Positions 1 through 64,000 of a stretch of 64,000 bases of DNA are shown here, one piece after another. The DNA is from a virus. Position 1 is the first letter of the stretch. Every line of letters starts with the position of its first letter. Where the stretch lies: IMG/VR virus record IMGVR_UViG_3300045988_111022. One strand, written 5' to 3'. A program made the translations under genes and the position numbers. Below the pieces are notes generated by a model. That model saw only the letters and a list, made by a program, of their open reading frames with translations, made no database searches and was not told where the DNA came from.

Positions 1-13
1 AATTTCGGAAGAA

Positions 14-213
14 TGACATCACTTTGACATCACCTGCGGCAAAAAGCACCTGCTGGACGCGCCGGGAAATGGTAGTACGGTTTATTATCGAAGAATAATT
101 TGAAAACCCCGGAAAGTAACGAGAAATCGAAACTTTCCGGGGTTTTTTGACATCGTGACATCACAAAACGGGCCGTGACATCACCTGTTTTCGGCCTAGC
201 CGAGTGACATCAA
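14..213. repeat. Six direct copies of TGACATCA(C) flanking the integrase 3' end (possible arm-type sites)
   Basis: TGACATCAC at 14-22, 25-33, 156-164, 176-184. TGACATC at 148-154. TGACATCA at 205-212. Confidence 0.6.
107..148 (+). terminator. Rho-independent terminator
   Basis: Stem CCCCGGAAAGT (107-117) pairs with ACTTTCCGGGG (132-142), followed by a T6 run. Confidence 0.7.
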
Positions 214-1308
214 ATCAGAGTCATCGTTGTTAGAAGTGGGGGAGCCGATGGCCTCCAGCTTCGACACAAGCTCCTGCTGCTTGTTAGGGTACAAATGGGC
301 ATAGGTCCGCATGACGACGGGAACAGTATCGCCGATTCGCTTGGCTACCAGAACAATAGAGTACCCAAGTTCGATACAGAGAGAAACGTGGCTGTGCCGA
401 AGATCATGGACGCGAATATCCGGCAGATAGGTGAGCTGAGTGCAGCGGGTCAGCTCCTTGTTGAGCGCTGTGCACGTCATGTAGAATACGCGGTCGTCCG
501 GGGTCAGCCCGTAGAGCCGGGAACAGTAGGTGCGGAACTCTTCGGCCAACCAATGCGGAATAGGCACATTGCGGTTTCCGCCTTTCTTGCTGTTCTTAGT
601 GGGGCCGAAGATGTCCTGCCCCTTTTTTCTGTGGTAGGTCTTGTAGATGCGCAACTGGTCGTCATCGGTCAGGTCTTTGGGCAACAGCGCCAGCATCTCG
701 CCCTCGCGGCATCCCGTCCAGAACAGAATATCAAATGCCAGAAGATAGGCCTCGTTGCGGAATTCTTTCCGCAAAAGCTCGTACTGGTCTTTCGTGATGA
801 TAAGCATTTCTCCGGCGACGGAGGAACCCATGTAGCCAGCGGCATCGCACGGATTGAAACGCAGGCCGTAGAACGTCTGAGCATAGTTGAAGAGTGCGGT
901 CAGCTGTGCGTGGATGGTGTAGAGGTACGTTTCCGAATAGGGGAGGCCCGTGGCTTTGCCCATCTCTTTCACTCGCTGTTGCCAATCTCGAATATCAAGA
1001 GCGGTAATCTCATTCATTTTTCGATTTCCAAGAAGCGGAACGATCTTGGTGTCAAAAATATTTTGCTTGGTGTCCATTGTGGTGCCACGGACATGGTGCT
1101 CTCGGTCATTGAAGTACAGCTCCACAAAGCTGGCAAGAGTCATGTCACAGCTCTTGGCTTTTTGCAAATGGAATTCGCGCTCCCACTCTTGCGCTTCACG
1201 TTTGGTTTTGAAGCCGCGCTTACGTTTCTGCTTTCGTTTCCCGGTGAAATCAGCGTAGCGAAACTGGCAGTACCATGTGCCTGTTTTTTCATCCTTATAG
1301 CAGGGCAT
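196..1308 (-). CDS. int: Tyrosine recombinase / phage integrase
   Basis: N-terminal KDEKTGTWYCQFRY..KRGF.TKREA arm-binding-type domain. C-terminal HDLRHSH...RTYAHLY catalytic motifs (R..HxxR..Y). Confidence 0.93.
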   Translation of the reverse strand: MPCYKDEKTGTWYCQFRYADFTGKRKQKRKRGFKTKREAQEWEREFHLQKAKSCDMTLASFVELYFNDREHHVRGTTMDTKQNIFDTKIVPLLGNRKMNEITALDIRDWQQRVKEMGKATGLPYSETYLYTIHAQLTALFNYAQTFYGLRFNPCDAAGYMGSSVAGEMLIITKDQYELLRKEFRNEAYLLAFDILFWTGCREGEMLALLPKDLTDDDQLRIYKTYHRKKGQDIFGPTKNSKKGGNRNVPIPHWLAEEFRTYCSRLYGLTPDDRVFYMTCTALNKELTRCTQLTYLPDIRVHDLRHSHVSLCIELGYSIVLVAKRIGDTVPVVMRTYAHLYPNKQQELVSKLEAIGSPTSNNDDSDLMSLG

Positions 1309-1371
1309 TAGAATATACCTCCTGACGTGTTTAGAAATCCCCGACCATTTTTATAATGGCCGGGGTCTTTT

Positions 1372-2403
1372 TTATTTGGCGATGATGGAATTGAAATCGT
1401 CGATGTGCTCTGAATTGCTAAGCATGAGACATAGATTCAAACCAGCAGGGGAAGAAATGCGCAGTCGGCCGCATTCACAGATGGAGCACTGGTGATTGTT
1501 TTTATAGCGCTTATCACGGGATCCGTCTGCATTTACCTTGAGCCACGTTTTGCCGACAACCTTAGCATCCGCCGGAATTTCCATTTCAGAGGAATCCATG
1601 ATTGGGTGAATGATGTCGGCGCAGTAATCAACTTCATCTGCATCGTAGGCACTCAGCTTTCCGTCGTGAAGATAGAATATCTTATCGGGGAGAATATAGA
1701 ACGATTCCTTCTTTGACAGAGCTGCAGAAAAATATGGAACATTGGTGCTGAGGTAATAGGGGAGCTTCGGCATTCCAAGGAGCTTTTTGGGGAGAGTTGC
1801 TTCGCTGGCTCCTGCATTTGCTTTAGTGTTGTGTCCCTTTTCTATCTCCGTGACATACCATGCGGCATCGCAAGCGAATAGCTTTCGCCATGCGTGATAC
1901 CAGTTCTCATAAGCGGCACGTTGTTCATCGGAGAAATCGTATTCCAAATTCACTTTGGCTTTATAGTGGACGAACAAAAACGCAGCGAAAGAAAGGATTG
2001 TCAACAGGAGCCGCTGCGGAGTGTGAAGAACAATGAAAGCCAATAGGCTGACAGTGCCAATTATAAAGAACGCTTTGTTGAGAAAACGAACTAAGTGGAT
2101 TTGTTTCATAAGCGCCGCAAAATCGGCGTCCTTGTAGCTGTTCCGATCAGTGGACTGTATGACCTCTGTTTCAAATGCTGGAGGCTGTTTGGAAAGCCTT
2201 GGCGTCTCAGCACTACGAATAGATTCCTCTGAAACATAACTGATTCCGGTTCCGGGGATGGATGCTGTTTGTCTGATTTTTCCGTTAGCCGTTTTGGTGA
2301 TTCGGTATCCGGGAACGCCCCACGAATACCCAACTCCACTTCCTGAAATATTGATGCGAAAGCCGCCGCCAAGACGAATGCTTTTTCTGTATCTGAATCC
2401 CAT
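1372..2403 (-). CDS. DUF4236-domain membrane protein (lysogeny-region cargo)
   Basis: N-terminus MGFRYRKSIRLGGGFRINISGSGVGYSWGVPGYR is a DUF4236 signature. Two predicted TM helices (FFIIGTVSLLAFIVL, LLLTILSFAAFLFV). Cys-containing C-terminal domain. Confidence 0.75.
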   Translation of the reverse strand: MGFRYRKSIRLGGGFRINISGSGVGYSWGVPGYRITKTANGKIRQTASIPGTGISYVSEESIRSAETPRLSKQPPAFETEVIQSTDRNSYKDADFAALMKQIHLVRFLNKAFFIIGTVSLLAFIVLHTPQRLLLTILSFAAFLFVHYKAKVNLEYDFSDEQRAAYENWYHAWRKLFACDAAWYVTEIEKGHNTKANAGASEATLPKKLLGMPKLPYYLSTNVPYFSAALSKKESFYILPDKIFYLHDGKLSAYDADEVDYCADIIHPIMDSSEMEIPADAKVVGKTWLKVNADGSRDKRYKNNHQCSICECGRLRISSPAGLNLCLMLSNSEHIDDFNSIIAK

Positions 2404-2517
2404 AACCTCACAACCCTTTCTGTTATTTATTCACGGATTTCGGTAGATGGCTGGAATCTGCTTGTAAGCTGTCTTACTCTTTCCAGTGGCGCGCTTGCGC
2501 CGGGAAGGAGTGAGAAG

Positions 2518-2649
2518 ATGCCTGCATCGGATGAGCGCTCCAGACATGGAAATGTGCTTGATGATGTTCTTCGGGAAGAAATCAAGGATTTAACCCCGGA
2601 ACAGGTCAAGCGGGTGCTTGAGTACATCGAAACGCTGAAACAGCAGTAA
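2518..2649 (+). CDS. Small ORF (43 aa), resembles the C-terminal tail of XRE repressors; possible remnant
   Basis: GGAAGGAG RBS 8 nt upstream of the ATG. ...LTPEQVKRVLEYIETLK resembles the tails of the repressors at 2698-3021 and 7501-7812. Own terminator downstream. Confidence 0.4.
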   Translation: MPASDERSRHGNVLDDVLREEIKDLTPEQVKRVLEYIETLKQQ

Positions 2650-2665
2650 CGAGCACCGATGGCGC

Positions 2666-2696
2666 GGACAGGCCCTCTTTGGGAGCCTGTCCTTTT
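2666..2696 (+). terminator. Rho-independent terminator
   Basis: GGACAGGC (2666-2673) pairs with GCCTGTCC (2685-2692), then TTTT. Confidence 0.6.
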
Positions 2697-2697
2697 G

Positions 2698-3021
2698 TTA
2701 TTCGCGCAGGAATTTGACGAAGCGGACGTACTCTATTACCTTGCGCATTTCATCATCTGTCAGATCGTGCGTGGAGTCCATGAGCCGCCTCTGCAAAGCG
2801 GAAAGATTCGACTCCGGGAAATCCACCTCCCCCCGGAGATAGGCTTCAGACACGCCATAGCGGGCGGCAATAGTGGCGATGTCCGAAGCGGTAGGAACAG
2901 ATTTTCCCGCTTGCCAGCTCGCAACAAGGGTTCTGCTTTTCCCGCACAGGCGCGACATAAAAGCGCCCGATGAACCGTAATGTTCCATCAAATCGACAAT
3001 GCGTTGGACAGTAATCGTCAT
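2698..3021 (-). CDS. XRE-family HTH repressor (CI-like), switch region 1
   Basis: HTH ...SRLCGKSRTLVASWQAGKSVPTASDIATIAARYGVSEAYLRGE. Divergent from the 3179 gene. ATG at 3021 preferred over the upstream GTG at 3075. Confidence 0.8.
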   Translation of the reverse strand: MTITVQRIVDLMEHYGSSGAFMSRLCGKSRTLVASWQAGKSVPTASDIATIAARYGVSEAYLRGEVDFPESNLSALQRRLMDSTHDLTDDEMRKVIEYVRFVKFLRE

Positions 3022-3068
3022 CCTTTTTACCAGCTTTCTTTCTGAAATCTTGTGTAATACGCTGAAAT

Positions 3069-3144
3069 CCAACACTTGTTAGATTTGCGGTCTTGTCGTC
3101 TAACAGGTGTTGGATTATTATATAATCACAGTCAAACATTTGTT
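3069..3144. promoter_or_regulatory. Three operator-like sites with core AACA-N2-TGTT, plus TATAAT (3121-3126)
   Basis: CCAACACTTGTTAGA (3069-3083) and TCTAACAGGTGTTGG (3099-3113) form an inverted pair with 1 mismatch. Third site AACATTTGTT at 3135-3144. Confidence 0.65.
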
Positions 3145-3178
3145 GGACTGCATGAGCAACAACGGAGGTCGAAAAAAT

Positions 3179-3418
3179 ATGAAAATGGTAACGTACAAAG
3201 TGCTCAGCAAAGCAATGCGGGAGCTGACAGGGCAAGTTGCAGAGCTGGATGAAGCCATTGAAATCCGCTTGGTGTTTGGCGAAAAAGTTAAAATCACCAT
3301 TTCGATGGACTGGGCAACAATGGATGCAGCACGGGCCGCAGAACTCGCTGAGCATCTGGCAAAGGCGGCGGAGCTCGTGAACAACTTCAAGTACGCTGGT
3401 TATACGATTGTTAGATAA
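3179..3418 (+). CDS. Small early protein in the Cro position (79 aa)
   Basis: GGAGG RBS at 3164-3168. Divergent from the repressor. No recognisable domain. Confidence 0.6.
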   Translation: MKMVTYKVLSKAMRELTGQVAELDEAIEIRLVFGEKVKITISMDWATMDAARAAELAEHLAKAAELVNNFKYAGYTIVR

Positions 3419-3423
3419 GGGGA

Positions 3424-4017
3424 ATGGCCATGAAGTATTCAGACATCAACAAGATGTTCACGACAGAGGTGAACAAGTATTTGGCGCAGGGGTATCGCTT
3501 CAACACCGCAAGCATGAATGGGAGTCAGAGTGAACTGGCCAAGGTCGATTTGACCAACGGAACTGAAATCATCCGCATTGTGGCCCGCACTTTTTCCAAG
3601 GAGTGGGATAAGCAGGGCGTCGAGCTGTTCGTTGGCCGCGTGGCCGAGAAAGAGGGCATTCGGCCGGATGTAGCCTATTGCGTCAACACAATTTGGAACG
3701 GACGCTTGGAACAAGTCAGCAGCCAGCGGTTCTACGAGGTGAGCGGCTACGGAGATCCCGACAAGTTCTATGGGACGGAAGCGGACGCCGAAGCGGTCAG
3801 CAAAGTCCGTATGAGCCGCTATGCGCAGAGGCCGAATCGCAAGGCTAAGGACATGACCAACGCTGAAACCATCAAAATTGCTGTGCGGTTCATTCGCCGG
3901 AAACTTGGCATCAAGAACGTGGACAAGAAGCGCATTGAAGTGTTCCGCACGCCTGACCATCGGCACATCATCAATTATCGCGGCAAAGCATATCAGCTCA
4001 ACAACAAGGGGGTTTGA
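3424..4017 (+). CDS. Hypothetical early protein (197 aa)
   Basis: Uninterrupted ORF, RBS AAGGGG, tightly packed in the operon. Confidence 0.65.
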   Translation: MAMKYSDINKMFTTEVNKYLAQGYRFNTASMNGSQSELAKVDLTNGTEIIRIVARTFSKEWDKQGVELFVGRVAEKEGIRPDVAYCVNTIWNGRLEQVSSQRFYEVSGYGDPDKFYGTEADAEAVSKVRMSRYAQRPNRKAKDMTNAETIKIAVRFIRRKLGIKNVDKKRIEVFRTPDHRHIINYRGKAYQLNNKGV

Positions 4018-4019
4018 CT

Positions 4020-4247
4020 ATGTATTGTAACAAGTTTTTCAGAACCGAAGAGGAAGCCAAGGCTTTCAAGAAGTCTCACGGCGGGGCGCTGTACAAGAAC
4101 ATCAAGGGGAGTCACACCCGGCAAGCGTACCGGGTAGAAGCGATGATGGCCGTGCAGGACGGCTGGCTCCGCAGCACAGAGACGGATACGTACCCGTTCT
4201 GCGTTGCATGGAATGGCAAGCCGCTGTCGGCAGGAAAGGAGATTTAA
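4020..4247 (+). CDS. Hypothetical protein (75 aa)
   Basis: ATG at 4020 after an AAGGGGG RBS. Abuts the previous stop. Confidence 0.55.
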   Translation: MYCNKFFRTEEEAKAFKKSHGGALYKNIKGSHTRQAYRVEAMMAVQDGWLRSTETDTYPFCVAWNGKPLSAGKEI

Positions 4248-4250
4248 GCC

Positions 4251-4625
4251 ATGAAAGCATTAAAAATTGAGCCGGGAAAGGCCCCGGAACGCATTGACAT
4301 TGGCAACGAACTTGAAGCCCTGCAAGACGCTGTGGGTGGCTACATTCAGGTGCTTTACCCGGACCAGCACCGCCCGGTGGGCCTGATCTGCAACGAGGAG
4401 GGCAAGTGCATGGGCCTCAAGCCAAACCGGGCCCTGTACAGGGGCGGCAAGCCTTACGACGTCATTGTTGGCACATTCCTCGTGGTTGGAGTCGATGAAG
4501 AGGACTTCACGGATCTGCGGGAAGAGGATGCAGCGTATTTTGAGAAGCTGTTCCATTCGCCGGAGAAGTTTAAGTACTTCGCAGGGCGGCTGGTCATCTC
4601 CAAGGTGGTTTCTGGCGGGGCTTGA
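4251..4625 (+). CDS. DUF3846-domain protein
   Basis: MKALKIEPGK.PE.IDI.NELEALQ..VGGYIQ......P..LICNEEGK matches the DUF3846 pattern common in ICEs and phages. Confidence 0.7.
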   Translation: MKALKIEPGKAPERIDIGNELEALQDAVGGYIQVLYPDQHRPVGLICNEEGKCMGLKPNRALYRGGKPYDVIVGTFLVVGVDEEDFTDLREEDAAYFEKLFHSPEKFKYFAGRLVISKVVSGGA

Positions 4626-4640
4626 TGGCCCCGCTTTTTT
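4615..4640 (+). terminator. Rho-independent terminator
   Basis: GCGGGG (4615-4620) pairs with CCCCGC (4629-4634), followed by T6. Confidence 0.7.
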
Positions 4641-4870
4641 CAAAACCCGAAAAACCCATTCGGTTTTTTGGGTTTTGTTCGGTTTTTTCGGTTTTGATGG
4701 GTTTTGCGAAATGCAAAATAAAAGATGAAATTTGAATCGTAACTTTCAAATTTTAGGCAGAAAAACCGAAATTCTGTTAAAACTGAAACTCGATAGAACG
4801 ACAAATTTTTGAAACGTGCGTAAAATGTGAAAACCTATTGGGTTTTTCAAAAACCGAAAAAACCCATCTT
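4641..4870. repeat. Iteron-like AAAACC(C/G)/CGGTTTT repeat cluster around an AT-rich core (candidate origin)
   Basis: Multiple CGGTTTT/GGGTTTT/AAAACCC units at 4641-4700 and 4829-4868. The 26-nt block 4651-4676 recurs inverted at 14188-14213. Confidence 0.55.
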
Positions 4871-4942
4871 CTTAAGAAAAGAAGAAGAAAAAGAATAAGA
4901 AGATATGAAGACTATCGTCTTCATCACGCGCGGGCGCGCGCG

Positions 4943-5185
4943 TTATATGGCCGACGACGACGAATCCAACTGATGAAGAACAGGGTCGTCGGTACGGCCA
5001 AGCAGGTAGTCGACGGAACAGTCCAGCCTGTCGGCAAGAAGCATAAGGGTCTTGCCCGATGGTGGATCTTCGGCGTTTTTCCAGCGTGTAACAGCGCCAG
5101 AAGAGATGCCAAGCTCTTTTGCAAGCGGATTTGGCTTCGTACCTCGAAGAACGCACATCTGATAGAATCGCTCCCAAAATATCAA
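4943..5185 (-). CDS. XRE-family HTH regulator, switch region 2
   Basis: ..FWERFYQMCVLRGTKPNPLAKELGISSGAVTRWKN... Probable TTG start at 5185, 8 nt after AAGGAGG. The ORF track extends to 5224. Confidence 0.75.
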   Translation of the reverse strand: MIFWERFYQMCVLRGTKPNPLAKELGISSGAVTRWKNAEDPPSGKTLMLLADRLDCSVDYLLGRTDDPVLHQLDSSSSAI

Positions 5186-5216
5186 AAATAGGACCTCCTT
5201 TTTGTGCAAAAGCATG

Positions 5217-5271
5217 AATCTCACTAAAATGAGATTATCACATTGCTATCTCACAAAAGTGAGATTATAAT
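5217..5271. promoter_or_regulatory. Two palindromic operators overlapping a sigma70-like promoter
   Basis: AATCTCA-N6-TGAGATT (5217-5236). ATCTCAC-AAAA-GTGAGAT (5248-5265). -35 TTGCTA at 5243-5248, 17-nt spacer, -10 TATAAT at 5266-5271. Confidence 0.7.
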
Positions 5272-5319
5272 ATATCTAACAAATGATTCAAACACCTGTT
5301 AGATAGAAAGGACAATACC

Positions 5320-5523
5320 ATGACGAATGTTTACATTGACAGCCGCCGGGATGGGTACTCTCCCAGCCAGTGCCACGACACCATGACGGTGGGGGAGTTG
5401 ATTGACATCCTGAGCCAGTACGACGAAGACCAGCCCGTCTACATTCGCAACGACAACGGCTACACCTACGGGAGCGTCCAGATGGACAGCGTTACCGAGG
5501 GAGAGGAGGACGAGGACGAATGA
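5320..5523 (+). CDS. Hypothetical small acidic protein (67 aa)
   Basis: RBS GAAAGGA. First gene of the rightward operon. Confidence 0.6.
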   Translation: MTNVYIDSRRDGYSPSQCHDTMTVGELIDILSQYDEDQPVYIRNDNGYTYGSVQMDSVTEGEEDEDE

Positions 5524-5780
5524 GACTTCTTGTTGAGTACACATCGCATGGCCGCGGTCCAGCGGCTCCGCAGACCTACAGCACCACGCTGGACATTGTG
5601 GACGATGTAGCGGAGCGGCTGTTAAAGGCCAAGACGCCGTACACATTCCGGGAGCGGAAGTACTGCACACGGGAAGCGCTGATTCTTGCATTCCTGATTT
5701 ACGACATCGAGAACCTGCAGGAACGGAGCTTCGGAGACAACGACCAGATTTTGAGCATCCGGCGGGATAGCCGGAACTGA
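5520..5780 (+). CDS. Hypothetical protein (86 aa)
   Basis: ATGA start/stop overlap with the previous gene. Confidence 0.55.
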   Translation: MRLLVEYTSHGRGPAAPQTYSTTLDIVDDVAERLLKAKTPYTFRERKYCTREALILAFLIYDIENLQERSFGDNDQILSIRRDSRN

Positions 5781-5794
5781 GGGAGGGCCACACG

Positions 5795-5947
5795 ATGAAG
5801 TTTGTAGCACCGATGGACACATGGGAGATAGTAGGCGGGAACCTGCCACCCATCCGGGTTCGCGCCCGGTCGTTCGATGAAGCCTTGAAGAAAGCAAGGC
5901 TTCGCAACCCCGGCTATTGCGCCGGCTGGGTCGTTGAGGAGGACTGA
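5795..5947 (+). CDS. Hypothetical small protein (50 aa)
   Basis: GAGGGAGGG RBS. Its stop abuts the next ATG. Below the ORF-track length cut-off. Confidence 0.45.
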   Translation: MKFVAPMDTWEIVGGNLPPIRVRARSFDEALKKARLRNPGYCAGWVVEED

Positions 5948-6292
5948 ATGATGTTCGACAAAGAGCTTATGAAGCAGCTGGCCACCATTCCAACCCAAAA
6001 TCGGGAGGAATGGTTTGCCGAGCGCGACAAGCTGGAAACGCTTGCCGTCGAAATGACCCGCATAAATGCGAAGGATATGGTGCAAAAGTACGGCATCGCA
6101 CGGGTTCTGAGGGTGCTGGCGGCGACAATCAAACAAAATCCCAAGGATTACGATGCGGATGTGGTGGAAATGGCCGGATGGGTGCCGCCCGTCCGGGCGG
6201 GTCGGGATGCGGAGATGTGGTTCTGCTCAACCATCCACCGGGCATACGTCCAAGACCTGTTTCGCCAGTATGCGAACCTGCGCAAGCTGTGA
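5948..6292 (+). CDS. Hypothetical protein (114 aa), possibly a conjugative-element-type (DUF3849-like) domain
   Basis: Coupled ORF. The family assignment is only a weak recollection. Confidence 0.55.
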   Translation: MMFDKELMKQLATIPTQNREEWFAERDKLETLAVEMTRINAKDMVQKYGIARVLRVLAATIKQNPKDYDADVVEMAGWVPPVRAGRDAEMWFCSTIHRAYVQDLFRQYANLRKL

Positions 6293-6308
6293 GAAAGGAG
6301 CCTAAACC

Positions 6309-6560
6309 ATGAAGTACGTCATTTTTACCTACGACATCCGCATGAAAGGCAAGGAAGACGAAGCCTGCATGACCGTCCTGCTGGATGATGACCGAGCAGC
6401 GGTCGTTAAGGCTGCATACGATAACCGGCAGGGGAGCAGCGAGATTGAGGACATCCTCTTGCGGTGCAAGGTCGATGACCTGTGCGCCGCCTGTGAAGCG
6501 CTCCGGGGGCGGAAGTACCTTCGCAACAGCATCAAGTGCGTGGAGATCGAGGAGGCTTGA
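6309..6560 (+). CDS. Hypothetical protein (83 aa)
   Basis: RBS AAAGGAG. Compact operon context. Confidence 0.55.
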   Translation: MKYVIFTYDIRMKGKEDEACMTVLLDDDRAAVVKAAYDNRQGSSEIEDILLRCKVDDLCAACEALRGRKYLRNSIKCVEIEEA

Positions 6561-6563
6561 GCC

Positions 6564-6755
6564 GTGAACATTGAAATTCAGTATCAGGCCGAGGATGGCG
6601 AGATTCAGTATTACCACTTTGAGTCGTGGGAACTGGCTGAAGACGATGCCTTTCGGGAGGCCATGCAGGCATTCCGCAGCACTCGCACAGGAAAGAATAG
6701 GATGCTCTCTATCCGGGATGCATCGATTGGCGCAGGCCGCAACTGGAAAGAATAA
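6564..6755 (+). CDS. Hypothetical protein (63 aa)
   Basis: GTG start immediately after the previous stop. Confidence 0.45.
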   Translation: MNIEIQYQAEDGEIQYYHFESWELAEDDAFREAMQAFRSTRTGKNRMLSIRDASIGAGRNWKE

Positions 6756-6857
6756 CCCGCCTGATGATGGCCGCTGGTATCGGCCGAAACCATTTTCGTG
6801 GCATCACGAGGATGGTCGCGGGAACCAACACCGCAAACCAAGGAAAGGAAGATTCAC

Positions 6858-7190
6858 ATGAAGTATGAAATCTACCAGCTGAAAGAGGACACCATGGAGC
6901 AGGTAAAACTGCGGTTCATGGCGTCCGATCAGGCCGCACAGCTGGGCGGCATCCACCGGGAGAACTACCGTCTGGTGTACGAGGGTAATGTGGAAACCCG
7001 AAAGGACGCACAGCAGACGCTTGATGGCTTGTTCCGCAAGTTTAACATCGACAGGCCCGCAGGCTTCGAGGGCCACAGCTTGAGCGTGTCGGACATCATT
7101 TACCTCGCCGATGGGGAATCCTCCGACTGGTGGTTCTGCGATGCTTACGGTTGGAAGCTTCTGAGTGGAGAAGAATGGGGGCAGACCTGA
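6858..7190 (+). CDS. YodL-like domain protein
   Basis: MKYEIYQLK...LRF.....Y.LVY.G......TLD.LF.KFNIDRP.GF.GHSLSVSDIIYL matches the YodL-like signature (PF14191, from memory). Confidence 0.7.
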   Translation: MKYEIYQLKEDTMEQVKLRFMASDQAAQLGGIHRENYRLVYEGNVETRKDAQQTLDGLFRKFNIDRPAGFEGHSLSVSDIIYLADGESSDWWFCDAYGWKLLSGEEWGQT

Positions 7191-7393
7191 TGCGCCACTA
7201 CACAAAAGCGGAGTGGGGCAAGATCCCGGAGGCCTACAAGGGCCGCTGGGAGCCGACGCCGTTCAACCTTGAGCGGGTGAAGAGCGGGGAGCTTCCGGCA
7301 GAGTACATCGGCAAACGGAACACCATCGTCAATGACGAGCATCACGGCACGGTGCTTATCACCGAGGACGCGCACTTCGTAATCGACGAATGA
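7190..7393 (+). CDS. Hypothetical protein (67 aa)
   Basis: ATGA overlap with the YodL-like gene. Confidence 0.5.
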   Translation: MRHYTKAEWGKIPEAYKGRWEPTPFNLERVKSGELPAEYIGKRNTIVNDEHHGTVLITEDAHFVIDE

Positions 7394-7500
7394 GTACAAT
7401 CGCTCAAAGAGGCGATTTGAGCCGCATTTTGCATCAAACGACAAATTCCTTGCGGAAGAATCAAAAACGCAAAATAGAGCCATCTGAGCAGCTCTAAGAA

Positions 7501-7812
7501 CTATTTCCGCTGACTCAGAATGAACTGAAGATAATCTGTAACCTTTTGGCGTTCATCATCTGTCAGATTCATCCGTTTCACGGCGGGGTCAACAGTGCGC
7601 CCCATGAGGAAGTCCATGGAGCAGTCGAGGTAGTCAGAGATGCGGGCAAGGCTATCAGCCGCCATCATGCGGCCAGTGCGTAAGTTGGAAAGGGTGCCTT
7701 TGCTCATTCCGAGTTCGGCAAACATATCTTTCAGCTGGACATTGCGAGCTTTTGCTTGAAGCTTGATGTTTTCTGCAAGGGTTATAGAATCATACAAATT
7801 TTGGGTCGGCAT
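7501..7812 (-). CDS. XRE-family HTH repressor, switch region 3
   Basis: ...LKDMFAELGMSKGTLSNLRTGRMMAADSLARISDYLDCSMDFLMGR. ATG at 7812 with a GAGGA RBS. The ORF-track N-terminal extension is rejected. Confidence 0.8.
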   Translation of the reverse strand: MPTQNLYDSITLAENIKLQAKARNVQLKDMFAELGMSKGTLSNLRTGRMMAADSLARISDYLDCSMDFLMGRTVDPAVKRMNLTDDERQKVTDYLQFILSQRK

Positions 7813-7833
7813 TTTGTGTATCCTCACAAAACC

Positions 7834-7884
7834 TTGCAATCGCAATGATTTTGCCTTGAAATATTGCAATCGCAAGATTATAAT
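7834..7884. promoter_or_regulatory. Two copies of operator TTGCAATCGCAA plus a -10 TATAAT
   Basis: TTGC-N4-GCAA sites at 7834-7845 and 7864-7875. TATAAT at 7879-7884. Confidence 0.65.
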
Positions 7885-8165
7885 ACACTTGTACAAAACA
7901 AATGTCAGATTGAAAGGGTCAGCGCTTTCCATTCAGCGCGTTCCCCGAAGCCCCTCTGCAAAGGGGCTTCAACGTACCACGCAGTACAAACCATGCAAGT
8001 TGATTCCTCCTAATGACAGGCATCGCTGCAAAGCGCAGCGCCGATACTGCAAATCGGCGGTGCGCAGGTAAAGCGATTACTCCCCAAGAGCTTCTGCTTA
8101 ACAGCTTAAAGGCGGGGGAACGCGTTGAATGGTGGGTACTGGCCCTTTTAGTCTATCAAAAATCA

Positions 8166-8188
8166 AACAAGTGTTCAATACATTTGTT
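8166..8188. promoter_or_regulatory. Two more AACA-N2-TGTT-type sites upstream of the cro-like gene
   Basis: AACAAGTGTT at 8166-8175 and TACATTTGTT at 8179-8188, followed by AGAT as at 3081-3084 and 5301-5304. Confidence 0.5.
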
Positions 8189-8219
8189 AGATAAATCTTT
8201 GTCTGGAAGGAGAAAAAAC

Positions 8220-8417
8220 ATGAAGAAAGTTCCGCTGCCAGAGTGGTGCGTGTCAGTCAAAAAAGCGATGGTTGAGCGCGACGATATGAGCGTCACCGAG
8301 CTGGCAAAAGAAATCGGGTACTCCCGCGCACACGTCAGCCAGGTCATCAATGGTACGATGGTGCCGTCTGCGAACATCAAGTCCGCGATTGAGTCCTGCC
8401 TGAACCTGCGGGCGTGA
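8220..8417 (+). CDS. Cro-like HTH protein (65 aa)
   Basis: GGAAGGAG RBS. MSVTELAKEIGYSRAHVSQVING is an HTH. Confidence 0.7.
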   Translation: MKKVPLPEWCVSVKKAMVERDDMSVTELAKEIGYSRAHVSQVINGTMVPSANIKSAIESCLNLRA

Positions 8418-8459
8418 TTTCTTACATCATAAGTTTACCAGAAAGGAGAGTTGTGCGAA

Positions 8460-8909
8460 ATGGCGGTTGATTGCCAGAATATCTACAAAAACGCGCGGAA
8501 ATCTGCCGGAATGACGCAGGAAAAAGCCGCACAGCTTTTGAACGTGTCAGTTGATTCTCTGCGGGATTATGAGCAGAGCCAGCGCCCGGTACCCAGCGAC
8601 GTGGCAAGCGCCATGTGCGATGTATACCAAGCCCCGTATCTTGCAGTTCAGCATCTGCGCCGGTCCTCAGAGCTGGGCAAGCGGGTGGTCCCGGAGATTC
8701 AGTTAAAGGACTTGCCGGAAGCTGTTCTCAGCGTTCTGGCGGCGGTTCAGAGGTTTATCGTAAAGCGCGATGCGATGATAGAGATCGTCGCAGATGGAAA
8801 AATCGAAGAGGACGAACAGGCTGAATGGAATGAGATCATGGATCGAATGAACAACCTGTTCGTGGCGATGGCCAATATGCGTTTTTCGAAAGGAGGGCGT
8901 CGGACGTGA
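8460..8909 (+). CDS. XRE-family HTH protein with a helical C-terminal domain
   Basis: YKNARKSAGMTQEKAAQLLNVSVDSLRDYEQSQRPVP. AAAGGAGAG RBS. Confidence 0.7.
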   Translation: MAVDCQNIYKNARKSAGMTQEKAAQLLNVSVDSLRDYEQSQRPVPSDVASAMCDVYQAPYLAVQHLRRSSELGKRVVPEIQLKDLPEAVLSVLAAVQRFIVKRDAMIEIVADGKIEEDEQAEWNEIMDRMNNLFVAMANMRFSKGGRRT

Positions 8910-9226
8910 AAGAATCGTACTTTATCGGCGTGAGCGAAGTGCAGGAAATTGTCGGATGCAGCAAATCCAGAGCCTATCAGTTTATCCAGCAGATGAACAA
9001 AGAGCTGGAAGCAAAGGGTCTGCTTACGTTTCCGGGCAGAGTGCCCCGGCGGTATGTGTTCGAGCGGTTCGGCATTACGGAGGTTCAGGATGATGCAAAA
9101 GGCAATAATCCCGCTGGTGGCAACAGCGGCGGCGCAACTACTGGTAATCGGAAGCATCGCCGCGGCGTTCGCTTTCCAACCGAAAGAAACGCAGCTCCCG
9201 ATAGCGATGATTCCTGTGCAAGCTGA
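8906..9226 (+). CDS. Excisionase-type / MerR-like HTH DNA-binding protein
   Basis: FIGVSEVQEIVGCSKSRAYQFIQQMNKELEAKGLLTFPGRVPRRY resembles HTH_17/Xis. The 3' end overlaps the next gene by 137 nt. Confidence 0.6.
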   Translation: MKESYFIGVSEVQEIVGCSKSRAYQFIQQMNKELEAKGLLTFPGRVPRRYVFERFGITEVQDDAKGNNPAGGNSGGATTGNRKHRRGVRFPTERNAAPDSDDSCAS

Positions 9227-9707
9227 CATCGAGCAGGGCGAGTGTATCCGGCGAGACCCGGCTCCCTATGAGCCGATTACATACCATGTGCCGCTGGATG
9301 AGGATTTACAGCAGTATACAGCCGAGATGTGCGACTTGTACGAAGTTCCGCTGGAGCTGGCCTACGCCGTCATGCAGGTCGAGAGCGGCTATACGGTGAG
9401 CGCTACCAGCTCAACCGGGGATTATGGTCTGATGCAGATCAACAGCATCAATGCCGGATGGCTCAAAGATGAGCTGGGAGTCACGGATCTGTTGGATGCC
9501 TGCCAGAACATCAAGGCTGGGTGCTATATGCTCGGAAGCTATCTTGCCCTGTACGATGGAGACATCAAACGAACGATGATGGCGTACAACCTTGGGAAGA
9601 GCGGGGCAGAAAAGGCTTGGAATGCAGGAACCCGCAGCACTGCCTACACCGACAAGGTGTGGAGCGCAATGGTTGGCCTTTTGGAGGAAGAAAGGGATGT
9701 TTCGTAA
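9090..9707 (+). CDS. Membrane-anchored lytic transglycosylase (SLT domain)
   Basis: N-terminal TM helix, then AYAVMQVESG (catalytic Glu), GLMQI, AYNLG motifs. GGAGG RBS. Confidence 0.85.
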   Translation: MMQKAIIPLVATAAAQLLVIGSIAAAFAFQPKETQLPIAMIPVQADIEQGECIRRDPAPYEPITYHVPLDEDLQQYTAEMCDLYEVPLELAYAVMQVESGYTVSATSSTGDYGLMQINSINAGWLKDELGVTDLLDACQNIKAGCYMLGSYLALYDGDIKRTMMAYNLGKSGAEKAWNAGTRSTAYTDKVWSAMVGLLEEERDVS

Positions 9708-10008
9708 GGTGATGCAAATGATTCAGGATTACGCGGAGAAGAAGCTGCTGGATGAAGTCTTTGCTACATACCTCGATGTGCAGGATGCCGCAGCTGAGAT
9801 GGCGCAGGTGCTCCCGTGTCCCCGGTGTGGGAAGCTGACCATGAAGATGCGCTTGCACAGCAACGCTCTTTCCCGTCAGGTTCCGGGCATCACGATTTGT
9901 GACCAGTGCGGAACCGAAGAAGCGCTGGATGCAATGGCGGGGAAGCCAAAGGATGCCCATGAATGGGCGCTGGTCAAAGCCTACATGAAAGGAGCAAACC
10001 TCAAATGA
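9697..10008 (+). CDS. Zinc-ribbon protein (103 aa)
   Basis: CPRCG...CDQCG pairs. Overlaps the SLT stop. Confidence 0.55.
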   Translation: MFRKVMQMIQDYAEKKLLDEVFATYLDVQDAAAEMAQVLPCPRCGKLTMKMRLHSNALSRQVPGITICDQCGTEEALDAMAGKPKDAHEWALVKAYMKGANLK

Positions 10009-10391
10009 AGCGCAGGGAAAAGAAGCTGAGCGTGATGGATTGGGTTCTAGTGGGCCTGCTGGACACGCTGGCCGGGGTCGTAGCTGGAGGGCTGATGGCA
10101 ATATGGCAGTTGCCGAGCGCCTACCGCTGGCGTGGCTACTGGGCAATCGGCGGCGAATGGCTGCTTGTCATCATTGCAATCATCATGGCGGTGCGGCTGA
10201 CGCACGCATTCCAGATGTTCATGATTTTCGGAGGAAAGAAGCATGGTAAGATGCGCTCGGTGTCACAGGGTCATTACAGATCCGGCGGCAATCGATGCGG
10301 GGTACGGCGCAAAGTGTTACGCCAAGGAGTTCGGAAAGAAGCTGAAATCGCCCGCAAGACCTCGCAAGGGAAAGACCGCTACACAGCCTAA
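10005..10391 (+). CDS. Small membrane protein; 3' end uncertain
   Basis: Two TM helices (WVLVGLLDTLAGVVAGGLMAIW, WLLVIIAIIMAV). The Arg-rich tail is an out-of-frame read of the next gene. Confidence 0.5.
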   Translation: MKRREKKLSVMDWVLVGLLDTLAGVVAGGLMAIWQLPSAYRWRGYWAIGGEWLLVIIAIIMAVRLTHAFQMFMIFGGKKHGKMRSVSQGHYRSGGNRCGVRRKVLRQGVRKEAEIARKTSQGKDRYTA

Positions 10392-10497
10392 GAGCACCGC
10401 TGAGCGCCAAATCATCGGCCAACTCACGGTATATGACATACTCGCCGCACACGAAAAAAGCACCGACCAGAACGGCCGGTGCGCTACAAATGGATAG
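10243..10497 (+). CDS. DUF6011-like protein
   Basis: RCARCHRVITDPAAIDAGYGAKC matches the C.RC.R.LTDP.S...G.G..C pattern. Confidence 0.6.
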   Translation: MVRCARCHRVITDPAAIDAGYGAKCYAKEFGKKLKSPARPRKGKTATQPKSTAERQIIGQLTVYDILAAHEKSTDQNGRCATNG

Positions 10498-10671
10498 AGA
10501 CCCGCACATTCCGTTGGCGCTTGATGCAGGAACATCAAGCCGGAAAATACAGGTCTCCACCACACACAACCATATTGTAGCATATTCGGTTGGATTTTTC
10601 AACAGGTACGAAGCGGCGAGAAAGGACTATCCTTTCTGCCGTTTTTCTATGCAAAAATTAGGAGGTACAAC

Positions 10672-11661
10672 ATGGAAAAAGAACTTACTACCGCCACAAC
10701 CACGCAGGAGCCGATGTTGGCCGAGAGTCTGATTGTGGTGCAGCAACTTCCTGTTATCAAAGAGCAACTGCACAGCATCAAGGCTCAGGCACAGGCGTCC
10801 GTGACGGAAGCGCTGGCGCTGGTTTGCACGGAAGAGACGCTCAAGGTCGTTAAGGAGCAGCGGGCAAAACTGAATCGTGACCGCAAGGATTTGGATGACC
10901 GTCGTGCAGTCGTTAAGAAGCAGATCATGAAGCCTTTTGAGGACTTCGACAAGGTTTACAAGGAATGCGTCACCGATGTCTATGGCCCTGCGGATGAAGC
11001 GCTGAAAGGTAAAATCACGGACGTGGAAGCCGGCTTGAAAGCTGACAAGGAGAAGAAAGTGGTCGCTTACTTCGACGAGCTGGTCAAGGCAAACGGGGTC
11101 GAGTGGGTCAGCTATGGGGACGTCGGCATTGCCGTTACCATGACGGCGAGCCTGAAATCTTTGAAGAGCAAGGTCAAGGATTACGTTGACCGCGTAGTGG
11201 CTGATGTGAACTGCATCAATGGCATGGAGAATGCCCCGGAGGTCATGGCCGAGTATAAGCAGTGCCGCAATCTGGCCGTTGCGATTAACAGCGTGAGCCA
11301 GCGCAAAGACCGTGTGGCCCGCGAGGAAGCTGAACGGAAACAGCGCCTTGAAGCCCAGCTTCGTGCGCAGGAAGCAGAGTCGGCGGTGCTGGATGCGGTA
11401 GAAGAAGAGCTGGCCGCGCCGCAAGTCATGGGCGCCGAGCCTCCGGTTATGGATGAGCAGGAGGTCGAAGAAACCCAACAGGAGAGCGAGGAACAGGTCA
11501 TGACGGCCCAATTTGCTTTCATGGGCCGCACGTTCCAGTGCCGCGGTACATTGACCCAGCTCCGGGAGCTGAAGTCTTTCGTAAATGAAAAAATCGACGA
11601 GATCCAGAAGCATATGGATTCCGTCGGCATCGAGAATGAGGAGGTAAGCGACAATGGCTAA
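10672..11661 (+). CDS. DUF1351-family phage protein (RecT-associated)
   Basis: Coiled-coil protein with IVVQQLPVIKEQL... at the start. Classic position directly upstream of recT in Firmicute phages. Confidence 0.7.
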   Translation: MEKELTTATTTQEPMLAESLIVVQQLPVIKEQLHSIKAQAQASVTEALALVCTEETLKVVKEQRAKLNRDRKDLDDRRAVVKKQIMKPFEDFDKVYKECVTDVYGPADEALKGKITDVEAGLKADKEKKVVAYFDELVKANGVEWVSYGDVGIAVTMTASLKSLKSKVKDYVDRVVADVNCINGMENAPEVMAEYKQCRNLAVAINSVSQRKDRVAREEAERKQRLEAQLRAQEAESAVLDAVEEELAAPQVMGAEPPVMDEQEVEETQQESEEQVMTAQFAFMGRTFQCRGTLTQLRELKSFVNEKIDEIQKHMDSVGIENEEVSDNG

Positions 11662-12613
11662 AGCAGTACAGCCGAAGAAATTGTACTTCTCTCAGGCAAT
11701 GCAGACCGAGAAATACAAGAAACTCATAAATAATACCCTAGGCGATCCGGTACGCGCGGCACGATTCGCTGCAAATATCACTTCTGCTGTGGCAGTTAAC
11801 CCTACCTTGCAGGAGTGTGATGCAGGTACTATTTTGGCGGGTGCCCTTTTGGGTGAAAGCCTGCTCTTGCAGCCTTCCCCGCAGTTGGGCCAGTTCTACT
11901 TGGTGCCGTTCGAATCCAAAGCAAAACGTGACCGGCAGGGTAATGTGATTAAGCCGGCGTGTCTCAAGGCGCAATTCGTTTTGGGTTACAAGGGATACAT
12001 CCAGTTGGCTCTGAGAACGGGCCAGTACAAGCGCCTGAATGTTCTGGAAGTCAAATCCGGGGAACTGGGCGGTTGGGATCCCTTTGAAGAGCGTTTCCAT
12101 GAAATGCACTTCATCGAAGATTTTGAAAAGCGTGCAGCAATGCCGACTGTGGGCTACATTGCCCATTTTGAGTATATCAATGGTTTCCAGAAAACGCTGT
12201 ACTGGACGGCAGACCAGATGATGTCTCATGCGGACAAATATTCCCCGGCATTCAGCGCCGCCGCATATAAGAAGCTGCTGAATGGTGAGATTCCGCAGAA
12301 TGAGTTGTGGAAGTATTCGAGCTTCTGGTACAAAGACTTCGACGGGATGGCCAAAAAGACCATGCTGCGCCAGTTGATTTCCAAGTGGGGCATTATGACG
12401 GCAGAAATGACGATGGCCTATGAAAGAGACGGCCATGTGATGATGCCGGACACCGCGAGCGGAGACCTGTTGCCGGAAGTGACCGATACCCCGGAACTCA
12501 GCCAGCAGGATGAGCAGGAACAGCCCAAAATCGAGCGGACGGCCAAAACTATGGACTTGCCGGAGCCGGAAGCAGACGAAGTGAAAGCGGCTGTTGATTT
12601 GGCGACACTCTGA
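11654..12613 (+). CDS. recT: RecT-family single-strand annealing recombinase
   Basis: ...NPTLQECD..TILAGAL....L.L.PSPQLGQFYLVPF....LGYKGYIQLALRTGQY is typical RecT core. Confidence 0.88.
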   Translation: MAKAVQPKKLYFSQAMQTEKYKKLINNTLGDPVRAARFAANITSAVAVNPTLQECDAGTILAGALLGESLLLQPSPQLGQFYLVPFESKAKRDRQGNVIKPACLKAQFVLGYKGYIQLALRTGQYKRLNVLEVKSGELGGWDPFEERFHEMHFIEDFEKRAAMPTVGYIAHFEYINGFQKTLYWTADQMMSHADKYSPAFSAAAYKKLLNGEIPQNELWKYSSFWYKDFDGMAKKTMLRQLISKWGIMTAEMTMAYERDGHVMMPDTASGDLLPEVTDTPELSQQDEQEQPKIERTAKTMDLPEPEADEVKAAVDLATL

Positions 12614-13281
12614 TGGTCAAGTACAACATTATCAGCACCGGAAGTGACGGCAACGCTACGATTTTGGAAGATTTTGTGCTGATAGACTGCGGGGTGCCTT
12701 ACAAAGCGCTGGAGCCATATGTGACGAAGCTGAAACTTGTGCTTTTGACGCATATTCATTCAGATCACTTCCAAAAGCGCACCATCAAGCGGCTTGCCGA
12801 AGAACGGCCAACGCTGCGCTTTGGGTGTTGCCGCTGGCTGGCACCGCCGCTTCTGGCCGCAGGGGTGCCGGAACGTCAGATTGATGTGCTGGAACCCCGG
12901 ACCATGTACGGATACGGCCTGTGCAATGTGATTCCGTTCATGCTGGTGCATAACGTGCCGAACTGCGGGTACAAGGTGCATTTTCCATCTGGCAAGGCGA
13001 TTTATGCCACTGACACCAACAACCTGAACGGGGTGCAGGCACTCGGATATGACCTCTATTTGATAGAAGCCAATTACAGAGACGAGGACATTCAGGCCAA
13101 AATCGCAGAGAAAAAGGCTGCTGGACAGTATGCCTATGAGATGCAGGTGCTCAAGAATCACCTATCGGAAGCAAAGTGCAATGATTTCTTGGTGAGAAAT
13201 ATGCAGGCGAACAGCGTGTATATTCCTATGCACGTTCATGTTGACAAGGAGAAAACGGATGGTCGTAACGGCGAAAATTGA
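12613..13281 (+). CDS. MBL-fold metallo-hydrolase (probable recombination exonuclease partner)
   Basis: HIHSDH (HxHxDH) motif. ATGA coupling to recT. Confidence 0.8.
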   Translation: MVKYNIISTGSDGNATILEDFVLIDCGVPYKALEPYVTKLKLVLLTHIHSDHFQKRTIKRLAEERPTLRFGCCRWLAPPLLAAGVPERQIDVLEPRTMYGYGLCNVIPFMLVHNVPNCGYKVHFPSGKAIYATDTNNLNGVQALGYDLYLIEANYRDEDIQAKIAEKKAAGQYAYEMQVLKNHLSEAKCNDFLVRNMQANSVYIPMHVHVDKEKTDGRNGEN

Positions 13282-13927
13282 AAAGCTGGAAGATGGAAAG
13301 CTCGTCCTGAAGCCCGATACGGACATCAGCCGCTTTGTGGAGCAGAAACGCCCCCGGCGGGTGGAAGTTCGGCTGGATGATGGACGCACGATTTCCGTTG
13401 ACCAGCGCCGAAAGATTTTTGCCATCATCCGTGACATTTCTTTGTGGTCCGGCCATGAGCCGGAAGAACTTCGGCAGTATTTGGAATGGGATTTCTGCTC
13501 CCGCGCTATGCGGGAGTGGTTCTCCCTCTCAGACTGCGACATGACGACAGCACGAGAATTCATTACTTACCTGATTTCGTTTTGTTTCCACTGGGGCGTT
13601 CCGACCAAGGATAGTCTGCTGACGCAGACGGACGACATTGGAAAGTACCTGTACCTGTGCCTTGAAAATCGCCGCTGCGCAATTTGCAACCGTCCGGCGG
13701 AGGTGCATCACGTTGACCGTATCGGCATGGGTATGGACAGAGAAAAGGTCGTCCACGTTGGCCTGAACGCAATCGCACTTTGCCGAGCACATCACGAGGA
13801 AGCGCACCGCCGGGAGAATGCGTTGTTCGCTGAGTACCACATCTATGGAATCAAGCTGGACAAGCACCTGTGCAAAGTGCTCTCCCTCAATCAAAAGCCG
13901 AAAGGGGAGGTGAAGCGTGGCGAATGA
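13259..13927 (+). CDS. Phage HNH-type nuclease (HNHc_6-like)
   Basis: C-terminal CAICNRPAEVHHVDRIGMG......N.IALCRAHHEEAH. AAGGAG RBS. Confidence 0.7.
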   Translation: MVVTAKIEKLEDGKLVLKPDTDISRFVEQKRPRRVEVRLDDGRTISVDQRRKIFAIIRDISLWSGHEPEELRQYLEWDFCSRAMREWFSLSDCDMTTAREFITYLISFCFHWGVPTKDSLLTQTDDIGKYLYLCLENRRCAICNRPAEVHHVDRIGMGMDREKVVHVGLNAIALCRAHHEEAHRRENALFAEYHIYGIKLDKHLCKVLSLNQKPKGEVKRGE

Positions 13928-14642
13928 CTACATAAAGCTATGGGTGAAAGACTACCGAGCGCTACTGGAACCGTTCAGTGAAGCAGAACGGGGGCGCATT
14001 TTGTGGGCGATGATGGACTACAAGGAATCGGGGACTGAGCCGAGCTTTTTAGGAAATGAACGCTTCGTCTGGGCAGCTATCAAGGCAAAGATTGATGCTT
14101 CCAATGAAGCCTACGAGCGACAAGCGGCGGCTAATCGTGCCAATGGTGCAAGGGGCGGAAGGCCGAGAAAAAATAAAGAAACTCCAGAAAACCCAAAAAA
14201 CCGAATGGGTTTTGAACCTGCCAAAGAATCAGAGGGCGCAGACGAACAACAGGAGACATCAACCGGCCCGCCCGACGGAAAGCCGGAATCCTACTGGATC
14301 TGGGCTGGGTGCGATAAGGTGCTCACGCCTTATATGGCCTCAGAATTCCGGGGCCTGCGGGAAGCAGGCGTAGAGGATGCCTTAGTGGTGGCCGCGCTGA
14401 AAGAAGCGATGCGCCATCAAGCAAAGTATCCTTGGGTCTATGCCAAGCGTCTGCTTGACCAAGCAACAGCACAAAAAATCACAACGCTGGAAGCGTGGGA
14501 AAAAGTACATATCACATACAAAGGAAACCGGGTTGACCGGGAGACGCCGAGTGGAAATAACTTCCTTGGCCTTGATAACAGCTTGAATCTCCTGAAAAGG
14601 AGACCTCTCAAAAAGCGGGCGGAGGAAGTTCCGCCAGACTAA
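13917..14642 (+). CDS. DnaD-like replication initiation protein
   Basis: N-terminal YIKLW.KDY..L..FS.AERGR. C-terminal DnaD-type ..AMRHQAKYPWVYAKRLLDQ. The low-complexity linker carries the iteron block. Confidence 0.75.
   Translation: MANDYIKLWVKDYRALLEPFSEAERGRILWAMMDYKESGTEPSFLGNERFVWAAIKAKIDASNEAYERQAAANRANGARGGRPRKNKETPENPKNRMGFEPAKESEGADEQQETSTGPPDGKPESYWIWAGCDKVLTPYMASEFRGLREAGVEDALVVAALKEAMRHQAKYPWVYAKRLLDQATAQKITTLEAWEKVHITYKGNRVDRETPSGNNFLGLDNSLNLLKRRPLKKRAEEVPPD
14188..14213. repeat. 26-nt iteron block, perfect reverse complement of 4651-4676
   Basis: AAAACCCAAAAAACCGAATGGGTTTT lies inside the DnaD-like gene linker (codes PENPKNRMGF). Confidence 0.8.
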
Positions 14643-14654
14643 GGAGGCTTTCTA

Positions 14655-15599
14655 ATGGGAAGCGATATTCGCCATGTCCGCGGCGAGGCCCAGAAAGAGC
14701 TTGTGAAGAAGTTTGAAGTATTTACAAGCAAGGGGCGATCAAGGTGGCAGGTTTGGAGCGATTGGATTACGATAAGCGCCATCGCCGTGTCCAATGCGAC
14801 GGACAAGAACCACTTCGATGAACGAGAGCGGCAGTACATGACTATCGTGAAAAAGTACACGAAGCAGGAAACAGATACGTTCGCAGATATGCTTTCGCTT
14901 CTGGTTATGGCGCTGGAGGATGACCCGGAACAGGATTTCCTTGGCGAGTTGTATATGCGCTTGGGGCTTGGAAATGACCATGCAGGCCAATTCTTTACGC
15001 CCTACCACCTGTGCGAGTTTACGTCAGCAGTAACGACCCCTGCGGAAGAGTTTCAGCAGAAAATCGGAGACAGGGGATGGGTTGCAGTCTGTGATCCGAC
15101 CTGCGGCGCTGGGGCCTTGCTGGTGGCGTTCGCAAACAAATGCAGAAAGAAAGGCATCAATTATCAGACGGATGTGCTGTTTGTGGCGCAGGACATTGAC
15201 TACATCGTGGGTATGATGTGCTATCTGCAAATGAGTCTGCTTGGAATGCCGGGATACGTCGTCATCGGTGATACGCTTGCAAGCCCGTCTACGTCTTATG
15301 ACAAAAGAGGGCTGATTCCAGTTGACAAAGGGAACGTCTGGTACACGCCGCTGCTCAGGATCCCGGTTTGGCAGTATCGAATCTTTATGGCGCAGATGGA
15401 GCTGGTCACTCAGCCGATAAAGGAAGAGCGTGCTGCGGATGCGCCAAAATCCGAACCACAGAAAGCCCTTGAAGCCACAAAAAAGAGTAAGCAACCAAAA
15501 GATACGGAAAAGCCAAAAGCCGCTAAAATGCCGCCCAAAGAGCCGGAGCAGGAACCGATATTCTCTGAGGGTAAGGGCGGGCAGTTGAGCTTTTTCTGA
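14655..15599 (+). CDS. HsdM/N6-adenine-methylase-like protein with no visible catalytic (N/D)PP(F/Y/W) motif
   Basis: GQFFTP, DPTCGAGALL, VAQDID and GDTL motifs are present in order. The sequence then diverges into a K/P/E-rich tail. Confidence 0.7.
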   Translation: MGSDIRHVRGEAQKELVKKFEVFTSKGRSRWQVWSDWITISAIAVSNATDKNHFDERERQYMTIVKKYTKQETDTFADMLSLLVMALEDDPEQDFLGELYMRLGLGNDHAGQFFTPYHLCEFTSAVTTPAEEFQQKIGDRGWVAVCDPTCGAGALLVAFANKCRKKGINYQTDVLFVAQDIDYIVGMMCYLQMSLLGMPGYVVIGDTLASPSTSYDKRGLIPVDKGNVWYTPLLRIPVWQYRIFMAQMELVTQPIKEERAADAPKSEPQKALEATKKSKQPKDTEKPKAAKMPPKEPEQEPIFSEGKGGQLSFF

Positions 15600-15611
15600 T
15601 AGGAGGACAAT

Positions 15612-16148
15612 ATGGATTCCACCACACACACCACAACCACAGTAGAGTTCGTCGATTGGCGGACCAAGGCAAAAGAGAAGCTGGAGGCAGAGGACAAGTT
15701 GTTCAAAGGCGGGCGCGCCGCCGCGAGCGTTCAGAGCTATGTGCTGCGGGCACTGCTGAACTTTGCAGATCAGGAGCCGCGCTTCGCTGAGGTCGTTTGT
15801 AACACGGAGCGCACGTTCTCTGAATGCTGCGCGGCAGTCGTGCACAATGCGGGAGAGGTTCTGTCTGACCTTGAAGCGTATCGCAAGGCCGTGCAGTTCT
15901 ACTTCCCCAATGCTGAAATCTCGTTTTCGATGAACATCAATCTTACCGGAACGCCGCCGACGGAAGAAGAGATGCGGGCGCCGGCAACCATTAAACCGGA
16001 GAACGCCACCCCGAATATTCCGAAACCGCAGGAGCCGGCAAAGGAAAAGCCCGACCAAAAGAAGCCGAAACCGGAGAAAAAGCCTGCAAAGAAGAAAGAG
16101 AAGCAGAGCGAGGATTCGATGCAGCTTTCCTTGGAGGGATGGTTCTGA
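15612..16148 (+). CDS. PcfK-like protein (AcrIIA9-family-like)
   Basis: ...LNFADQEPRFAEVV.....FSECCAAV.......SDLEAYRKAVQFYFPNAEI. K/P/E-rich tail. Upstream of a PcfJ-like gene. Confidence 0.65.
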   Translation: MDSTTHTTTTVEFVDWRTKAKEKLEAEDKLFKGGRAAASVQSYVLRALLNFADQEPRFAEVVCNTERTFSECCAAVVHNAGEVLSDLEAYRKAVQFYFPNAEISFSMNINLTGTPPTEEEMRAPATIKPENATPNIPKPQEPAKEKPDQKKPKPEKKPAKKKEKQSEDSMQLSLEGWF

Positions 16149-16687
16149 TGATTTTGGGATTCAAGGGATTCAAGCCGGGGCTGGTCGCAACGCTTGGAAA
16201 CGGAAAATTCCAGTATGTTCCGAACGAGCTGAATGAGACGAAAAAGGCCATGTGCGCCAGCACCGGGTTCCATTATTGCTTAGACCCGTGGGATTGCCTG
16301 AATTGGTACACATGGAACGGCAAGAATGAGTTTTGGGCAGTTGCGGCCGGGGGCGATGTTGACGAGGATGGCTACGGAAGCCGGAGCAGCTGTACGAAGC
16401 TGGTTCCTCTCCGCAAGCTGACAGCAGAAGAATTTTTGCTGATGCACGCCAACTATGTGTTTGAGCATCCTGCGGAGAAGTTTGAGGACAGCTATAAAGG
16501 GCCATTTCATGTCGCATATGGCCGGGATAAGAAGCTGGCCGGAGAACTGGGAGAATGGCTCTGCTTCATCATCCAAGATCAGCAGGAGTCCATCTGCATT
16601 GCACAGCCGATTGACGGCGTGAAGATTTTGCCGGGGAAGAACTACACGGCAGAGAGCTTGGAGGCGGCACACAATGAAAAAGGCTGA
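16148..16687 (+). CDS. Conserved hypothetical (KGF...GFHYC motif family)
   Basis: MILGFKGFKPGL......F.Y.......CASTGFHYCLDPWDCLNWY. ATGA coupling. Confidence 0.6.
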   Translation: MILGFKGFKPGLVATLGNGKFQYVPNELNETKKAMCASTGFHYCLDPWDCLNWYTWNGKNEFWAVAAGGDVDEDGYGSRSSCTKLVPLRKLTAEEFLLMHANYVFEHPAEKFEDSYKGPFHVAYGRDKKLAGELGEWLCFIIQDQQESICIAQPIDGVKILPGKNYTAESLEAAHNEKG

Positions 16688-18869
16688 AGAATTGAAACTT
16701 TATGCGCCGGAACCGAAACGGCCAGAGCTGGATGCGGCACTGTGTATGTCAGTTGCCGAGGGGCAGGGCATGGGCCGCTACATCGAGGGAAAGGTGCTGA
16801 CGGTGGCCGTCTGGGACAAAAAGGAAAAGCCGCTGGTCGTGTGGCGCTTTTTCGGGGATTACTGGACGGGGGAGCTTCGCGGGAACGAGAACCCGACTAA
16901 AGGCGAGCTTTCGCCGCGTCAAATTGAGGTCAAGCCCTGCCAGTGCTTGACATGGAGGACCGAAGTGCCGGCCACAAAAGGAGAATCGGAGCTCCTGCAG
17001 AACTATTTTAATGACTGCAGACCGGGATATCTGATTGGCATTGTAGAAGATGCACTGTCGGCTCATGCCAGGAAGAAGCGCGAAGAGCGCAACGCACGAC
17101 AGGCGGCTGAGACCAAGAAGCTCTTTGAGAATCTGCCGGAGCCGCCGGAAGATCTCAGTAAACAAGTTTTGAAAGTGTGCAGTGATGCGGGCTTTCTCTG
17201 GGTCACCAATGATAAACAGAACGTAATCGAACCCGGCGGCGTTGAGAAGAAAATCTCGATTCAGCGGGCAAGGTGCGATAGCTGCGGTGGTGAATATACG
17301 CTGTCGGAACTGCTCAAACACAAGAGCACAGCGACGTGCGAATGTTGCGGGGAGAAAATGCAGGTTCGCAATACCCGCTATTCGGTCAAAAGGTTATGGG
17401 CCGCAAGGACATTCCTTTGGAGCAAGCCGCAGGGGGATGGAGTCTGGATTCGCCGCTATCTGGTGTATTTCGATTTCAGAAATCATCGGGCAGAACCGGA
17501 ATTTCACGGCCGTGGAATCTGGTGGACGGACGGAAAGACCATCAAGCAGTGGAAACGCGACTGGGGCGAAAAAGCTCAGTATATCATGTGCCAGCGCCCG
17601 AAGCTGTCCGCGATGCTGCTGGCCCCCTCTGGCCCGTATCAGCCGTACACGCTGGCATCCCACACTGACCAATTTGAGAGTGATGTTCGGAAAGTGTTGA
17701 AATCTGAATGGATGTACCAGTACGATAATCACCTCAATTTTCCGTGGGAAGTTCGGCAGTGGGAAATCGTGAATCGGTATCCGATGGCCGAAAGCCTTGT
17801 AAAAACGGGCTGGGCTGATGCGCTGTGCTCTCAGGTGTACGACGAATATGAACACAGCACCCGCATCAATCTTCGAGCAAAGACCTATTACGACGTGTTT
17901 GGCTTAAATCGTCAGGAGCTGGCTGTGGTCGCACAAAGCAAAAAGTCGTTCCGCGAGGTGGATGATGCGTTGAAGTGGAAAGAAGCCGGCCTTGCAATCA
18001 ATGACAAGAACATGAAGATGACGGCTAACATCCGAAATCTCTCAGGAATGGCCAAGACATTGCGGGAAAGCGGAATGACACGGAGCTTGAAATATCTACG
18101 CCAGCAGACAAGGCGAGTCACCGGAAGCTACAACGGTCAGATTGCTCTTCAAGTTGCATCGGTCTGGTTGGATTATATCGATATGGCCGGGCAGATGAAG
18201 ATGAACTTGAATCTTGAAAAGGTTCGTTTTCCGCTGGATCTCAAGCGTCGCCACGATGATTTGGTTCTGGAGCGAAATAAGCAATGTCGAAAGGACGCCT
18301 TGAGAGGTGCCGCAAGCAGCATCAAAAAGGAAGCCAAGGAGCTGGAAAATCAGTTCCACATCGAGAACATCTACAAGAAAATCCGCAAAATCTACGAGTA
18401 CGATGGAGCGGAATACATCATTCGGGTGCCGGATGGGGCAAAGGCCATTTTGGAAGAAAGCAGGTTTCTTGACCACTGCATCCAGCGCGGAACTAGGTAC
18501 TTTGAGCGTATTGCCAAACGTGAGAGCTACATCTTCTTCATGCGGCGCAAGGCTGACCCGAATACCCCGTGGTATACCTTGGAGGTGGAGCCGGGCGGCA
18601 CTGTCCGCCAAAAGCGCAGCTATAACAACGACCAGTACGCCGATTTGGAGGATGCGAAACCGTTTATTGCGGAATGGCAACAGGTCGTGCAGGGCCGCAT
18701 GACAACGGCGGAAATTGATTTTGCACGGCAGTCCAAGGAAATCCGCGCACAGGAGTTTGCGGAACTCAAGGAGAACGGAAACATTATCCGCACGGGTACG
18801 AATGCTGGCAAGCTGCTGGTTGACGAACTGATGCACGACTTGATGGAGGTGGAAAAGCGTGTCGGCTAA
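16674..18869 (+). CDS. PcfJ-like protein (731 aa)
   Basis: C-terminal ...ESRFLDHCIQRGTRYFERIAKRESYIFFMRRKADPNTPWYTLEV...VRQKRSYNN matches the PcfJ-like core. Confidence 0.75.
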   Translation: MKKAEELKLYAPEPKRPELDAALCMSVAEGQGMGRYIEGKVLTVAVWDKKEKPLVVWRFFGDYWTGELRGNENPTKGELSPRQIEVKPCQCLTWRTEVPATKGESELLQNYFNDCRPGYLIGIVEDALSAHARKKREERNARQAAETKKLFENLPEPPEDLSKQVLKVCSDAGFLWVTNDKQNVIEPGGVEKKISIQRARCDSCGGEYTLSELLKHKSTATCECCGEKMQVRNTRYSVKRLWAARTFLWSKPQGDGVWIRRYLVYFDFRNHRAEPEFHGRGIWWTDGKTIKQWKRDWGEKAQYIMCQRPKLSAMLLAPSGPYQPYTLASHTDQFESDVRKVLKSEWMYQYDNHLNFPWEVRQWEIVNRYPMAESLVKTGWADALCSQVYDEYEHSTRINLRAKTYYDVFGLNRQELAVVAQSKKSFREVDDALKWKEAGLAINDKNMKMTANIRNLSGMAKTLRESGMTRSLKYLRQQTRRVTGSYNGQIALQVASVWLDYIDMAGQMKMNLNLEKVRFPLDLKRRHDDLVLERNKQCRKDALRGAASSIKKEAKELENQFHIENIYKKIRKIYEYDGAEYIIRVPDGAKAILEESRFLDHCIQRGTRYFERIAKRESYIFFMRRKADPNTPWYTLEVEPGGTVRQKRSYNNDQYADLEDAKPFIAEWQQVVQGRMTTAEIDFARQSKEIRAQEFAELKENGNIIRTGTNAGKLLVDELMHDLMEVEKRVG

Positions 18870-19053
18870 AATTGAACTTTCTCTCGCGCCCGCCAAAGCA
18901 AAGGGCCTTTCGGAAGATGAACGTCTGGATTTGGGGCGGCTGCTCCTGAAAGCGGGATACCGAGTTGATATTGTACGCCGCCGCCCGAATACCAATCCGG
19001 GCACCCAGTACGAATATTTCATGGTTTTGGACAAAGGAGAGAATAATGCCTGA
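18859..19053 (+). CDS. Hypothetical protein (64 aa)
   Basis: GTG start after a GGAGGTGG RBS. Confidence 0.5.
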   Translation: MSAKIELSLAPAKAKGLSEDERLDLGRLLLKAGYRVDIVRRRPNTNPGTQYEYFMVLDKGENNA

Positions 19054-19246
19054 CACCCGGAAGAATCACAACCCCAGCGGCGCGCCGGATCCTACACGGG
19101 TTCGGGCAGAGAGCAACATCCAGAGGGAAGAAGCTCGTGTGAGCGAGCTTGTTCACGTTCTGCGTTATGTGGCAGGTGCCGCCGGGTTTGAAATTGTGGA
19201 GCGAATTGTTCTCGTGGATAACCAGACGGGGAGGATTTATCGGTGA
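19046..19246 (+). CDS. Hypothetical protein (66 aa)
   Basis: AAAGGAGA RBS. ATG at 19046. Confidence 0.5.
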   Translation: MPDTRKNHNPSGAPDPTRVRAESNIQREEARVSELVHVLRYVAGAAGFEIVERIVLVDNQTGRIYR

Positions 19247-20229
19247 ACAGAACAAAGAATGAGTTGGCCGATTATGCTTGGAATCCGGTGACAGGGTGCC
19301 TGAAAGATTGTCGGTACTGCTATGCAAGGAAAAGCGCGATACGGTTTGCAAGCGATTGGCGCCGAAATTTGGCAGAGAGACCGAAAGTTCAGCAGGTGGG
19401 AGAAAAGCTCTTTGAGCTGGATACCCCGTGGGAAACGAAAAACAAGCACTTCCTGAACAGTCCAACGGGATTTCTGCCCACGATGCACAAATACCGTTTC
19501 GACTGGCCGCAAAAGGTCAAAGTTGGCTCAAGCATTATGGTATGCACAGACGGCGATTTATTCGGGCCGTGGGTTCCTGAAGAATGGATTCTTCAGGTGT
19601 TTGCGGCGGCTGATGAAGCACCCCAGCACCAGTACATTTTTCTGACGCAGTATCCGGAACGCTATAAGCAGCTTGTGAATCACGAGAAGCTGCCCCAAAA
19701 CAAGAATTTCTGGTACGGTTCGACAGCGACGGTCAGAGAAAGCAGCGTATGGGCGAACGAACACTATAATACGTTCGTTGCGATAGAGCCGCTCCTTGGC
19801 CCGTTTGAGGGCGACGTGACAAAAGCGTTCCAGAAGTTGAAGTGGGTCATCATCGGCGCGGAAACAGGCCGAAATGCAGGAAAGGTCATTCCTAAAGCGG
19901 AGTGGATTAAAGACATTCTTGCGTCAGCGGATGCAACCGACACACCTGTTTTCATGCGGAGCAGCATGGAAAGCGTGGTGGGCGCTGAGAATATGCGGCG
20001 CGAGAAACCACAGCCGCTTCTTCAGAGAGTTCCCAGCGACGTGCAGAAAGAGCGTCTGTGGGAGTATTGCACGGTCTGCGGCAAGTACAGACCGATGAAA
20101 GAAATGTACGCGCTGCTCTTGCGCAGAAAACGTGGAGATAGCCCGGAGCGGGTGGCTTATATGTGCCCGGAATGCTATGAGCAGTTCAGCAGAGACAATT
20201 TTGAGAAAGGAAAAGACGATGAAGTTTGA
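19243..20229 (+). CDS. Phage Gp37/Gp68 family protein (DUF5131)
   Basis: YAWNPVTGCLKDCRYCYA N-terminal signature. C-terminal CxxC...CxxC ribbon. Confidence 0.8.
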   Translation: MNRTKNELADYAWNPVTGCLKDCRYCYARKSAIRFASDWRRNLAERPKVQQVGEKLFELDTPWETKNKHFLNSPTGFLPTMHKYRFDWPQKVKVGSSIMVCTDGDLFGPWVPEEWILQVFAAADEAPQHQYIFLTQYPERYKQLVNHEKLPQNKNFWYGSTATVRESSVWANEHYNTFVAIEPLLGPFEGDVTKAFQKLKWVIIGAETGRNAGKVIPKAEWIKDILASADATDTPVFMRSSMESVVGAENMRREKPQPLLQRVPSDVQKERLWEYCTVCGKYRPMKEMYALLLRRKRGDSPERVAYMCPECYEQFSRDNFEKGKDDEV

Positions 20230-21304
20230 ACGAAGCGAAATTGGAGCGCTGTTCTCCAAGCTCCGAACAGCAGTGCCGGAAGTTCGCGCAGTGGGCAACG
20301 ATAGCACGGGAATCCTGCTGAGTGGCCCGGATGCGTTCGCAACGAATTTGGAACTGAGCATTCGGGCAGAACTTTCCAGCCCGGTTCCGCAGGGCGTCGT
20401 TATTCCACCGCGTGGAGTGGATTTTATCAGCGGAGCAGTAGCCCCTGAAATCAACATCAACGTGACAAAGAGCGGGTTGGTCATAGAGTCCGGCACGGCG
20501 CGGGCACGGTTGAGCACGACGCCGGCAGAGAATTACCCCACATTTGATGGTCCGGGAAAGGATGCGAAGCGCTGCGTGGTGAGAGCGAACGATTTGAGCT
20601 GGGCCATCTCAAAGGTTCTATACGCTGTGTCCAAGGAGGATCGGCATCCGGCGCACAAAGGGCTGTGCTTTTCCCACAACGGCGACGATACTTTGGAAAT
20701 CTGCGCCCTGGATGGGTACAGAATGGCCATCAGCCGAATCGACTGCACCGCCGATGGCGATTTCAAGTTTGTGCTTCCGGCGGCAACGGCAAAGGCGATT
20801 GATACGCTGGGCCTTGATGGGAGCGTCAGTATTGAAAGAGACCGCAAAAAGGCCGTTTTCAGTGACAACAATTTTGAGGTAAAGTCTCGCCTGATCGCAG
20901 AACCGTTTCTGGATTATAGCAAAATTGCAGCCCAAAAGAGTGGGGGAACCAGAATCGTGCTTGACAGAAAAGAATTGCTGGGCGTTCTGGGACGCGTCAA
21001 ACTTGCTCGGTCTGCAGACGCAAAGGAAAAGAGCACCTTGGTGATGGATCTGGAACCCGGCGGCACAGGTAGAGCATCGATGCGTAGCACGATTGCGCAG
21101 ATGAATGAGGAGTTTTCCTTCAACGGAAAGCTGGATGAGCGCCTGCGAATCGGCTTTAATCTGGAGTTCCTGAGCGAGGCATTGAAGTCGATGGAAGGAG
21201 ACGAGGTCAGCGCATGGGTGGTCGGTCCTCTATCCCCCGTAAAGCTGATTGAGCCGCAGTATGAAGCGCTGGTGCTTCCTGTCAAGGTCAAGGAGGAAGC
21301 ATGA
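20219..21304 (+). CDS. dnaN: DNA polymerase III beta sliding clamp, phage-encoded
   Basis: 361 aa. ...AISKVLYAVSKEDRHPAHKGLCF......LEICALDGYRMA is the typical DnaN domain II pattern. Confidence 0.8.
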   Translation: MKFERSEIGALFSKLRTAVPEVRAVGNDSTGILLSGPDAFATNLELSIRAELSSPVPQGVVIPPRGVDFISGAVAPEININVTKSGLVIESGTARARLSTTPAENYPTFDGPGKDAKRCVVRANDLSWAISKVLYAVSKEDRHPAHKGLCFSHNGDDTLEICALDGYRMAISRIDCTADGDFKFVLPAATAKAIDTLGLDGSVSIERDRKKAVFSDNNFEVKSRLIAEPFLDYSKIAAQKSGGTRIVLDRKELLGVLGRVKLARSADAKEKSTLVMDLEPGGTGRASMRSTIAQMNEEFSFNGKLDERLRIGFNLEFLSEALKSMEGDEVSAWVVGPLSPVKLIEPQYEALVLPVKVKEEA

Positions 21305-21759
21305 TGCAGGGTAGAACTTTTCGTGGGCAGTCCCCAGATGGCACTTGGCATGAGGGATTCTTGATTCGCTCCCCGGGTGTGAAGAACAGTCGCCCGGGTG
21401 AGGGCTGGTACATCAACTCCGAGCAAGAGCCGGCATACGCCCATCTCGTCAAGCCGTTTACGATCGGCATGAACACGACTCTGACGGACGGAAACGGGGC
21501 ACCTGTTTTTGAGGGGGACATTTTGAAAGACGATCGATGCGGCAAAGATGTGATTTTTGCCGTAAGATACGGCGAATACATCGACTACGGCGTAGGCCAT
21601 ATCGGATTCTACGCAGAATTTTCGGAGAACCGAAAGGAGTTTGTCGAGCATGGTCTTGCAAGCTTGGTTCTGACCGCAAAGGTGGTTGGAAATGTAGTGG
21701 ACACGCCGGAGCTGATGGGCATGAGCACTGGAAAGGAGCAGCAACATGAAGTGGATTGA
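21301..21759 (+). CDS. YopX-family protein
   Basis: F.G.DILKDD...DVIFAVRYGEY....GF.... ...VVGNV.D.PELM is a typical YopX C-terminus. Confidence 0.75.
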   Translation: MMQGRTFRGQSPDGTWHEGFLIRSPGVKNSRPGEGWYINSEQEPAYAHLVKPFTIGMNTTLTDGNGAPVFEGDILKDDRCGKDVIFAVRYGEYIDYGVGHIGFYAEFSENRKEFVEHGLASLVLTAKVVGNVVDTPELMGMSTGKEQQHEVD

Positions 21760-22300
21760 GACGATTACCCCGAAACAGGCGGTTGAAGAGCTGGGAGTAC
21801 CTTATCACGGCTGGATGAGGGAGATGGATCGGGCATGGATCAGCGAAGACCAGAAGTACAGCGTGATGTCTCGTTTGCTCCGCACGGAATGGGGCAAGGT
21901 CGAACACGTCACGATTACGGCGGCAGAGGGCGTTGGCCGGAGTGACGGCAGCGGGGATATCCCGTGGGCCGTCAAGATGGAAATTAAAAACGACCTGTTC
22001 GGCGAGAAGCGAGTTGCCGTCGAGGTGTTCCCGACGCAGGACAGGTTGGTGGATGTCTGCGACTGCTATCACCTCTGGGTGTTCGAGAAAGGATTCCAGC
22101 TTCCGTTCGGTATCCACCCGCGCGATAAGAAAACGGTGACGGTCAATCGCGGCAGTACCAGAGTCCGAGCCATTGACGGCGCAGGGCGTGAACGCAGCAT
22201 CAAAGAGCTGCTGGAAGAGAATGGCGCGGCGGACGTTCCTAAACAGGCATATGCACAGGCTATGGCCGGATATATGATGAAAAATCTTCTGGGAGGGTGA
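21746..22300 (+). CDS. Hypothetical conserved phage protein (184 aa)
   Basis: Coupled ORF. No domain recognised with confidence. Confidence 0.6.
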   Translation: MKWIETITPKQAVEELGVPYHGWMREMDRAWISEDQKYSVMSRLLRTEWGKVEHVTITAAEGVGRSDGSGDIPWAVKMEIKNDLFGEKRVAVEVFPTQDRLVDVCDCYHLWVFEKGFQLPFGIHPRDKKTVTVNRGSTRVRAIDGAGRERSIKELLEENGAADVPKQAYAQAMAGYMMKNLLGG

Positions 22301-22369
22301 TGCAAGTGGATGGCGATATAGACCGCCAGAGCGAAGCGCACCCGCCGAAACCAGAGAAGGGGCGAGACG

Positions 22370-22555
22370 ATGGCAAAGTATGAGATGCTTATCGCTGCAT
22401 CCGGGAAACATGGCTCTGCACTCCTGCCGTATGTGCTGGTTGACGATAGAAGCGGTAAAAGCGCAGCGGCGCGGGCAAAAGCGATGGCCAAGGCTTGTTA
22501 CCCGGAGTATGAGAAATTCGACGTGGCGAAGATGGAGGTGATTTCAGATGAATGA
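22370..22555 (+). CDS. Hypothetical protein (61 aa)
   Basis: ORF with an RBS-like GGGGCGAG upstream. Confidence 0.45.
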   Translation: MAKYEMLIAASGKHGSALLPYVLVDDRSGKSAAARAKAMAKACYPEYEKFDVAKMEVISDE

Positions 22556-22799
22556 AAAGGGATTGATGGAACAGTCGAACGCAGCGATTAAAGCGGCGCT
22601 AGAGCTGTACGCGGCTGACCATGGGAAGTTGAACGATGGTGACAGCTTTACGACAAAGCTCAATAACTGTGTGCTCACCATTTCGCTGAAAGATGGGAGC
22701 TTGGACGTGCAGTTTGACCCGGACGCAGACGTCGCGGTGGACACCCCGTACACACTGGACATGAAGCTCGACATTTATAAGGAGGAAGACAATGGATGA
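22548..22799 (+). CDS. Hypothetical protein (83 aa)
   Basis: GGAGGTG RBS. Overlaps the neighbouring genes. Confidence 0.5.
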   Translation: MNEKGLMEQSNAAIKAALELYAADHGKLNDGDSFTTKLNNCVLTISLKDGSLDVQFDPDADVAVDTPYTLDMKLDIYKEEDNG

Positions 22800-23262
22800 G
22801 TACATCAACCGTGAGGACGTATTGAAATGCCTGGAGTATAACACGATTCAGAAGCCGAGTGCGAATGATGTTGTTTCTGCGACTCTCCGGGTAGCGCGGG
22901 AAAAGGTCGAGAAACTTCCTGTTGCACAGGAAGAAGCGCTCTTTTCTTTCTGGCGCGACCCCGACAAGGATCCTCCGAAAGTTGAGACGGAAGTGCTGAT
23001 TCTGTTTGAAACAGCCTGCGGCGGATATGGGATTACGACAGCGCACTATGAAGACGGGAGCGTTTTTTTACAAGATAGCGTATGGTATTGGGAAGACCTT
23101 CCCGATTGGGGGACATACGACGAGGAGCGGGACGACTACAAAATCCCGAAAGGCTGGTGGGAATACCGCCACTTCAACCAGGATGACGTTTACAATAACC
23201 GTGTAGATTCTCCCGTGGTTGGGTGGATGCCTTTGCCGCCGAAGGAGGTAGTGAAAAAATGA
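22792..23262 (+). CDS. DUF551-like protein
   Basis: W.D...D.P......L.........Y......VVGWMPLPP is a DUF551-type C-terminus. Confidence 0.55.
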   Translation: MDEYINREDVLKCLEYNTIQKPSANDVVSATLRVAREKVEKLPVAQEEALFSFWRDPDKDPPKVETEVLILFETACGGYGITTAHYEDGSVFLQDSVWYWEDLPDWGTYDEERDDYKIPKGWWEYRHFNQDDVYNNRVDSPVVGWMPLPPKEVVKK

Positions 23263-23771
23263 GAACGCTTAACGCTGACCAGCTGAAAGCTGTGCTGAGC
23301 ATGGAAAGTTCACTGGGACATATTCACACGCTGGCAGATGTCGAAAATACGATTGACTTTCTTGCCAAAGAAGAACAGGAAGTCACAAACGGTGTAGAAA
23401 AATTCAACATTTTCGATACCATGTGGTCAAGGAAAATTCAGGCGGCGTTTCCGCAGTCGTTCGTGAATATGCAAAATGAACTCATTTTCAGCCTGAGAAC
23501 TGATTCCGGCTTCAGTCTGAAAGATGTGACCGACGAAACCCAGCTGAAAGCAAAAATTCTGGAGTGGCTTACGCGGACTGCAATTAAGGCAGTTTCGCCC
23601 AAGGAAAGAAAACTTCATTTTGAGGGCATCAACAAGCTGCTGGGTACGAATTTTACGTTAGAGGAAATGACGGACATCTATACATATCTCGGAAATGGAA
23701 TCAATCACGACCTTTGCGTGAAGTTTGTGGAGAGCGGCTACGACATGACGATGATTCAAAAAGAAGGGTGA
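23259..23771 (+). CDS. Hypothetical protein (170 aa)
   Basis: GAAGGAGG RBS. ATG at 23259. Confidence 0.6.
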   Translation: MRTLNADQLKAVLSMESSLGHIHTLADVENTIDFLAKEEQEVTNGVEKFNIFDTMWSRKIQAAFPQSFVNMQNELIFSLRTDSGFSLKDVTDETQLKAKILEWLTRTAIKAVSPKERKLHFEGINKLLGTNFTLEEMTDIYTYLGNGINHDLCVKFVESGYDMTMIQKEG

Positions 23772-23775
23772 GCAA

Positions 23776-24447
23776 ATGGATAAGCAAAAGATTAAGAGTG
23801 TTCCGAGGCTGACGACCGACAACCCGGTGGACAATTTTCAGACTGCCCTCAACTTTACTGACGTCAGCGAGGACGGCTGGGTATGGCTGCGGCAACCTGA
23901 AATGGCACTGACCGAGTATGCGCGGCAGCTCGTCAAGGGGCATGGCAGCAGCATCGATCTGGGCTGCAACGATATGGAGCTCTCCGAAAGTCTGACCGAT
24001 CACCTCTTCGACGACCCGAAGCAGAGCATTGATGGACTGATCGCAGAGCACTACACGATTTTGTGGGCCTACGCGACCCTGCGGGAAAAGCTCAAATGGT
24101 ACGAGGATGCAGGAATCCCGGTCATTCCTAATTACGGTCTGAGTACCATCCGGCGGGCGATCAATCGGTACGGCACCGCCCCTCAGCTCCAGATGGCGAT
24201 CAAGGAAATGTCAGAGCTCACGAAGGCAATCTGCAATCTCCAGCGGGCCGTAACCTTCAACTACCGCAACGGTGCGAAGATCAAGGTCGCCCACGAGAGC
24301 GTCAGGGAAGAAATCGCGGATGTCTATGTTATGCTGGCACAGCTTGTGGAAATCATCGGAAAGCCGGAAGAAGTACAGCAGATTGTGCTCGAAAAGCTCG
24401 ACCAGCTCAAAGGCTGTTTAGACGACGGGGAGGTACGCAGTGAGTAA
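23776..24447 (+). CDS. Protein with a C-terminal MazG-like NTP pyrophosphohydrolase domain
   Basis: ...QLQMAIKEMSELTKAI........ESVREEIADVYVMLAQL shows the EE..E.aD helical signature. Confidence 0.6.
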   Translation: MDKQKIKSVPRLTTDNPVDNFQTALNFTDVSEDGWVWLRQPEMALTEYARQLVKGHGSSIDLGCNDMELSESLTDHLFDDPKQSIDGLIAEHYTILWAYATLREKLKWYEDAGIPVIPNYGLSTIRRAINRYGTAPQLQMAIKEMSELTKAICNLQRAVTFNYRNGAKIKVAHESVREEIADVYVMLAQLVEIIGKPEEVQQIVLEKLDQLKGCLDDGEVRSE

Positions 24448-24751
24448 AGAAATCTTACTTATACGCAATGATGATGGCGAATTCGAGCTGTACGATGACA
24501 CCTACGATGTGGTCATTCATTGCAAAAATCGGCAGGGCATGAAAGAAACCTGCGAGATTCTGCGCAAGGTAGGCACCGACGAGAAAGCACCCAACGCTTT
24601 ATTGATGGATCCTGTTGATATGGCGATTGCCATAAGGAACCATTGTAAATCACGCACAGGTGGGTGCGAGGGCTGCTGCTTTGACAGGCCGACCAGCGAT
24701 AACGGGGATGGTGAATGCGTTTTGGGCTGTCCTGAAGATTGGGAGGTGTGA
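24440..24751 (+). CDS. Hypothetical Cys-containing protein (103 aa)
   Basis: GTG start after GGGGAGG. Confidence 0.5.
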   Translation: MSKEILLIRNDDGEFELYDDTYDVVIHCKNRQGMKETCEILRKVGTDEKAPNALLMDPVDMAIAIRNHCKSRTGGCEGCCFDRPTSDNGDGECVLGCPEDWEV

Positions 24752-25028
24752 GACTGAGGAGCGTCTGAACGAGTATACAATTCAAAATCCACAGACGGTG
24801 AGTTGGGAGAACTTTGCAAAACTGCCGCCGAAAGCTGCTCTGAAGCTAGTATCAACTTTTGGGCGGCTGCTGGATACATGAAAGCCTACATTCAGAACCA
24901 CCTCGATGACTCGGTATGGGAAAGCGTTGACACTCCAAGCCCACTGAGAGCCGATTTCAAAATTCACTTTTTGGGTGGCCGATGCTTTATGTGTTCGGTA
25001 ACTGGTGAGCAGTAGAAAGGTTTTAGCT

Positions 25029-25277
25029 ATGGCAAAAATCATCTGGATATGTCCTTTTTGTGGGGCGACTACGGAAGAGGTTCGCGAAACTGACCTTGTC
25101 CCGTTCCACAACCACCCCATCACCCTAAATAGGGAGTGTCAAAGGTGCATATACAGGCAGCACTGGAATGACCTTTCCATGCTGGGGGTTCTTCCTTCTA
25201 TTGGTAGCGGCGAAGAAGTTCGTAGCGCAGAGTATTATCACGATGTATGGGGGTTTGATTATTATGGTCCAGGGTAA
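25029..25277 (+). CDS. Zinc-ribbon protein (82 aa)
   Basis: CPFCG...CQRC. Confidence 0.5.
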   Translation: MAKIIWICPFCGATTEEVRETDLVPFHNHPITLNRECQRCIYRQHWNDLSMLGVLPSIGSGEEVRSAEYYHDVWGFDYYGPG

Positions 25278-25818
25278 AGCTGTTTTGCTGAGCGTCCGTC
25301 CAAACTGGTGCAAGCTGATTTGGGCCGGGATGAAAACGGTTGAAGTGCGCAAGACCTGCCCAAAGCTCGAAACGCCGTTTAAGGTGTACATTTACTGTTC
25401 CGGCAATAGCGGATGGCTAATGAGGTTACCAAAGGGCTTGCGGAAGATGGACAGAAAAGTAATTGGTGAGTTTGTCTGCGATGAGGTTTACAAGGTCGAT
25501 AGAGATAGCGTGGGGTTCAATTTTACAGCCCCAAGTCTGGATTTGCCGGTTTACACCATGCCAGAAAATAACGATGAGTACCGAAATGTCCAGCGAGAGG
25601 AACTTACTACTTGCCTGACCGACGAACAGCTCTCTAAATATCTTGGGATACACCCCGGCTGGGGATGGCACATTTCCAACTTGAAAATTTATGACCGACC
25701 ACTCGGCCTGCGAGAACTCACTGGCTTGCAAGAGACACGGTTTGGTATGCGGCCTGTGGAAATTACCAGCCCGCCCCAGAGCTGGCGCTATGTGGAGGAT
25801 GCAGAATGTACGTCATGA
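25264..25818 (+). CDS. ASCH-domain protein
   Basis: AVLLSVRPNWCKLIWAGMKTVEVRKT.P is the typical ASCH N-terminus. Confidence 0.7.
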   Translation: MVQGKAVLLSVRPNWCKLIWAGMKTVEVRKTCPKLETPFKVYIYCSGNSGWLMRLPKGLRKMDRKVIGEFVCDEVYKVDRDSVGFNFTAPSLDLPVYTMPENNDEYRNVQREELTTCLTDEQLSKYLGIHPGWGWHISNLKIYDRPLGLRELTGLQETRFGMRPVEITSPPQSWRYVEDAECTS

Positions 25819-26117
25819 ACAAAAAATGGGACTCCATCACGAACATTGCCCAGTGCACCAGCGTGTATGTGAGTCCCGAACACGAAATCAAAGCGGTTCC
25901 TACCGGTGGCGGCGCGGTATATCGTCTGGGTCAGTACGAAACGGCGGAAATTGCCCGCGCCGTTCTGAATGATTTGCATATTCACGTTGCGACTGGCTGC
26001 ACCTACCAGATGCCGAACGACCAGAGGGCGCTGGTTCTGGCTCGCGGCATGAGTGATGAACGGCCTGAAAAGTTTGCCGGGAATGGCAAGAAGCCGGTGC
26101 GCAGGGGAGGATCCTGA
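25806..26117 (+). CDS. Hypothetical protein (103 aa)
   Basis: GGAGGA RBS. Coupled. Confidence 0.55.
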   Translation: MYVMNKKWDSITNIAQCTSVYVSPEHEIKAVPTGGGAVYRLGQYETAEIARAVLNDLHIHVATGCTYQMPNDQRALVLARGMSDERPEKFAGNGKKPVRRGGS

Positions 26118-26320
26118 TGGAGAAAACAGGTGCGGTTCTCCCGTGTCCTAAATGCGGAAGCAGATTTCTGGCATGGGGAAAACCTTTTAGAAGTACGACG
26201 CCAAGGCTTATCGTATTGCTGGGGAGCCGTCGCAGAATTGTCTGCTGCATGATGTGTGGGTACTATGCACCCGTAAAAGACTGGAACAGAGAGGAGCAAG
26301 CAAATGAAAGCACACGTTGA
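26117..26320 (+). CDS. Lar-like restriction-alleviation zinc-ribbon protein (copy 1)
   Basis: LPCPKCGS.......CMMCG......WNREEQ. Confidence 0.5.
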   Translation: MEKTGAVLPCPKCGSRFLAWGKPFRSTTPRLIVLLGSRRRIVCCMMCGYYAPVKDWNREEQANESTR

Positions 26321-26510
26321 ACCTAAGAGCAAGGAATGCCCGTTCTGCGGCGCATCTACCTATGAAGTTATGAGTGGTACGGGCGTGAAATGTATTCGGT
26401 GCACCAATAAGAGAACTTGCGGTGCAATCGTCAGTTTTAACAACAAGGGCTGTGATGAACGCGGTGTTTCGCCGGTGGTGTATTTCAATCGGCGGGCAGG
26501 AAAGGAGTGA
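26304..26510 (+). CDS. Lar-like restriction-alleviation zinc-ribbon protein (copy 2)
   Basis: ECPFCGAS......VKCIRC....CGA.......FNRRA. Confidence 0.55.
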   Translation: MKAHVEPKSKECPFCGASTYEVMSGTGVKCIRCTNKRTCGAIVSFNNKGCDERGVSPVVYFNRRAGKE

Positions 26511-26516
26511 ATAAGG

Positions 26517-26921
26517 GTGCCGTGCTATGAGGTCGCAATCGAAGCAAGAAAAAATGATACGGCAGAAAAATGTATATTTTCTGCATGGATTCGTGGAGAA
26601 AACACTCCGAAAGCTGTAGAAGAAGCCTTGCAGAAAGTAGCTTATGAGCACCCCGATTTTGGAATGCTGCGCCCGGTATGCGTAGAAGAGCAAAAATCGG
26701 TAGCAGCGTGTTGGCAGGAAGCATCGGCACCTCGCCGGCAGTGGAAAATAGTTCATAAGTACAAAGTGGAATATAGATCCCCAGTGAGTAATAGGAAACT
26801 GCTCAAAAAATCTTATGTGTGGGCAGTATCCGCAGAAGAAGCTGTGGGCTATGCAAAAGAGAATGTTGGAATTTCGGGACTTATAGTGAATGCGGAGGAA
26901 TCTAATGAATCTGATTCGTGA
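26517..26921 (+). CDS. Hypothetical protein (134 aa)
   Basis: Long ORF in operon context. GTG start. Confidence 0.55.
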   Translation: MPCYEVAIEARKNDTAEKCIFSAWIRGENTPKAVEEALQKVAYEHPDFGMLRPVCVEEQKSVAACWQEASAPRRQWKIVHKYKVEYRSPVSNRKLLKKSYVWAVSAEEAVGYAKENVGISGLIVNAEESNESDS

Positions 26922-27057
26922 AATTTTCTTTAGTCCGATGGTCGTGGATGCGGCCGGAATTATCCTGATCGCGGCCGCATTGCCCATGGCGGGCTGGTCC
27001 TGGGCCGTGAATCACATGGCGGGCCCGAAGGTCAAAAATGCAAAGGAGGGCACATGA
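26905..27057 (+). CDS. Small membrane protein (50 aa)
   Basis: GCGGAGGAA RBS. One TM helix (VVDAAGIILIAAALPMAGW). Confidence 0.45.
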   Translation: MNLIREIFFSPMVVDAAGIILIAAALPMAGWSWAVNHMAGPKVKNAKEGT

Positions 27058-27185
27058 AAGCACATCTGGCGTTCCTGTGCAATGGCCGGTGCCAGTGGTG
27101 TAAGAACTATTGGAACTGCAGCAAAACAAAAAGGCTCTTGGCAAAAATTTGGGGGTGCAAAGATTGGAGATGGCAAAACAGATGA
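27054..27185 (+). CDS. Small Cys-rich protein (43 aa)
   Basis: AAGGAGGG RBS 5 nt upstream. ATGA coupling. CNGRCQWC...C...C. Confidence 0.4.
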   Translation: MKAHLAFLCNGRCQWCKNYWNCSKTKRLLAKIWGCKDWRWQNR

Positions 27186-27874
27186 AGAACATTCGCCAGC
27201 AGCGGGCCGATGAACGGGATAAGACGGCGCAGATCTTCACTTGGTGTATGGTAGTGGCCATGCACCAGGAAGAGGGCATTGGAGCTACGCGCCTAGAGCG
27301 GGCCTGTAATGAAATGCACGAGTTTCAGCAGCGGTACAAAACAAAAATCCTGACCGAGAACCGCAAAAGCGCAACAGATGCTATGCGGGAGGACTTGAAG
27401 GGCATCTGCGATTTCGAGATCCGGCTTCCGCAGACTAAAGCTCCGCGCAACCGCAGGGAAGAACAGATTCGCATGGCTCAGAATGAGGGGGCGGAAATTG
27501 CATGGTTGGTTATGGCGGCGACAACGCACCTGACCTTCGGTTTCGGTAAGGAACGGCTTGCCCGCCTGAAGCGGGAAACGCTGGATAATTACCGGCAGTA
27601 CATCGGATGGGTAGAGCAGGACGGTGAAGCCTACGCAATGGAGCTGCTTCGCCGCTGTTCGGAGCAGGCTTTGCAGGAAGAACTCAAAGTCAACGATATG
27701 CGGGAAAGCAAGAATCATATCCTGCCCGGTGGCTTCGCAGAGACCCAGAGTGCGGATATGCTGTGGGCGATGGAGGCCGTATCGGCTAAGATGGCGGCAG
27801 AGCGGGGCATCAAGCGTGTGCCGCTGGCGGTTCTGAGTCAGAGCGAGGTGACCCGCAGGATGAAATCTATCTGA
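27170..27874 (+). CDS. Hypothetical protein with an internal tandem duplication; start uncertain (27110-27182)
   Basis: IFTWCMVVAMHQEEGIGATRLERACNEMHEFQQRY resembles IAWLVMAATTHLTFGFGKERLARLKRETLDNYRQY. Confidence 0.6.
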   Translation: MAKQMKNIRQQRADERDKTAQIFTWCMVVAMHQEEGIGATRLERACNEMHEFQQRYKTKILTENRKSATDAMREDLKGICDFEIRLPQTKAPRNRREEQIRMAQNEGAEIAWLVMAATTHLTFGFGKERLARLKRETLDNYRQYIGWVEQDGEAYAMELLRRCSEQALQEELKVNDMRESKNHILPGGFAETQSADMLWAMEAVSAKMAAERGIKRVPLAVLSQSEVTRRMKSI

Positions 27875-27975
27875 GTAATAAAAAAGAGGATCGCTTGCGC
27901 AATCCCCCGATAGAGCAAGTCTATTATACCTAAATTGATGTATTTTGGCAACGATAGAACAGGAGGGTACGCAAA

Positions 27976-28542
27976 ATGACTATCCCGGAAGAAATGATGG
28001 CCGTTATTCAGGAAACTGCAAGAAAGGCTGCTCGTGAGGGCGCCAAGGAAGTTATCGCAGAACAGACCCGCAAAGCCGCAGGCCGCTGTGACCGCCGACT
28101 TCGGAACACGAAGCTGTTGCTGAAAAACTATCGGATGTTCAAGAAGCACTGCACGGGCGCGGTCTATACGGACGAAACGGGTGACCATGACGGCAAGGAA
28201 GAAGAAACTGCGCTGGAACTGCTTGATATGATGCTTCAGCGCAATAACGCGATTACGGTCGAATCGATCCGCAACTCCTGCCGCCGTACAAAAATCATGG
28301 TTCGTCATATTGATTCGATGCTGGCCCTGTACGAGACGTACTGCGAACAGAGCAAGAATGAGGCCCATAAGCGCGGCTACCGCATCATCAAAGCGATGTA
28401 CATTGACGACGAGGCCAAGTCCATTGAGCAGCTTGCGGCGCTGGAGGGCGTGAGCACCCGTCAGGCATACCGAGACCACGATGCAGCCGTTGAAAAAATC
28501 TCGGCGCTCATGTTCGGCATTGATGCCTTGGACATGGAGTAG
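27976..28542 (+). CDS. Sigma-70 region-4-like / ArpU-RinA-type late transcription regulator
   Basis: C-terminal HTH SIEQLAALEGVSTRQAYRDHDAAVEKISALMFG. LLKNYRMFK motif. Sits immediately before the packaging operon. Confidence 0.65.
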   Translation: MTIPEEMMAVIQETARKAAREGAKEVIAEQTRKAAGRCDRRLRNTKLLLKNYRMFKKHCTGAVYTDETGDHDGKEEETALELLDMMLQRNNAITVESIRNSCRRTKIMVRHIDSMLALYETYCEQSKNEAHKRGYRIIKAMYIDDEAKSIEQLAALEGVSTRQAYRDHDAAVEKISALMFGIDALDME

Positions 28543-28563
28543 GCCGATGTCAAAATCATGTCA

Positions 28564-28592
28564 TTTACACGGCATGAAAAATGTGGTAGAAT
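28564..28592 (+). promoter_or_regulatory. Candidate promoter of the late operon
   Basis: TTTACA (28564-28569), 17-nt spacer with TGTGG, then TAGAAT (28587-28592). Confidence 0.5.
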
Positions 28593-28623
28593 AATACCGT
28601 AAAATTCTAATCATAGCGCATTG

Positions 28624-28657
28624 CCCGCCCGGTTTCGCCACCGAGCGGGTATTTTTA
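28624..28657 (+). terminator. Terminator-like hairpin between the late promoter and the first late gene
   Basis: CCCGCCCGG (28624-28632) pairs with CCGAGCGGG (28641-28649) with 1 mismatch, followed by TATTTTTA. Confidence 0.45.
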
Positions 28658-28736
28658 TGCCCGGAAAGGAGGCAGAAAACCGCCGCTCCCCAATTTGACC
28701 CGCAACGCCAGCGGGATAGCAAAGAAGGGAGAAAAA

Positions 28737-29324
28737 ATGAATCAGCAAGTAGTGTATCAGGATATTTCGCAGATCCATCCCTATGAGAACAATCCCCGGA
28801 ACAACGAAGCGGCCATTGAGCCTGTTGCGCAGAGCATCAAGCGGTTTGGCTTCCGTGTCCCCATCCTCATCGACGGAAAAGGAACTATCATCGCAGGACA
28901 CACCCGCTATGAGGCCGCAAAACGGCTTGGCATGGACAAAGTGCCGTGTATTCGGGTCGATGACCTGACGGATGAGCAAATCCGCGCATACCGCATCGCA
29001 GACAACAAGGTGGCCGAGGCTTCTTCGTGGAATGATGATGTTCTCCGCGCCGAAATGGACGCGCTGAAAGCCTTGGACGTTGATTTGACGGACACGGGTT
29101 TCAGCGAGGTGGAGCTTGATGGGCTTCTTCGGGAAGTGGAGGATGCCGACTTCGAGGAGTTCTTTACGGAACCCGTCCAACAGCCGCCCAAAGCGGCCGA
29201 TGCAGAGCAGAGCGCCGAGACCCAGCAATCTACCCAACCGGAATCTTCTCAGCTCGCTGTGCCGCAGCAGAGCGGCTCTAAGCTCATCCAATGTCCGCAT
29301 TGCGGAGAATGGTTTGAGACATGA
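28737..29324 (+). CDS. ParB-like N-terminal domain nuclease
   Basis: I.PYENNPRNN...I..VAQSIKRFGFRVPILID..G.IIAGHTRYEAAKRLG...VPC. Confidence 0.85.
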   Translation: MNQQVVYQDISQIHPYENNPRNNEAAIEPVAQSIKRFGFRVPILIDGKGTIIAGHTRYEAAKRLGMDKVPCIRVDDLTDEQIRAYRIADNKVAEASSWNDDVLRAEMDALKALDVDLTDTGFSEVELDGLLREVEDADFEEFFTEPVQQPPKAADAEQSAETQQSTQPESSQLAVPQQSGSKLIQCPHCGEWFET

Positions 29325-30070
29325 GGCTATGTCTGGCAGGTACATTCCCGGCCGAGAAGATTGTGAAAGAGTACCATCCAGAATATGTTCTGGAGAGCTT
29401 CTTTTACATCCGACCATGGCAAATCGAAGAAATTCCAAAATGGAAAATGTTCCTGCTCGACAGCGGGGCATTTACTTTTATGCACGGTATAGAAGCGTCT
29501 TCAAAGCCGGTAGATTGGGATGGATACCTGAGTCGGTACATCGACTTTATCAACCGCAACAACGTGCAGCATTTCTTCGAGCTGGATGTGGATTCCATCG
29601 TAGGTTATGACGCTGTAAAACGCATGAGAGCGCGCCTTGAAGCAGAGACAGGAAAGCAAAGCATTCCGGTCTGGCACCGCTCCCGTGGTCTGGACGAGTT
29701 CAAGCGCCTGTGTAGGGATTATCCCTATATCGGCATCGGCGGCTTCGCAATCAAGCACATACAGCCCAGCGAGTACGGCTATATCCGTCGTTTGGTGCAG
29801 TATGCAAATTCTTGCGGGGTGCGGGTGCATGGTCTGGGGTACACCAAAAAGGATGCAGTGAGTTTCGGCTTTTACAGCGTGGACAGCACGACATGGACCA
29901 CACAGGTCAATTTCGGAGGGCTGTCATACTTCAATGGCACAGAGATGGTCGTGGTCAGACCGCCCAAGGGGATGATCGGCGCAGACTATCGCCGCCGCCG
30001 GGAGTACTCGTTGAGAGAGTGGATAAAGTACCAGAAATACCTTGATACGAAAGGAAAATGGCGTGGATAA
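29321..30070 (+). CDS. dpdA: DpdA-like DNA-guanine transglycosylase (TGT-fold, compact)
   Basis: Motifs colinear with TGT: FLLDSGAF, ELDVD, IPVWH, IGIGGFA, VHGLGYT, SVDSTTW. Confidence 0.6.
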   Translation: MRLCLAGTFPAEKIVKEYHPEYVLESFFYIRPWQIEEIPKWKMFLLDSGAFTFMHGIEASSKPVDWDGYLSRYIDFINRNNVQHFFELDVDSIVGYDAVKRMRARLEAETGKQSIPVWHRSRGLDEFKRLCRDYPYIGIGGFAIKHIQPSEYGYIRRLVQYANSCGVRVHGLGYTKKDAVSFGFYSVDSTTWTTQVNFGGLSYFNGTEMVVVRPPKGMIGADYRRRREYSLREWIKYQKYLDTKGKWRG

Positions 30071-30905
30071 AGAAATCGTCTACCGCGTCGAGGATGGCAT
30101 GGACAGGGAAAAGATTCTCTGCACCACCTACCAGATGCGGAATTTTTATATGCAGTTCAGAGACGGATTTTTCACCAATCTGGACGTTATGAACTATATC
30201 CAGCACCTCGCCGCCGCCCATATGGCGAAAAAAGGGATGAACGTGCTGGATGTGTGCTGTGGGCGCTCTCTGATGCTCCCGCTGCTGCGCTACTACGCAA
30301 AGGACATTGCATCCTACACTGGAGTGGACATCAGCAAGGCGAACATCAAGGAAGCGATGCGCGGCGCAACTGCAAAGAACCTCGAACCCAAGGATTTGGC
30401 CTCCTACTACCCGTTCCGGGTGGGCTGGAAGCTGGGCAACGTCGCAGAGATGTCTAAGGTCATCCCGGCGGGCTTTGCCGACTTCGTGATTTACACCTCC
30501 GCCATCGAGCATATGCACCCTACGGACGGCGCAAAAAGCCTTGTAGAATGCTACAAGGTGATGAAGCCGGGTGCAAAGATGTTTCTCTCCTGTCCGAACA
30601 CCCCAGGCAATGGGTATCAAACCCAGTACCGCGCTCATGTCTATGAGTGGGGCTACGATGAACTGAAAGCCAAGCTGACCGAAATCGGATTCAGTATTGT
30701 GCAGGAGGTCGGTTTGGTCACCAGCGTCCGCGAAATGGACGAGTTCTATTCCAAACAGCCGTCGGCGCTCAAGGATTTCTATGAACGCATGAAGTCCTAT
30801 GTCCCGTCTGCATTTCTCACAGCGTTTATGGCTATCCCATTCCCGCGTGAGGCGAAAGAGCTGTTGTTCATCGTCCAGAAGCCGAAAGGAGAGGAAAATG
30901 CCTAA
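30042..30905 (+). CDS. Class I SAM-dependent methyltransferase; start uncertain (30042, 30063 or 30099)
   Basis: VLDVCCGRSLM (motif I), YTGVDIS, FVIYTSAIEHM, LKPGAKMFLSCPN. Confidence 0.8.
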   Translation: MIRKENGVDKEIVYRVEDGMDREKILCTTYQMRNFYMQFRDGFFTNLDVMNYIQHLAAAHMAKKGMNVLDVCCGRSLMLPLLRYYAKDIASYTGVDISKANIKEAMRGATAKNLEPKDLASYYPFRVGWKLGNVAEMSKVIPAGFADFVIYTSAIEHMHPTDGAKSLVECYKVMKPGAKMFLSCPNTPGNGYQTQYRAHVYEWGYDELKAKLTEIGFSIVQEVGLVTSVREMDEFYSKQPSALKDFYERMKSYVPSAFLTAFMAIPFPREAKELLFIVQKPKGEENA

Positions 30906-31209
30906 GTTCAAGAATGAGTATGGGGTGTCGAAAATCAAGTACACCCAGAAGTGCAGATGCTTTTGCCCTATCGGAAAGGCAGACTACACGAACAACTTCA
31001 CCGTGACTATCACTCCGAAGAAGTGGATCCCGGACTACTGCGAAATCGACAAGTTCATTCGTGAGCAGCTGGATGGAAAGAGCCTTGTCATTGAGGACGC
31101 CGCCTGCAAGCTGAAGCAGTGGCTCACGGGGGAGATTCATCCCTACTGGGTCGAGGTCGAGTCGGATGTGACCGACGGTGTGCACGGCCATGTAACGGTA
31201 ACAGTATAA
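30898..31209 (+). CDS. QueF-like T-fold protein (103 aa)
   Basis: CFCPIGKADYTNNFTVTITP...VIEDAACKL....PYWVEVE aligns with QueF CPKTGQPDFATIYISYIP...FHEDC...PRYIEV. The ESKSLK motif is not conserved. Confidence 0.55.
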   Translation: MPKFKNEYGVSKIKYTQKCRCFCPIGKADYTNNFTVTITPKKWIPDYCEIDKFIREQLDGKSLVIEDAACKLKQWLTGEIHPYWVEVESDVTDGVHGHVTVTV

Positions 31210-31223
31210 GGGAGGGGCGCAAG

Positions 31224-31685
31224 ATGAAAAATACTCGTGCTCTTTGCCAGACCGCCGTTGTTGCAGCATTGTATGTGGCGCTGACCACCTTGAACCCCCT
31301 GTCGTGGGGTGCAATCCAATTCCGGGTTGCAAATATGCTCTGTGCACTCCCGTTCAAGGACAAGAAATATGCCCCGGCGGTTCTGCTGGGAATCGCAATC
31401 GCAAACGCAACCAGCCCGTTTGGGCCTGTCGATGTGGCCTTTGGTCTGATGGCTGAGGGCGTGGCGTATCTCCTTGTTGTTTGGGGGCCGTGGAAAAAGC
31501 TGGGGATTTTGTGGAAAGCTGTTATCCTCTCTTTGTCCGTGGCTCTGTTCATCGGGGTGGAGCTGTACGCAATGGTGGGAGCGCCGTTCCTGCTGACGGC
31601 CGCAGGGCTGTTCGTTGGCACTTTCTTGGCCGTGGAACTCGGCAACATGGTGATTTCTAAAACCGCTCTTGCAAGAATCGTGTAA
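31224..31685 (+). CDS. queT: QueT-family queuosine-precursor transporter
   Basis: Polytopic membrane protein with GAIQFRVANMLCALPF, typical of QueT. Confidence 0.7.
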   Translation: MKNTRALCQTAVVAALYVALTTLNPLSWGAIQFRVANMLCALPFKDKKYAPAVLLGIAIANATSPFGPVDVAFGLMAEGVAYLLVVWGPWKKLGILWKAVILSLSVALFIGVELYAMVGAPFLLTAAGLFVGTFLAVELGNMVISKTALARIV

Positions 31686-31799
31686 GAGGGGGCGCGGCGC
31701 TGGCTCTGCAAAGGGTCGGCGCTTTTTCTTTGGAACAACATAACCGTCAGGCCAAATACCGGGCGAGCAGAACAAAGAGGGATAGTGGTGGCGATGTAG

Positions 31800-32654
31800 A
31801 TGGAAACGCGAGACAAGGCGTTCACCCTTTATAAGAAAGGGATGGGATGCACCGAAATCTCAAAGAAGCTGGGCGTATCGCTGAACACGGTCAAGTCTTG
31901 GAAAAAGCGGTATTGGGATGCACAAAAGGGTGCACCCAAGAAGCGCACCCCGTCGCACCCAAAGGGTGCATCTTCAAAATGCACCCAGCAAGACCCGGCG
32001 GCTCAGCCTGAGAAGAAACCGAATCTCGGCGGCGCGCCGAAAGGGAACGTCAATGCTGTTGGCAATCATGGCGGGGCACCGCCGGGAAATCAGAACGCGC
32101 TAAAGCACGGCGGTTGGTCTGCTGTGATGTTTGGCGCGTTTTCCGAAGAAAACCAGAAAGCTATACAGGACTGCACGAAAGACGTGGATGCAGAGGACCT
32201 GCTGATACAGGAGCTTCAACTGCTGACCGCCCGCGAAGCATTTCTGCTCCAGCGCATTACGGCGGCTCAGGAAAAGAAGCAGCACATCCAGTCGGTGCAT
32301 ACATCAAAATCCAGCAGGTCTTTTACCCGGCTGGATGAGGATAAAGAAAAAGAGGCCCACGACAAGGAGGTTTACATTGAGCGGATAGATGCAAAGGTGC
32401 AAAGGGAAGAGCGCCTTCCTGGCACCAGCGTTGAGACATCAACCACCACCGAATCAAGCTACCTTATCGTGGAGCGCTTAGAGCGGCTGTTGACCGATGT
32501 ACAGCGCCAGAAGTCTAAGGTGATACAGCAGCTTGCCGACCTGCGCAGAATGAGCAACAGCGGCAAGAATGAGCTGGTAGACGACTGGGTAGCGGCAGTC
32601 GAGGCGGCGGACGCAGAAGTGGAGGGTGAAGACGATGGCGCTGAGACAACGTGA
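31800..32654 (+). CDS. terS: Terminase small subunit
   Basis: N-terminal HTH (GMGCTEISKKLGVSLNTVKSWKKRY) and repeated GGAPKGN.NA/GGAPPGNQNALKHG motifs. Confidence 0.85.
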   Translation: METRDKAFTLYKKGMGCTEISKKLGVSLNTVKSWKKRYWDAQKGAPKKRTPSHPKGASSKCTQQDPAAQPEKKPNLGGAPKGNVNAVGNHGGAPPGNQNALKHGGWSAVMFGAFSEENQKAIQDCTKDVDAEDLLIQELQLLTAREAFLLQRITAAQEKKQHIQSVHTSKSSRSFTRLDEDKEKEAHDKEVYIERIDAKVQREERLPGTSVETSTTTESSYLIVERLERLLTDVQRQKSKVIQQLADLRRMSNSGKNELVDDWVAAVEAADAEVEGEDDGAETT

Positions 32655-34032
32655 AGTCTTCGCCAAACGGCTCCCGCTGTACCGCAAAGACCCCTGCTTG
32701 TTCTTCAAAGAGGTCACACGCTTCAAGCCGGATAGATGGCAAAAAGAAGCGGCCACGGCCATTGCACAGCACCGCAAAGTTTCCATCCGTTCAGGACAGG
32801 GCGTTGGAAAAACAGCTTTTGAAGCAAACTTGGTGCTCTGGTTTTTGGCTTGCTTCCCGTATCCCCGCGTCGTGTGCACGGCACCGACCCGCCAGCAGTT
32901 GAACGATGTGCTCTGGGCTGAGATTGCCAAGTGGCAGGAGCGCAGTCCTGTCTTGCAGGCCATGCTTGTATGGACAAAGACCCGCGTCTACATGAGGGGG
33001 CACGAGAAGCGCTGGTTCGCCGTGGCCCGCACGGCCACGAAGCCGGAAAATATGCAGGGCTTCCATGAAGACAATATGCTTTTCGTGGTGGACGAGGCAT
33101 CTGGCGTTGCCGACCCCATCATGGAGGCTATACAGGGTACGCTTTCCGGAGACAACAACCGCTTACTGATGTGCGGAAACCCAACGCAGAACACTGGCAC
33201 ATTCCACGATTCGCACACCGTGGATGCCCAGTCCTACTACTGCATGAAGGTGTCCAGCAGGGACAGCCCCCGCACGAATAAGCAAAATATCGCTGACTTG
33301 GAGCGAAAGTTCGGCAAGAACAGCAATGTGGTCCGCGTCCGTGTTGACGGCGAGTTCCCGGAAAATGAGGACGACGTCTTTATTCCGATGGCGCTTGCCA
33401 CAAAAGCGGTCAATACTGAACCGCTTGAGCACAGCACTCCGGCCAGAATCTCCATTGGGTGCGACGTGGCCCGCTTTGGCAACGACGACACCGCCATTGC
33501 GAAGAACATTGACGGGGACATTAAAAAGCTGGTCACGCGCCACGGCCAAGACCTGTACGCGACAGCCGATGACATTATCGAAATGTACAAGGCCCTGCGC
33601 ACAGCGTATCCGCAGTATCGCGGTCTGATCTATGCGATTATTGACGATACGGGTGTGGGCGGCGGAGTGACGGATATTCTCAACAGGGAGAAGATTCGGC
33701 AGAAGCTGAACAAACTCATGGTTGTTCCTGTCAATTTCTCGTCTGCTGTTCCTGACAAGGAAGCCGCCGGGAGATATGCCGATATTTCAACATGGATGTG
33801 GGCTGTCCTGCGCGACATGGCGGCGTCTGGTCTCCTGCATTTGCCGGATGACGCGACCTTGATAGGTCAGCTCACGACCCGCAAGTACATCTTCAGCGGC
33901 GCGCCCTCCAAGCTGAAACTTGAAAGCAAAGAGGCTCTAAAGAAGCGCGGCCTGACCAGCCCGGACCGGGCTGATGCAGTTGCGCTGGCATTATACGAGG
34001 GCGGAATTTTTGATGTCCACAGCCTGATTTAA
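32635..34032 (+). CDS. terL: Terminase large subunit
   Basis: Walker A-like SGQGVGKT, Walker B MLFVVDEASGV, C-terminal nuclease-like region. Confidence 0.9.
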   Translation: MALRQREVFAKRLPLYRKDPCLFFKEVTRFKPDRWQKEAATAIAQHRKVSIRSGQGVGKTAFEANLVLWFLACFPYPRVVCTAPTRQQLNDVLWAEIAKWQERSPVLQAMLVWTKTRVYMRGHEKRWFAVARTATKPENMQGFHEDNMLFVVDEASGVADPIMEAIQGTLSGDNNRLLMCGNPTQNTGTFHDSHTVDAQSYYCMKVSSRDSPRTNKQNIADLERKFGKNSNVVRVRVDGEFPENEDDVFIPMALATKAVNTEPLEHSTPARISIGCDVARFGNDDTAIAKNIDGDIKKLVTRHGQDLYATADDIIEMYKALRTAYPQYRGLIYAIIDDTGVGGGVTDILNREKIRQKLNKLMVVPVNFSSAVPDKEAAGRYADISTWMWAVLRDMAASGLLHLPDDATLIGQLTTRKYIFSGAPSKLKLESKEALKKRGLTSPDRADAVALALYEGGIFDVHSLI

Positions 34033-34053
34033 CGTAATCGGAAAGGAGAAAGC

Positions 34054-36402
34054 GTGAAAAAAGTTATTCCCGGAAAAATTAAAACACAGCTGCGCCTTGA
34101 CGGTTACTATAATGTGCTGAACAAGTACGGCACCCAGCACGACAGCACGGAGTACTACCAGTGGGCGTCTGGCTCTGCGGTAAGCGATACGGAGCTGGCT
34201 GATCTCTATGCAGGAAACGGGTTGTTCTCAACCATTATTGATGCCCCGGCGGACGACGCAACCAAGAACGGCATCGACCTCGGCATCAAGGACAAAGACT
34301 TGCAGAAACAGCTCGACAACCACTTGCAGACCATCCGATACCAGAGCAAATTCGCCAAGGCTTTGCGCTGGGCGCGGCTCTTTGGCGGTGCTGCTGTGGT
34401 GATGCTGGTTGACGACGGGCGGCTCCTGCAGGATCCTTTGAACTGGCGTGACGTGCACGGCGTCGAAGAGCTGTTGGTATATGGCCGCAACGAAATGTAT
34501 CCTCTTTGGGTCAATGGGTATGAGAACAACCCGGACGATGAGGATTACCGCCGGGGAGGCACTGGCATCCCGGAGTACTACCAAGTCAACAGCGTGTACG
34601 GCAACTATGTTGTGCATTCGTCCAGATGCCTTGTTTTCCATAACTCGGACATCCCGGAAAGCTCCACTATGGCTAATCTCTACCGCACATGGGGCATCCC
34701 GGAGTATCTGCGCATTCGTGAAGAGCTGAGAAATGCCAGCATAGGCCCCGGCTATTCTATCCGCCTGCTGGAGCGGCTGTCGATGGTGACCTACAAGATG
34801 AAGAATCTTGCTGGTGTGCTTTCCACGGCAGACGGCGAGGATACGGTTCTTCAGCGTATGGAAATGCTTGACCTTGCCCGTAATCTGCTGAACATGGTCA
34901 TTATTGATGCCGACGGCGAGGATGTGGGCGTTCAATCCCTGTCTGTTGCTGGCGTTAAGGACATTCTGGACAATGCCTGTGCGATGTTGTCTGCTGTATC
35001 TCATATCCCACAGACGCGGCTTTTTGGGCGTTCCCCGGCGGGCGAGAATGCCACTGGAGAGAGTGACCTTGAGAATTACAAGGAATTCGTCGGAGGTCTC
35101 CAAAACGGTGACCTCCGCGATAACACCCGTACCCTCGTTGAGCTGATTCTTCGCGGCATGGTTTGGAACAGGGAAGTCGAGGAGATACCTGAGTACACCG
35201 TGACCTACAAGAGCGCGTGGAGCCCGTCTGACGATGAAAAGGCAGCACAAGACCAAGCTGCCGCAGTGGCACAGCTCACCAGAGCGCAGACCGCTGGCAC
35301 ATACGTCACAAATGGAATTGTCGAAGCTGAAGAAGTTCGCCGTGCGATGGTTCGGGACGAACAGTTTGACCCGGAGAATATTCTCACGGAAGCGGACATC
35401 CACCAAGACTGGGGTCTTGGCGGAGCCGATACCCAGCAGGAAGCCGCTGATGGTCAGCAACAGAACGTCGCGGACGCAAGCGGTCTTGTTACCGATGAGG
35501 GAGACTGCGGCTATGTGGCGGGCTTTGTCGTGCAGGATGGCAAGATCCTCTGCGGGCGTCGCTCCGATGGTCAAGGCTGGTGTGGCCCCGGTGGGCATAT
35601 CGAGCCGAAAGAAACGCCGGGGGTGGCCTTCCGCCGGGAAGCCAAAGAAGAGTTTGGAATTGACGTTGGGAATATTACCTATCTTGGTAACTGCAAAGGA
35701 AAACCGGATGAAATCCTCCCTGTGCAGATATACCGCGTCAACGACTATGCAGGTATCCCGGTGTGCGATCAGGAAGAGATGTTCACCGCCACATGGTTCA
35801 CCCCGGAACAGATTCTTGCCCAAGAGGTCCCCGGCGGGCTGGTGTTCGACCCATTCCGCAGGAGCGTGGAAGAATACCTCGACCAGCTGGGCCTGACGCT
35901 GGATGACTTCGACCCCAATAAGCACAAACGCGATGAGGACGGAAAGTTCTCCAGCATGGGGAACACAACATCAAAAGATGAATCGGGCAAGGAAAATTCG
36001 TCAAAAGACTTGAATGATTCCCAAAGTCATGCTAAAATAAATTCTAACGCAGTTTCGGCAAAAGGCGCAAACGCTTTCAAAGTGAAAGGGTTTCCCAACA
36101 AGCAGAAGCTGAACAACCACTGGCAGAACGGAAGAACCCACGCCGCTGAGTACGCTCCCGATGGCATTACAACAAAGGAGCAGTACGAAAAGCGGGCGGT
36201 TCAACTTCTGGAAAGCCCCTGTGGGAACGGTATCAAGGGCTATAAGACAAAAGATGGCCTTATATGCCGATACGATACGAAGAAAAATGACTTTGCGAAA
36301 GGTTCCCCGGAGAAAGGCGTAAGAACGATGTTCAAGCCCGATGATGGGGAAGAGTATTATAGACGCCGACTTGAGGCCGAGGGAATAGAGAACGATGAAT
36401 GA
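34054..36402 (+). CDS. Portal protein fused to a NUDIX hydrolase domain and a C-terminal nuclease-like domain (782 aa)
   Basis: Portal (DUF1073-like) spans about aa 1-470. Nudix box GGHIEPKETPGVAFRREAKEEFGI at nt 35587-35658. C-terminal ~150 aa with NHWQNGRTHAAEY.... Confidence 0.85.
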   Translation: MKKVIPGKIKTQLRLDGYYNVLNKYGTQHDSTEYYQWASGSAVSDTELADLYAGNGLFSTIIDAPADDATKNGIDLGIKDKDLQKQLDNHLQTIRYQSKFAKALRWARLFGGAAVVMLVDDGRLLQDPLNWRDVHGVEELLVYGRNEMYPLWVNGYENNPDDEDYRRGGTGIPEYYQVNSVYGNYVVHSSRCLVFHNSDIPESSTMANLYRTWGIPEYLRIREELRNASIGPGYSIRLLERLSMVTYKMKNLAGVLSTADGEDTVLQRMEMLDLARNLLNMVIIDADGEDVGVQSLSVAGVKDILDNACAMLSAVSHIPQTRLFGRSPAGENATGESDLENYKEFVGGLQNGDLRDNTRTLVELILRGMVWNREVEEIPEYTVTYKSAWSPSDDEKAAQDQAAAVAQLTRAQTAGTYVTNGIVEAEEVRRAMVRDEQFDPENILTEADIHQDWGLGGADTQQEAADGQQQNVADASGLVTDEGDCGYVAGFVVQDGKILCGRRSDGQGWCGPGGHIEPKETPGVAFRREAKEEFGIDVGNITYLGNCKGKPDEILPVQIYRVNDYAGIPVCDQEEMFTATWFTPEQILAQEVPGGLVFDPFRRSVEEYLDQLGLTLDDFDPNKHKRDEDGKFSSMGNTTSKDESGKENSSKDLNDSQSHAKINSNAVSAKGANAFKVKGFPNKQKLNNHWQNGRTHAAEYAPDGITTKEQYEKRAVQLLESPCGNGIKGYKTKDGLICRYDTKKNDFAKGSPEKGVRTMFKPDDGEEYYRRRLEAEGIENDE

Positions 36403-36592
36403 CGAAACCATTTGCCCGCTGTGTGGGCAGCATCACTTTGAAGAGAACGACGATTTTGAGGAATGCCCTGTGTGCGGTTGGGTGAATGACGGCGTACAGC
36501 GCGCAGATCCCGATTATCGCGGCGGGTATAACCGCATCAGCCTGAACGAAGCAAAAAAGAAATTTGCCGCAGGCAAAAAGGTGTTTGATTAA
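36395..36592 (+). CDS. CPCC-family cysteine-rich protein
   Basis: CPLCG.......F..CPVCGWVNDGVQ..DPDYRGGYNRISLNEAKKKF. Confidence 0.75.
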   Translation: MNDETICPLCGQHHFEENDDFEECPVCGWVNDGVQRADPDYRGGYNRISLNEAKKKFAAGKKVFD

Positions 36593-36606
36593 CAATAACG
36601 GCGTTG

Positions 36607-36658
36607 AGAGCCTTTGCAGGTGACGCGAGAGCGTCCTTTGCGAAGGCTCTTTTTGTTT
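36607..36658 (+). terminator. Terminator-like hairpin directly abutting the first tRNA
   Basis: AGAGCCTT (36607-36614) pairs with AAGGCTCT (36643-36650), then TTTTGTTT. Confidence 0.5.
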
Positions 36659-36734
36659 GCAGTCATAGCTCAGTTGGTAGAGCGCCTGCCCTCCAAGCAG
36701 GATGCCGCGGGTTCGAGCCCCGTTGACTGCTCCA
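36659..36734 (+). tRNA. tRNA-Gly(UCC)-like with a non-canonical anticodon loop (C at position 33)
   Basis: Cloverleaf GCAGTCA/TGACTGC acceptor, GCTC/GAGC D stem, CCTGC-CCTCCAA-GCAGG anticodon arm, GCGGG-TTCGAGC-CCCGT T arm, U73, encoded CCA. Confidence 0.75.
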
Positions 36735-36737
36735 TAT

Positions 36738-36810
36738 CGAGGGTTGGCCAAGTTGGATAAGGCATGGGCCTTTGACTCCCAGACCGCCGGTTCGAGTCCG
36801 GTACCCTCGA
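36738..36810 (+). tRNA. tRNA-Gln(UUG)
   Basis: CGAGGGT/ACCCTCG acceptor, GCCAAGTTGGATAAGGC D arm, loop CTTTGAC, GCCGG-TTCGAGT-CCGGT T arm. No encoded CCA. C31-U39 mismatch. Confidence 0.8.
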
Positions 36811-36815
36811 CTTAT

Positions 36816-36892
36816 GCTGGTGTAGCTCAGTTGGACAGAGCAGTTGATTTGTAATCTTCAGGTCGTGGGTTCAAATCCCATCCCCAGCTCCA
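36816..36892 (+). tRNA. tRNA-Thr(UGU)-like with a weakened anticodon stem
   Basis: GCTGGTG...CCCCAGC acceptor (1 mismatch), loop TTTGTAA, anticodon stem GTTGA/TCTTC (2 internal mismatches), GTGGG-TTCAAAT-CCCAT T arm, encoded CCA. Confidence 0.65.
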
Positions 36893-37095
36893 TCCGCAGT
36901 ACACCGTAATCGGCACCTCGATGGCATGAGGAAGCGCCGACCCCGCTCCCAACAGACCGCTGCGAAGTGTTCTGGCCTGTTCCATGACTGAGCCAGCGCG
37001 GATCCATATGCCGCGTTCCTTCCGCTTCGCCTTGGACGGATGCGCGCTGTAAGCAAAAGGTCAAACCCATTCAAGTGCTGCATGCCATGAACGTA
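36893..37095 (+). ncRNA. Uncharacterised non-coding segment co-transcribed with the tRNAs (candidate structured RNA)
   Basis: No ORF with an RBS. ATGGCATG (about 36920) and CATGCCAT (about 37080) can pair long-range. Local hairpin CGCGG-N10-CCGCG. Bounded by a terminator. Confidence 0.3.
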
Positions 37096-37131
37096 AAGGC
37101 CCTGTATCTTCAATGATGCAGGGCCTTTTTG
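37096..37131 (+). terminator. Rho-independent terminator
   Basis: GGCCCTG (37098-37104) pairs with CAGGGCC (37119-37125), then T5. Confidence 0.75.
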
Positions 37132-37174
37132 ATGCCGGCAGAGGGAAGATTCCCGGAAAGATAAAGAGGTGTTT

Positions 37175-38095
37175 ATGCCAGTGAGAAACAACGGCCCCGG
37201 CGAATACAGTCGGGCTTCTACGACAAGAAAATCAAAGGTCGAGCCGGAATACCCGCAATGGGCAGAAAGTAAGATGCGAGCCATTGAGAACAGGCGCTTA
37301 AAAGAGCTTCAAGCTGTGGTGCGCGATTCAATGCCTGAGATACTGGCCATCGCTGCGGATGAAATGGATACGGCTTCTGAAAGCATCAGAAAAGATGGAT
37401 ACAGCGACATGGTGCGCCGCATCCAGAACAGGTTCCGCATTATGCGTGATCGGCTCAGTCGGCGGCTGAAAACCGACCCGTTGGAACGTGATGTCCGCCG
37501 CTGTGCGGATTATACAGACCGCCGCCAGCTCCAAGAATGGCAACGCAGTGTCCGGGCCACACTCGGCATCGACATCAGCAAGGACTTCTTCATTGGTGAG
37601 CGGTATGAGCAGATGCTTTCAAGGTGGGTGGAGCAAAATGTTTCTTTCATAACCAGCATCGAGAGCGATTGCTTTGATGATATGGAGAAAATCATTATTG
37701 ACGGCTTTACAAAGGGCCGAACACCCGCCGCAATTTCAAATGAGATACAGCGGCGCTTCGATGTGACCAAATCGAAAGCGAACCTTTTGGCTCGCGACCA
37801 GATTGGAACATTGAGCGCAGACCTGACTCGTACTCGACAGGAGTCCGCCGGGGTAAAGGAGTACATCTGGCGTTCGTCCGGCGACGAACGTGTGCGCGCG
37901 TGCCATCGTGAACTTGATGGTAAGACGTTTCGTTATGATGACCCGCCAGCAATGTGGTACATGACGAAGCGAGGGAAAATCTACACCGGGAGACACTGCA
38001 ACCCCGGCGAGGATTACCAGTGCCGCTGTGTTGCAAAACCCGTTTTTGACTTTAATAGGCTCAATTCTCAAGCCTTTAAGGAGAAGAAACAATGA
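37175..38095 (+). CDS. Head morphogenesis protein (SPP1 gp7 / Mu F family)
   Basis: ...ARDQIGTLSADLTRTRQESAGVKEYIWRSSGDERVRACHRELDGKTF......PGEDYQCRC. Confidence 0.88.
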   Translation: MPVRNNGPGEYSRASTTRKSKVEPEYPQWAESKMRAIENRRLKELQAVVRDSMPEILAIAADEMDTASESIRKDGYSDMVRRIQNRFRIMRDRLSRRLKTDPLERDVRRCADYTDRRQLQEWQRSVRATLGIDISKDFFIGERYEQMLSRWVEQNVSFITSIESDCFDDMEKIIIDGFTKGRTPAAISNEIQRRFDVTKSKANLLARDQIGTLSADLTRTRQESAGVKEYIWRSSGDERVRACHRELDGKTFRYDDPPAMWYMTKRGKIYTGRHCNPGEDYQCRCVAKPVFDFNRLNSQAFKEKKQ

Positions 38096-39462
38096 ATCAG
38101 AAAAATCCGCCGCAAGTCCTTCGGAGCGAAATGCGTGCTGACAGCGTGCCTGTCGATGAGCATTACAGCACCGAGGGATATTTTTATGATAACCCCATCC
38201 TGACCCGCACCGGCATCTTCAAGTACAAGCTGGAAGATGGTTCGGAACGTCGAGAACTGCGCAGGCCGGAAGATGTGTTTGACCCGGCGAGCCTTGCAAG
38301 CTATGAGGGAAAGCCCATCATCATTACCCACGATGCGCAGGTGATAGACAAAGACAATGCCCGCCGGGAGAGAGTGGGAACAATCCTGACTCCCGGACAG
38401 CAGGAAGGCGAGACCGTCCGTGCCAAAATCGTCATTGACGACCCCGATGCTGTAAAGGCGTCGGGCCTGCGCGAGCTGTCCGTTGGATATTATCAGGATC
38501 TTATCATGGAACCCGGAGAGTGGGAGGGAGAGCCTTACGATGCAATCCAGACCCACATCCGCGTGAATCATCTTGCGCTGGTTGCCGTCGCCCGCGCCGG
38601 AGATGATGCAAGACTGAATATGGACGGCCAAGACAATGGAGGTACTGACCCTATGGATGACGAGAACAAGAAGACCTGCACCACCATGGACGACGATACT
38701 ACCGTGGAACCCGATAAGCAGACTGCGGATGATGGCGAAGGCGCTTCCCCTGCGACTTCGTCCCTTGACCCTGCCGGCATCGAGGCGGCTATCAAGGCAT
38801 ATCTGGCCGCTACTGGCGGTGCAACTGCTGACGATGAGAACGACCCGGCGGCGGGTGGTGACCCCACCAAGCCGACTGAGGACGATGGTGAAGATGATGC
38901 CACCACACCCGACGTTCTGGCGGACATTACGGCCCGCCGGGATGCAATGGAGGATGGTCCCGCAAAGTCCGACATCAACACCCTGCTGTCTATGCTGGAG
39001 GCTGAGAAAGCCCGTGCGGATGCCGCTGAAGACGATGTCAAACAGCCGCCCACAGAAGATGAGGACGACGCCTCTGACAATGACAGAGGCCAGCTGAACC
39101 ATGACAGTCTCGACGCCATCGTCAAGAAGAAGGTCGACCAGCGCATGGAGCTGTGCCGTCTGGGCGACAAACTGCATCTGGATGGCATGTACACCCTGCC
39201 TGTGATGCAGGCAAAGAAAAAGGTCATCAGAACTGTTCTGCCCGGTATGCGTCTGGACGGGAAAGGCGACGCATACATCAACGCAGCTTTTGACATTGCC
39301 AAGGGCAAGGTCGATGGCCGCAAGACCGTGAACGATCAGCGTCGGCAGGTGTTCAATGCGGATTCCGCAAATGCGGCGACCCGTAACGCGGGTGCCAAGA
39401 ACGACCCCGACACCGCTCGTACCCGCATGATCCAGCGTCACGCTGGCGAAAAGGAGGACTAA
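38092..39462 (+). CDS. Scaffolding-type protein (DUF2213-like) with an acidic low-complexity C-terminal half
   Basis: N-terminal ...GIFKY......R.ELR.PEDVF....L.S..GKPI...H is the DUF2213 pattern. Sits before the decoration and capsid genes. Confidence 0.7.
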   Translation: MNQKNPPQVLRSEMRADSVPVDEHYSTEGYFYDNPILTRTGIFKYKLEDGSERRELRRPEDVFDPASLASYEGKPIIITHDAQVIDKDNARRERVGTILTPGQQEGETVRAKIVIDDPDAVKASGLRELSVGYYQDLIMEPGEWEGEPYDAIQTHIRVNHLALVAVARAGDDARLNMDGQDNGGTDPMDDENKKTCTTMDDDTTVEPDKQTADDGEGASPATSSLDPAGIEAAIKAYLAATGGATADDENDPAAGGDPTKPTEDDGEDDATTPDVLADITARRDAMEDGPAKSDINTLLSMLEAEKARADAAEDDVKQPPTEDEDDASDNDRGQLNHDSLDAIVKKKVDQRMELCRLGDKLHLDGMYTLPVMQAKKKVIRTVLPGMRLDGKGDAYINAAFDIAKGKVDGRKTVNDQRRQVFNADSANAATRNAGAKNDPDTARTRMIQRHAGEKED

Positions 39463-39465
39463 GCT

Positions 39466-39954
39466 ATGAGCAATATGGCTGTACAGATGAATTACGGTGA
39501 GCCGAGCCGCGGCATGCCCGGTGGCCTTTATGACCGGGCCGAGTATGAAGCTGTGACCCGCCGCAATAGCGCTGAGGATAAGGCGCTGTGCTTTGGATAC
39601 GGTGTCGTGCAGGGTGCAGAGCCGGGAAAGGACATTGCGCTTCCTGCAACGGACGTAACTGCTGACAAGTTCGAGGGCGTTGTGATGTACAGCGCCAATG
39701 TCGAGATGGACGATGATGGTGCCGTACTCCTGCGGAAGAACCAGATCGTCGATGTCTGCCAGTCCGGCAAGCTGTGGGTGCAGCTGGTCGATTCGGTGGA
39801 GCCTGCCTATGGCCAGCCCGTGTACCTTGTGACCACTGGCGCTGACGCCGGAAAGTTTACCCCGACCAAGGGAACCAATCTGGCAGTGAAGGCGCGCTTC
39901 ATCGGCGCGGCTGTGAACGGCATCGCCCCTGCTCAGTTCGTGACTCAGCTTTAA
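39466..39954 (+). CDS. Head decoration / cement protein (DUF2190-like)
   Basis: Size, position and G-rich beta-protein pattern. Typical DUF2213-DUF2190-DUF2184 trio. Confidence 0.6.
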   Translation: MSNMAVQMNYGEPSRGMPGGLYDRAEYEAVTRRNSAEDKALCFGYGVVQGAEPGKDIALPATDVTADKFEGVVMYSANVEMDDDGAVLLRKNQIVDVCQSGKLWVQLVDSVEPAYGQPVYLVTTGADAGKFTPTKGTNLAVKARFIGAAVNGIAPAQFVTQL

Positions 39955-39968
39955 GGAGGTAGAAATCT

Positions 39969-41033
39969 ATGTCTAAATTCAATCCTTTCGACCCCGCAAA
40001 CGGCTACAGCGAGGAGGACCGCGTCGCTCTGGAGACGAAGTGCGCTTCGCTGATTAACCGCGCCTATCGCAACCCGTTCCCCGGTGCTTCGCTTCGTCAC
40101 GACGGCGCGGACAATGCGGGCATCTTCTTTGCCAAGCAGCTGGCGCACATCAAGACCAAGGCATACGACAAGGAGTTCCCGGAGCTGTCCGGCCTGAAGC
40201 TGTTCCCCCAGACAAGCGATACGGATGAGGGTGCAAGCTACACCGAGTACTACTCCTATGAGCCTGTCGGCTTCGCTGCTATCATCGCGAACTACGCTTC
40301 GGATCTGCCGCGTGTTGACGTGAAAGGCACTCCCCATCGTGCCGAAATCGTCAACATCGGCGACAGCTATGGTTACAACGTGCAGGAGCTGCGCGCATGC
40401 CGCCGGAACGCCGTTCTGGGCATCATGAAGTCTCTGGATGCTGTCCGTGCCGAAGCCGCCCGCCGGGTTTATGATGTCAAGGTGAACCACCTGATCTGGA
40501 ACGGCGACGAGAAGGCAAAAATCGTTGGTATCCTCTCTTCGGATAACAATATCCCCGTCTACACACTGCAGAACGGTGCTGGGGGCAAGGCTGACTGGGC
40601 AAACAAGACTGCCGATGAGATCGCCGCTGACATTGCCGGCATCCTGAACTACATCGACACTCTGACCCAGAGCGTTGAGCACCCGGACAGCTGGGTTATG
40701 CCGAACGACCTGTACACCGCTCTGAACCTGCGTCGCATCGATGGCACTGGCGAATCCGTGCTGTCCTACATCAAGGAGCACACTCCCCAGATCAAAAACT
40801 GGGAGACTGCTGGCGAGCTGTCCAAGAGCAACAAGGACTACAACACCACCGGAAAGAACATCGGCCTGCTGTACACCAAGGATGCCGATAAGATGTACCA
40901 TGATGTGCCTATGGCGTTCCTCCAGCATGCGCCGCAGGACCGCAACCTTGAAATCGTCATCAACTGCGAGGGCCGCGACGCCGGCATGGTTATTCCTTAT
41001 CCGCTGTCCGCCTGCCTCGTCTACGGCCTGTAA
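39969..41033 (+). CDS. Major capsid protein (DUF2184 / capsid-13-like)
   Basis: 354 aa following scaffold and decoration genes. Strong AAGGAGG RBS. Confidence 0.8.
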   Translation: MSKFNPFDPANGYSEEDRVALETKCASLINRAYRNPFPGASLRHDGADNAGIFFAKQLAHIKTKAYDKEFPELSGLKLFPQTSDTDEGASYTEYYSYEPVGFAAIIANYASDLPRVDVKGTPHRAEIVNIGDSYGYNVQELRACRRNAVLGIMKSLDAVRAEAARRVYDVKVNHLIWNGDEKAKIVGILSSDNNIPVYTLQNGAGGKADWANKTADEIAADIAGILNYIDTLTQSVEHPDSWVMPNDLYTALNLRRIDGTGESVLSYIKEHTPQIKNWETAGELSKSNKDYNTTGKNIGLLYTKDADKMYHDVPMAFLQHAPQDRNLEIVINCEGRDAGMVIPYPLSACLVYGL

Positions 41034-41048
41034 GAAAGGAGCCTGCTT

Positions 41049-41273
41049 ATGAAAATCAAGAATATCAGCGTAAAGCCGATTTGCATTGGCGATGTCTCTC
41101 TGCTTCCTGGCGAAACTGCGCAGGTCGAAACCGTCTATGCCGATGCTGTGGCGTTCTACATCAGCATGGGCTATGTGCAGGAGGTCGCAGAGAAGAAGAC
41201 CCGCGGCAAGGCAAAGGCTCCCGATACGGAGCCTAATACCGTTGCAGAGGAAGCCGCAGAGGACGAGTCCTGA
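41049..41273 (+). CDS. Hypothetical head-associated protein (74 aa)
   Basis: AAGGAG RBS. Position after the MCP. Confidence 0.55.
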   Translation: MKIKNISVKPICIGDVSLLPGETAQVETVYADAVAFYISMGYVQEVAEKKTRGKAKAPDTEPNTVAEEAAEDES

Positions 41274-41656
41274 TGGACACCGTCGATGTTGCGGCGGTCA
41301 CCAAAATCGTGAAGATGGTGGGAGCGGAGTTCAAAGAGGTGTCCGATGATGACATCGGGTTTTGGATTGAGCTTCAAGCCCCTGTTATTTCCAGAAAGAA
41401 ATTCGGCACTGATTATAATCTGGCGCTGGCTCTTTTGGTGTGCCATGCTATGAAAATGGCTGGCAACGGTGACAACTCGCTGGGGACAATTTCCGATACG
41501 GGACGGCTTGCTAGCGTATCAGAGGGCGGAGTAAGCATTTCCTTTGCGACGTCTACTGCGGGAACAGCGGGGGACGCAGCCTATCAGCTCACATCGTATG
41601 GGTTGCAGTTCATCGAGATTCGGAACAGGCATATCGTTCCCATTATGATTCGGTAA
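41273..41656 (+). CDS. Head-tail connector protein (DUF4054-like)
   Basis: ...F.....DDDI.FWIE.A......KFG.......ALLVCHAM. Confidence 0.65.
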   Translation: MDTVDVAAVTKIVKMVGAEFKEVSDDDIGFWIELQAPVISRKKFGTDYNLALALLVCHAMKMAGNGDNSLGTISDTGRLASVSEGGVSISFATSTAGTAGDAAYQLTSYGLQFIEIRNRHIVPIMIR

Positions 41657-41668
41657 GAGGGTGAATGT

Positions 41669-42199
41669 ATGGCTATTGCCGGAGAATTTGGGCTCGACCT
41701 GACCCCGGAGGGAAGAGCGGCACTGTCATTGCTGGATGAACTGGAGGACATCGTTGTTGAGGTCGGATACCAAGCCGATCAAATGGCGATTGACGGCGAG
41801 ACCTCGCTGGCAGAGATTGCCTATTGGAATCACTATGGGACTTTGCATAAGGATGGCTCCGTGATGATCCCGGCACGTCCATTCATGGATGCACTTCAAA
41901 AGCACCCCGATGAATTGGCGGAGTTCTCACAGAAAGCGGCGTCGAACCTCAATACCGCCGAAACTGTAGCGAGTGCAATCGGCGCTCAAGCTAGTTCTAT
42001 GATTCAGGACGCTATCAGAGACGAAGATTGGACGCCTAATGCGCCGATTACGGTTGAGGGTGGATGGATGGTAAACGAGTACGGCAAGAATGGCCCTGTC
42101 CCAGTCCATATTGACGGAAAAGGCTCTACAAAGCCTTTGATTGACACTGGAACCATGAGACAGCAGTGCGGATTTCGCCTCGTGAAAGGGGAAAAATGA
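41669..42199 (+). CDS. HK97 gp10-like neck/tail-completion protein
   Basis: ...IPARPFMD....... ...KPLIDTGTMRQ. Confidence 0.6.
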   Translation: MAIAGEFGLDLTPEGRAALSLLDELEDIVVEVGYQADQMAIDGETSLAEIAYWNHYGTLHKDGSVMIPARPFMDALQKHPDELAEFSQKAASNLNTAETVASAIGAQASSMIQDAIRDEDWTPNAPITVEGGWMVNEYGKNGPVPVHIDGKGSTKPLIDTGTMRQQCGFRLVKGEK

Positions 42200-42564
42200 A
42201 CATCTTCAAACGGTCTTACAAAGTGCGGCGGTACGGAAGAACCAGCTGGGAAGATGGTGTGGCGTCCGCCGGGTATGAGGATGTGCAGCTTATGCTGGAT
42301 GTTCAAGCCAAGACGAGACGGAACCAAGATGACCCGGCGGGCAGGACGACCGCGGGAACGCTGACGGTGTACAGCGACATGGAGCTTCACCCGGCGGAGT
42401 CTGACGATCAGACGGACGGTGACCGCTTGTTCTACATGGGCAAGTGGTACGTCTGCAAGTCGTCGATTTACTGGGGGAACACTATTCTGTCGCACTGGAT
42501 TTCGGAGTTTGAGGCGGTCGATGGCGAGAATGAAAGGGGGAAGAGGGACGATGACGGAAGCTGA
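42196..42564 (+). CDS. Head-tail joining protein (hypothetical)
   Basis: ATGA coupling. Position. Confidence 0.5.
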   Translation: MNIFKRSYKVRRYGRTSWEDGVASAGYEDVQLMLDVQAKTRRNQDDPAGRTTAGTLTVYSDMELHPAESDDQTDGDRLFYMGKWYVCKSSIYWGNTILSHWISEFEAVDGENERGKRDDDGS

Positions 42565-43141
42565 GTGCAGGGCCGAGATTCGTAAGTTTTTCATGGAGCT
42601 TTACCCTGCCTGCACGGTCATTTACTCTTACCCCGGCAATGCGGCCCGCCCGCCTGCGCCCTACGTCGTGCTTGACTTTGATGCCGCCGACAGTTTTCAA
42701 ATTGACGAATACGTAGATGATGGGATTTTGCAGCAGACATGGTACATGAGCATGCCGTTTTCTGCGGAGCTGGTTGCGCAGAGCAAGGTGGTTCATGGCG
42801 GCGGAGTAAAAAAGGCTCTTCTGTCAACGGCTGTTGATGACCTTGCCCAGAGTATCCGCTTTTTCCAAAGCTCCTACGCAGAAGATAAAATGCGTCTGCT
42901 GAACATTTCGGTAACGGCCACAGGAAACCCAGAGCAGATCCATAACAGCGTGTCCGGTGTGGAACGGGCGCGCTGTTCTTTTTCTGTGGATTTCGTTCAG
43001 AACACGAAGGAGTATGCAGCACTGCATCCACAGGACGGTGAGTACATTGCCGACCACGACAGCGCGGCATCGAAAGAACTTGCAGATATGCAGGCTGGAT
43101 ATTTCACAGAAGTTGAAATTGAACCACAAATCAAGGAATAA
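42551..43141 (+). CDS. Neck/tail terminator-like protein
   Basis: ...IYSYPGNAARPPAPYVVLDF motif. Directly upstream of the sheath gene. Confidence 0.55.
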   Translation: MTEAECRAEIRKFFMELYPACTVIYSYPGNAARPPAPYVVLDFDAADSFQIDEYVDDGILQQTWYMSMPFSAELVAQSKVVHGGGVKKALLSTAVDDLAQSIRFFQSSYAEDKMRLLNISVTATGNPEQIHNSVSGVERARCSFSVDFVQNTKEYAALHPQDGEYIADHDSAASKELADMQAGYFTEVEIEPQIKE

Positions 43142-43153
43142 AGGAGTGAGAGC

Positions 43154-44200
43154 ATGACCATTGACCAAATCATCAAGGTCGATATTGCCATTTCGGAAGC
43201 AATGGCAATCGACGGCGGCTATGACACCATTCTTATCATCGGCCCCCTGCCGAAAACTCCCGGCGGTCATATGACTCCCGATGTTGCTGGTTATACCGGT
43301 ACGCAGGATCTGAAGAGTGCCGGCTTCTCGACGGACGACCCGGTTTATATCGCCGCATCCAAGGTCTTTGCCCAGTCGCCCAAAGCTACCATGGTGATGG
43401 TGGCTGTTCAGAAGACAACTTCCGGATCGGCGGAAAAGGTAGATGTTACTCTTGACCGCGCAAAGGCGGTTCCGGGCTGGTACTGCATCTGTCCGGCAGG
43501 CATCAAGGAGGATTTTTACCAGAGCATTGCAGACTGGACGGAATCCAATGAGAAGTTCTGCGTCTGTGAGACTACGGGAATTTCCGCATCGCCTGTCTCC
43601 GATGCGATGTTCCGCACGGCCGTCATTCATGCAACGAAAGAAAACGACTGCGTGAATGCGGCATATGCGGCCAAGTTCTTGTCGTATGAGCCGGGCAGCG
43701 AACTGTGGGCGTATAAGTCCCTCAGCATGGTCGAGGCGCAGAGCCTGTCCACCACGGACATCGCCAGCTTGGAAAGCCGCAATGTCTCGTACTACACCAC
43801 CATCGGCAGTCAGGCAATGGTACAGGGCGGCAAGGTGTCCGCAGGCGAGTGGATTGATACTATTCGCTTCCGTGACTGGCTCAAGACTCAGATTCAGCAG
43901 AATGTTATCAATTTGATGCTGTCTTTGCCCAAGGTTCCTTATACGGATCCCGGTATCGGGCTGGTTCAGAATGCCGTGACTGCGGCGTTGGATGCAGGCG
44001 TGGAAGCGGGTGGCATCGCACGGCCGTCTAGCGACGAAGCAACTGGAACTATTACCCCGTCCTATACCATTACCGTTCCGAAAGCTGCAGAGCTGGATGC
44101 GGCAACACGCAAGACCCGCGTGCTGCCGAAAGTGAAGTGGTCGGCACAGTTGGCTGGTGCGCTGATTGCAACGGAAATTGGCGGTACGTTGAACTATTAA
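43154..44200 (+). CDS. Tail sheath protein (DUF3383 family)
   Basis: 348 aa. ...YDTILIIGP......WY.ICP.......W.E.......ET. Followed by a DUF3277-type tube gene. Confidence 0.75.
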   Translation: MTIDQIIKVDIAISEAMAIDGGYDTILIIGPLPKTPGGHMTPDVAGYTGTQDLKSAGFSTDDPVYIAASKVFAQSPKATMVMVAVQKTTSGSAEKVDVTLDRAKAVPGWYCICPAGIKEDFYQSIADWTESNEKFCVCETTGISASPVSDAMFRTAVIHATKENDCVNAAYAAKFLSYEPGSELWAYKSLSMVEAQSLSTTDIASLESRNVSYYTTIGSQAMVQGGKVSAGEWIDTIRFRDWLKTQIQQNVINLMLSLPKVPYTDPGIGLVQNAVTAALDAGVEAGGIARPSSDEATGTITPSYTITVPKAAELDAATRKTRVLPKVKWSAQLAGALIATEIGGTLNY

Positions 44201-44219
44201 GCGAAAGGAGATGTGTTAA

Positions 44220-44645
44220 ATGGCTCGTGCCGATGTTCACGTTTATTCTTTTAAGAATGTCATCTGCGCAATCGGCTCCCATATGCCGAGCGGCTTTGCA
44301 GGTGATAACTGTATCACTATTACGCCGCAGGGTGACGGTATCACCGATGAGGCGGGCGCCGATGGCGAAGTCGTAGTCTCCAACTCCGATGACCCTCGCT
44401 ATGAAGTTAAGATGATTTTTGTGTATGGTTCCAAGTCAAACGCAGTTCTGCGTAAACTCTACAACCTGCAAAAGCAGTCCTCTGGAGGCTATTTCTTCCC
44501 GCTGATGATTCGTGATTTGGGAGATAACCCCCAGTTTACGGCATCTAAGGCATGGGTGTCCAAGCCCGCGCCCATCATGTACGGCGCAAAAGGCGGCAAT
44601 CAGGAGTGGACCATCCGGTGTGTGGGCGAGTTTGCCCCGGAATAA
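44220..44645 (+). CDS. Tail tube protein (DUF3277-like)
   Basis: 141 aa after the sheath gene. ...V.V.SF.NV.C.I.... Confidence 0.7.
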   Translation: MARADVHVYSFKNVICAIGSHMPSGFAGDNCITITPQGDGITDEAGADGEVVVSNSDDPRYEVKMIFVYGSKSNAVLRKLYNLQKQSSGGYFFPLMIRDLGDNPQFTASKAWVSKPAPIMYGAKGGNQEWTIRCVGEFAPE

Positions 44646-44662
44646 GGAAAGGATGATGTAAC

Positions 44663-45196
44663 ATGAAAATGAAACGGATGGAGATGCGCGATGTCTCCAT
44701 TGGCGAATACCAGTTCAAGATTCGCCCGTTTGGAGCTAAAGACGCCCTCTATATTTTTGGTGACGTGGCATCTATTCTCCTGCCCATCCTCGGCTCTGTG
44801 GCTGTGGCAAGCGATGATAAGGATGCCGTTGAAATGGAAATGTTCGACGGTGTGGATTTGGACACGGAATCCTTGACGAAAGCGCTGGGACGCATTAACG
44901 GAAAAGCGCTTTCTAAACTGGTTTCTGAGCTTATCATGGAGCACAGCAATGTGAGCTATCGAGACCCGGACAGAGGGTCTTATCAGCCTGTCACTGAGGA
45001 TGAGTTCGATGAGATTTTCTGCCAGTACCTTGCAGGAGTGTTCTCGCTTTGCGCTGAGATTATCAAACTGAATTTCAGCGGTTTTTTCAAAGATGCGAGC
45101 ACCCTCTTTGGAGGCCTTATCAAAGTGCGCCGGGGGGATCGCTCGAAGAATACGGAGAATTCGACAACGAACGAGTTACAGACCTCGAATGGGTAA
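44663..45196 (+). CDS. Tail assembly chaperone (G-like product)
   Basis: Position between the tube and tape measure genes. Contains slippery T_TTT_TTC at 45082-45088. Confidence 0.7.
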   Translation: MKMKRMEMRDVSIGEYQFKIRPFGAKDALYIFGDVASILLPILGSVAVASDDKDAVEMEMFDGVDLDTESLTKALGRINGKALSKLVSELIMEHSNVSYRDPDRGSYQPVTEDEFDEIFCQYLAGVFSLCAEIIKLNFSGFFKDASTLFGGLIKVRRGDRSKNTENSTTNELQTSNG

Positions 45197-45345
45197 TGTA
45201 TACCCTAATTCGTGAACGGGTCGCATCCATGTATGAGCTGACCTATGTTTACAATCTGGATGAGATGCTGAAGCTGTATGACCTGATTATGATGCAGCGC
45301 GACATTGAGTACAGTAGGAGCCAAAAAGAGAGAGGGGGTGAGTAA
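45196..45345 (+). CDS. Frame -1 extension (GT-like) of the tail chaperone, or an independent 49-aa ORF
   Basis: The -1 frame is open from 45004 to 45345 and ends exactly at the tape-measure start codon. Confidence 0.5.
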   Translation: MYTLIRERVASMYELTYVYNLDEMLKLYDLIMMQRDIEYSRSQKERGGE

Positions 45346-47253
45346 GTGCCAGCGGCAAGAGAGACGGTCATCGGAAAGTTTGTAAACCAGATTCTGTTCA
45401 AAGTTGATAAAAGCTCCATCAACGAGGCGAAAAGCGCCATTGGTGAGGTGAAAAGCTTTGCGGCTAAGGCTCTTGGCGTCATCGGAATTGGATTCTCTTT
45501 TACGCAGCTGAGCAGCATAGCAGAAGAATTTGGCGGCATTAACGATGTAATTCGCGGAGCAACCCGCGAGTTGGGAGACCAAGCGGAAATCCAGCAAAAG
45601 ATTCTGCAAGGGGCTCAGGATTGCCGTGAAGAATACGGGGTTATGGCGGGGGACGTGACAAAGCTGGTGCAGCTGAACAGCAAACTGTTCCCGGTTGATG
45701 ATGCCGTAAAGTTTGTTTCGCTTGTCGAAAAACTGGAAAAGGGATCCGGCAGAGAGACGAATCTTGACAGCACCATGAGCGTGCTGCAAAAGGCCATCTC
45801 TTCGGGCAAGCTGGACAAGTCTGGCTTTTCCAACTTAAAGACAGCAGCCCCAGAGGTTGTAAAAGCCATTTCGTCTGCAATGGGGGTGTCCGAAAAGCAA
45901 CTTCAAAATCTGGCAGAGAGCGGAAAACTTTCCGCAAAGCAACTGAAAGAAGCGTTTTTCGCGGCGGAAAGTGACATTCAAAAGAACTTTGATGAACTTG
46001 GCTTTGGAATTGGAGACGCTCTTACCTATGCCAGAAATCAGTGGGGACTTTGGATTGCGAGCATGGACGATATGCTCAATATCACGACCCGCATTGGAAC
46101 CGAAATAAAAAATATAAGTGATTTTCTGATAGGGAAAGCACAAAAATTCACATCGTGGCTCAAGAGTGTTTCGGATAAGCTGGGCGGCGTGGAACAGCTA
46201 CTGAAGTTAATTGCGCTGGCAGCGACGGCACTTTTTCTCGCAACAAACGGGAATAAGGTGCTGTCGTTCCTTGGCGGGGCCGTAAAGTTGCTAAAAGGAT
46301 TTAATGTCCAAACGGCGCTCGCAGCCGCAAAATGGCTTCTGTTGTTCCTTGTGCTGGAAGATGTTTTTACTTTCCTGCAAGGCGGAGACAGCGTTTTTGG
46401 GCGACTCTTAAGCGATGCTGGCGTGGATGTCGATGCGCTCAGAGAAAAAATCTCGAATTTCTTCTCTGATGCAAAACAATTCGGAAAAAATGCCCTTGAT
46501 AGTCTGAAGCAATTCTGGAGTGAGCACGGCGATAACGTGCTTGCAGTTCTGCAATGGCTGTGGCAGGGATGCGTTGACCTGACGGCGGATATTGTTACTT
46601 TGGGTGGCCACTTGTTCGACCTTCTGGGCGGTCTTATCACTGGATTTCAGACAGGAGATTGGACACAGTTTCTTCAAGGTTGCAAAGAGCTGTGGCAAGA
46701 TTTTCTCGATATTTTGAACGGCATTGGACGAGCAGTTTTTGGTGAGCTGTGGGATCCGTTGGTGGGTTCCATGAACGACGCATGGAATCTGCTGAAAGGA
46801 TTCTTTAGCTGGTTTGGAGACAAAATTCAGTGGGCGAGAAATCTCTGGAGTGGCGTTAAAGAATTCTTTAATGGTGCTGATTCTGATGACGAAGCGGGTG
46901 ATAGCCAATCTGTAAAGCCAAAAGGTTCTGGAAGGGCAACTGGCGCAGGAACGGAAAGAAGACCTGCCAACAACACAGGAAATCCCGCGAAAAGCACGAA
47001 CACGGAAGCAAATCGGAAAGCCACGAATGCCTTTATTTCTGGAGGCCGTCCAGTGTCTACCAGAACAGCGGCGCAGAAGCCTATATCCCAGACCACCAAC
47101 AATAAGTCAATCAACGTGAAGCAGGAAAATAAGCAGCAGTACACATTCCAAGTCACGGAAAGAGCTGCTGCTGACCGTTTGAGTACTACGGTTCGTTCGC
47201 AGGAAACGCAGTCCACGGATGAATTGGCGAGAGCGTTGAATTACGGGAGGTGA
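45346..47253 (+). CDS. Tail tape measure protein
   Basis: 635 aa, helical and Gly/Ala-rich, with hydrophobic central segments. Canonical position. Confidence 0.88.
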   Translation: MPAARETVIGKFVNQILFKVDKSSINEAKSAIGEVKSFAAKALGVIGIGFSFTQLSSIAEEFGGINDVIRGATRELGDQAEIQQKILQGAQDCREEYGVMAGDVTKLVQLNSKLFPVDDAVKFVSLVEKLEKGSGRETNLDSTMSVLQKAISSGKLDKSGFSNLKTAAPEVVKAISSAMGVSEKQLQNLAESGKLSAKQLKEAFFAAESDIQKNFDELGFGIGDALTYARNQWGLWIASMDDMLNITTRIGTEIKNISDFLIGKAQKFTSWLKSVSDKLGGVEQLLKLIALAATALFLATNGNKVLSFLGGAVKLLKGFNVQTALAAAKWLLLFLVLEDVFTFLQGGDSVFGRLLSDAGVDVDALREKISNFFSDAKQFGKNALDSLKQFWSEHGDNVLAVLQWLWQGCVDLTADIVTLGGHLFDLLGGLITGFQTGDWTQFLQGCKELWQDFLDILNGIGRAVFGELWDPLVGSMNDAWNLLKGFFSWFGDKIQWARNLWSGVKEFFNGADSDDEAGDSQSVKPKGSGRATGAGTERRPANNTGNPAKSTNTEANRKATNAFISGGRPVSTRTAAQKPISQTTNNKSINVKQENKQQYTFQVTERAAADRLSTTVRSQETQSTDELARALNYGR

Positions 47254-47259
47254 TGCGCT

Positions 47260-47829
47260 GTGCTGGCAAAGCAACCTGCATCCCTCGGCGGATTTGAGTT
47301 CGATGCAATCGTCAAAAGGTCAGAAACGATGACCTGTGATGTGCCGGAGTATGCAACAGAGGAAGGATACTCCATTACGGACAACATCTGCCTAAAACCC
47401 CGTGAGCTGGAAATCGAAGCTATCATCACCAATAGCCCTGTCACATGGGCTGAGCAACACGCGGCATCATCGAGCCGTGTTGAGACGATGGTTGAAGAAC
47501 TTCGCCAGCTGTGGCTGAAAAAGACTCCGGTTTCGTTTACCGCGGCTGGCGACAGCTACGAAAATATGTGCATCACGAGCATTACCGCCCCTCGAACGGT
47601 TGAGGACGGCAGTAGTACCCGGCTGACCATCAAGCTGAAGCAAGCGTCTATCAACTCCACCGATATGGCAAATATCAGCGTGAAGTACATTCGCGGAGGA
47701 ACATCTAAGAAAAACACGGGCGCTGGACAAAAAAGCTCATCGTCTACATCTGGCACCCAGAAGGACGAAAAGGCCACAAAATCCAGCATTTTGTGTTCTG
47801 GCGCAAAAGCTATTGGCCTTTTCAAGTGA
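47260..47829 (+). CDS. Tail/baseplate hub-associated protein (Mu gp43 N-terminus-like?)
   Basis: Position after the TMP. LGGFEFDAIV.... Confidence 0.5.
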   Translation: MLAKQPASLGGFEFDAIVKRSETMTCDVPEYATEEGYSITDNICLKPRELEIEAIITNSPVTWAEQHAASSSRVETMVEELRQLWLKKTPVSFTAAGDSYENMCITSITAPRTVEDGSSTRLTIKLKQASINSTDMANISVKYIRGGTSKKNTGAGQKSSSSTSGTQKDEKATKSSILCSGAKAIGLFK

Positions 47830-47838
47830 GGTGTGCAA

Positions 47839-48165
47839 ATGGAATACTACGAGATTTCCGTGCCGGATCGCAATGATTCGGTGATGCGCGTAAACCTTGA
47901 CGGCACATACTACTACCTCCGGGTTACATGGAACGCTTACGGAGAATTTTGGATGCTGAGTATCTACGATGCAGATATGCAGATGAAAATCGGCATGGCA
48001 AAGCTCGTGCCGGGAGCGATCTGGAACTTCTACTATCTCAACTCGAACGGTCCGCCGGGAATCCTTGGCGTTCAAACAGACAAGGAACGCATCGGCAGGC
48101 AAGATTTCGTTGATGCGGTGGCTCACCTGTACTATCTGCCGGCTGAACAGATGGGGGTGCAGTGA
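47839..48165 (+). CDS. Baseplate plug-like protein
   Basis: ...LDGTYYYLRVTWN..GEFWMLSIYDAD......G.KLV.G pattern. Confidence 0.5.
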   Translation: MEYYEISVPDRNDSVMRVNLDGTYYYLRVTWNAYGEFWMLSIYDADMQMKIGMAKLVPGAIWNFYYLNSNGPPGILGVQTDKERIGRQDFVDAVAHLYYLPAEQMGVQ

Positions 48166-49043
48166 TGGAAGAATTTGGCCGTCAGTACAGAGTACGAATC
48201 GGAAAGAACAACTCCACGGGCCGAGAACTCGGCAAGCCAAATGAGGCAACGGGCAGAGCGCTTCGGTGTCAATTCTCCTGCGAAGTTGGTGACAGCTCAA
48301 GTTCCAACACCGGAAAAATTACGTTGTGGAACTTGGCAGATGAGACCCTGCGCCTGTTGGAACAAGAGGATTGCTTGATTGAGCTGAGTGCAGGGTACAA
48401 GGACGACCTGCCCACGATAATGGGCGGAACTCTGACGTACTTTGAAACTGAGCAGAGTGGCGCAGATCAGCAAACTACAATAGAGTTTGTGGATAGCTTT
48501 ACATCGTGCCGAGACAACACAGTAAGCCTCAGCTATTCCGGCACGGTTTCAGGAGATAAAATCGTGCGCGACGCGGCGCAGATTATGGGTTGTGAGGTTA
48601 AATTCTCCAAGTCTGCTAAGTTGATAGACTTCACGAATTTTGCGTTTGTAGGGGCAGGAAAAACTTTGATTGAAAGGGTTTGCAACCGCAGCAAAATGCG
48701 CTGGAGCCTGCAAAACGGAATTGTCCAAATCTGCGCATTGGACGAGCCAATAACAATGGCCGCTTATGTGTTGTCCGCAAGCACGGGCCTTATCGGTTCC
48801 CCGAAGCCTGTCTTTGAGTCTGCATCTACGAGCGATAAAAAGAGCAGCAATGCTTCCAAGCGCAAGGCGAAAAAGGGCATCGAAGTCACCTATGTACTTA
48901 ATGGCCATATCCAAGTGGACGATTATGTAAAAATTGACTCAAAATCGTACAAAGGCAATTATAGAGCGTCCAAAATTAAATTTACCGGCGACACAGAGGG
49001 CGACGACTGGAAATGTGTAGCGCTGTTTGTGGAGGTGAAGTGA
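48162..49043 (+). CDS. Baseplate hub protein (gpD / XkdQ-like)
   Basis: 293 aa. Order relative to the spike and wedge genes. Confidence 0.6.
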   Translation: MMEEFGRQYRVRIGKNNSTGRELGKPNEATGRALRCQFSCEVGDSSSSNTGKITLWNLADETLRLLEQEDCLIELSAGYKDDLPTIMGGTLTYFETEQSGADQQTTIEFVDSFTSCRDNTVSLSYSGTVSGDKIVRDAAQIMGCEVKFSKSAKLIDFTNFAFVGAGKTLIERVCNRSKMRWSLQNGIVQICALDEPITMAAYVLSASTGLIGSPKPVFESASTSDKKSSNASKRKAKKGIEVTYVLNGHIQVDDYVKIDSKSYKGNYRASKIKFTGDTEGDDWKCVALFVEVK

Positions 49044-49044
49044 T

Positions 49045-49740
49045 ATGAAACAGGACTTCCTTGATGCAGTATCTTCCCTTGTTGGGCGGCTGATGGAAGA
49101 TTCGATTCATACATCTGCACCCTCCAAGGTCGGAAAGGTAGAGAATAACCATACTGCAAAGCTTACCCCGAACCTCAAGGTGACGACAGATGATGGCCGA
49201 GAAGTTCCTTACCCGGAAATATCAGGCACTATCATTCTGATGCCCTGTGGAGCAGGTGGGACGGTTGGTTTTGCCTTTCCGGTGAAGTCGGATGACGGGT
49301 GCCTTGCTCTCTTCAACGAGGGCGGCTCAGGAACAGACCTCAAATGGGATCTTTCGAATGCAGCTTTGCTTCCGGGCCTTTACCAGTCGCCGGGTGAGCA
49401 GGTAAAAAAGGCCGGGAGCGAAGAAGCGGCCATCATGTTTGCGCCGAGCTCTACTATCACGGTCACGAAAGACAAAATCGAAATCAAAAAGGATGATACC
49501 AAAATTACGGTGACATCTGATTCCATAAAGATGGAAAAAGGCAGCACGACTGTTACAGCATCAACTTCGAGTGTTGATGTGGTGTCTCCGAGTTTGAGCA
49601 TCAAGGGAAACACCAAGGTGAATGGCAATATCTCGGTGACGGGAAACGTGACAATTTCCGGCACATTGACGCTCGGCGGAATTGTGATGAATACGCACAC
49701 GCACGCCGGCGTGCATGGACAAACTGGAGGACCTGTATAA
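49045..49740 (+). CDS. Baseplate spike protein (gpV / Mu gp45-like)
   Basis: C-terminal beta-helix repeats and ...GGIVMNTHTHAGVHGQTGGPV. Confidence 0.7.
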   Translation: MKQDFLDAVSSLVGRLMEDSIHTSAPSKVGKVENNHTAKLTPNLKVTTDDGREVPYPEISGTIILMPCGAGGTVGFAFPVKSDDGCLALFNEGGSGTDLKWDLSNAALLPGLYQSPGEQVKKAGSEEAAIMFAPSSTITVTKDKIEIKKDDTKITVTSDSIKMEKGSTTVTASTSSVDVVSPSLSIKGNTKVNGNISVTGNVTISGTLTLGGIVMNTHTHAGVHGQTGGPV

Positions 49741-50117
49741 TGGCTTTAAGAGACCTTGCGCTCTCCAAAAGCGGAGACCTGCTGATAAACGAGAGCGGAG
49801 ATTTTACAATCATCGACTCGGTTCGACAGGGCATCCAAATCAAATTGAGGTGGATCAAGGGCGAGTGGGTCTTTAATCCTGAGATGGGCGTTCCTTATTT
49901 TGAATCGATTTTAGTGAAGACGCCAAACCGAGCGCTTATCGAAAAAACGCTGCGTGACCAGATTTTAAGCGTGTCTGGAGTTACAAGCGTTGGCTCGATA
50001 AACCTTGTGATGAATAAGAAAAAACGAACTCTCTCTGCAAAATTTACCGCAAAAACGATAGAGGGAGTGCTGGAAAGCGAGGTGAACCTTTCGCATGGAA
50101 TACGGAATAACGGCTAA
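49740..50117 (+). CDS. Baseplate wedge protein (gp25/W or DUF2634-like)
   Basis: 125 aa, upstream of the baseplate J gene. Confidence 0.6.
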   Translation: MALRDLALSKSGDLLINESGDFTIIDSVRQGIQIKLRWIKGEWVFNPEMGVPYFESILVKTPNRALIEKTLRDQILSVSGVTSVGSINLVMNKKKRTLSAKFTAKTIEGVLESEVNLSHGIRNNG

Positions 50118-51606
50118 TGGATTTTCGATGCGGCGACTGGATGAAATTTATAATGCTTCCTGTAAGAGATTTGAGGATGAAATTGGAGTGAATCCGTCCG
50201 AGAATCCGCAAAGTGTTATGAATGTGCTTTTTACAATTTTTTCTGATGCCCCGGCGGAAATGTGGGAAGCGTTTGCGGCAAGTTATCAGCAACTCTATCC
50301 GAACACTGCGGAGGGGATTGCACTGGATAATGCTATGCAGATCGGAGGTGTCAACCGCATTGGACAGGCACGCACAAAGTATACGTTGTCCTGCACTGGG
50401 CGAGAGGGAACGATAATTCCTGCAGGTGCGCTGGTTCAGTCGAGTACGTATCCACAACGTCAATTCCGAGCCAAAGGCGTATCCACGATTTCAAGTGCAA
50501 ACTGGAAAAGAATTGGAATCCGACCAATCGAGAGCGTGAGTGGAACGATTACGTTTGAATTTGGCGTGTCCAGAAATGCGACTTCGGGTGAAGTTGGCAG
50601 CTATTCCGAGTCGGCCAGCATCACAAAACAGCTTTCGGTGAGTTCGTACAGTGATGCTTACACAAAAATCCTGGCAGAGCTTCAGAAATTCGATGCGCTC
50701 ACCAAGTTTGGCATCAAAGTCGAAGATTCCGCGGATGAACAGGGAAAGCATACGATTGTGCTGTCGGCCTCTGGCGCGGCCGACAGCTTTTCTGCATCTC
50801 TTTGCAGGTACATTACGGTTGTTGACGTGACCAGCAACATCCTTTTTGAGAGCGTCGAATACGGAAACTATGTGCAGGCAGATAAGACCATCGACCAAAT
50901 CGTGACTTCTGTTGACGGCTGGGACTCCTGCATAAATGAAATTCCACCCATAAAGGGCAGATTGACACAGAAAGACTCTGAGGCTCGTGCTAGTTATACT
51001 AATCGCGTGGCAAGCCGCGGTACAGGAACAGTCAATGCTATTGTGTCATTGCTTTATAGTGATGTTGAGGGTGTGACATTCGCCGCGGGCTATCAAAATG
51101 ACAACGACGAGAAAGATACGGCTGGGCGCCCGCCACACTGCATTGAGATAATCGTGCAAGGTGGTTTGGATGAGGACGTTTCGGATATTATCTGGAAAAA
51201 TAAGCCCGGTGGAATTCGAGCATACGGAAGTCATTACGCATATGCTACAGATATAAATGGAATTCGGCAGTATGTCGAATTTACACGTGTCAAGGATGTC
51301 TATTTGCTTCTGTCTGTTAAGGTCACGAGCAATGATGAACTGGATGCAGATTTTGAGACTAGAATCAAGTCACTGCTAATGGCGGAAAAACTCTTGGTGG
51401 GATCTCCTATTCGATTGCAAAAGTTTATTAGACCCATTATAGAGAATGTGTCTGGCGTTGATTATATCGAAATTCGAGGAATTCTTTCGGAAAAGCAGGA
51501 TATTGAAGATGTAGAGGACGGTGCTATGCTTACAGGGGCTGTTCCGGTCAGCATCAGCCAGCAACCAGTTGTTACAATGGATGGAATTCGGGTGGTAAAA
51601 GCATGA
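50095..51606 (+). CDS. Baseplate J-like protein
   Basis: 503 aa. N-terminal ...F..RRLDEI.........IG.NP......V.N.L... ...LYPNTAEGIALDN. Confidence 0.8.
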   Translation: MEYGITANGFSMRRLDEIYNASCKRFEDEIGVNPSENPQSVMNVLFTIFSDAPAEMWEAFAASYQQLYPNTAEGIALDNAMQIGGVNRIGQARTKYTLSCTGREGTIIPAGALVQSSTYPQRQFRAKGVSTISSANWKRIGIRPIESVSGTITFEFGVSRNATSGEVGSYSESASITKQLSVSSYSDAYTKILAELQKFDALTKFGIKVEDSADEQGKHTIVLSASGAADSFSASLCRYITVVDVTSNILFESVEYGNYVQADKTIDQIVTSVDGWDSCINEIPPIKGRLTQKDSEARASYTNRVASRGTGTVNAIVSLLYSDVEGVTFAAGYQNDNDEKDTAGRPPHCIEIIVQGGLDEDVSDIIWKNKPGGIRAYGSHYAYATDINGIRQYVEFTRVKDVYLLLSVKVTSNDELDADFETRIKSLLMAEKLLVGSPIRLQKFIRPIIENVSGVDYIEIRGILSEKQDIEDVEDGAMLTGAVPVSISQQPVVTMDGIRVVKA

Positions 51607-51848
51607 TTTCAGCCTATAAAGAGCTGTATGCCAAACTCCCAACGCAATTTCAGCTTGAATCGTATGAGGAAAGCTGTCTGGGCGACTATGTGTGCGATAC
51701 ACAGGAAGATTTGAAAAATCTTCCTAACAACTGCACGATGGGGAGTACTGCAAGAGTGATTAGTCCTCTGGCTGTCTATAAAAGGAACTCTACGGGAAAA
51801 TGGGTTCTGCAAGAGACGATAAACGGGGAGCAAAGCGATGGCAGTTGA
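51603..51848 (+). CDS. Small tail protein (81 aa) sharing a motif with the N-terminus of 56831-57736
   Basis: DTQEDLKNLPNNCTMGSTARV resembles DTKEDIQTLPTSTSTGSSYRV. Confidence 0.55.
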   Translation: MISAYKELYAKLPTQFQLESYEESCLGDYVCDTQEDLKNLPNNCTMGSTARVISPLAVYKRNSTGKWVLQETINGEQSDGS

Positions 51849-52419
51849 GACATTGAACGAAAAAACAATTAAAGTGGAAAAAATGTCTGTACTCGACGGA
51901 GTTGTTTGGGCATTTGCCCCTGAGTATGAGTACTTGTCTGCGGCACTGGAAGGATTTGAGTGGATTAACAACATTGATATATGCAATGGCGTTTTACTTG
52001 ACCGAATCGGCCAGTTGGTATGCCTTACTCGTCAGCAGGCTGGGACGATGATTGGAAGCCGCGAATTGGCAGACAACGATGATGTTTATCGCATTTGCTT
52101 GAAGTACAAAGCTTATGTTAATTCATGTCATTGCACACCGGATGAAATAATCGAGGCCACTATGATTATTTTTGATGCAACAGAGGTCGTTTATAGTGAG
52201 CGACGTGACATCCCGGCAACAATTTACCTTTCAGTTTCGGCGCCATTCTCCGATTTGGTTCTGGCGATTCTTGGCACACATGACTTGGTGGTACATCCTG
52301 CTGGAGTGAAGGTCAGAATTAACTGCTCAACTGAAGACGCAGAGACATTTGGTTTCACAGACTTGAATCCGCGAGTTGCTGGATTTGGTAAAGGAATATT
52401 TGCCCAATCAATCAATTAA
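51838..52419 (+). CDS. Baseplate/tail protein (gpI or DUF2612-like)
   Basis: Position after baseplate J. Confidence 0.5.
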   Translation: MAVETLNEKTIKVEKMSVLDGVVWAFAPEYEYLSAALEGFEWINNIDICNGVLLDRIGQLVCLTRQQAGTMIGSRELADNDDVYRICLKYKAYVNSCHCTPDEIIEATMIIFDATEVVYSERRDIPATIYLSVSAPFSDLVLAILGTHDLVVHPAGVKVRINCSTEDAETFGFTDLNPRVAGFGKGIFAQSIN

Positions 52420-52433
52420 CAGGGGGTGATTCT

Positions 52434-53468
52434 ATGGCGGATGCACGTTCGGGAGCGGAACTGGCCGACTATTCCAAGGTGGCATTTTCGGTTGGGGGCG
52501 TTCGGCAGGAAATTTCGATTGACGATTGGCGAAATGGATGGGCCGCAATCGTTGGCGGCTTGAACGGAAAACCGACAAGTCAACAGTTTAACATGGTGTT
52601 CTATATTCTGTCTGTGTTGCTAAATCAGAACATTTCGGATGTTTCGGCGGTTAAGAGTACGGCAAACGCAGCATTGCCGAAAGAAAGCTTTACGGCGGAA
52701 CAGATTGTGGCGCTGCTTTCTGAGTATGGGCGTATGTCTGGATGCAATGCAGATATGCTGGACGGAAAGCACGCGGACGCATTTGCTGCGGATAAGCACA
52801 GCCATTCGGCAAGTGACATTACAAGCGGGAATTTGCCGATTGAACGCGGCGGTACTGGCGCTGGCACCTCTGCTGATGCGTGTCGTGCTCTTGGCGCTAT
52901 GCGGAACACAGGCGGTACCTTTACGGGAACGGTCTATTTTGCAAATGGCACAGCGCACTACGTCAGCTCTGCGGGAGATGCGCATTTTAGATCGGTGACT
53001 GCGAGCGAGGACATTCATGCAAAACGAGTGTTTGAAGCGGTCTACAACGACTACGCGGAGCTGATGCCCCGCGGCGAGGACACCGAACCGGGTGATATTA
53101 TTGCGCTGGATACTAACAGCCGGCAAGAAAAATATGTCAAAGCAACCAATCTTTCGAGCCGGATTGCTGGAATCCATTCGGACGAATACGGAATGCTGAT
53201 CGGCGGAGAGCGGGTCAATGATGGGGAGGATTTCTTGAAAAAGAATCTTCCCCGTTTTATTCCTGTTTCGCTTGCCGGACGTGTCCACACAAAGGTCATT
53301 GGCCCGGTAAACACGGGAGACTGCATTGTGCTTTCCCATATTCCGGGGGTTGGCCGTGCGGCAAAACCGTGTGAATATGTTGACCCGTGCAAAGTGGTTG
53401 GTTATGCGGTTGAGGGTGACAATTTGACTGAACAGCGTCGGCTTAAAGTCAGAGTGAGAGGTGCTTAA
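52434..53468 (+). CDS. Tail fibre protein
   Basis: DKHSHSASDITSGNLPIERGGTGAGTSADACRALGA is the classic fibre motif. The C-terminal region resembles an intramolecular-chaperone/peptidase G2-type domain. Confidence 0.75.
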   Translation: MADARSGAELADYSKVAFSVGGVRQEISIDDWRNGWAAIVGGLNGKPTSQQFNMVFYILSVLLNQNISDVSAVKSTANAALPKESFTAEQIVALLSEYGRMSGCNADMLDGKHADAFAADKHSHSASDITSGNLPIERGGTGAGTSADACRALGAMRNTGGTFTGTVYFANGTAHYVSSAGDAHFRSVTASEDIHAKRVFEAVYNDYAELMPRGEDTEPGDIIALDTNSRQEKYVKATNLSSRIAGIHSDEYGMLIGGERVNDGEDFLKKNLPRFIPVSLAGRVHTKVIGPVNTGDCIVLSHIPGVGRAAKPCEYVDPCKVVGYAVEGDNLTEQRRLKVRVRGA

Positions 53469-54580
53469 TGGCTAACTGGGGGCAAAAAGTCTATCCCTCG
53501 GACTACTCCGAAATCAAAGCCTTGCTCAAGGCTGAGATAGGGAGACGCGGGAAAACGGAGGGAACAGCGCGAGGGCAGAGCGTCGGCAGCATGGCGAGCT
53601 ATAACGACTCTGCATACGACTTCTCGACACAACCGAAAGCAGGCGCGTACATCAAAAACGAGCACATCCAAAAAATTACGAAGCCTTTGGATGCAATCAA
53701 AGGAACATCGACTACGCCCGGGAATGGGGTGCAAATCACAGCGAGCAGGCTGAGTCAAGCAGCGGCGGTGTTGAGTGAGCTGAGCGCAATCCCGGAAACC
53801 GCTACATCAAGCGGGTGTGCTGGCCGCTGTTCAGGCCTATGTTCTACGGGATGCAATACGGCTTGCACGAGCTGTACAGGCTCCTGTACTGGGAGCTGCA
53901 CAGGGTCTTGCGTGGCATCGTGCGCCAATGATTGCGCTGGCGGATGCAAGGGAAGCTGCCAGGGAACGTGCATGGGGTCCTGCACGGGAACCTGCACTAG
54001 AGCGTGTGCAAATAACTGCTCCAGCACTTGCACGGGGTCCTGTACGGGGTCCTGCACGGGTTCGTGTACGGGAACGTGCACAAAGGCGTGTGCGAATGAT
54101 TGTGCCGGCACTTGCGCGGGGTCCTGTACGGGAAGCTGTACGGGAAGCTGCACTGGAAGTTGCATCGGAGGCTGTAACACAACTTGCACGAAGAATTGCG
54201 CAAATAACTGTTCTGGTTCCTGCTCCGGCGGATGTTCGGGCGGCTGCTATGGTTCGTGTGATGGGTGCTCTTCGACTTGTGAGGGCGGCTGTGGAAGCAG
54301 CTGTTCTGATAATTGCTCAAGTAAATGTATCCAGCAATGCAGTTCGACGTGTGCGAATGACTGCTCCGGCAGCTGTGTGAACCTTGGTTGTGCATTCAAC
54401 TGCGGAAGTGACTGCTCTAACCATTGCTCCGGCGGCTGTTCTGGAGGCTGTGGTTCTCAATGCAGAAGCGGCTGTGACGTCTTTTGCACGGGGTGCAGTT
54501 CAACGTGCGCAGATGACTGCTCCGGATCCTGCAGCGGTGGTTGTAGTGGCTGCTCTGGCTTCCTGTGGAGCAAATCGTGA
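53468..54580 (+). CDS. CXXX-repeat cysteine-rich protein (370 aa, 63 Cys)
   Basis: Cys-free N-terminal 116 aa, then Cys at nearly every 4th residue from aa 117 to 362 (CTGSCTGSCTGSC...). TAATG coupling to the fibre gene. Confidence 0.85.
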   Translation: MANWGQKVYPSDYSEIKALLKAEIGRRGKTEGTARGQSVGSMASYNDSAYDFSTQPKAGAYIKNEHIQKITKPLDAIKGTSTTPGNGVQITASRLSQAAAVLSELSAIPETATSSGCAGRCSGLCSTGCNTACTSCTGSCTGSCTGSCVASCANDCAGGCKGSCQGTCMGSCTGTCTRACANNCSSTCTGSCTGSCTGSCTGTCTKACANDCAGTCAGSCTGSCTGSCTGSCIGGCNTTCTKNCANNCSGSCSGGCSGGCYGSCDGCSSTCEGGCGSSCSDNCSSKCIQQCSSTCANDCSGSCVNLGCAFNCGSDCSNHCSGGCSGGCGSQCRSGCDVFCTGCSSTCADDCSGSCSGGCSGCSGFLWSKS

Positions 54581-54597
54581 TGAAAGGAGAAATCCAA

Positions 54598-55179
54598 ATG
54601 GAGACAACGCTTCATTTTGCACAGAATGCAGATGCAGGAACGGAAGAATCCTATCTCAGGAATCTTCCGCTTCTGAAGCTGCTTGCAAAAGAGAACATTG
54701 AAGCAGACGATTGGAGCGTCCTGCTTGCGGCAACGCCGAATAATGAGGACAAGTTGTTGTGGTGTCTTGGTTACACGGGTACCCTCTGTGCGCTGGACGC
54801 AACGGACTTTGATGATTGGGTGGTTTACTGCTCTACGGTGGTTCTGTCTGCGCTGGAGGCGTGCGGGGTTGAAGCGCCCGATGAACGGAAGAATCTTCTG
54901 TCCATCGGGCTGGCGGCGCGCACATTCAATTTTTCTGGCAACCCGGTGACAAAAAATCTGAAATGTGCAGAAACGATTCAAGGCGCGGCAAGCTATAACT
55001 GCACTGAGGATGCCGACATTTTTTCGATGTGGTATCTTTTGCAGGTGCTTACTGAGTATCTGCGGCTGGACTTCAACGGCAATCTCCGGGAACTGATTGA
55101 CGCCATGAAAACCATGAACAAGATTCGTGACCGTTACCGTCAGATCGCAGACCGCCTCCCGAAGATGGATGCCTGCTAA
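54598..55179 (+). CDS. Hypothetical protein within the CXXX/rSAM cluster (193 aa)
   Basis: AAGGAG RBS. ATG at 54598. Confidence 0.6.
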   Translation: METTLHFAQNADAGTEESYLRNLPLLKLLAKENIEADDWSVLLAATPNNEDKLLWCLGYTGTLCALDATDFDDWVVYCSTVVLSALEACGVEAPDERKNLLSIGLAARTFNFSGNPVTKNLKCAETIQGAASYNCTEDADIFSMWYLLQVLTEYLRLDFNGNLRELIDAMKTMNKIRDRYRQIADRLPKMDAC

Positions 55180-55189
55180 GGAGAAGAAT

Positions 55190-55492
55190 ATGAAAGCCAT
55201 TAAATTGACCACGGCGGAAAGCGAAGCGGTGGAGCGAGCTTACTATGAAGCAAGCTCTTTTGAAGCGCTGATGGCGGTTCTGTGCCGCCAGCTTAACGCG
55301 GATGCAAATCCGGAAACCGCAAAGGTGATCCGCCATTATGCAGAACTGTGCCGTGCGGCTCAAATGAAGCTGAAGATGGTACAGGAAATGGTGATCTCCC
55401 GGTATCTTGACCATCAGACGTCGGCGGGTGTGCAGTACAGGTTTGATTTTGTTCGAGAGGAGGTCGTTCTCCTTGAAGCAACGGCGAATTGA
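55190..55492 (+). CDS. Small accessory protein of the CXXX-repeat modification cluster (100 aa)
   Basis: AAGGAGAAG RBS. Sits immediately upstream of the rSAM gene. Confidence 0.6.
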   Translation: MKAIKLTTAESEAVERAYYEASSFEALMAVLCRQLNADANPETAKVIRHYAELCRAAQMKLKMVQEMVISRYLDHQTSAGVQYRFDFVREEVVLLEATAN

Positions 55493-55505
55493 GGATTATG
55501 GAAAC

Positions 55506-56816
55506 ATGGTCCAAAGGCTGTATGCGCGCGATACTGCGGCTGAGAACCGCGTCTGTTGCCGGAACATTACGTTCCAAGTGACAAGCGGGTGCAATCTCAG
55601 GTGCTCATACTGCTATGAGCACCACAAGAGCGTTGAGCGAATGAGCATCGAGACCGGGCGAAAGGTCGTAGATTACATCCTTGACCTGTACGAGAAAAAT
55701 GAGTCCGATTTCGTAAATCAGAATACGCGGGCAGTTGTGCTGGATTTTATTGGCGGAGAGCCATTGCTTGAAGCCGAACTGATTGAGCACATCTGCGACT
55801 ACTGGTTCTCAGAGTGCTACCGCCGAGAGATTCCGCTTGCGCCGTTCACGAGGATCAGCTTTGCGACGAATGGCAAGTTGTGGTTTTCTTCGGCGGCGCA
55901 GCACCTGTTCGCAAAATACCATGAGATGATGTCTGTGACTGTCAGCATTGACGGCGTTCAAGAGTTGCATGACAAGTACAGAGTGGATGAGCATGGGATT
56001 GGCAGCTTTTCGCTGGCATGGAAGGCATTTCAGGCAGGAAAAAAGGATTTTGGGTGGCTTACGTCCAAGATGACCTTTGTTCCGGGATCTTTTCAGTACA
56101 TTGCCGACAGCATCAAAATGATGCTGGATGAGGGATGCGTGGAAATCGCTTGCAACTACGCTTACGAACCTGTCTACACTCCCGAAGATGGCCGTACACT
56201 GTATGAACAGATGCAGATGGTCTCTGACTACATTATTTCCCGACGAATGGATGTCACGATTACGATGCTGGACGACCTTTTGGGCGGACAGGCTAAGGAT
56301 GACAATAATTTCTGCGGCGGTACGGGAGCGATGCTGTCGTTTGCACCGGATGGGAGTGCCTATCCCTGCATTCGGTACGCTCCGATTTCCATTGGCGAGG
56401 AAAAATCGCAGAAAGTCCGTTTCGGCAGCATCTATGATGGACTGTATGCCACGGATGCCCAGCGTCAGGCAAAAGCGGAATTGGATGCCATCACCCGTAC
56501 ATCTCAATCTCCGCAGGAGTGCTTAGAGTGCCCTGTATCAGCTGGCTGTGGCTGGTGTAGCGGCCTTAACTATGAATTATTCGGTACGGCCAATAAACGC
56601 TCCACAGCCATTTGTTGGGCGCACAAAGCGCGTGTTCTGGCAAGCTGTTACTATCACAATCGCCGTTATCTGGAAATCGGAGACCGTCTCCCAATCGAGG
56701 TGAGGCTTCCGGCCGAAGATGGGCTGAAGATTCTGCCCGCCGAGAAATGGGCGGAGCTGATGCACATTGAGACAGCGGCGCTCATGAAGTTTGCTGATGA
56801 AGTCGGGATTAGTTGA
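55506..56816 (+). CDS. Radical SAM / SPASM-domain peptide maturase
   Basis: CNLRCSYC (CX3CX2C) at nt 55590-55613. C-terminal SPASM-type CLECPVSAGCGWC plus a further Cys cluster (NFCGG...YPC). Confidence 0.88.
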   Translation: MVQRLYARDTAAENRVCCRNITFQVTSGCNLRCSYCYEHHKSVERMSIETGRKVVDYILDLYEKNESDFVNQNTRAVVLDFIGGEPLLEAELIEHICDYWFSECYRREIPLAPFTRISFATNGKLWFSSAAQHLFAKYHEMMSVTVSIDGVQELHDKYRVDEHGIGSFSLAWKAFQAGKKDFGWLTSKMTFVPGSFQYIADSIKMMLDEGCVEIACNYAYEPVYTPEDGRTLYEQMQMVSDYIISRRMDVTITMLDDLLGGQAKDDNNFCGGTGAMLSFAPDGSAYPCIRYAPISIGEEKSQKVRFGSIYDGLYATDAQRQAKAELDAITRTSQSPQECLECPVSAGCGWCSGLNYELFGTANKRSTAICWAHKARVLASCYYHNRRYLEIGDRLPIEVRLPAEDGLKILPAEKWAELMHIETAALMKFADEVGIS

Positions 56817-56830
56817 AAGGAGGGAGCGCA

Positions 56831-57736
56831 ATGGCAATCCTCATTGCCGATACCAAGTTGGAGACCGAAACCGATGCTTGGTATATGTTCTATGCTGACA
56901 CAAAGGAAGACATACAAACATTGCCGACGAGTACATCTACAGGATCTTCTTATCGGGTAAGAAAGTATGCTCGACCGACGAGCGTTGCATACTGCATAGA
57001 AGAAGCAAGGCAGTATATGCTGGATAGCAAAGATCGGTGGCGCGCAATGTGCGGTCTTTCTGATAGCGTTTTGGATGCCTTGAGTAAAAGTGCTGCAGAA
57101 CTTTTGGCTATATGCAAGGACACGGAGAACTTTCGGGATGAAGCGGTGAAAAGTGCTGAAAAGGCAGAGAAAGATAAAGAAGCATCTGCTGCCAATGCTC
57201 TCGCTGCAGATAGAAGCGCGAAAAAAGCCAGTGAGAGCGAGGGCGTTGCTTCTCAAAAAGCAGAAAATGCGAAAGAAGCAGCAGAAGCTTCAAACAAATC
57301 CGCTGAAGAAGCATCGAAAAGTGCGGCAGGTGCACTTGCAAGTGAGCAGGCTGCGTCTGAGAGCGCACGACTTTCCTCTATTAGCGAAGCCGCTTCAAAA
57401 GATGCAATGAATGAGGCTAAAGATTTTTCAAATTCAGCGTCGAAATCTGCTAGAGAGGCTCTTGAATCAAAACGTGCTGCAGAAGACGCTGCCAATAGTG
57501 CCTCCGAATCCAGCCTTGCCGCCGCAAGTTCGGAGAGAGCGGCAACAGAAAAAGCGGCAGAATCATCTGAACTGGCAATAAGGACCGAAAAAAATGCAGA
57601 GTTATCAAAAGAAAGCAGTGAAACGGCTATTAAAGCAGCTGCAGAAGCAAAGAAAGCTCTGTCAATGCTGTCATTCGCTTTTGGAATCGATGATGAGGGC
57701 CGTTTTTCGCTGTTTGCGAAAAAATCTATAACATAA
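56831..57736 (+). CDS. Ala/Ser/Glu-rich coiled-coil fibre-like protein
   Basis: Long SA..A..SA..A low-complexity helix. GAAAGGAGGGAG RBS. Confidence 0.65.
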   Translation: MAILIADTKLETETDAWYMFYADTKEDIQTLPTSTSTGSSYRVRKYARPTSVAYCIEEARQYMLDSKDRWRAMCGLSDSVLDALSKSAAELLAICKDTENFRDEAVKSAEKAEKDKEASAANALAADRSAKKASESEGVASQKAENAKEAAEASNKSAEEASKSAAGALASEQAASESARLSSISEAASKDAMNEAKDFSNSASKSAREALESKRAAEDAANSASESSLAAASSERAATEKAAESSELAIRTEKNAELSKESSETAIKAAAEAKKALSMLSFAFGIDDEGRFSLFAKKSIT

Positions 57737-57811
57737 ATGGTTATAATCTAACAAAAATGATACGAACAGATGTTTTGTTGATATAATCGGCAATGGAAAG
57801 GGGAACGAGCA

Positions 57812-59542
57812 ATGGACGGTTGGGATTTTGTTGGTCATCCGGTGACGGATGAATCGGCAAAGGAAGCAATCGAGCAATTAAAAAGGCAAAACGACATTCT
57901 GACTGGCATAGCTGCCGGTAATGCTGGTGCTGAGTTCGTTGACGCAATCTTCGATGGCCTGTTGGATGGTCAGAACACGAGTGAGGTGTTCTGGAATTGG
58001 TGGCCACTGTCTACCGGAAACGGCGCGACAAAATACCAGCGCTTGGAGCGTTTCGCCAAGATGCTGGCCAAGTATACAAAAGGCAAAACCTACACCGTGC
58101 GCTTTTACGGCGATGATGTGAGTAGCGACTATACAGGCACTCCGCTGGATGACTTGGCGGACGGCCGTGAAGCTGCGCCGCTCCTGACGGATACAAGCCC
58201 TGAGACAGCGGATTGGTCTGAGGAAGACCCGTTTACATGGTATATCCGTGCGAATGCGCTTTCTCTGGAAGATGGCACCATGAATGTGCTGGCGCTGGAG
58301 GGCGAAGCAGAGTTTGACCTTTCGGGCGAGACGGCTCCCGTCTACTGCTTTGCGCTGGCGTTGACCATGAAAGAATGGGAGGACGGCACCTATATCTATA
58401 ACAGTTGGCGTACCTTCTCCGGCGGTGGCTATGAACCTATGGCTGGTGATGTAGCCCCGGACAAGAGCCGCCGCTGGCTGACATGGCACCCTGCGTTCCA
58501 TGGCGGTAAAAATTCCAAGGGCGGCATGACCAGCGGTGCCGGACTGCCCCCGATGCCGTGGACAAGCGCCAACGATGCCATCACTCTGGCTCGTAAAATC
58601 ACGGCTTATGATGCCTTGTGGACTGACTGCGACCAGCAGTATGTTTTGGCTCAGTGGCGGCTGCGCCATTGGACGCTGAGCAACAGCGGCAAGCTGGAGG
58701 GCTGCACGTCCTACAATTACCAGTATACCCCGGCGGTGGCCGAGACCGGAGTAAAGCGTGTGCTTGCGACGAAAGCGCAGGGCGCAAACTTCCTCGTGGG
58801 TTCTGCGGTATGTATGGGCGAGCGCGGCGAAAATACCAGCACAGACCGCAATTTGTCCTATAACCATGACATTTTCAACTGGGCCAAGATTTCCAGCATT
58901 ACCAATGTGACCGTGAACGATACGGAGTATGTGGCTCTGAACCTTGAGCTGGATGCTCCCATTGACACCACAACCACAATGCTGGTCTCTACTATGCCGT
59001 GGGAGTCCGGCACGACTGAGGTGGTTCCGGGTCACAGCGATGGATGCCGTGGTAATCTGACGAATGGCAAATATCCGTACCGCGTGGCGGGCATCGAGAT
59101 GCAGATTGGCGCATACGTCGAGCAGCTGGACCCTCTGTGGAAAGCAAGCCTCGTCGATGATGACCATTGGCATTACGATGTGTTCTCCTGCAAGAGCGGT
59201 GAGAAGCAGGTCGGTTCTATTTCTTCGGACTATGCCCAGACCGGCTCCTTCGACCTGAACGACAAGGCAACTTGGTCGTGGCATTATATCCGCAAGCTGG
59301 GCAAGCTTGGCGCGGAAGCCATGATGTATGAAAAGTTCAATGGCAGTGGCTCCACCTATGTACGGGCTGCGTTCATTTCGCCCGGTTCGGCGGGCGTGTA
59401 CGCCCCTTGGCGCGGTGGCAACCTGGATGACGGTGCTAACTGCGGCCTGCCTTGTGCGAATGGCAACAATGGCCCCGGCACGGCGAACTGGAACGGTGTG
59501 CCTCGGCATGCTGATGATAAAATAGCCCTCAAAAGGGCATAA
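57812..59542 (+). CDS. Receptor-binding / tail fibre protein with a C-type-lectin-like (DGR-target-like) C-terminus
   Basis: C-terminal ...PWRGGNLDDGANCGLPCANGNNGPGTANWNGVPR resembles variable regions of DGR targets. Confidence 0.7.
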   Translation: MDGWDFVGHPVTDESAKEAIEQLKRQNDILTGIAAGNAGAEFVDAIFDGLLDGQNTSEVFWNWWPLSTGNGATKYQRLERFAKMLAKYTKGKTYTVRFYGDDVSSDYTGTPLDDLADGREAAPLLTDTSPETADWSEEDPFTWYIRANALSLEDGTMNVLALEGEAEFDLSGETAPVYCFALALTMKEWEDGTYIYNSWRTFSGGGYEPMAGDVAPDKSRRWLTWHPAFHGGKNSKGGMTSGAGLPPMPWTSANDAITLARKITAYDALWTDCDQQYVLAQWRLRHWTLSNSGKLEGCTSYNYQYTPAVAETGVKRVLATKAQGANFLVGSAVCMGERGENTSTDRNLSYNHDIFNWAKISSITNVTVNDTEYVALNLELDAPIDTTTTMLVSTMPWESGTTEVVPGHSDGCRGNLTNGKYPYRVAGIEMQIGAYVEQLDPLWKASLVDDDHWHYDVFSCKSGEKQVGSISSDYAQTGSFDLNDKATWSWHYIRKLGKLGAEAMMYEKFNGSGSTYVRAAFISPGSAGVYAPWRGGNLDDGANCGLPCANGNNGPGTANWNGVPRHADDKIALKRA

Positions 59543-59758
59543 GCGTTTCATTGCGCCTGTGGCTTGACCACTAAGATCATGTTATACCGACACCATGCAG
59601 CTGAGCGTTTCGAGAGATACGGACGCATTGGTGAGAGCGTGGCCGCAGTTTTTGGGACTGCGTGGCGGCGAGTAGTAGAAATCCGTTCTGCCTGATTTAA
59701 GGCCGGGGACGGCAACCGAAAGTCGTTGAACATCAGCAAGTTTGGAGGCTTTAAGGAT

Positions 59759-61003
59759 ATGAAAACAAAGAGGTTCTTACAGCTCACGCACGCAATGTGT
59801 GAGCAGGCTGTCCTTGAAGCGTTTGATAAAAAATGGTTCCGCCGGGATTACCTCGCCACGGTGGAGAAATATGGAGGTGTGAGCCGTGCAGAATTATCGC
59901 GCGCCGCCCGGTTAAACGACTGGAATCTGCGTTTGGAAGTAGTGAACAGCATTGCTCTCGAAATGGAACAACGCGTGGAAGACCTTGTGGAAGGCGAGAC
60001 GGACGACCTCGACCTTGAACCTGTGAGCGTATTTTATCGAATTGATGGGATCAGCATGAAACGGCGTGAGCTGTCCAACTGCTGCCCGATGCACCAAGCC
60101 TTTGGACATTTGGCGGTGATTGGACTGCGGCCGCTGCTTCGCGCAAAATTGCTTCCGTATCAATTCGCCAGCATCCCCGGAAAGGGGCAGATTGCTCTAA
60201 AACGTCAGGTTGAGCGTTGGCTTCGCAGGAAAAGCCTTGGAATTCAACACGCAGTCAAGCTGGATGTGCAGGGAGCGTATGCCCATACGAAACAGGCTGT
60301 CGTGATGGATATTCTGCGGCGTGAGATTCCGGGTGCGACATGGTTGCTGGCGGTCATCAAATGCTTGCTAGCGATGGCACCGGGCGAGGGACTGCTCATT
60401 GGCGGATACCTCGAAGCGTGGCTTTTCAACCTTGTTGCCAGCTATATGCTGGTAAAGGTGTTGAGCTATGCAAAGACTCGCCGAGGAGCGTCTACGCCGT
60501 TTGTGACCCGCAGCGGCAGCTATATGGACGACCTTGTTCTACTTGGGCGACGATGGGCCGATATACAAAGTGCGGCCCGGAAATTGACTAAGTGGGCGCT
60601 GGCTGAATTTGGGCTGACCATAAAAACCGAGTGGGTTCGGGTGGATTTTCTAAGCGCGGCTGAAGAACATCAGCGCCGACACATGACTGGAGCGGCGAAA
60701 GGGTGTCCGGGCTTGGATATGGCTGGCTATGTGATGCACCGTACCTACACCACGATACGCCCCAGAATTTTTCTGAGGGCTCGGCGGCAGTACATTCGAG
60801 CCAAGGCTGATGTTTCACGAAATGGATATGTGCCGGTCTGGCGGTCATACAAGCTGGTCAGCTATAACGGCTATTTTGACTGGACAAAATCTCGTGCAAT
60901 CAGCGAAGCCCTAAAACAGAAAAAGCTGTTCACGGCCGCAAAAGTAGCAATCCGCGTAACGGCACAAAGAAATGCAATGAAGAAAGTGAGGATAGCAGCA
61001 TGA
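59759..61003 (+). CDS. Reverse transcriptase, DGR-clade-like
   Basis: KRRELSNCCPMHQAFGH, SIPGKGQ, KLDVQGAYAH, GLLIGGYLEAWLFNL, SYMDD (YMDD at nt 60521-60532), GLTIKTEW. Confidence 0.85.
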   Translation: MKTKRFLQLTHAMCEQAVLEAFDKKWFRRDYLATVEKYGGVSRAELSRAARLNDWNLRLEVVNSIALEMEQRVEDLVEGETDDLDLEPVSVFYRIDGISMKRRELSNCCPMHQAFGHLAVIGLRPLLRAKLLPYQFASIPGKGQIALKRQVERWLRRKSLGIQHAVKLDVQGAYAHTKQAVVMDILRREIPGATWLLAVIKCLLAMAPGEGLLIGGYLEAWLFNLVASYMLVKVLSYAKTRRGASTPFVTRSGSYMDDLVLLGRRWADIQSAARKLTKWALAEFGLTIKTEWVRVDFLSAAEEHQRRHMTGAAKGCPGLDMAGYVMHRTYTTIRPRIFLRARRQYIRAKADVSRNGYVPVWRSYKLVSYNGYFDWTKSRAISEALKQKKLFTAAKVAIRVTAQRNAMKKVRIAA

Positions 61004-61332
61004 TTTTTATCGAGAACCTTGACCATAATCCGCAGGCAGTAACGCTGGAAAAACTGCCGGATGGTACGGCTTGGCTGTACCTGCGTAAGGACGCTCATGA
61101 GGTGCGAACCGAGGCTCCCGAAGGAGAGCAGGGCGGTACTTCGTGGGAATGCACCACGGCGCTTTGTAAGTTGGGCGCTGATTATACGGAGGAGACCGAA
61201 GAGAGCATCACGGCTGCAGCTGATGATTGGTGGGTCTATGCAGAAGCGTGGACGACTGCCGATGACGCTGCGCCCTCTCTGGAAGAGCGAGTGAGCGTGC
61301 TGGAAACCATGTTCATGGGAGGTGAGCTGTAA
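61000..61332 (+). CDS. XkdW-position small acidic protein
   Basis: ATGA coupled to the RT stop. ...PSLEERVSVLETMFM. Confidence 0.55.
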   Translation: MIFIENLDHNPQAVTLEKLPDGTAWLYLRKDAHEVRTEAPEGEQGGTSWECTTALCKLGADYTEETEESITAAADDWWVYAEAWTTADDAAPSLEERVSVLETMFMGGEL

Positions 61333-61472
61333 TGGGCAAGGAGCAATTTTATCGCACCATGTATCGCATGAAGAAAATCACCGCCGTTGGCGTATGGGAA
61401 AAAGTGGATGAGGGCGAACTGACGAAAGCTCAGGCACTCCGCATCTGCGGCCCGCGTCCGAAAGAGTCCTGA
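61332..61472 (+). CDS. XkdX-family small protein (46 aa)
   Basis: ...VDEGELTKAQALRICG matches the XkdX pattern. Confidence 0.55.
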   Translation: MGKEQFYRTMYRMKKITAVGVWEKVDEGELTKAQALRICGPRPKES

Positions 61473-61488
61473 CGGGAAGGTGCTTTGA

Positions 61489-61644
61489 TTGAGCCGAGAA
61501 CAAAAGCTCGAAGCTCTATTGGCATCTGCGGTTCATCTTCTGGATTGCTGGGAGGATATTTCAGTTGAGACAGGAGAAGAGCCGGAAAATTATGGTGAGC
61601 AGAGAGCAATCCTGCAAGCCGAATACGATGCTATAAAGTGTTGA
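61489..61644 (+). CDS. Small hypothetical protein (51 aa, TTG start)
   Basis: GGGAAGGTG RBS. Clean ORF ending at the terminator. Confidence 0.35.
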   Translation: MSREQKLEALLASAVHLLDCWEDISVETGEEPENYGEQRAILQAEYDAIKC

Positions 61645-61647
61645 GAG

Positions 61648-61679
61648 AAGCCGTGCTGATGGTCAGCACGGCTTTTTTG
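61648..61679 (+). terminator. Rho-independent terminator
   Basis: 10-bp stem GCCGTGCTGA/TCAGCACGGC, 3-nt loop, T6. Confidence 0.85.
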
Positions 61680-61696
61680 TTTGAAATGGAGGTGGA

Positions 61697-62365
61697 TTGA
61701 TTTTGATTTCCCCGTATAAGAACACTTTCAGAGTATCGCAAGCGTATAGGCATCTGAGGTCGGATGGCACATATCACCAAGGCTATGACCTCGTGGGCAT
61801 CGGAGACAAGCACATTTACTCTCCTGTATACGGTACGGTTATTCGTGCTGGATGGGAGTGTGCAACGCTCCCCAAAAAGGGTTTTGGTCAGCGCGTTGTG
61901 CTTAGGGTGGGGTGCACGAACTACTATATGTACTTTGGGCATCTGTCGCAAATCAATGTGGCCGCAGGTCAAAAGCTGAAGCCGGGTGACCTGATCGGCG
62001 TTGAGGGAAGTACGGGACACAGCACCGGAAGTCACCTGCACTGGGAAATCCGTATCAACGACATTAAAACGGGCTATGTGTCGGTGTATCATTATGCAGG
62101 AATCCCCAACATGCCCGGTTCGGCATCGTATACGTCTAACTGGGCGGCTGAAATCTTCGGCCCCGGAAATCTGATAAAGCCGACCAGCGGTTATCCGCAG
62201 CGGCTGTATAATTCCGCGCTTCAAGGGGCGCTGGGCATCAACCAAGACGGCGTCTTTGGTGCAAACACTGAAAAGGCCGTCAAAGAATTCCAGACGGCGC
62301 ACGGCCTGACTGCGGATGGTATCGTTGGAACGCAGACAAAGGCGGCGCTTTCCAAGCTGTTTTGA
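61697..62365 (+). CDS. Endolysin: M23 (LytM-type) peptidase plus a PG_binding_1 domain
   Basis: HQGYDL, GSTGHSTGSHLHWEI. C-terminal ...LGINQDGVFGANTEKAVKEFQTAHGLTADGIVG. Confidence 0.88.
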   Translation: MILISPYKNTFRVSQAYRHLRSDGTYHQGYDLVGIGDKHIYSPVYGTVIRAGWECATLPKKGFGQRVVLRVGCTNYYMYFGHLSQINVAAGQKLKPGDLIGVEGSTGHSTGSHLHWEIRINDIKTGYVSVYHYAGIPNMPGSASYTSNWAAEIFGPGNLIKPTSGYPQRLYNSALQGALGINQDGVFGANTEKAVKEFQTAHGLTADGIVGTQTKAALSKLF

Positions 62366-62380
62366 GAAAGGGGATAAGGT

Positions 62381-62689
62381 ATGAATACTGCTACTATCAT
62401 TACGGTTGCCATTATGGCCGTGGCGCTGGTCGTTGTTGCGGCCTGCATGATTCGTTTGGGGTACAAAGCACTGCTGGCCGAATGGGCGATTGAGGCCATC
62501 ACCAAAGCTGAAAAAGAGTTCGTCGGCACCAAGCTGGGCGAAGCCCGTTTGGCGGTTGTCGTGTCGTGGCTGCGCGCAAAGGTTCCCGCTCCCCTGCGCT
62601 TTCTGGTTACGGACAGCATGATTCAGAAAGTGGTGCAGATGACCTTTAATGCAGCCAAGGCAGGGCTGGAGGTGCTGAAGGATGCTTAA
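62381..62689 (+). CDS. Holin (LL-H family-like)
   Basis: N-terminal TM helix plus an amphipathic C-terminus. Size and position next to the endolysin. Confidence 0.65.
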   Translation: MNTATIITVAIMAVALVVVAACMIRLGYKALLAEWAIEAITKAEKEFVGTKLGEARLAVVVSWLRAKVPAPLRFLVTDSMIQKVVQMTFNAAKAGLEVLKDA

Positions 62690-62778
62690 ACGGTGCGTGG
62701 AATGGCTCTTAGACCGTCTCCCCGTCACGAGATGGATCGAATTGCTGACACTCACCGACGACTGAAAGGAGGATACAG

Positions 62779-63171
62779 GTGCTTGCAGGAACAGCCGAAG
62801 TGTTTACTGTCACCGTTCCGGCGTGGATCTTGGCGGCGCTGGCGTTCTTAGGAACTGTTTTGGGCGGCGCGATTTCCTTTGCCGTGAATCAGCTTCTTAT
62901 CAAGGGCGCGGCGGACCGTGCGGCAAAGAAGCGCGAAAAGGAAGATGAACAACGCCGTGAACGGTATATTTTGCAGATGGACAGCCGTAAGGCTACATTC
63001 GACCTGCTATCCTGCATTTGTGCCGGCATTGAGCGGATGGAAACGGAAACTGGGCAGATTTACTGGAACGGAGAGCTGAAACGCTGTCTCTCCCATTTGG
63101 AAGGCGTGGATGAACGGTACAGAGAATCAGACCAGCGGCAGCTTGCTGAACTGAATACTCGGAACAAATGA
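62779..63171 (+). CDS. Membrane-anchored coiled-coil protein (130 aa)
   Basis: AAAGGAGGA RBS, GTG start, one TM helix, charged helix. Strong terminator follows. Confidence 0.6.
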   Translation: MLAGTAEVFTVTVPAWILAALAFLGTVLGGAISFAVNQLLIKGAADRAAKKREKEDEQRRERYILQMDSRKATFDLLSCICAGIERMETETGQIYWNGELKRCLSHLEGVDERYRESDQRQLAELNTRNK

Positions 63172-63173
63172 CA

Positions 63174-63229
63174 ACACCCCCGTCACCTGTCAGATGAAAA
63201 GTCGAAACAGGTGACGGGGGTGTTTTTTG
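63174..63229 (+). terminator. Rho-independent terminator
   Basis: 17-bp perfect stem ACACCCCCGTCACCTGT/ACAGGTGACGGGGGTGT, then T5. Confidence 0.9.
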
Positions 63230-63331
63230 CTTTTTATGCAATAAAGAATCACAAAATTCGTGATAATCTAACAATCCCCTGATTTTTCCAGAAGAAAAGA
63301 ATATCTTTTATTGTAAGGAGCGAGCGAGTAT

Positions 63332-63601
63332 ATGATTAGAATTTTACTGTCCAAGAAGCTAGGCGAGCTGAAATGGACGCAAGCAGATCTGGCACGCGCT
63401 ACAGGCATTCGGCCGACTACAATCAGTGATTACTACAACGAAATTGCAGAGAGAATGAATCTGAATCATTTGGACCTCATCTGCGAAGCGCTGGATTGCG
63501 AACCGGACGAAATACTTGTACGTGTTCCAAATCCTGAACCAAGGGTAAGGAATCGTACTGGCTTTGAGAAACCCGCGACGGAATCAAAAGTCGGTATATA
63601 A
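63332..63601 (+). CDS. XRE-family HTH protein
   Basis: LKWTQADLARATGIRPTTISDYYN.......L..L..ICEALDCEPDEIL. Confidence 0.8.
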   Translation: MIRILLSKKLGELKWTQADLARATGIRPTTISDYYNEIAERMNLNHLDLICEALDCEPDEILVRVPNPEPRVRNRTGFEKPATESKVGI

Positions 63602-63809
63602 GGGAAAGGGCGGCTTTCGGGTCGTCCTTTTTCTGTTGCGTGACATTTGTATGAAACAAATGTATTATAATAATGTATATGGCAGTTGAATGGAGCATTT
63701 GATGGTCCGCCGGGGTGAATTTTGTGCCACCTTGAAAAAAGTGCGGTTTTGTGGTATTCTTTATGTGACAAATGATTCATTCAAGTGTTATATAAAAGTA
63801 GGTGAGCCG

Positions 63810-64000
63810 ATGGGAGAGAATAAGACGCCGCAGGAGTTGGACTTTGAGCGGAAGCATGAAGAGTATCTGCATCGGATTCAGAATCTTCGCCTTATCGACG
63901 ATAACTTTATGACGAAAGTTTTTGAAGATAAAGAGTGTTCGGAGTTTCTGCTTCAGGTGATTTTAGACCGTGATGACCTGACAATTCGTGAAGTTCACAG
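63810..64000 (+). CDS. PD-(D/E)XK nuclease-family transposase-like protein (partial, continues beyond the window)
   Basis: ...LIDDNFMTKVFEDKECSEFLLQVIL resembles PDDEXK_2/Rpn-type N-termini. Confidence 0.5.
   Translation, partial: MGENKTPQELDFERKHEEYLHRIQNLRLIDDNFMTKVFEDKECSEFLLQVILDRDDLTIREVH

What the first reader, a model, noticed from the sequence alone, without database searches (positions are those of the whole stretch)
28737..31685. Salvage-type 7-deazaguanine DNA-modification module at the head of the late operon
Five consecutive genes lie just before terS: a ParB-like nuclease, a compact TGT-fold protein, a class I SAM methyltransferase, a 103-aa QueF-like T-fold protein and a QueT-type transporter. 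The TGT-fold protein has motifs colinear with tRNA-guanine transglycosylase and DpdA (DSGAF, ELDVD, IGIGG, HGLG, VDSTTW). The QueF-like protein has CP-x-G-x-x-D-Y but lacks the ESKSLK substrate motif. No queC, queD, queE or folE genes are present. This implies the phage imports preQ0/preQ1 through its own QueT, inserts it into DNA with DpdA, and may tailor it further (reduction or amidination by the QueF-like protein, methylation by the methyltransferase). Phage DpdA systems and methylated dPreQ1 derivatives are established knowledge. The combination of transporter-dependent salvage, a minimal QueF-like protein and a methyltransferase in a gut Firmicute prophage is unusual. It predicts a specific hypermodified base that would protect against restriction.
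Basis: partly seen in the sequence, partly recalled or inferred. Interest (0 to 1): 0.72.

Follow-up and report, generated by a model that had tools for sequence, protein, structure and literature searches.

The report
Salvage-fed 7-deazaguanine DNA-modification cassette, Faecalibacterium prophage
A very common prophage of the gut bacterium Faecalibacterium prausnitzii carries a five-gene cassette that most likely imports a queuosine-precursor base and swaps it for guanine in phage DNA, and three of its proteins (a ParB-like partner, a small QueF-L-like enzyme and a methyltransferase) belong to uncharacterised families, so the final base is not yet predictable.

Summary
Five tightly packed + strand genes (28737-31685) lie just before terS. 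They encode a ParB_N protein, a compact DpdA, a class I SAM methyltransferase, a 103-aa T-fold protein and QueT. The DpdA model has pLDDT 91, its top 16 PDB fold matches are all tRNA-guanine transglycosylases, and it is homologous to phage 9g DpdA. The T-fold protein is closest to archaeal QueF-L (Foldseek TM 0.66-0.76; hhalign 91%). I found no folE, queD, queE, queC or canonical queF in the window.

In 70 loci of this DpdA clade, a transporter (YhhQ/QPTR or QueT) and a de novo FolE/QueD/QueE/QueC set are near-exclusive alternatives (Fisher p=4e-7). This supports the salvage reading.

- A small ParB_N protein sits directly upstream of DpdA in 51 of 63 loci. Bacterial DpdA needs the ParB-fold ATPase DpdB, so this protein is probably a DpdA partner, not merely a nuclease.
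- The methyltransferase is not DpdM. It follows DpdA in three different precursor-supply contexts.
- The ParB–DpdA–transporter core is common. Only the T-fold and methyltransferase add-ons are unusual.

The chemical product is unknown. I rate this a new variant of a known kind.

The parts
28564..28592 (+). promoter-like site (TTTACA-17-TAGAAT, TG-extended) ahead of the cassette
   Evidence: Consensus scan, 10 of 12 matches. Sequence read. Pattern match only; the number of sites found is not above the shuffle expectation.
28634..28657 (+). G+C-rich hairpin followed by a T-run inside the ~140-nt leader before parB. It may be an attenuator or antitermination target.
   Evidence: Terminator-like site; sequence. 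No Rfam family matches at E<=1. Its function is inferred.
28737..29324 (+). Compact ParB_N protein (195 aa) with a GHTRYEA (GxxRxxA) motif and a C-terminal CxxC. Proposed DNA-loading or NTPase partner of DpdA, analogous to DpdB.
   Evidence: PF02195 E=3e-8; phrog_620 8e-63; phrog_498 2e-48. Matches the ParB domain of a PADLOC MTase_II model at E=3e-31. A homologue lies directly upstream of DpdA in 51 of 63 loci. In the 55-row alignment of window plus adjacent homologues: G54 in 54, R57 in 52, A60 in 48; CxxC tail in 44 of 54 homologues. Its stop overlaps the dpdA start (ATGA).
29321..30070 (+). Compact DpdA-type DNA guanine transglycosylase (249 aa)
   Evidence: phrog_887 3e-58. tblastn to phage 9g, BRET, 7-11 and mycobacteriophage DpdA. 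AF2 pLDDT 91.3. The top 16 Foldseek PDB hits are all TGT, best E=3e-7. D47, D89, D91, H119, H170 and D188 are invariant in 48 homologues.
30063..30905 (+). Class I SAM-dependent methyltransferase (280 aa, GTG start) linked to DpdA. Not a DpdM.
   Evidence: Methyltransf_23/11/25; weak mRNA cap guanine-N7 MTase hit; PADLOC mad2 E=7e-12. It is the most conserved cassette gene: 75% identity where DpdA is 44%. It lies next to DpdA with QueT, with YhhQ and with QueD/QueE/FolE.
30898..31209 (+). 103-aa QueF-L-like T-fold protein with invariant Cys23, Glu66 and His96. Proposed nitrile (preQ0)-processing tailoring enzyme.
   Evidence: AF2 gives a beta-beta-alpha-alpha-beta-beta topology, pLDDT 66. Foldseek top hit is QueF-L 5jyx/5k0p, TM 0.66-0.76. 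Family profile against 5jyx_A E=5.6e-4; hhalign 91.3%, E=1e-6. 9 of 69 members weakly hit PF14489. The family has about 209 50%-identity clusters, all 100-110 aa. It lies between DpdA and YhhQ in L093, L101 and L147.
31224..31685 (+). QueT-type S component of an ECF transporter (153 aa), for uptake of a queuosine-precursor base
   Evidence: PF06177 E=2e-27, 96.5 bits; phrog_27044 2e-67. In related cassettes the same position is taken by the unrelated YhhQ/Vut_1 transporter.
31696..31733 (+). Strong intrinsic-terminator-like hairpin (12-bp stem, T-run) 11 nt after the queT stop and before terS
   Evidence: sequence.
31800..34032 (+). terS (31800-32654) and terL (about 32635-34032). Context only: they mark the start of the packaging and structural genes.
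   Evidence: Terminase_5/HTH_23 hits and the large-terminase-sized gene. The cassette precedes the terminase genes in many unrelated loci.

Best explanation
The cassette is a late-expressed, salvage-fed 7-deazaguanine DNA-modification module of a temperate F. prausnitzii phage.

Proposed steps and how each is supported:
1. QueT, using the host ECF energising module, imports a queuosine-precursor base. This is inferred from the family assignment and from the transporter replacing the biosynthesis genes in related loci. The substrate (preQ0 or preQ1) is unknown.
2. The compact DpdA exchanges guanine in double-stranded phage DNA for that base. Fold and homology are shown; the activity is inferred.
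3. The small ParB_N protein encoded immediately upstream and translationally coupled helps DpdA. It probably loads DpdA on DNA or drives it along DNA in a nucleotide-dependent way, as the ParB-fold ATPase DpdB does for bacterial DpdA. This is inferred from the conserved gene pairing and the motif.
4. Two accessory enzymes tailor the base. The QueF-L-like T-fold protein would attack the nitrile of preQ0 with its invariant Cys to form a thioimide, which is then resolved without NADPH to an amidine (archaeosine-type) or amide/acid product. Because the family is acidic, it may act on the free base rather than on DNA.
5. The class I methyltransferase adds a methyl group to the deazaguanine or to a site dependent on it.

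The modified DNA is then packaged and resists restriction. The last point follows from established knowledge of DpdA phages.
For: Gene identities.

DpdA:
- TGT fold.
- Invariant Asp residues in the DSG-, ELD- and VDS-type motifs. These correspond to the three invariant Asp residues of the TGT and DpdA families described in PMC10164549.

No de novo genes in the window.

Comparative genomics on 70 one-per-species genome loci of this DpdA clade:
- Of 53 loci with at least 2.5 kb downstream, 32 have a transporter without a full pathway, 14 have at least three of FolE/QueD/QueE/QueC without a transporter, and 2 have both. Fisher p=4.5e-7.
- Two unrelated transporter families, QueT and YhhQ/Vut_1, occupy the same slot.

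ParB_N:
- Directly upstream of DpdA in 51 of 63 loci, across DpdA identities of 35-100% and several phyla.
- GHxRxxA motif conserved.
- DpdB is a ParB-fold ATPase required for bacterial DpdA (PMC10164549).

T-fold protein:
- QueF-L is the best structural and profile match, and Cys21 and Glu63 align.
- It lies next to DpdA in independent contexts: L093, L101, L147, L068 and L071.

Methyltransferase: adjacent to DpdA in three supply contexts.

Host and expression:
- F. prausnitzii carries the preQ1-III riboswitch that controls queT (PMC11625349).
- The cassette sits between a promoter-like site with a leader hairpin and a terminator, immediately before terS.
Against: - No biochemical or nucleoside data exist for this phage. 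The inserted base and the final product are unknown.
- Validated phage DpdAs worked in E. coli without a ParB partner (PMC6884629, PMC10516641), so the ParB role is not required by precedent. ParB_N genes are also common near terminase genes and as domains of DNA methyltransferases.
- In the T-fold family, the residue aligned with the QueF-L general acid/base Asp28 is Tyr30. An acidic residue occurs 1-3 positions earlier in only 46 of 69 members.
- The T-fold structural model has only moderate confidence (pLDDT 66), and the Cys loop is below 50.
- QueT controlled by preQ1-III riboswitches is described as preQ1-specific (PMC11625349). That would leave a nitrile-dependent enzyme without a substrate unless the phage QueT has a broader specificity.
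- The methyltransferase occurs without the T-fold protein and in a locus with no QueC or QueF within 20 kb. Its substrate cannot simply be dPreQ1 or the T-fold product.
- The 70 loci are not phylogenetically independent, so the Fisher p-value overstates the evidence.
Confidence: 0.68

Rival explanations
1. QueT imports preQ0 or preQ1. The T-fold protein acts as a minimal QueF that reduces preQ0 to preQ1. DpdA inserts preQ1. The methyltransferase then makes methylated dPreQ1, acting as a functional analogue of DpdM.
For: - mdPreQ1 and preQ1-inserting DpdA enzymes exist (PMC10516641).
- The host's QueT system senses preQ1.
- The T-fold protein is related to QueF.
- ParB–DpdA–MTase–QueT cassettes occur without the T-fold protein, which fits direct preQ1 import.
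Against: - The NADPH-binding QueF motif is absent, and no member reaches the PF14489 threshold.
- The methyltransferase is class I, not DUF3109/DpdM.
- The same methyltransferase family sits in a FolE/QueD/QueE locus with no QueC or QueF within 20 kb, where preQ1 is not the expected product.
Confidence: 0.12
2. Only DpdA and the transporter form a functional unit. The ParB_N protein and the methyltransferase are an ordinary split ParB–methyltransferase, or a packaging-associated function typical of the region before terS. The 103-aa protein has an unrelated role.
For: - The ParB domain is most similar to ParB domains fused to DNA methyltransferases: phrog_498 2e-48 and PADLOC MTase_II 3e-31.
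- The methyltransferase hits the mad2 defence methyltransferase model.
- Validated phage DpdAs act alone in E. coli (PMC6884629).
- The region before terS is a common site for accessory genes.
Against: - ParB_N accompanies DpdA in 81% of loci whether or not a methyltransferase is present.
- The methyltransferase is next to a DpdA in every context examined, including one without ParB, without a transporter and away from terS.
- The T-fold family lies between DpdA and YhhQ in three unrelated loci.
- The genes are translationally coupled.
Confidence: 0.13
3. The cassette is an auxiliary metabolic module for tRNA, not DNA. The phage boosts queuosine-precursor uptake and tRNA guanine exchange to tune translation of late genes.
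For: - The fold is that of tRNA-guanine transglycosylase.
- QueT and YhhQ normally serve tRNA queuosine salvage (PMC11130926).
- The host is probably a precursor salvager.
Against: - The protein gets no Pfam TGT hit and is only 249 aa, against 360-576 aa for the TGT chains it matches. From reading the sequence, it has no CxCxxC zinc motif.
- Its sequence relatives are phage DpdAs with proven DNA activity (PMC6884629).
- Its constant partner is a DNA-binding ParB_N protein.
- The three phage tRNAs (Gly, Gln, Thr) are not queuosine substrates.
Confidence: 0.05

Closest known systems
Phage DpdA systems (DpdA1 of Enterobacteria phage 9g and CAjan; DpdA-only phages such as Salmonella phage 7-11 and mycobacteriophages)
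   Same: - Homologous transglycosylase: phrog_887, 27-37% identity.
- TGT-type barrel with invariant Asp residues.
- Post-replicative guanine exchange is expected.
- Hutinet et al. 2019 already noted phages with DpdA but no synthesis genes, and phages with YhhQ homologues.
   Different: - This protein is a compact 249-aa form that neither Pfam nor NCBIfam detects.
- It is systematically paired with a ParB_N gene.
- It is supplied by QueT or YhhQ in place of FolE/QueD/QueE/QueC, in a clear either-or pattern. [quoted passage not shown]
- It carries two accessory families not described in the phage deazaguanine papers I read.
Bacterial Dpd modification module (DpdA-DpdB-DpdC, Salmonella Montevideo)
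   Same: - A transglycosylase is encoded next to a ParB-superfamily protein with a nucleotide-binding motif.
- A third enzyme then converts the nitrile of inserted preQ0 (DpdC makes dADG).
   Different: - DpdB has a DGQQR motif and a large helical C-terminal domain. The phage protein is 195 aa, has a classical GxxRxxA motif and a CxxC tail, and hits no PADLOC Dpd model.
- The phage tailoring enzyme is a T-fold protein.
- No restriction genes (dpdD-K) are present.
QueF-L, the archaeal archaeosine synthase (Pyrobaculum calidifontis, PDB 5jyx/5k0p)
   Same: - Unimodular T-fold of about 100 aa.
- Best structural match, TM up to 0.76.
- hhalign 91%.
- Thioimide Cys in a CP-x motif and the base-anchoring Glu are both conserved.
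- No NADPH motif.
   Different: - About 20% identity.
- The general acid/base Asp28 aligns with Tyr30, and His62 aligns with Ile.
- The phage family has its own invariant His96 and a near-invariant Asp46-Tyr47.
- The family is acidic (median pI 4.9), whereas QueF-L binds tRNA.
- It occurs in phages. Cui et al. 2023 reported that no phage QueF sequence aligned with QueF-L.
DpdM, the preQ1 or dPreQ1 methyltransferase of Cellulophaga phage phiSM and Vibrio phage VH7D
   Same: It is a methyltransferase gene embedded in a phage deazaguanine cluster, so it could play an analogous tailoring role.
   Different: - DpdM is a DUF3109/YkgJ-like metal-binding protein. The protein here is a Rossmann-fold class I SAM methyltransferase with weak similarity to cap guanine-N7 methyltransferases.
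- It also occurs where no preQ1 route is evident.
Fusobacterium phage phiFN37 (OR492271.1)
   Same: This cultured phage has the gene order ParB-like, DpdA, small protein, 'queosine precursor transporter'. Its DpdA is 38% identical.
   Different: - The tailoring slot holds a 144-aa protein that, by my reading of its sequence, resembles the DUF6884 cluster representative scanned. It was not itself scanned.
- The transporter is annotated as a queuosine-precursor transporter, and I did not scan its family.
- The cassette is not next to the terminase genes.

Membership tests
DpdA (DNA 7-deazaguanine transglycosylase, TGT superfamily) | TGT-type TIM-barrel fold | tested here: met
   AF2 model pLDDT 91.3. 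The first 16 Foldseek PDB hits are archaeal, bacterial and eukaryotic TGTs, E=3e-7 to 1e-4, TM 0.50-0.61 normalised to the query.
DpdA (DNA 7-deazaguanine transglycosylase, TGT superfamily) | Three invariant active-site Asp residues: general acid/base, base recognition and nucleophile (Asp95, Asp130 and Asp256 in S. Montevideo DpdA) | tested here: inconclusive
   D47 (LDSGAF, with Phe at +4 as in Asp95/Phe99), D89 and D188 are invariant in 48 homologues. I mapped them onto the bacterial residues by motif position, not by a structural superposition.
DpdA (DNA 7-deazaguanine transglycosylase, TGT superfamily) | Sequence homology to an experimentally validated phage DpdA | tested here: met
   tblastn to Enterobacteria phage 9g DpdA at 28.5% identity over 76% of the query, E=5e-6, and to Salmonella phage 7-11. 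phrog_887 E=3e-58.
DpdA (DNA 7-deazaguanine transglycosylase, TGT superfamily) | Inserts a 7-deazaguanine into DNA | not testable with these tools
   Needs nucleoside LC-MS/MS or heterologous expression.
QueF (NADPH-dependent preQ0 reductase) | NADPH-binding QueF motif E(S/L)K(S/A)hK(L/Y)(Y/F/W) | tested here: not met
   The corresponding helix reads YCEIDKFI. The motif lysines are absent across the 69-member family.
QueF (NADPH-dependent preQ0 reductase) | Match to Pfam PF14489 at its gathering threshold | tested here: not met
   The window protein has no hit. 9 of 69 family members give only weak hits, best E=0.0013.
QueF-L (archaeosine synthase, T-fold amidinotransferase) | Unimodular T-fold of about 100 residues | tested here: met
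   Topology is beta-beta-alpha-alpha-beta-beta, 103 aa. The top Foldseek PDB hits are 5jyx and 5k0p, TM 0.61-0.76. The model confidence is only moderate (pLDDT 66).
QueF-L (archaeosine synthase, T-fold amidinotransferase) | Conserved Cys that forms the thioimide with preQ0 (Cys21) | tested here: met
   Cys23 is invariant in 69 of 69 members and aligns with Cys21 in both hmmsearch and hhalign.
QueF-L (archaeosine synthase, T-fold amidinotransferase) | Conserved Asp general acid/base (Asp28) | tested here: not met
   Asp28 aligns with the near-invariant Tyr30. An Asp or Glu is present at positions 27-29 in only 46 of 69 members. The window protein itself has Asp29. The loop alignment is uncertain.
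QueF-L (archaeosine synthase, T-fold amidinotransferase) | Converts nucleic-acid-bound preQ0 to archaeosine using ammonium | not testable with these tools
   Indirect evidence argues against a nucleic-acid substrate: the family has a median pI of 4.9 and only 4 of 69 members are basic.
QueT (ECF S component for queuosine precursors) | Match to PF06177 above the gathering score | tested here: met
   96.5 bits against a cutoff of 33.7, covering positions 1-136 of the 141-position profile.
QueT (ECF S component for queuosine precursors) | Transports preQ1, preQ0 or queuine with an ECF module | not testable with these tools
   No ECF A or T component genes appeared in the Pfam scans of the window, so the host module would be needed. 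Substrate specificity varies within the family (PMC11130926).
DpdM (preQ1 or dPreQ1 methyltransferase) | DUF3109/YkgJ-like metal-binding fold | tested here: not met
   The protein is Methyltransf_23/11/25 class I. DpdM is defined as DUF3109 in PMC10516641.
DpdB (ParB-fold ATPase partner of bacterial DpdA) | ParB/Srx-superfamily N-terminal domain with a nucleotide-binding motif | tested here: met
   PF02195. The G-H-x-R-x-x-A motif is conserved in the DpdA-adjacent homologues, with the Gly present in 54 of 55 aligned sequences.
DpdB (ParB-fold ATPase partner of bacterial DpdA) | DGQQR motif and the DpdB or SspE-like C-terminal helical domain; sequence membership | tested here: not met
   The protein is 195 aa with a CxxC tail. 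It hits no PADLOC Dpd model; the best PADLOC hit is the ParB domain of a type II methyltransferase model.
DpdB (ParB-fold ATPase partner of bacterial DpdA) | Encoded next to dpdA and required for base exchange | tested here: inconclusive
   The adjacency is met: 51 of 63 loci, with start and stop overlap in the window. The requirement cannot be tested here.

The most novel reading that the evidence does not exclude
This highly prevalent F. prausnitzii prophage, and relatives carrying the same accessory genes, put a 7-deazaguanine derivative into their DNA that has not yet been described. An example would be a methylated amidine or amide derivative made from salvaged preQ0. The pathway would use three uncharacterised protein families that work with DpdA:
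- a minimal ParB_N plus zinc-ribbon 'loader', acting as the phage counterpart of DpdB;
- a NADPH-independent QueF-L-like T-fold enzyme, the first of its kind in phages;
- a highly conserved class I methyltransferase that moves between DpdA systems with different precursor supplies.
Probability: 0.3. Interest if true: 0.8.

Novelty: new variant of a known kind. Interest (0 to 1): 0.6.

Why it matters
- **Prevalence.** F. prausnitzii is among the most abundant human gut bacteria. This exact 103-aa protein is indexed in about 20,000 blocks of the assembly collection. If this prophage's DNA is hypermodified, that would matter for phage-host dynamics, for restriction evasion in the gut and possibly for sequencing of gut viromes.
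- **Dependence on shared precursors.** The either-or pattern of transporter versus de novo genes implies that many phages depend on queuosine precursors. In the gut these behave as micronutrients shared within the community.
- **New enzyme candidates.** The ParB_N–DpdA pairing suggests that the DpdB requirement seen in bacteria has a phage counterpart. The T-fold and methyltransferase families are concrete candidates for new deazaguanine chemistry, and both can be tested with established E. coli assays.

Tried and rejected
- tblastn of the 103-aa protein against 50,697 phage records found no match at E<=1.
- phmmer of the 103-aa protein and of DpdA against PDB sequences gave only noise. The DpdA profile against PDB sequences also gave noise. 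Fold comparison was needed.
- The broad T-fold alignment A2 was too diverse for the search for related loci. The narrow alignment A1 returned only the same phage lineage plus one distant locus.
- I tested whether the small gene after DpdA in Salmonella phage 7-11, which carries unexplained dADG, belongs to the T-fold family. It does not.
- A weak T-fold hit in L089 turned out to be QueD.
- PADLOC gave no DpdA, DpdB or DpdC hits for any cassette protein.
- No preQ1 or other riboswitch was found: Rfam at gathering threshold on the whole window, and at E<=1 on the leader.
- The QueE-profile hit at 55407-56816 is a 469-aa generic radical SAM protein, not QueE.
- The closest cultured phage at DNA level is only Faecalibacterium phage Roos, 71% identical over terL. 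No annotated close relative exists.
- The paper on the QueF-L crystal structure (PMC5167649) is not held in the library.

Full report
**1. What is there**

The region 28737-31685 holds five + strand genes with almost no intergenic space. The same gene calls appear in independent assemblies.

| Gene | Coordinates | Size | Key evidence |
|---|---|---|---|
| ParB_N protein | 28737-29324 | 195 aa | PF02195 E=3e-8; phrog_620 E=8e-63 |
| DpdA-like | 29321-30070 | 249 aa | no Pfam/NCBIfam hit; phrog_887 E=3e-58 |
| Class I SAM methyltransferase | 30063-30905 (GTG start) | 280 aa | Methyltransf_23/11/25 |
| T-fold protein | 30898-31209 | 103 aa | no Pfam, NCBIfam or PHROG hit |
| QueT | 31224-31685 | 153 aa | PF06177, 96.5 bits vs cutoff 33.7 |

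- The DpdA-like protein matches, by tblastn, the DpdA of phages 9g, BRET, 7-11 and several mycobacteriophages at 27-37% identity.
- Start and stop codons of the first four genes overlap by 4-8 nt.
- A promoter-like site (28564-28592) and a hairpin with a T-run lie in the ~140-nt leader. A 12-bp-stem terminator-like hairpin follows the queT stop.
- terS starts at 31800, followed by terL, a portal–NUDIX fusion, a Mu F-like protein and the capsid genes.
- The element is a prophage with its integrase at 196-1308. The host is Faecalibacterium prausnitzii: a 100% identical DpdA lies in chromosome NZ_CP186691.1.
- The exact 103-aa protein is indexed in about 20,000 blocks of the public assembly collection, some on contigs longer than 1 Mb. 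The prophage is therefore very common.

**2. DpdA**

With 48 homologues as the alignment, the AlphaFold model reaches pLDDT 91.3. Its first 16 Foldseek matches in the PDB are all tRNA-guanine transglycosylases, starting with archaeosine TGT 1j2b at E=3e-7. Other TIM barrels come only after them.

D47 (in LDSGAF), D89 and D91 (in ELDVD), H119, H170 and D188 (in VDST) are invariant in the 48 sequences. The TGT and DpdA families share three invariant Asp residues: a general acid/base, a base-recognition residue and a nucleophile (PMC10164549). I assigned the window's residues to these roles by motif position only.

The family is large: 3,417 90%-identity clusters at E<=1e-5. None of the 120 listed has a precomputed Pfam hit. 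This explains why such cassettes go unannotated.

**3. The 103-aa protein**

- The family comprises about 209 50%-identity clusters, nearly all 100-110 aa.
- Cys23, Glu66 and His96 are invariant. Gly26, Tyr30, Asp46 and Tyr47 are nearly so.
- The model (pLDDT 66) has the beta-beta-alpha-alpha-beta-beta topology of the tunnel fold.
- Its best PDB matches are the archaeosine synthase QueF-L (5jyx, 5k0p; TM 0.61-0.76, about 20% identity, both about 100 aa). GTP cyclohydrolase I and dihydroneopterin aldolase follow.
- The family profile finds 5jyx_A at E=5.6e-4. hhalign gives 91.3% probability, E=1e-6.
- Both alignments pair Cys23 with the thioimide Cys21, and Glu66 with Glu63 of the His-Glu pair.
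- Nine of 69 members hit Pfam QueF weakly.
- The NADPH-binding QueF motif is absent.

The general acid/base Asp28 of QueF-L aligns with Tyr30, and only 46 of 69 members have an acidic residue 1-3 positions earlier. The protein is thus a separate family within the QueF/QueF-L group, not a member of either.

The family is acidic (median pI 4.9; 4 of 69 members basic). This fits a free-base substrate better than a nucleic-acid one.

Cui et al. 2023 reported that no phage QueF sequence aligned with QueF-L. A BFVD entry from a gut metagenome, 'Archeaosine synthase [Siphoviridae sp. ctJ7x27]', is a weak structural match. At least one pipeline has therefore already assigned an archaeosine-synthase label to a similar small phage protein.

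**4. Is it salvage?**

I found no folE, queD, queE or queC in the 64 kb.
- Local HMMs built from 20-24 phage homologues each, searched against all six-frame ORFs of the window, gave one hit: a 469-aa generic radical SAM protein at 55407-56816.
- Pfam scans of the larger ORFs of the early region and of the right end show recombination, replication and unknown proteins.
- Precomputed Pfam hits cover roughly 20.9-41.2 kb.
- queF was checked only through those Pfam scans and the T-fold profile, so its absence at about 41-50 kb is less firmly established.

The stronger argument is comparative. I collected 70 loci, one per species genome, carrying this DpdA clade at 35-100% identity. They come from Firmicutes, Bacteroidota, Veillonella, Synergistota, Saccharibacteria, Acidobacteriota and others. 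I clustered the downstream genes and named the clusters with Pfam.

Among the 53 loci with at least 2.5 kb downstream:

| Downstream content | Loci |
|---|---|
| Transporter only (YhhQ/Vut_1 or QueT) | 29 |
| Transporter plus one or two pathway genes | 3 |
| At least three of FolE/QueD/QueE/QueC, no transporter | 14 |
| Both | 2 |
| Neither a transporter nor a full pathway | 5 |

Fisher's exact test gives p=4.5e-7, but the loci are not independent. Two unrelated transporter families fill the same slot. This either-or pattern is what a precursor-supply function predicts.

Hutinet et al. [quoted passage not shown] Within this compact-DpdA clade the correlation is clear.

The host fits as well. 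The preQ1-III riboswitch that controls queT was characterised in F. prausnitzii, and the genus ranks among the poorest micronutrient producers of the gut.

**5. The ParB_N gene**

In 51 of the 63 loci with at least 500 bp upstream, a homologous ORF ends at or just before the DpdA start. This holds whatever follows DpdA.
- These proteins are short, mostly about 160-240 aa.
- They keep the NPR box and the G-H-x-R-x-x-A motif. In the 55-sequence alignment, Gly is present in 54, Arg in 52 and Ala in 48.
- 44 of 54 adjacent homologues end in a CxxC element.

In the bacterial Dpd system, DpdA cannot insert preQ0 without DpdB. [quoted passage not shown] The phage protein is not a DpdB by sequence, but it occupies the same genomic and probably the same functional position.

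Its closest sequence relatives are ParB domains fused to DNA methyltransferases. This suggests a general role for the domain in bringing DNA-modifying enzymes to DNA.

The two main phage deazaguanine papers do not contain the word ParB. The requirement for ParB is an inference, because validated phage DpdAs worked alone in E. coli.

**6. The methyltransferase**

It is not DpdM, which is a DUF3109/YkgJ-type protein. It is a Rossmann-fold class I enzyme. Its only specific similarities are weak ones to cap guanine-N7 methyltransferases and to the mad2 defence methyltransferase.

It is the most conserved gene of the cassette: 75% identity in L151, where DpdA is 44% and ParB 38% identical. It lies beside a DpdA in every context examined:
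- with QueT, with or without the T-fold protein;
- with YhhQ;
- in a 58-kb lytic-type gut phage, next to a distant 301-aa DpdA and QueD-QueE-FolE, with no QueC or QueF within 20 kb.

It therefore belongs to deazaguanine systems. Its substrate must be common to different supply routes, so N-methylation of dPreQ1 is only one possibility.

**7. Position of the T-fold gene**

- In the F. prausnitzii lineage it sits between the methyltransferase gene and queT.
- In L093, L101 and L147 (DpdA 42-46% identical) the order is DpdA–T-fold–YhhQ–terminase.
- In L068 a phrog_887 DpdA lies 560 bp upstream of it.
- In L069 it is near a Vut_1 transporter and a MazG gene.
- In other loci the slot between DpdA and the transporter holds QueC, a DUF6884 protein, the methyltransferase or nothing. 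The corresponding 144-aa protein of Fusobacterium phage phiFN37 looks DUF6884-like by eye.

This is consistent with a 'tailoring slot'.

The T-fold gene is the least conserved of the cassette. It is 72% identical where its neighbours are 88-96% identical, and it shows mosaic alleles.

**8. Most likely mechanism**

In late infection, QueT on the host ECF module raises uptake of a precursor base. DpdA, assisted by the ParB_N protein, exchanges guanines in replicated phage DNA just before packaging. The T-fold enzyme forms a Cys23 thioimide with the nitrile of preQ0 and releases an amidine or amide-type product without NADPH. The methyltransferase adds a methyl group.

- Shown: gene identities, folds, conserved residues and genomic associations.
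- Inferred: every activity, the substrate, the order of the steps and protection from restriction.
- One tension remains. QueT controlled by preQ1-III riboswitches is described as preQ1-specific, yet the T-fold chemistry requires a nitrile.

**9. Novelty**

Phage DpdA systems, DpdA-only phages and phage YhhQ homologues are known. A ParB–DpdA–transporter cassette is already annotated in a cultured phage.

New here:
- the strict alternation of salvage and synthesis within one DpdA clade;
- the conserved ParB_N partner;
- a phage QueF-L-like family;
- a DpdA-linked class I methyltransferase;
- all of these together in an extremely prevalent gut prophage.

I found no paper in the held library that describes these points. 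I rate the finding a new variant of a known kind, with interest 0.6.

Noticed in passing
window 34054-36402 (+): The portal protein is fused to a C-terminal NUDIX hydrolase domain (PF06381 + PF00293, 782 aa). One related locus (L003) has a shorter 646-aa version.
   Followed up: no
window 36659-36892 (+): Three phage tRNA genes (Gly-tcc, Gln-ttg, Thr-tgt) lie between the portal gene and the Mu F-like gene. None is a queuosine (GUN anticodon) tRNA.
   Followed up: yes
window 28564-28657 and 31696-31733 (+): The leader before parB has a promoter-like site followed by a hairpin with a T-run. A strong terminator-like hairpin sits between queT and terS. The cassette may be its own transcription unit or may be read by antitermination. 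No Rfam family matches the leader.
   Followed up: partly
window 30898-31209; alignment A1; loci L030-L064: The T-fold gene is the fastest-diverging gene of the cassette: about 70% identity where the neighbouring genes are 88-96% identical. It shows mosaic alleles with N- and C-terminal halves of two types recombined. This could reflect diversifying selection or allele swapping.
   Followed up: partly
L155 (ena:ERZ27287373:k141_429630), 9078-13157: A 58-kb lytic-type gut phage has the order PolA, distant 301-aa DpdA, the same methyltransferase family (68% identity), a 185-aa unknown protein, QueD, QueE, FolE. No QueC or QueF lies within 20 kb. This suggests a CDG-derived modification that also involves this methyltransferase.
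   Followed up: partly
L092, L097, L128 (QueC between DpdA and YhhQ); L103, L104, L118, L119, L123 (DUF6884 directly after DpdA); L149 6748-7182 (DUF6884-like by eye): The slot between DpdA and the transporter holds alternative small genes. QueC together with YhhQ hints at salvage of CDG or at an ADG-forming QueC variant. DUF6884 (YaaA-like) is another uncharacterised companion of DpdA; the 144-aa protein of phage phiFN37 at the same position resembles it but was not scanned.
   Followed up: partly
window 55407-56816 and 59726-61003 (+): A 469-aa radical SAM protein has weak similarity to prokaryotic viperins in its N-terminal domain only. A 425-aa protein has weak reverse-transcriptase hits. 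Both lie among genes with no Pfam match at the right end of the prophage. I found no template/variable-type repeat that would indicate a diversity-generating retroelement.
   Followed up: partly
window 53468-54580 (+): This gene has a 12-nt periodic repeat (TGC-ACG-GGG-TCC type, at least 9 copies per family). It encodes a cysteine-rich C-x-G-x repeat protein with no Pfam hit.
   Followed up: no
window 14655-15599, 19243-20229, 20132-21304, 23776-24447 (+): The early region also encodes an N6 DNA methylase-like protein (PF02384), a DUF5131 protein, a DNA polymerase III beta clamp and a MazG-like NTP pyrophosphohydrolase (phrog_2245). The phage may therefore carry a second, conventional DNA methylation and a nucleotide-pool function.
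   Followed up: no
window 57697-57754 and 63217-63274 (+): A 58-nt direct repeat (72% identity) ends in GTTATAATCTAACAA at both copies, 5.5 kb apart. It could be duplicated promoter or terminator regions flanking a cargo segment.
   Followed up: no

Follow-up and report, generated by a model that had tools for sequence, protein, structure and literature searches.

A Faecalibacterium phage portal protein carrying a Nudix domain and a predicted colicin-D-like RNase, with an overlapping putative immunity gene

Results

Organization of the portal locus

The window analysed here is the entire 64,000-nucleotide stretch of IMG/VR record IMGVR_UViG_3300045988_111022, and the gene under study is the portal gene of a ~64-kb temperate phage of Faecalibacterium prausnitzii, a host that is among the most abundant, health-associated bacteria of the human gut. 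The phage is found integrated in F. prausnitzii chromosomes, and its lineage is very common in public metagenomes, with the identical portal protein present on 492 public contigs. The gene order is TerS-TerL-portal, and all of the features described below are on the + strand. The portal gene is a single open reading frame (orf) at 34054..36402, with an AGGAG ribosome-binding site upstream of its start, a GTG start at 34054 and a TGA stop at 36402, and its 782-aa product matches the PHROG phrog_15528 from end to end. The protein consists, in order, of a PF06381 portal body, a disordered linker, a Nudix hydrolase domain, a second disordered linker, and a C-terminal tail of ~115 aa. A prediction made originally from the sequence had proposed this 782-aa portal orf and read its parts as portal, linkers, Nudix domain and BECR-type tail, a domain reading that proved correct wherever it could be tested.

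The portal body occupies aa 1–438 (34054..35367) and matches Pfam Phage_portal_3 over aa 47–402 (E-value 2.2e-69; 234 bits against a cut-off of 33.8); it is therefore present as proposed, ending near aa 438 and not after about 470 aa. By sequence it is homologous to solved portal dodecamers, including those of Pam3 (8hds, 2.7e-18) and E217, with others down to 2e-8. An NCBIfam scan of the protein returned only sub-threshold Nudix equivalogs and TIGR01555, and a PADLOC scan matched only the Nudix domain, through the candidate family PDC-S07. Overall confidence in the full-length AF2 model is low (pLDDT 59.5), and the model served for domain and linker boundaries only.

The cultured phage FP_Brigit encodes a protein with the same full layout (gp30, NC_047909; 828 aa, 38% identity), followed by the same downstream gene (gp31); the phage studied here is an uncultured relative that is missing from the deposited phage collection. 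These FP_Brigit genes and PHROG 15528 are annotated merely as 'portal protein' and 'hypothetical protein', and a search for proteomic or functional data on either phage found none. NCBI's name for the FP_Brigit homologue, 'anti-CBASS Acb1', is present as a source label only; as an identity it was rejected, as there is no Acb1 among the PDB matches of the portal body and nothing Acb1-like in Pfam or NCBIfam.

Both linkers have pLDDT values below 50 in the full-length model. Linker 1 (aa 443–486; 35380..35511) is Gln/Asp/Ala-rich, predicted to be disordered, and fast-evolving, with 41–63% amino acid identity between lineages whose portal bodies are 87–90% identical; it is the Gln/Asp-rich linker expected after the portal. 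Linker 2 (aa 613–666; 35890..36051) is disordered and Ser/Lys/Asp-rich, and contains the junction motif KHKRDEDGKF (aa 623–632; 35920-35949) that had been noted in the original prediction.

Continuity of the orf and split variants

Among 62 portal-anchored loci that reach the tail, which span two lineages 13% apart, the orf is continuous in 60; one of the other two is split in the linker and one has a frameshift in the portal body. Together with the 492 exact contigs and the fused FP_Brigit homologue, these loci bear out the expectation of one unbroken orf. The dN/dS ratios are 0.04 for the portal body, 0.07–0.11 for the Nudix domain and 0.05 for the tail, such that the Nudix domain and tail are both under strong purifying selection (0.05–0.11).

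A few near-identical metagenome variants have independent lesions in linker 2 that put the tail into an orf of its own (129–186 aa, in several contigs). Linker 2 is where the split variants are damaged, and four split relatives have each been hit in the motif codons in a different way: one by a 17-bp deletion, one by a nonsense change, one by loss of 1 bp and one by a 4-bp duplication. The fused orf was at first suspected to be exceptional, because the tail homologues in a search of 5.8 billion proteins were all short and because of the four lesions in motif codons. The suspicion was dropped with the 60 of 62 intact loci of the portal-anchored sample, and the clustering is an ascertainment effect, since the exact 148-aa orf is recoverable only when a lesion lies just upstream of Met635. 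The lesions are clearly secondary, and minority variants with the tail uncoupled from the portal evidently persist in nature.

The Nudix domain

The Nudix hydrolase domain spans aa 487–611 (35512..35886) and matches Pfam NUDIX (PF00293) over aa 489–589 (E-value 1.3e-16; 61.3 bits against a cut-off of 21.1). A regular-expression search places the Nudix box at aa 514–536 (35593-35661), where G514-x5-E-x7-R-E-A-x-E-E-x-G-I536 agrees with the consensus GX5EX7REUXEEXGU. A full Nudix domain with a canonical box had been proposed and is upheld; the quoted box string, GGHIEPKETPGVAFRREAKEEFGI, is indeed present, at nt 35590-35661, 3 nt from the 35587-35658 first given. Among homologues, conservation of the box residues G514, E520, E529 and E532 is 90% or higher, and the strand/helix pattern of the alpha/beta/alpha Nudix fold is predicted with moderate confidence in the full-length AF2 model. 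The domain is probably an active pyrophosphohydrolase. Its nearest solved relatives are NUDT1/MTH1 (7.8e-10), the Bdellovibrio pyrophosphohydrolase 3ees (1.4e-9) and NudG, and since its sequence neighbours are spread over MTH1, RppH-like enzymes, NudG, NUDT12 and ADPRase, no substrate is assigned.

A colicin-D-like C-terminal domain

The C-terminal domain (aa 668–782; 36055..36399) resembles the BECR RNases colicin D and CdiA-CT(O32:H37). A profile of 19 tails compared with PDB sequences matches 8ey4_A, a CdiA-CT toxin, at an E-value of 1.6e-5; as a single sequence the tail reaches only 0.074. The AF2 model of the tail (pLDDT 91) has an H-H-H-E-E-E-E-H topology, in keeping with the N-terminal helices and subsequent four-stranded antiparallel sheet of the BECR fold, and its best Foldseek match is again 8ey4_A (E-value 1.5e-5, TM 0.83, rmsd 1.8 Å), followed by the colicin D structures 1tfo, 5znm and 1v74 (probability 0.94). 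A search of BFVD folds added little, giving one strong unnamed match and a weak one to a phage protein named 'Colicin D'. All of the tail peptides quoted in the original prediction were located (aa 675–769), and its description of a BECR/RNase-type domain agrees with these matches.

The active-site signature of Tox-ColicinD is Hxx[ED] followed by [TS]xxK (PMC3482391), and the tail has both elements, as H696-A-A-E699 (from nt 36139) and T758-M-F-K761 (nt 36325-36336). These four residues, together with H689 (nt 36118-36120) and R739 (from nt 36268), are the candidate catalytic residues; in the model H689 belongs to helix 1 and T758 to strand 4. H689, H696 and R739 each show conservation of 90% or more across 146 diverse tail members, and T758 does not vary among the portal fusions, in which K761 is conserved at 90% or more.

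Pfam assigns no family to the tail alone at E-values up to 10, so that the PBECR1–5 models suggested for it do not match, and none of the PBECR, Colicin_D and Ntox models matches any of the 146 family members at E-values up to 0.01. The looser features of PBECR domains are present: a predicted BECR fold, a His in the N-terminal helix, a Ser/Thr in strand 4, and a phage head context. We conclude from the profile match and the modelled structure that the tail is a colicin-D-like BECR RNase. The domain is carried by 1,282 cluster representatives, which outlines a large putative toxin family not yet in Pfam; among the full-length proteins in the matches listed, it almost always lies at the C-terminus or close to it.

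An overlapping CPCC gene

A 65-aa orf at 36395..36592 overlaps the portal stop codon by 8 nt (GATGAATGA) and encodes a Cys_rich_CPCC protein (Pfam PF14206, E-value 7e-16) with four cysteines (Cys 7, 10, 24 and 27). The protein matches chain I of 8ey4, a CdiI immunity protein (2.4e-15), and 8ey3_A (2.6e-15). Since the tail and the CPCC protein are homologous to the toxin and CdiI chains of one and the same entry, 8EY4, we regard them as a toxin–immunity cassette. The CPCC product is accordingly predicted from its sequence to be a small Cys4 metal-binding protein, translationally coupled, that is the cognate immunity protein to the tail toxin. The overlapping gene, which provides the strongest evidence for a toxin, had been overlooked in the original prediction.

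The CPCC gene lies directly after the tail in all eight informative architectures and in 61 of 62 close relatives, the lone exception being a contig that ends before the gene. One locus has two tandem CPCC genes, resembling a poly-immunity array. A search for a stand-alone promoter of the tail or the CPCC gene gave one promoter-like site against 0.8 expected, which is chance level. Expression of CPCC in lysogens is not indicated, because the gene is in the late head operon, overlaps the portal stop and has no promoter above chance. Cys_rich_CPCC is a widespread Pfam family of unannotated function, for which a role as an immunity protein in phages now seems likely; searches of the literature on 8EY4 and on CPCC with immunity yielded one 2025 meeting abstract and nothing more.

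Carriers and junction motifs

The tail is found on PF04860 portals, on PF06381 portals with or without a Nudix or ART domain, on MuF, on Peptidase_S78_2 (XkdF-type prohead protease), on VG15, and in stand-alone genes; PF04860 and PF06381 portals, MuF, the XkdF-type protease and VG15 are all head-associated proteins. This distribution shows, at the level of sequence, that the predicted cassette is mobile among two portal families, MuF, prohead protease and stand-alone carriers. The phage's own MuF (37169..38095) is without the toxin.

Of 182 family members, 73 have one of two motifs 10–60 aa before the tail: H-x-R-D-x-x-G-[KRQ]-F, the motif type of KHKRDEDGKF, or an alternative W-x-T-x-x-G-x-H-[IV]-x-[IV]. 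The two are mutually exclusive, with no member among the 182 having both, and by strict regular expression over half of these members have neither. The junction motif KHKRDEDGKF was not found in the other head proteins of this phage within the window, which makes it unlike a general prohead-protease site, and that identity was rejected.

Discussion

Proposed mechanism

A single type of C-terminal toxin on several N-terminal carriers, junction motifs, and an immunity gene downstream are the attributes of polymorphic toxins, and all of them are found here. As the portal bears a putative RNase toxin and a coupled immunity gene, we propose a phage-head polymorphic toxin system that is the portal counterpart of the MuF toxins. 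In this reading, which we consider probable, the portal has become a carrier of two linker-joined effectors, the Nudix domain and a terminal metal-independent RNase toxin, with CPCC as the immunity protein. Late in infection the immunity protein would mask the RNase, letting virion production go on. Portal C-termini point into the capsid interior in solved portals, so that the head would enclose the ~340-residue extension in as many as 12 copies. The modules would be released, most likely by a cut in linker 2 at or near the H-x-R-D-x-x-G-x-F motif, and the freed modules would unfold and pass into the next cell together with the DNA. In that cell the RNase would cleave RNA, non-specifically and with EF-Tu as its cofactor if it resembles CT(O32:H37); the Nudix domain would hydrolyse a nucleotide or an RNA 5' end, and cells expressing CPCC would be protected. 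The original prediction had suggested that twelve copies would be packaged and that the Nudix domain could hydrolyse immune signals or decap RNA at infection.

Release is essential to this scheme, as only cleavage would let a portal-tethered domain reach the host. The phage's own early expression would, moreover, be at risk from an RNase that enters with the genome, which counts against injection. Other points against the scheme are that the junction motif is confined to the portal among this phage's head proteins and is missing from most family members, that Pfam toxin models do not match the tail, that the neighbours of the Nudix domain point to no one substrate, and that variants with an uncoupled tail persist.

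Alternative explanations

The same components could serve inter-bacterial competition or kin discrimination, with particles from lysogens delivering the RNase to sensitive Faecalibacterium, and cells with the prophage or an orphan CPCC being immune; the idea is modelled on CDI, Rhs and bacteriocin systems and on the proposal for MuF toxins. We regard this as possible but rather unlikely. It draws on the joint homology of the toxin and immunity proteins to a module of contact-dependent inhibition, on the temperate lifestyle and chromosomal integration of the phage, on the poly-immunity-like tandem CPCC locus, and on the confinement of MuF toxins to temperate phages (PMC5576092). The position of CPCC within the late head operon, overlapping the portal stop and with promoter-like sites at the chance frequency given above, argues against it, as do the delivery of at most 12 toxin copies per particle and the presence of a Nudix module with no obvious killing role.

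A more speculative view, to which we give distinctly low confidence, is that the two motif types are the phage-head equivalent of the VENN and Rhs demarcation motifs, a portable address-and-release tag for capsid loading, cutting and injection, with the RNase and CPCC as a CDI-like weapon. Such a tag would cover cargo on the portal, MuF, the prohead protease, or a stand-alone protein with a short leader. If it is true, abundant gut Faecalibacterium phages wield a CDI-like weapon of kin discrimination or superinfection, and the Nudix domain cooperates through hydrolysis of RNA 5' ends or nucleotide signals.

It is a little more doubtful still that the extension stays on the portal and is never injected, either acting in the producer cell (in late host shut-off or nucleotide-pool sanitation, before or during assembly) or serving as an internal appendage, structural or DNA-organising, comparable to the portal barrel of P22. 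The covalent link to the portal, a cleavage site that is putative, the absence of the junction motif from the other head proteins, co-expression of the immunity protein in the same cell, and the survival in nature of split variants with an untethered tail are all compatible with this; nevertheless, the cassette is repeatedly joined to differing head-internal carriers (two portal families, MuF and prohead protease), a pattern that speaks for selection on packaging and not on cytoplasmic action, a structural role would need neither conserved catalytic residues nor an immunity gene, and long disordered linkers suit releasable cargo.

It is improbable that the BECR domain of the tail has lost catalysis and is retained to bind RNA or protein, the role proposed for MuF-C of phage Mu gp30. 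Inactive PBECR domains do exist in head proteins (PMC5512222), and the tail has no match to Pfam toxin models, but both histidines, R739 and T758/K761 are conserved, the tail dN/dS is 0.05, and a dedicated immunity gene, sensible only for an active toxin, is kept in eight of eight contexts. Finally, an assembly or frameshift artefact joining separate portal, Nudix and nuclease genes, which the contigs with a separate tail orf might suggest, has a negligible probability and is already refuted by the exact fused protein on 492 contigs, the 60 of 62 fused loci in both lineages, the fusion in cultured FP_Brigit, and the four differing, secondary lesions of the split forms.

Comparison with known systems

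The closest counterpart of the proposed portal-borne cassette is CdiA-CT/CdiI of E. coli O32:H37 (8EY4, 8EY3; PMC12585627). The toxins are homologous by profile and fold, the immunity proteins share the Cys4 CPCC metal site as well as sequence, the immunity gene is directly downstream in both, and in each system the toxin comes after a short conserved motif (VENN in CdiA, H-x-R-D-x-x-G-x-F in the portal). The carriers differ, being a type V secreted CdiA filament of a proteobacterium in one case and the portal of a Gram-positive gut phage in the other, and the two toxins share only ~26% identity; that the RNase is non-specific and depends on EF-Tu is known for the E. coli protein alone (PMC12585627). 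With colicin D and ImmD (1V74, 1TFO, 5ZNM) the tail shares the BECR fold (probability ~0.94) and the Hxx[ED] and [TS]xxK signature, but there is no detectable sequence similarity, ImmD is unrelated to CPCC, and the tRNA-Arg specificity of the colicin D tRNase is not implied for the tail.

The MuF toxins of temperate phages (PMC5576092; Apk2 and Bxa, PMC11699363), which are enriched in Firmicutes and gut prophages (PMC5576092, PMC11699363), likewise have a head protein as N-terminal carrier, a variable C-terminal toxin and a small downstream immunity orf, and MuF proteins in some loci bear the identical type of tail and CPCC cassette. Their carrier is the low-copy MuF/gp7, whereas here it is the portal, the structural core of the vertex in 12 copies, and an extra Nudix domain lies between carrier and toxin. 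The locus thereby extends the young MuF-toxin field to the portal itself, and raises the question of how a toxin tethered to a 12-fold portal is released and delivered, for which cultured FP_Brigit is available.

Portal fusions with PBECR, 2H, InPase and Nudix domains are known (Iyer et al. 2017, PMC5512222; 2022, PMC9503650), and effectors including BECR RNases and Nudix domains on portal and MuF proteins have been predicted to be packaged and injected (PMC5512222, PMC9503650). These polyvalent-protein fusions are exactly this class of architecture. The two papers stress anti-defence and takeover without immunity genes, whereas a cognate immunity gene is always attached here; the tail, unlike the PBECR fusions, is unrecognised by Pfam PBECR1–5. 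A T4 NudE-like Nudix clade is said to be fused to portals (PMC9503650), but the Nudix domain here is not detectably NudE-like by BLAST (a tblastn with the domain as query, run on 50,697 phage records, gave 11 matches, none of them T4-like). Head-protein-borne toxins and portal–Nudix and portal–BECR fusions are thus already published, and the very same architecture is already in a PHROG and in cultured phage FP_Brigit; the locus is a well-resolved new example and not a new principle.

The portal fusion and its genomic setting

The portal fusion is encoded by a single open reading frame (orf) on the + strand, running from a GTG at 34054 to a TGA at 36402 (782 aa) behind an AGGAG ribosome-binding site. 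Pfam recognizes Phage_portal_3 at aa 47-402 (E 2.2e-69) and NUDIX at aa 489-589 (E 1.3e-16), which bears out the original prediction of a 782-aa portal with a Nudix extension. The full-length AlphaFold model, built on a shallow alignment, has low overall confidence (pLDDT 59.5) but still parts the domains cleanly: a portal body to about aa 438, a disordered linker 1 (aa 443-486), the Nudix domain (about aa 487-611), a disordered linker 2 (aa 613-666), and a C-terminal domain (the tail, aa 668-778). The canonical Nudix box is G514-x5-E520-x7-R528-E529-A-x-E532-E533-x-G535-I536; the 24-mer quoted for it is present, although 3 nt away from where it had been placed (nt 35590-35661). The junction motif KHKRDEDGKF lies in linker 2 at aa 623-632, and all of the tail peptides quoted earlier are found in the protein.

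The gene is placed within a standard head module, preceded by TerS (31800..32654) and TerL (32626..34032) and followed by a 65-aa orf (CPCC), three tRNA genes, a MuF-family gene (37169..38095), and the gene for a DUF2213 head protein. The tRNA cluster—Gly(tcc), Gln(ttg), and Thr(tgt), at 36659-36892 (+)—is part of the head-morphogenesis module, flanked by the CPCC and MuF genes and directly 3′ of the RNase toxin-immunity cassette. In relatives, a methyltransferase gene and a QueT-like gene are located just upstream of TerS. Cumulative GC skew rises monotonically across the window (1-64000), the + strand holds most long orfs, and contigs bearing relatives are ~64.0-64.3 kb, so that the window probably represents all, or nearly all, of a ~64-kb Faecalibacterium phage genome. 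This phage is absent from the deposited phage collection.

Continuity of the reading frame

The long portal-Nudix-tail orf, whose continuity had been marked for checking, is real. Seventy loci (67 from IMG/VR and three genome loci) were fetched with the portal body as sole bait, and continuity was counted on the 62 that extend to the end of the tail; the orf is continuous in 60 of these, across two lineages (~99% and ~87% identity). The fusion is also seen in PHROG 15528 ('portal protein', 794 positions), an end-to-end match to aa 2-782, and in the 828-aa gp30 portal of the cultured Faecalibacterium phage FP_Brigit (NC_047909), which aligns to aa 14-761 with 38% identity and spans the Nudix domain, the linker motif (HPRDENGQF there), and the tail. 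The identical 782-aa sequence occurs on 492 public contigs, the longest of 1.4 Mb, and a complete F. prausnitzii chromosome holds a prophage that is 99% identical. Comparing the two lineages gives dN/dS values of 0.04 (portal body), 0.07-0.11 (Nudix), 0.20-0.24 (linker 2), and 0.05 (tail), with linker 1 saturated.

That the fused orf might be the exception was considered, as a protein search with the tail only returned 37 homologues, every one of 99-199 aa, and the codons for KHKRDEDGKF are hit by four distinct lesions on four near-identical contigs (deletions of 17 bp and 1 bp, a 4-bp duplication, and an AAG->TAG change). We reject this reading: split variants are real yet a minority among the portal-bait loci, and the clustering of lesions is largely an ascertainment effect, since only a lesion just upstream of Met635 gives the exact 148-aa product. 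The two interrupted loci are L029, split by a 1-bp insertion in linker 2, and L079 (3501-5850), the 99%-identical prophage of the F. prausnitzii strain 2 chromosome NZ_CP186691.1, in which a frameshift at about aa 410-434 breaks the portal body; either this prophage is defective or the sequence contains an error there.

In near-identical relatives, five or more lesions of independent origin all fall in linker 2 (L002-L005, 5900-6130; L029, 5880-6030; equivalent to 35920-36040 in the window), the fifth being a 1-bp C insertion, and they separate the tail orf, which is otherwise unbroken, from portal-Nudix. The split products make up dozens of database members (P0001, P0002, P0005) and one in 62 of the unbiased sample.

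The tail is a colicin-D-like RNase domain

The tail matches no Pfam family even at E 10, and a single-sequence search of PDB sequences gives one weak match, 8ey4_A ('PT-VENN domain-containing protein', E 0.074), which improves to E 1.6e-5 with a profile of 19 tails. Modelled alone with the 19-tail alignment, the tail is predicted confidently (pLDDT 91.2, pTM 0.85) as three helices leading into a four-stranded sheet, with a last helix at the C-terminus. Foldseek against the PDB ranks 8ey4_A first (E 1.5e-5, TM 0.83 on target, rmsd 1.8 Å over all 88 residues) and the colicin D tRNase domain (1tfo, 5znm, 1v74) second (prob ~0.94). The suggestion of a BECR/RNase-type toxin domain is thus upheld by both the profile and the fold. 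In 8EY4, CdiA-CT of E. coli O32:H37 is complexed with CdiI; the depositors report that CdiA-CT is a colicin-D-like, non-specific RNase needing EF-Tu in vitro, with a catalytic His supported by a core Trp, and that CdiI, whose fold is novel, uses cysteines to bind Fe3+ (PMC12585627).

The Tox-ColicinD signature, tabulated as Hxx[ED] + [TS]xxK (PMC3482391), is present as H696-A-A-E699 and T758-M-F-K761. The tail also has an invariant H689-W690. G729 is invariant across 146 diverse tail-family members, in which H689, H696, Y711, R739, and Y768 are each at least 90% conserved; T758 is invariant among portal fusions. The model puts H689 in helix 1 and T758 in strand 4, a placement the tail shares with active BECR and PBECR RNases, of which this His / Ser-Thr arrangement is a defining trait (PMC5512222).

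A probable immunity gene downstream

The original prediction overlooked the partner gene of the tail. The CPCC orf (36395..36592, +) shares 8 nt with the portal stop-codon region (GATGAATGA), belongs to the Pfam family Cys_rich_CPCC (E 7e-16), has cysteines 7, 10, 24, and 27, and matches the CdiI immunity protein, 8EY4 chain I, at E 2.4e-15 (8ey3_A, 2.6e-15). Because the tail matches the toxin chain of 8EY4 and CPCC its immunity chain, the two together have their homologues in one toxin-immunity complex of known structure, which supports the earlier structural interpretation and sharpens it.

A CPCC gene overlaps or directly abuts the tail 3′ end in every informative context examined: the window lineage (61/62 loci; the remaining contig stops short of this point), FP_Brigit gp30/gp31, a Ruminococcus flavefaciens prophage in which the tail gene stands alone, a stand-alone tail adjoining polyvalent-protein genes (with two CPCC copies), PF04860 portal plus tail, MuF plus tail, portal+ART+Nudix+tail, and PF06381 portal plus tail without Nudix. 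The two copies form a tandem pair (L075/L076, 7575-8095) in a neighbourhood of LPD3 polyvalent-protein, MuF, and MuF_C genes, resembling the poly-immunity arrays of polymorphic toxin loci.

Carriers of the cassette

The tail+CPCC cassette is mobile among head proteins. An exhaustive profile search for the tail domain found 1,282 cluster representatives at E ≤1e-3 (431 at E ≤1e-10), with the domain at or near the C-terminus in nearly all full-length matches listed. Carriers among the best 146 matches include 11 PF06381 portals, 11 PF04860 portals, 12 proteins also with a Nudix domain, two MuF proteins, three VG15 proteins, one XkdF-type prohead protease, one portal with ADP-ribosyltransferase plus Nudix, and many short stand-alone proteins.

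The 1,157-aa portal P0203 (L082, 2501-6185) is a three-effector portal, with an ADP-ribosyltransferase, a Nudix domain, and this RNase tail one after another; CPCC, YjcQ, and Ant genes come next, ordered as in FP_Brigit gp31-33. One R. flavefaciens prophage (L073/L074, 9564-11318 and 7001-7791) has two head-associated toxin modules: a fusion of a PF04860 portal to another BECR toxin, Ntox50, with a 62-aa orf and a 'Sequestin' gene behind it, and, independent of that fusion, a stand-alone tail+CPCC cassette located 5′ of TerL. At L083 (912-2501 and 5647-6447), the large terminase adjoining a portal+tail gene shows intein/Hint signatures, and the DUF2213 head protein has a near-C-terminal W-x-T...I junction motif.

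Junction motifs

One of two short motifs lies just upstream of the tail in 73 of 182 members scanned, H-x-R-D-x-x-G-[KRQ]-F in 44 and W-x-T-x-x-G-x-H-[IV]-x-[IV] in 29, and none has both; one 1,162-aa portal has the latter at two module junctions. Within the window the junction motif is confined to the portal linker, and at other loci it also occurs beside or inside prohead-protease and DUF2213 genes, so that these counts and occurrences support a recurrent junction element. No literature describing these motifs was found. At L073 (11873-12979) WITRNGRHILI opens a 174-codon open stretch, in frame, 8 codons past the stop codon of a Peptidase_S78 prohead protease, possibly a protease-cargo fusion that has decayed or is recoded.

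The Nudix domain and the portal family name

Nudix activity is likely, judging from box residues conserved among homologues and purifying selection on the domain. Its closest solved relatives are NUDT1/MTH1 (7.8e-10), the Bdellovibrio pyrophosphohydrolase 3ees (1.4e-9), NudG, and NUDT12, with ADP-ribose pyrophosphatases more distant; a phage-database search gave just 11 matches, none T4-like. If 3ees is an RppH-type RNA pyrophosphohydrolase, as we take it to be, activity on RNA 5′ ends—a natural partner to an RNase—is one lead; the ART+Nudix+tail architecture hints at NAD/ADP-ribose chemistry as another.

The NCBI name of the FP_Brigit gp30 homologue WP_097780271.1, 'anti-CBASS Acb1 family protein', is unsupported. 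The body matches solved portal dodecamers, with no Acb1 entry among its solved-structure matches, and neither Pfam nor NCBIfam yielded an Acb1-like model; the label thus looks like a misannotation of PF06381 proteins that has been propagated.

A proposed mechanism and comparison with known systems

Portal C-termini are oriented towards the capsid interior. From this orientation, and by analogy with MuF toxins, T4 Alt, and CDI, we propose that CPCC would mask the RNase while late genes are expressed, that the head interior may hold up to twelve ~340-residue portal extensions, and that the modules may be freed within disordered linker 2, possibly at the junction motif, and injected along with the DNA, the RNase then attacking RNA in cells without CPCC. 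As to the benefit, competition between strains carries real weight, favoured by the immunity gene and by the CDI ancestry; host takeover or anti-defence and the lysogeny decision are the other candidates.

Iyer et al. 2017 (PMC5512222) listed portal and MuF fusions with PBECR, 2H, and InPase domains, Nudix-portal fusions are described in Iyer et al. 2022 (PMC9503650), where the Nudix clade concerned is said to be T4 NudE-like, and MuF polymorphic toxins with downstream immunity orfs were defined by Jamet et al. 2017 (PMC5576092); Apk2 and Bxa are characterised MuF toxins, a group whose biological role is still called unknown (PMC11699363). The portal fusion locus is accordingly a well-resolved case of a known kind. 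Apparently new, as far as we found, are a toxin/immunity family common to phage and E. coli CDI, CPCC as a phage-borne immunity protein, the high prevalence of the cassette among Faecalibacterium phages, and the existence of the junction motifs.
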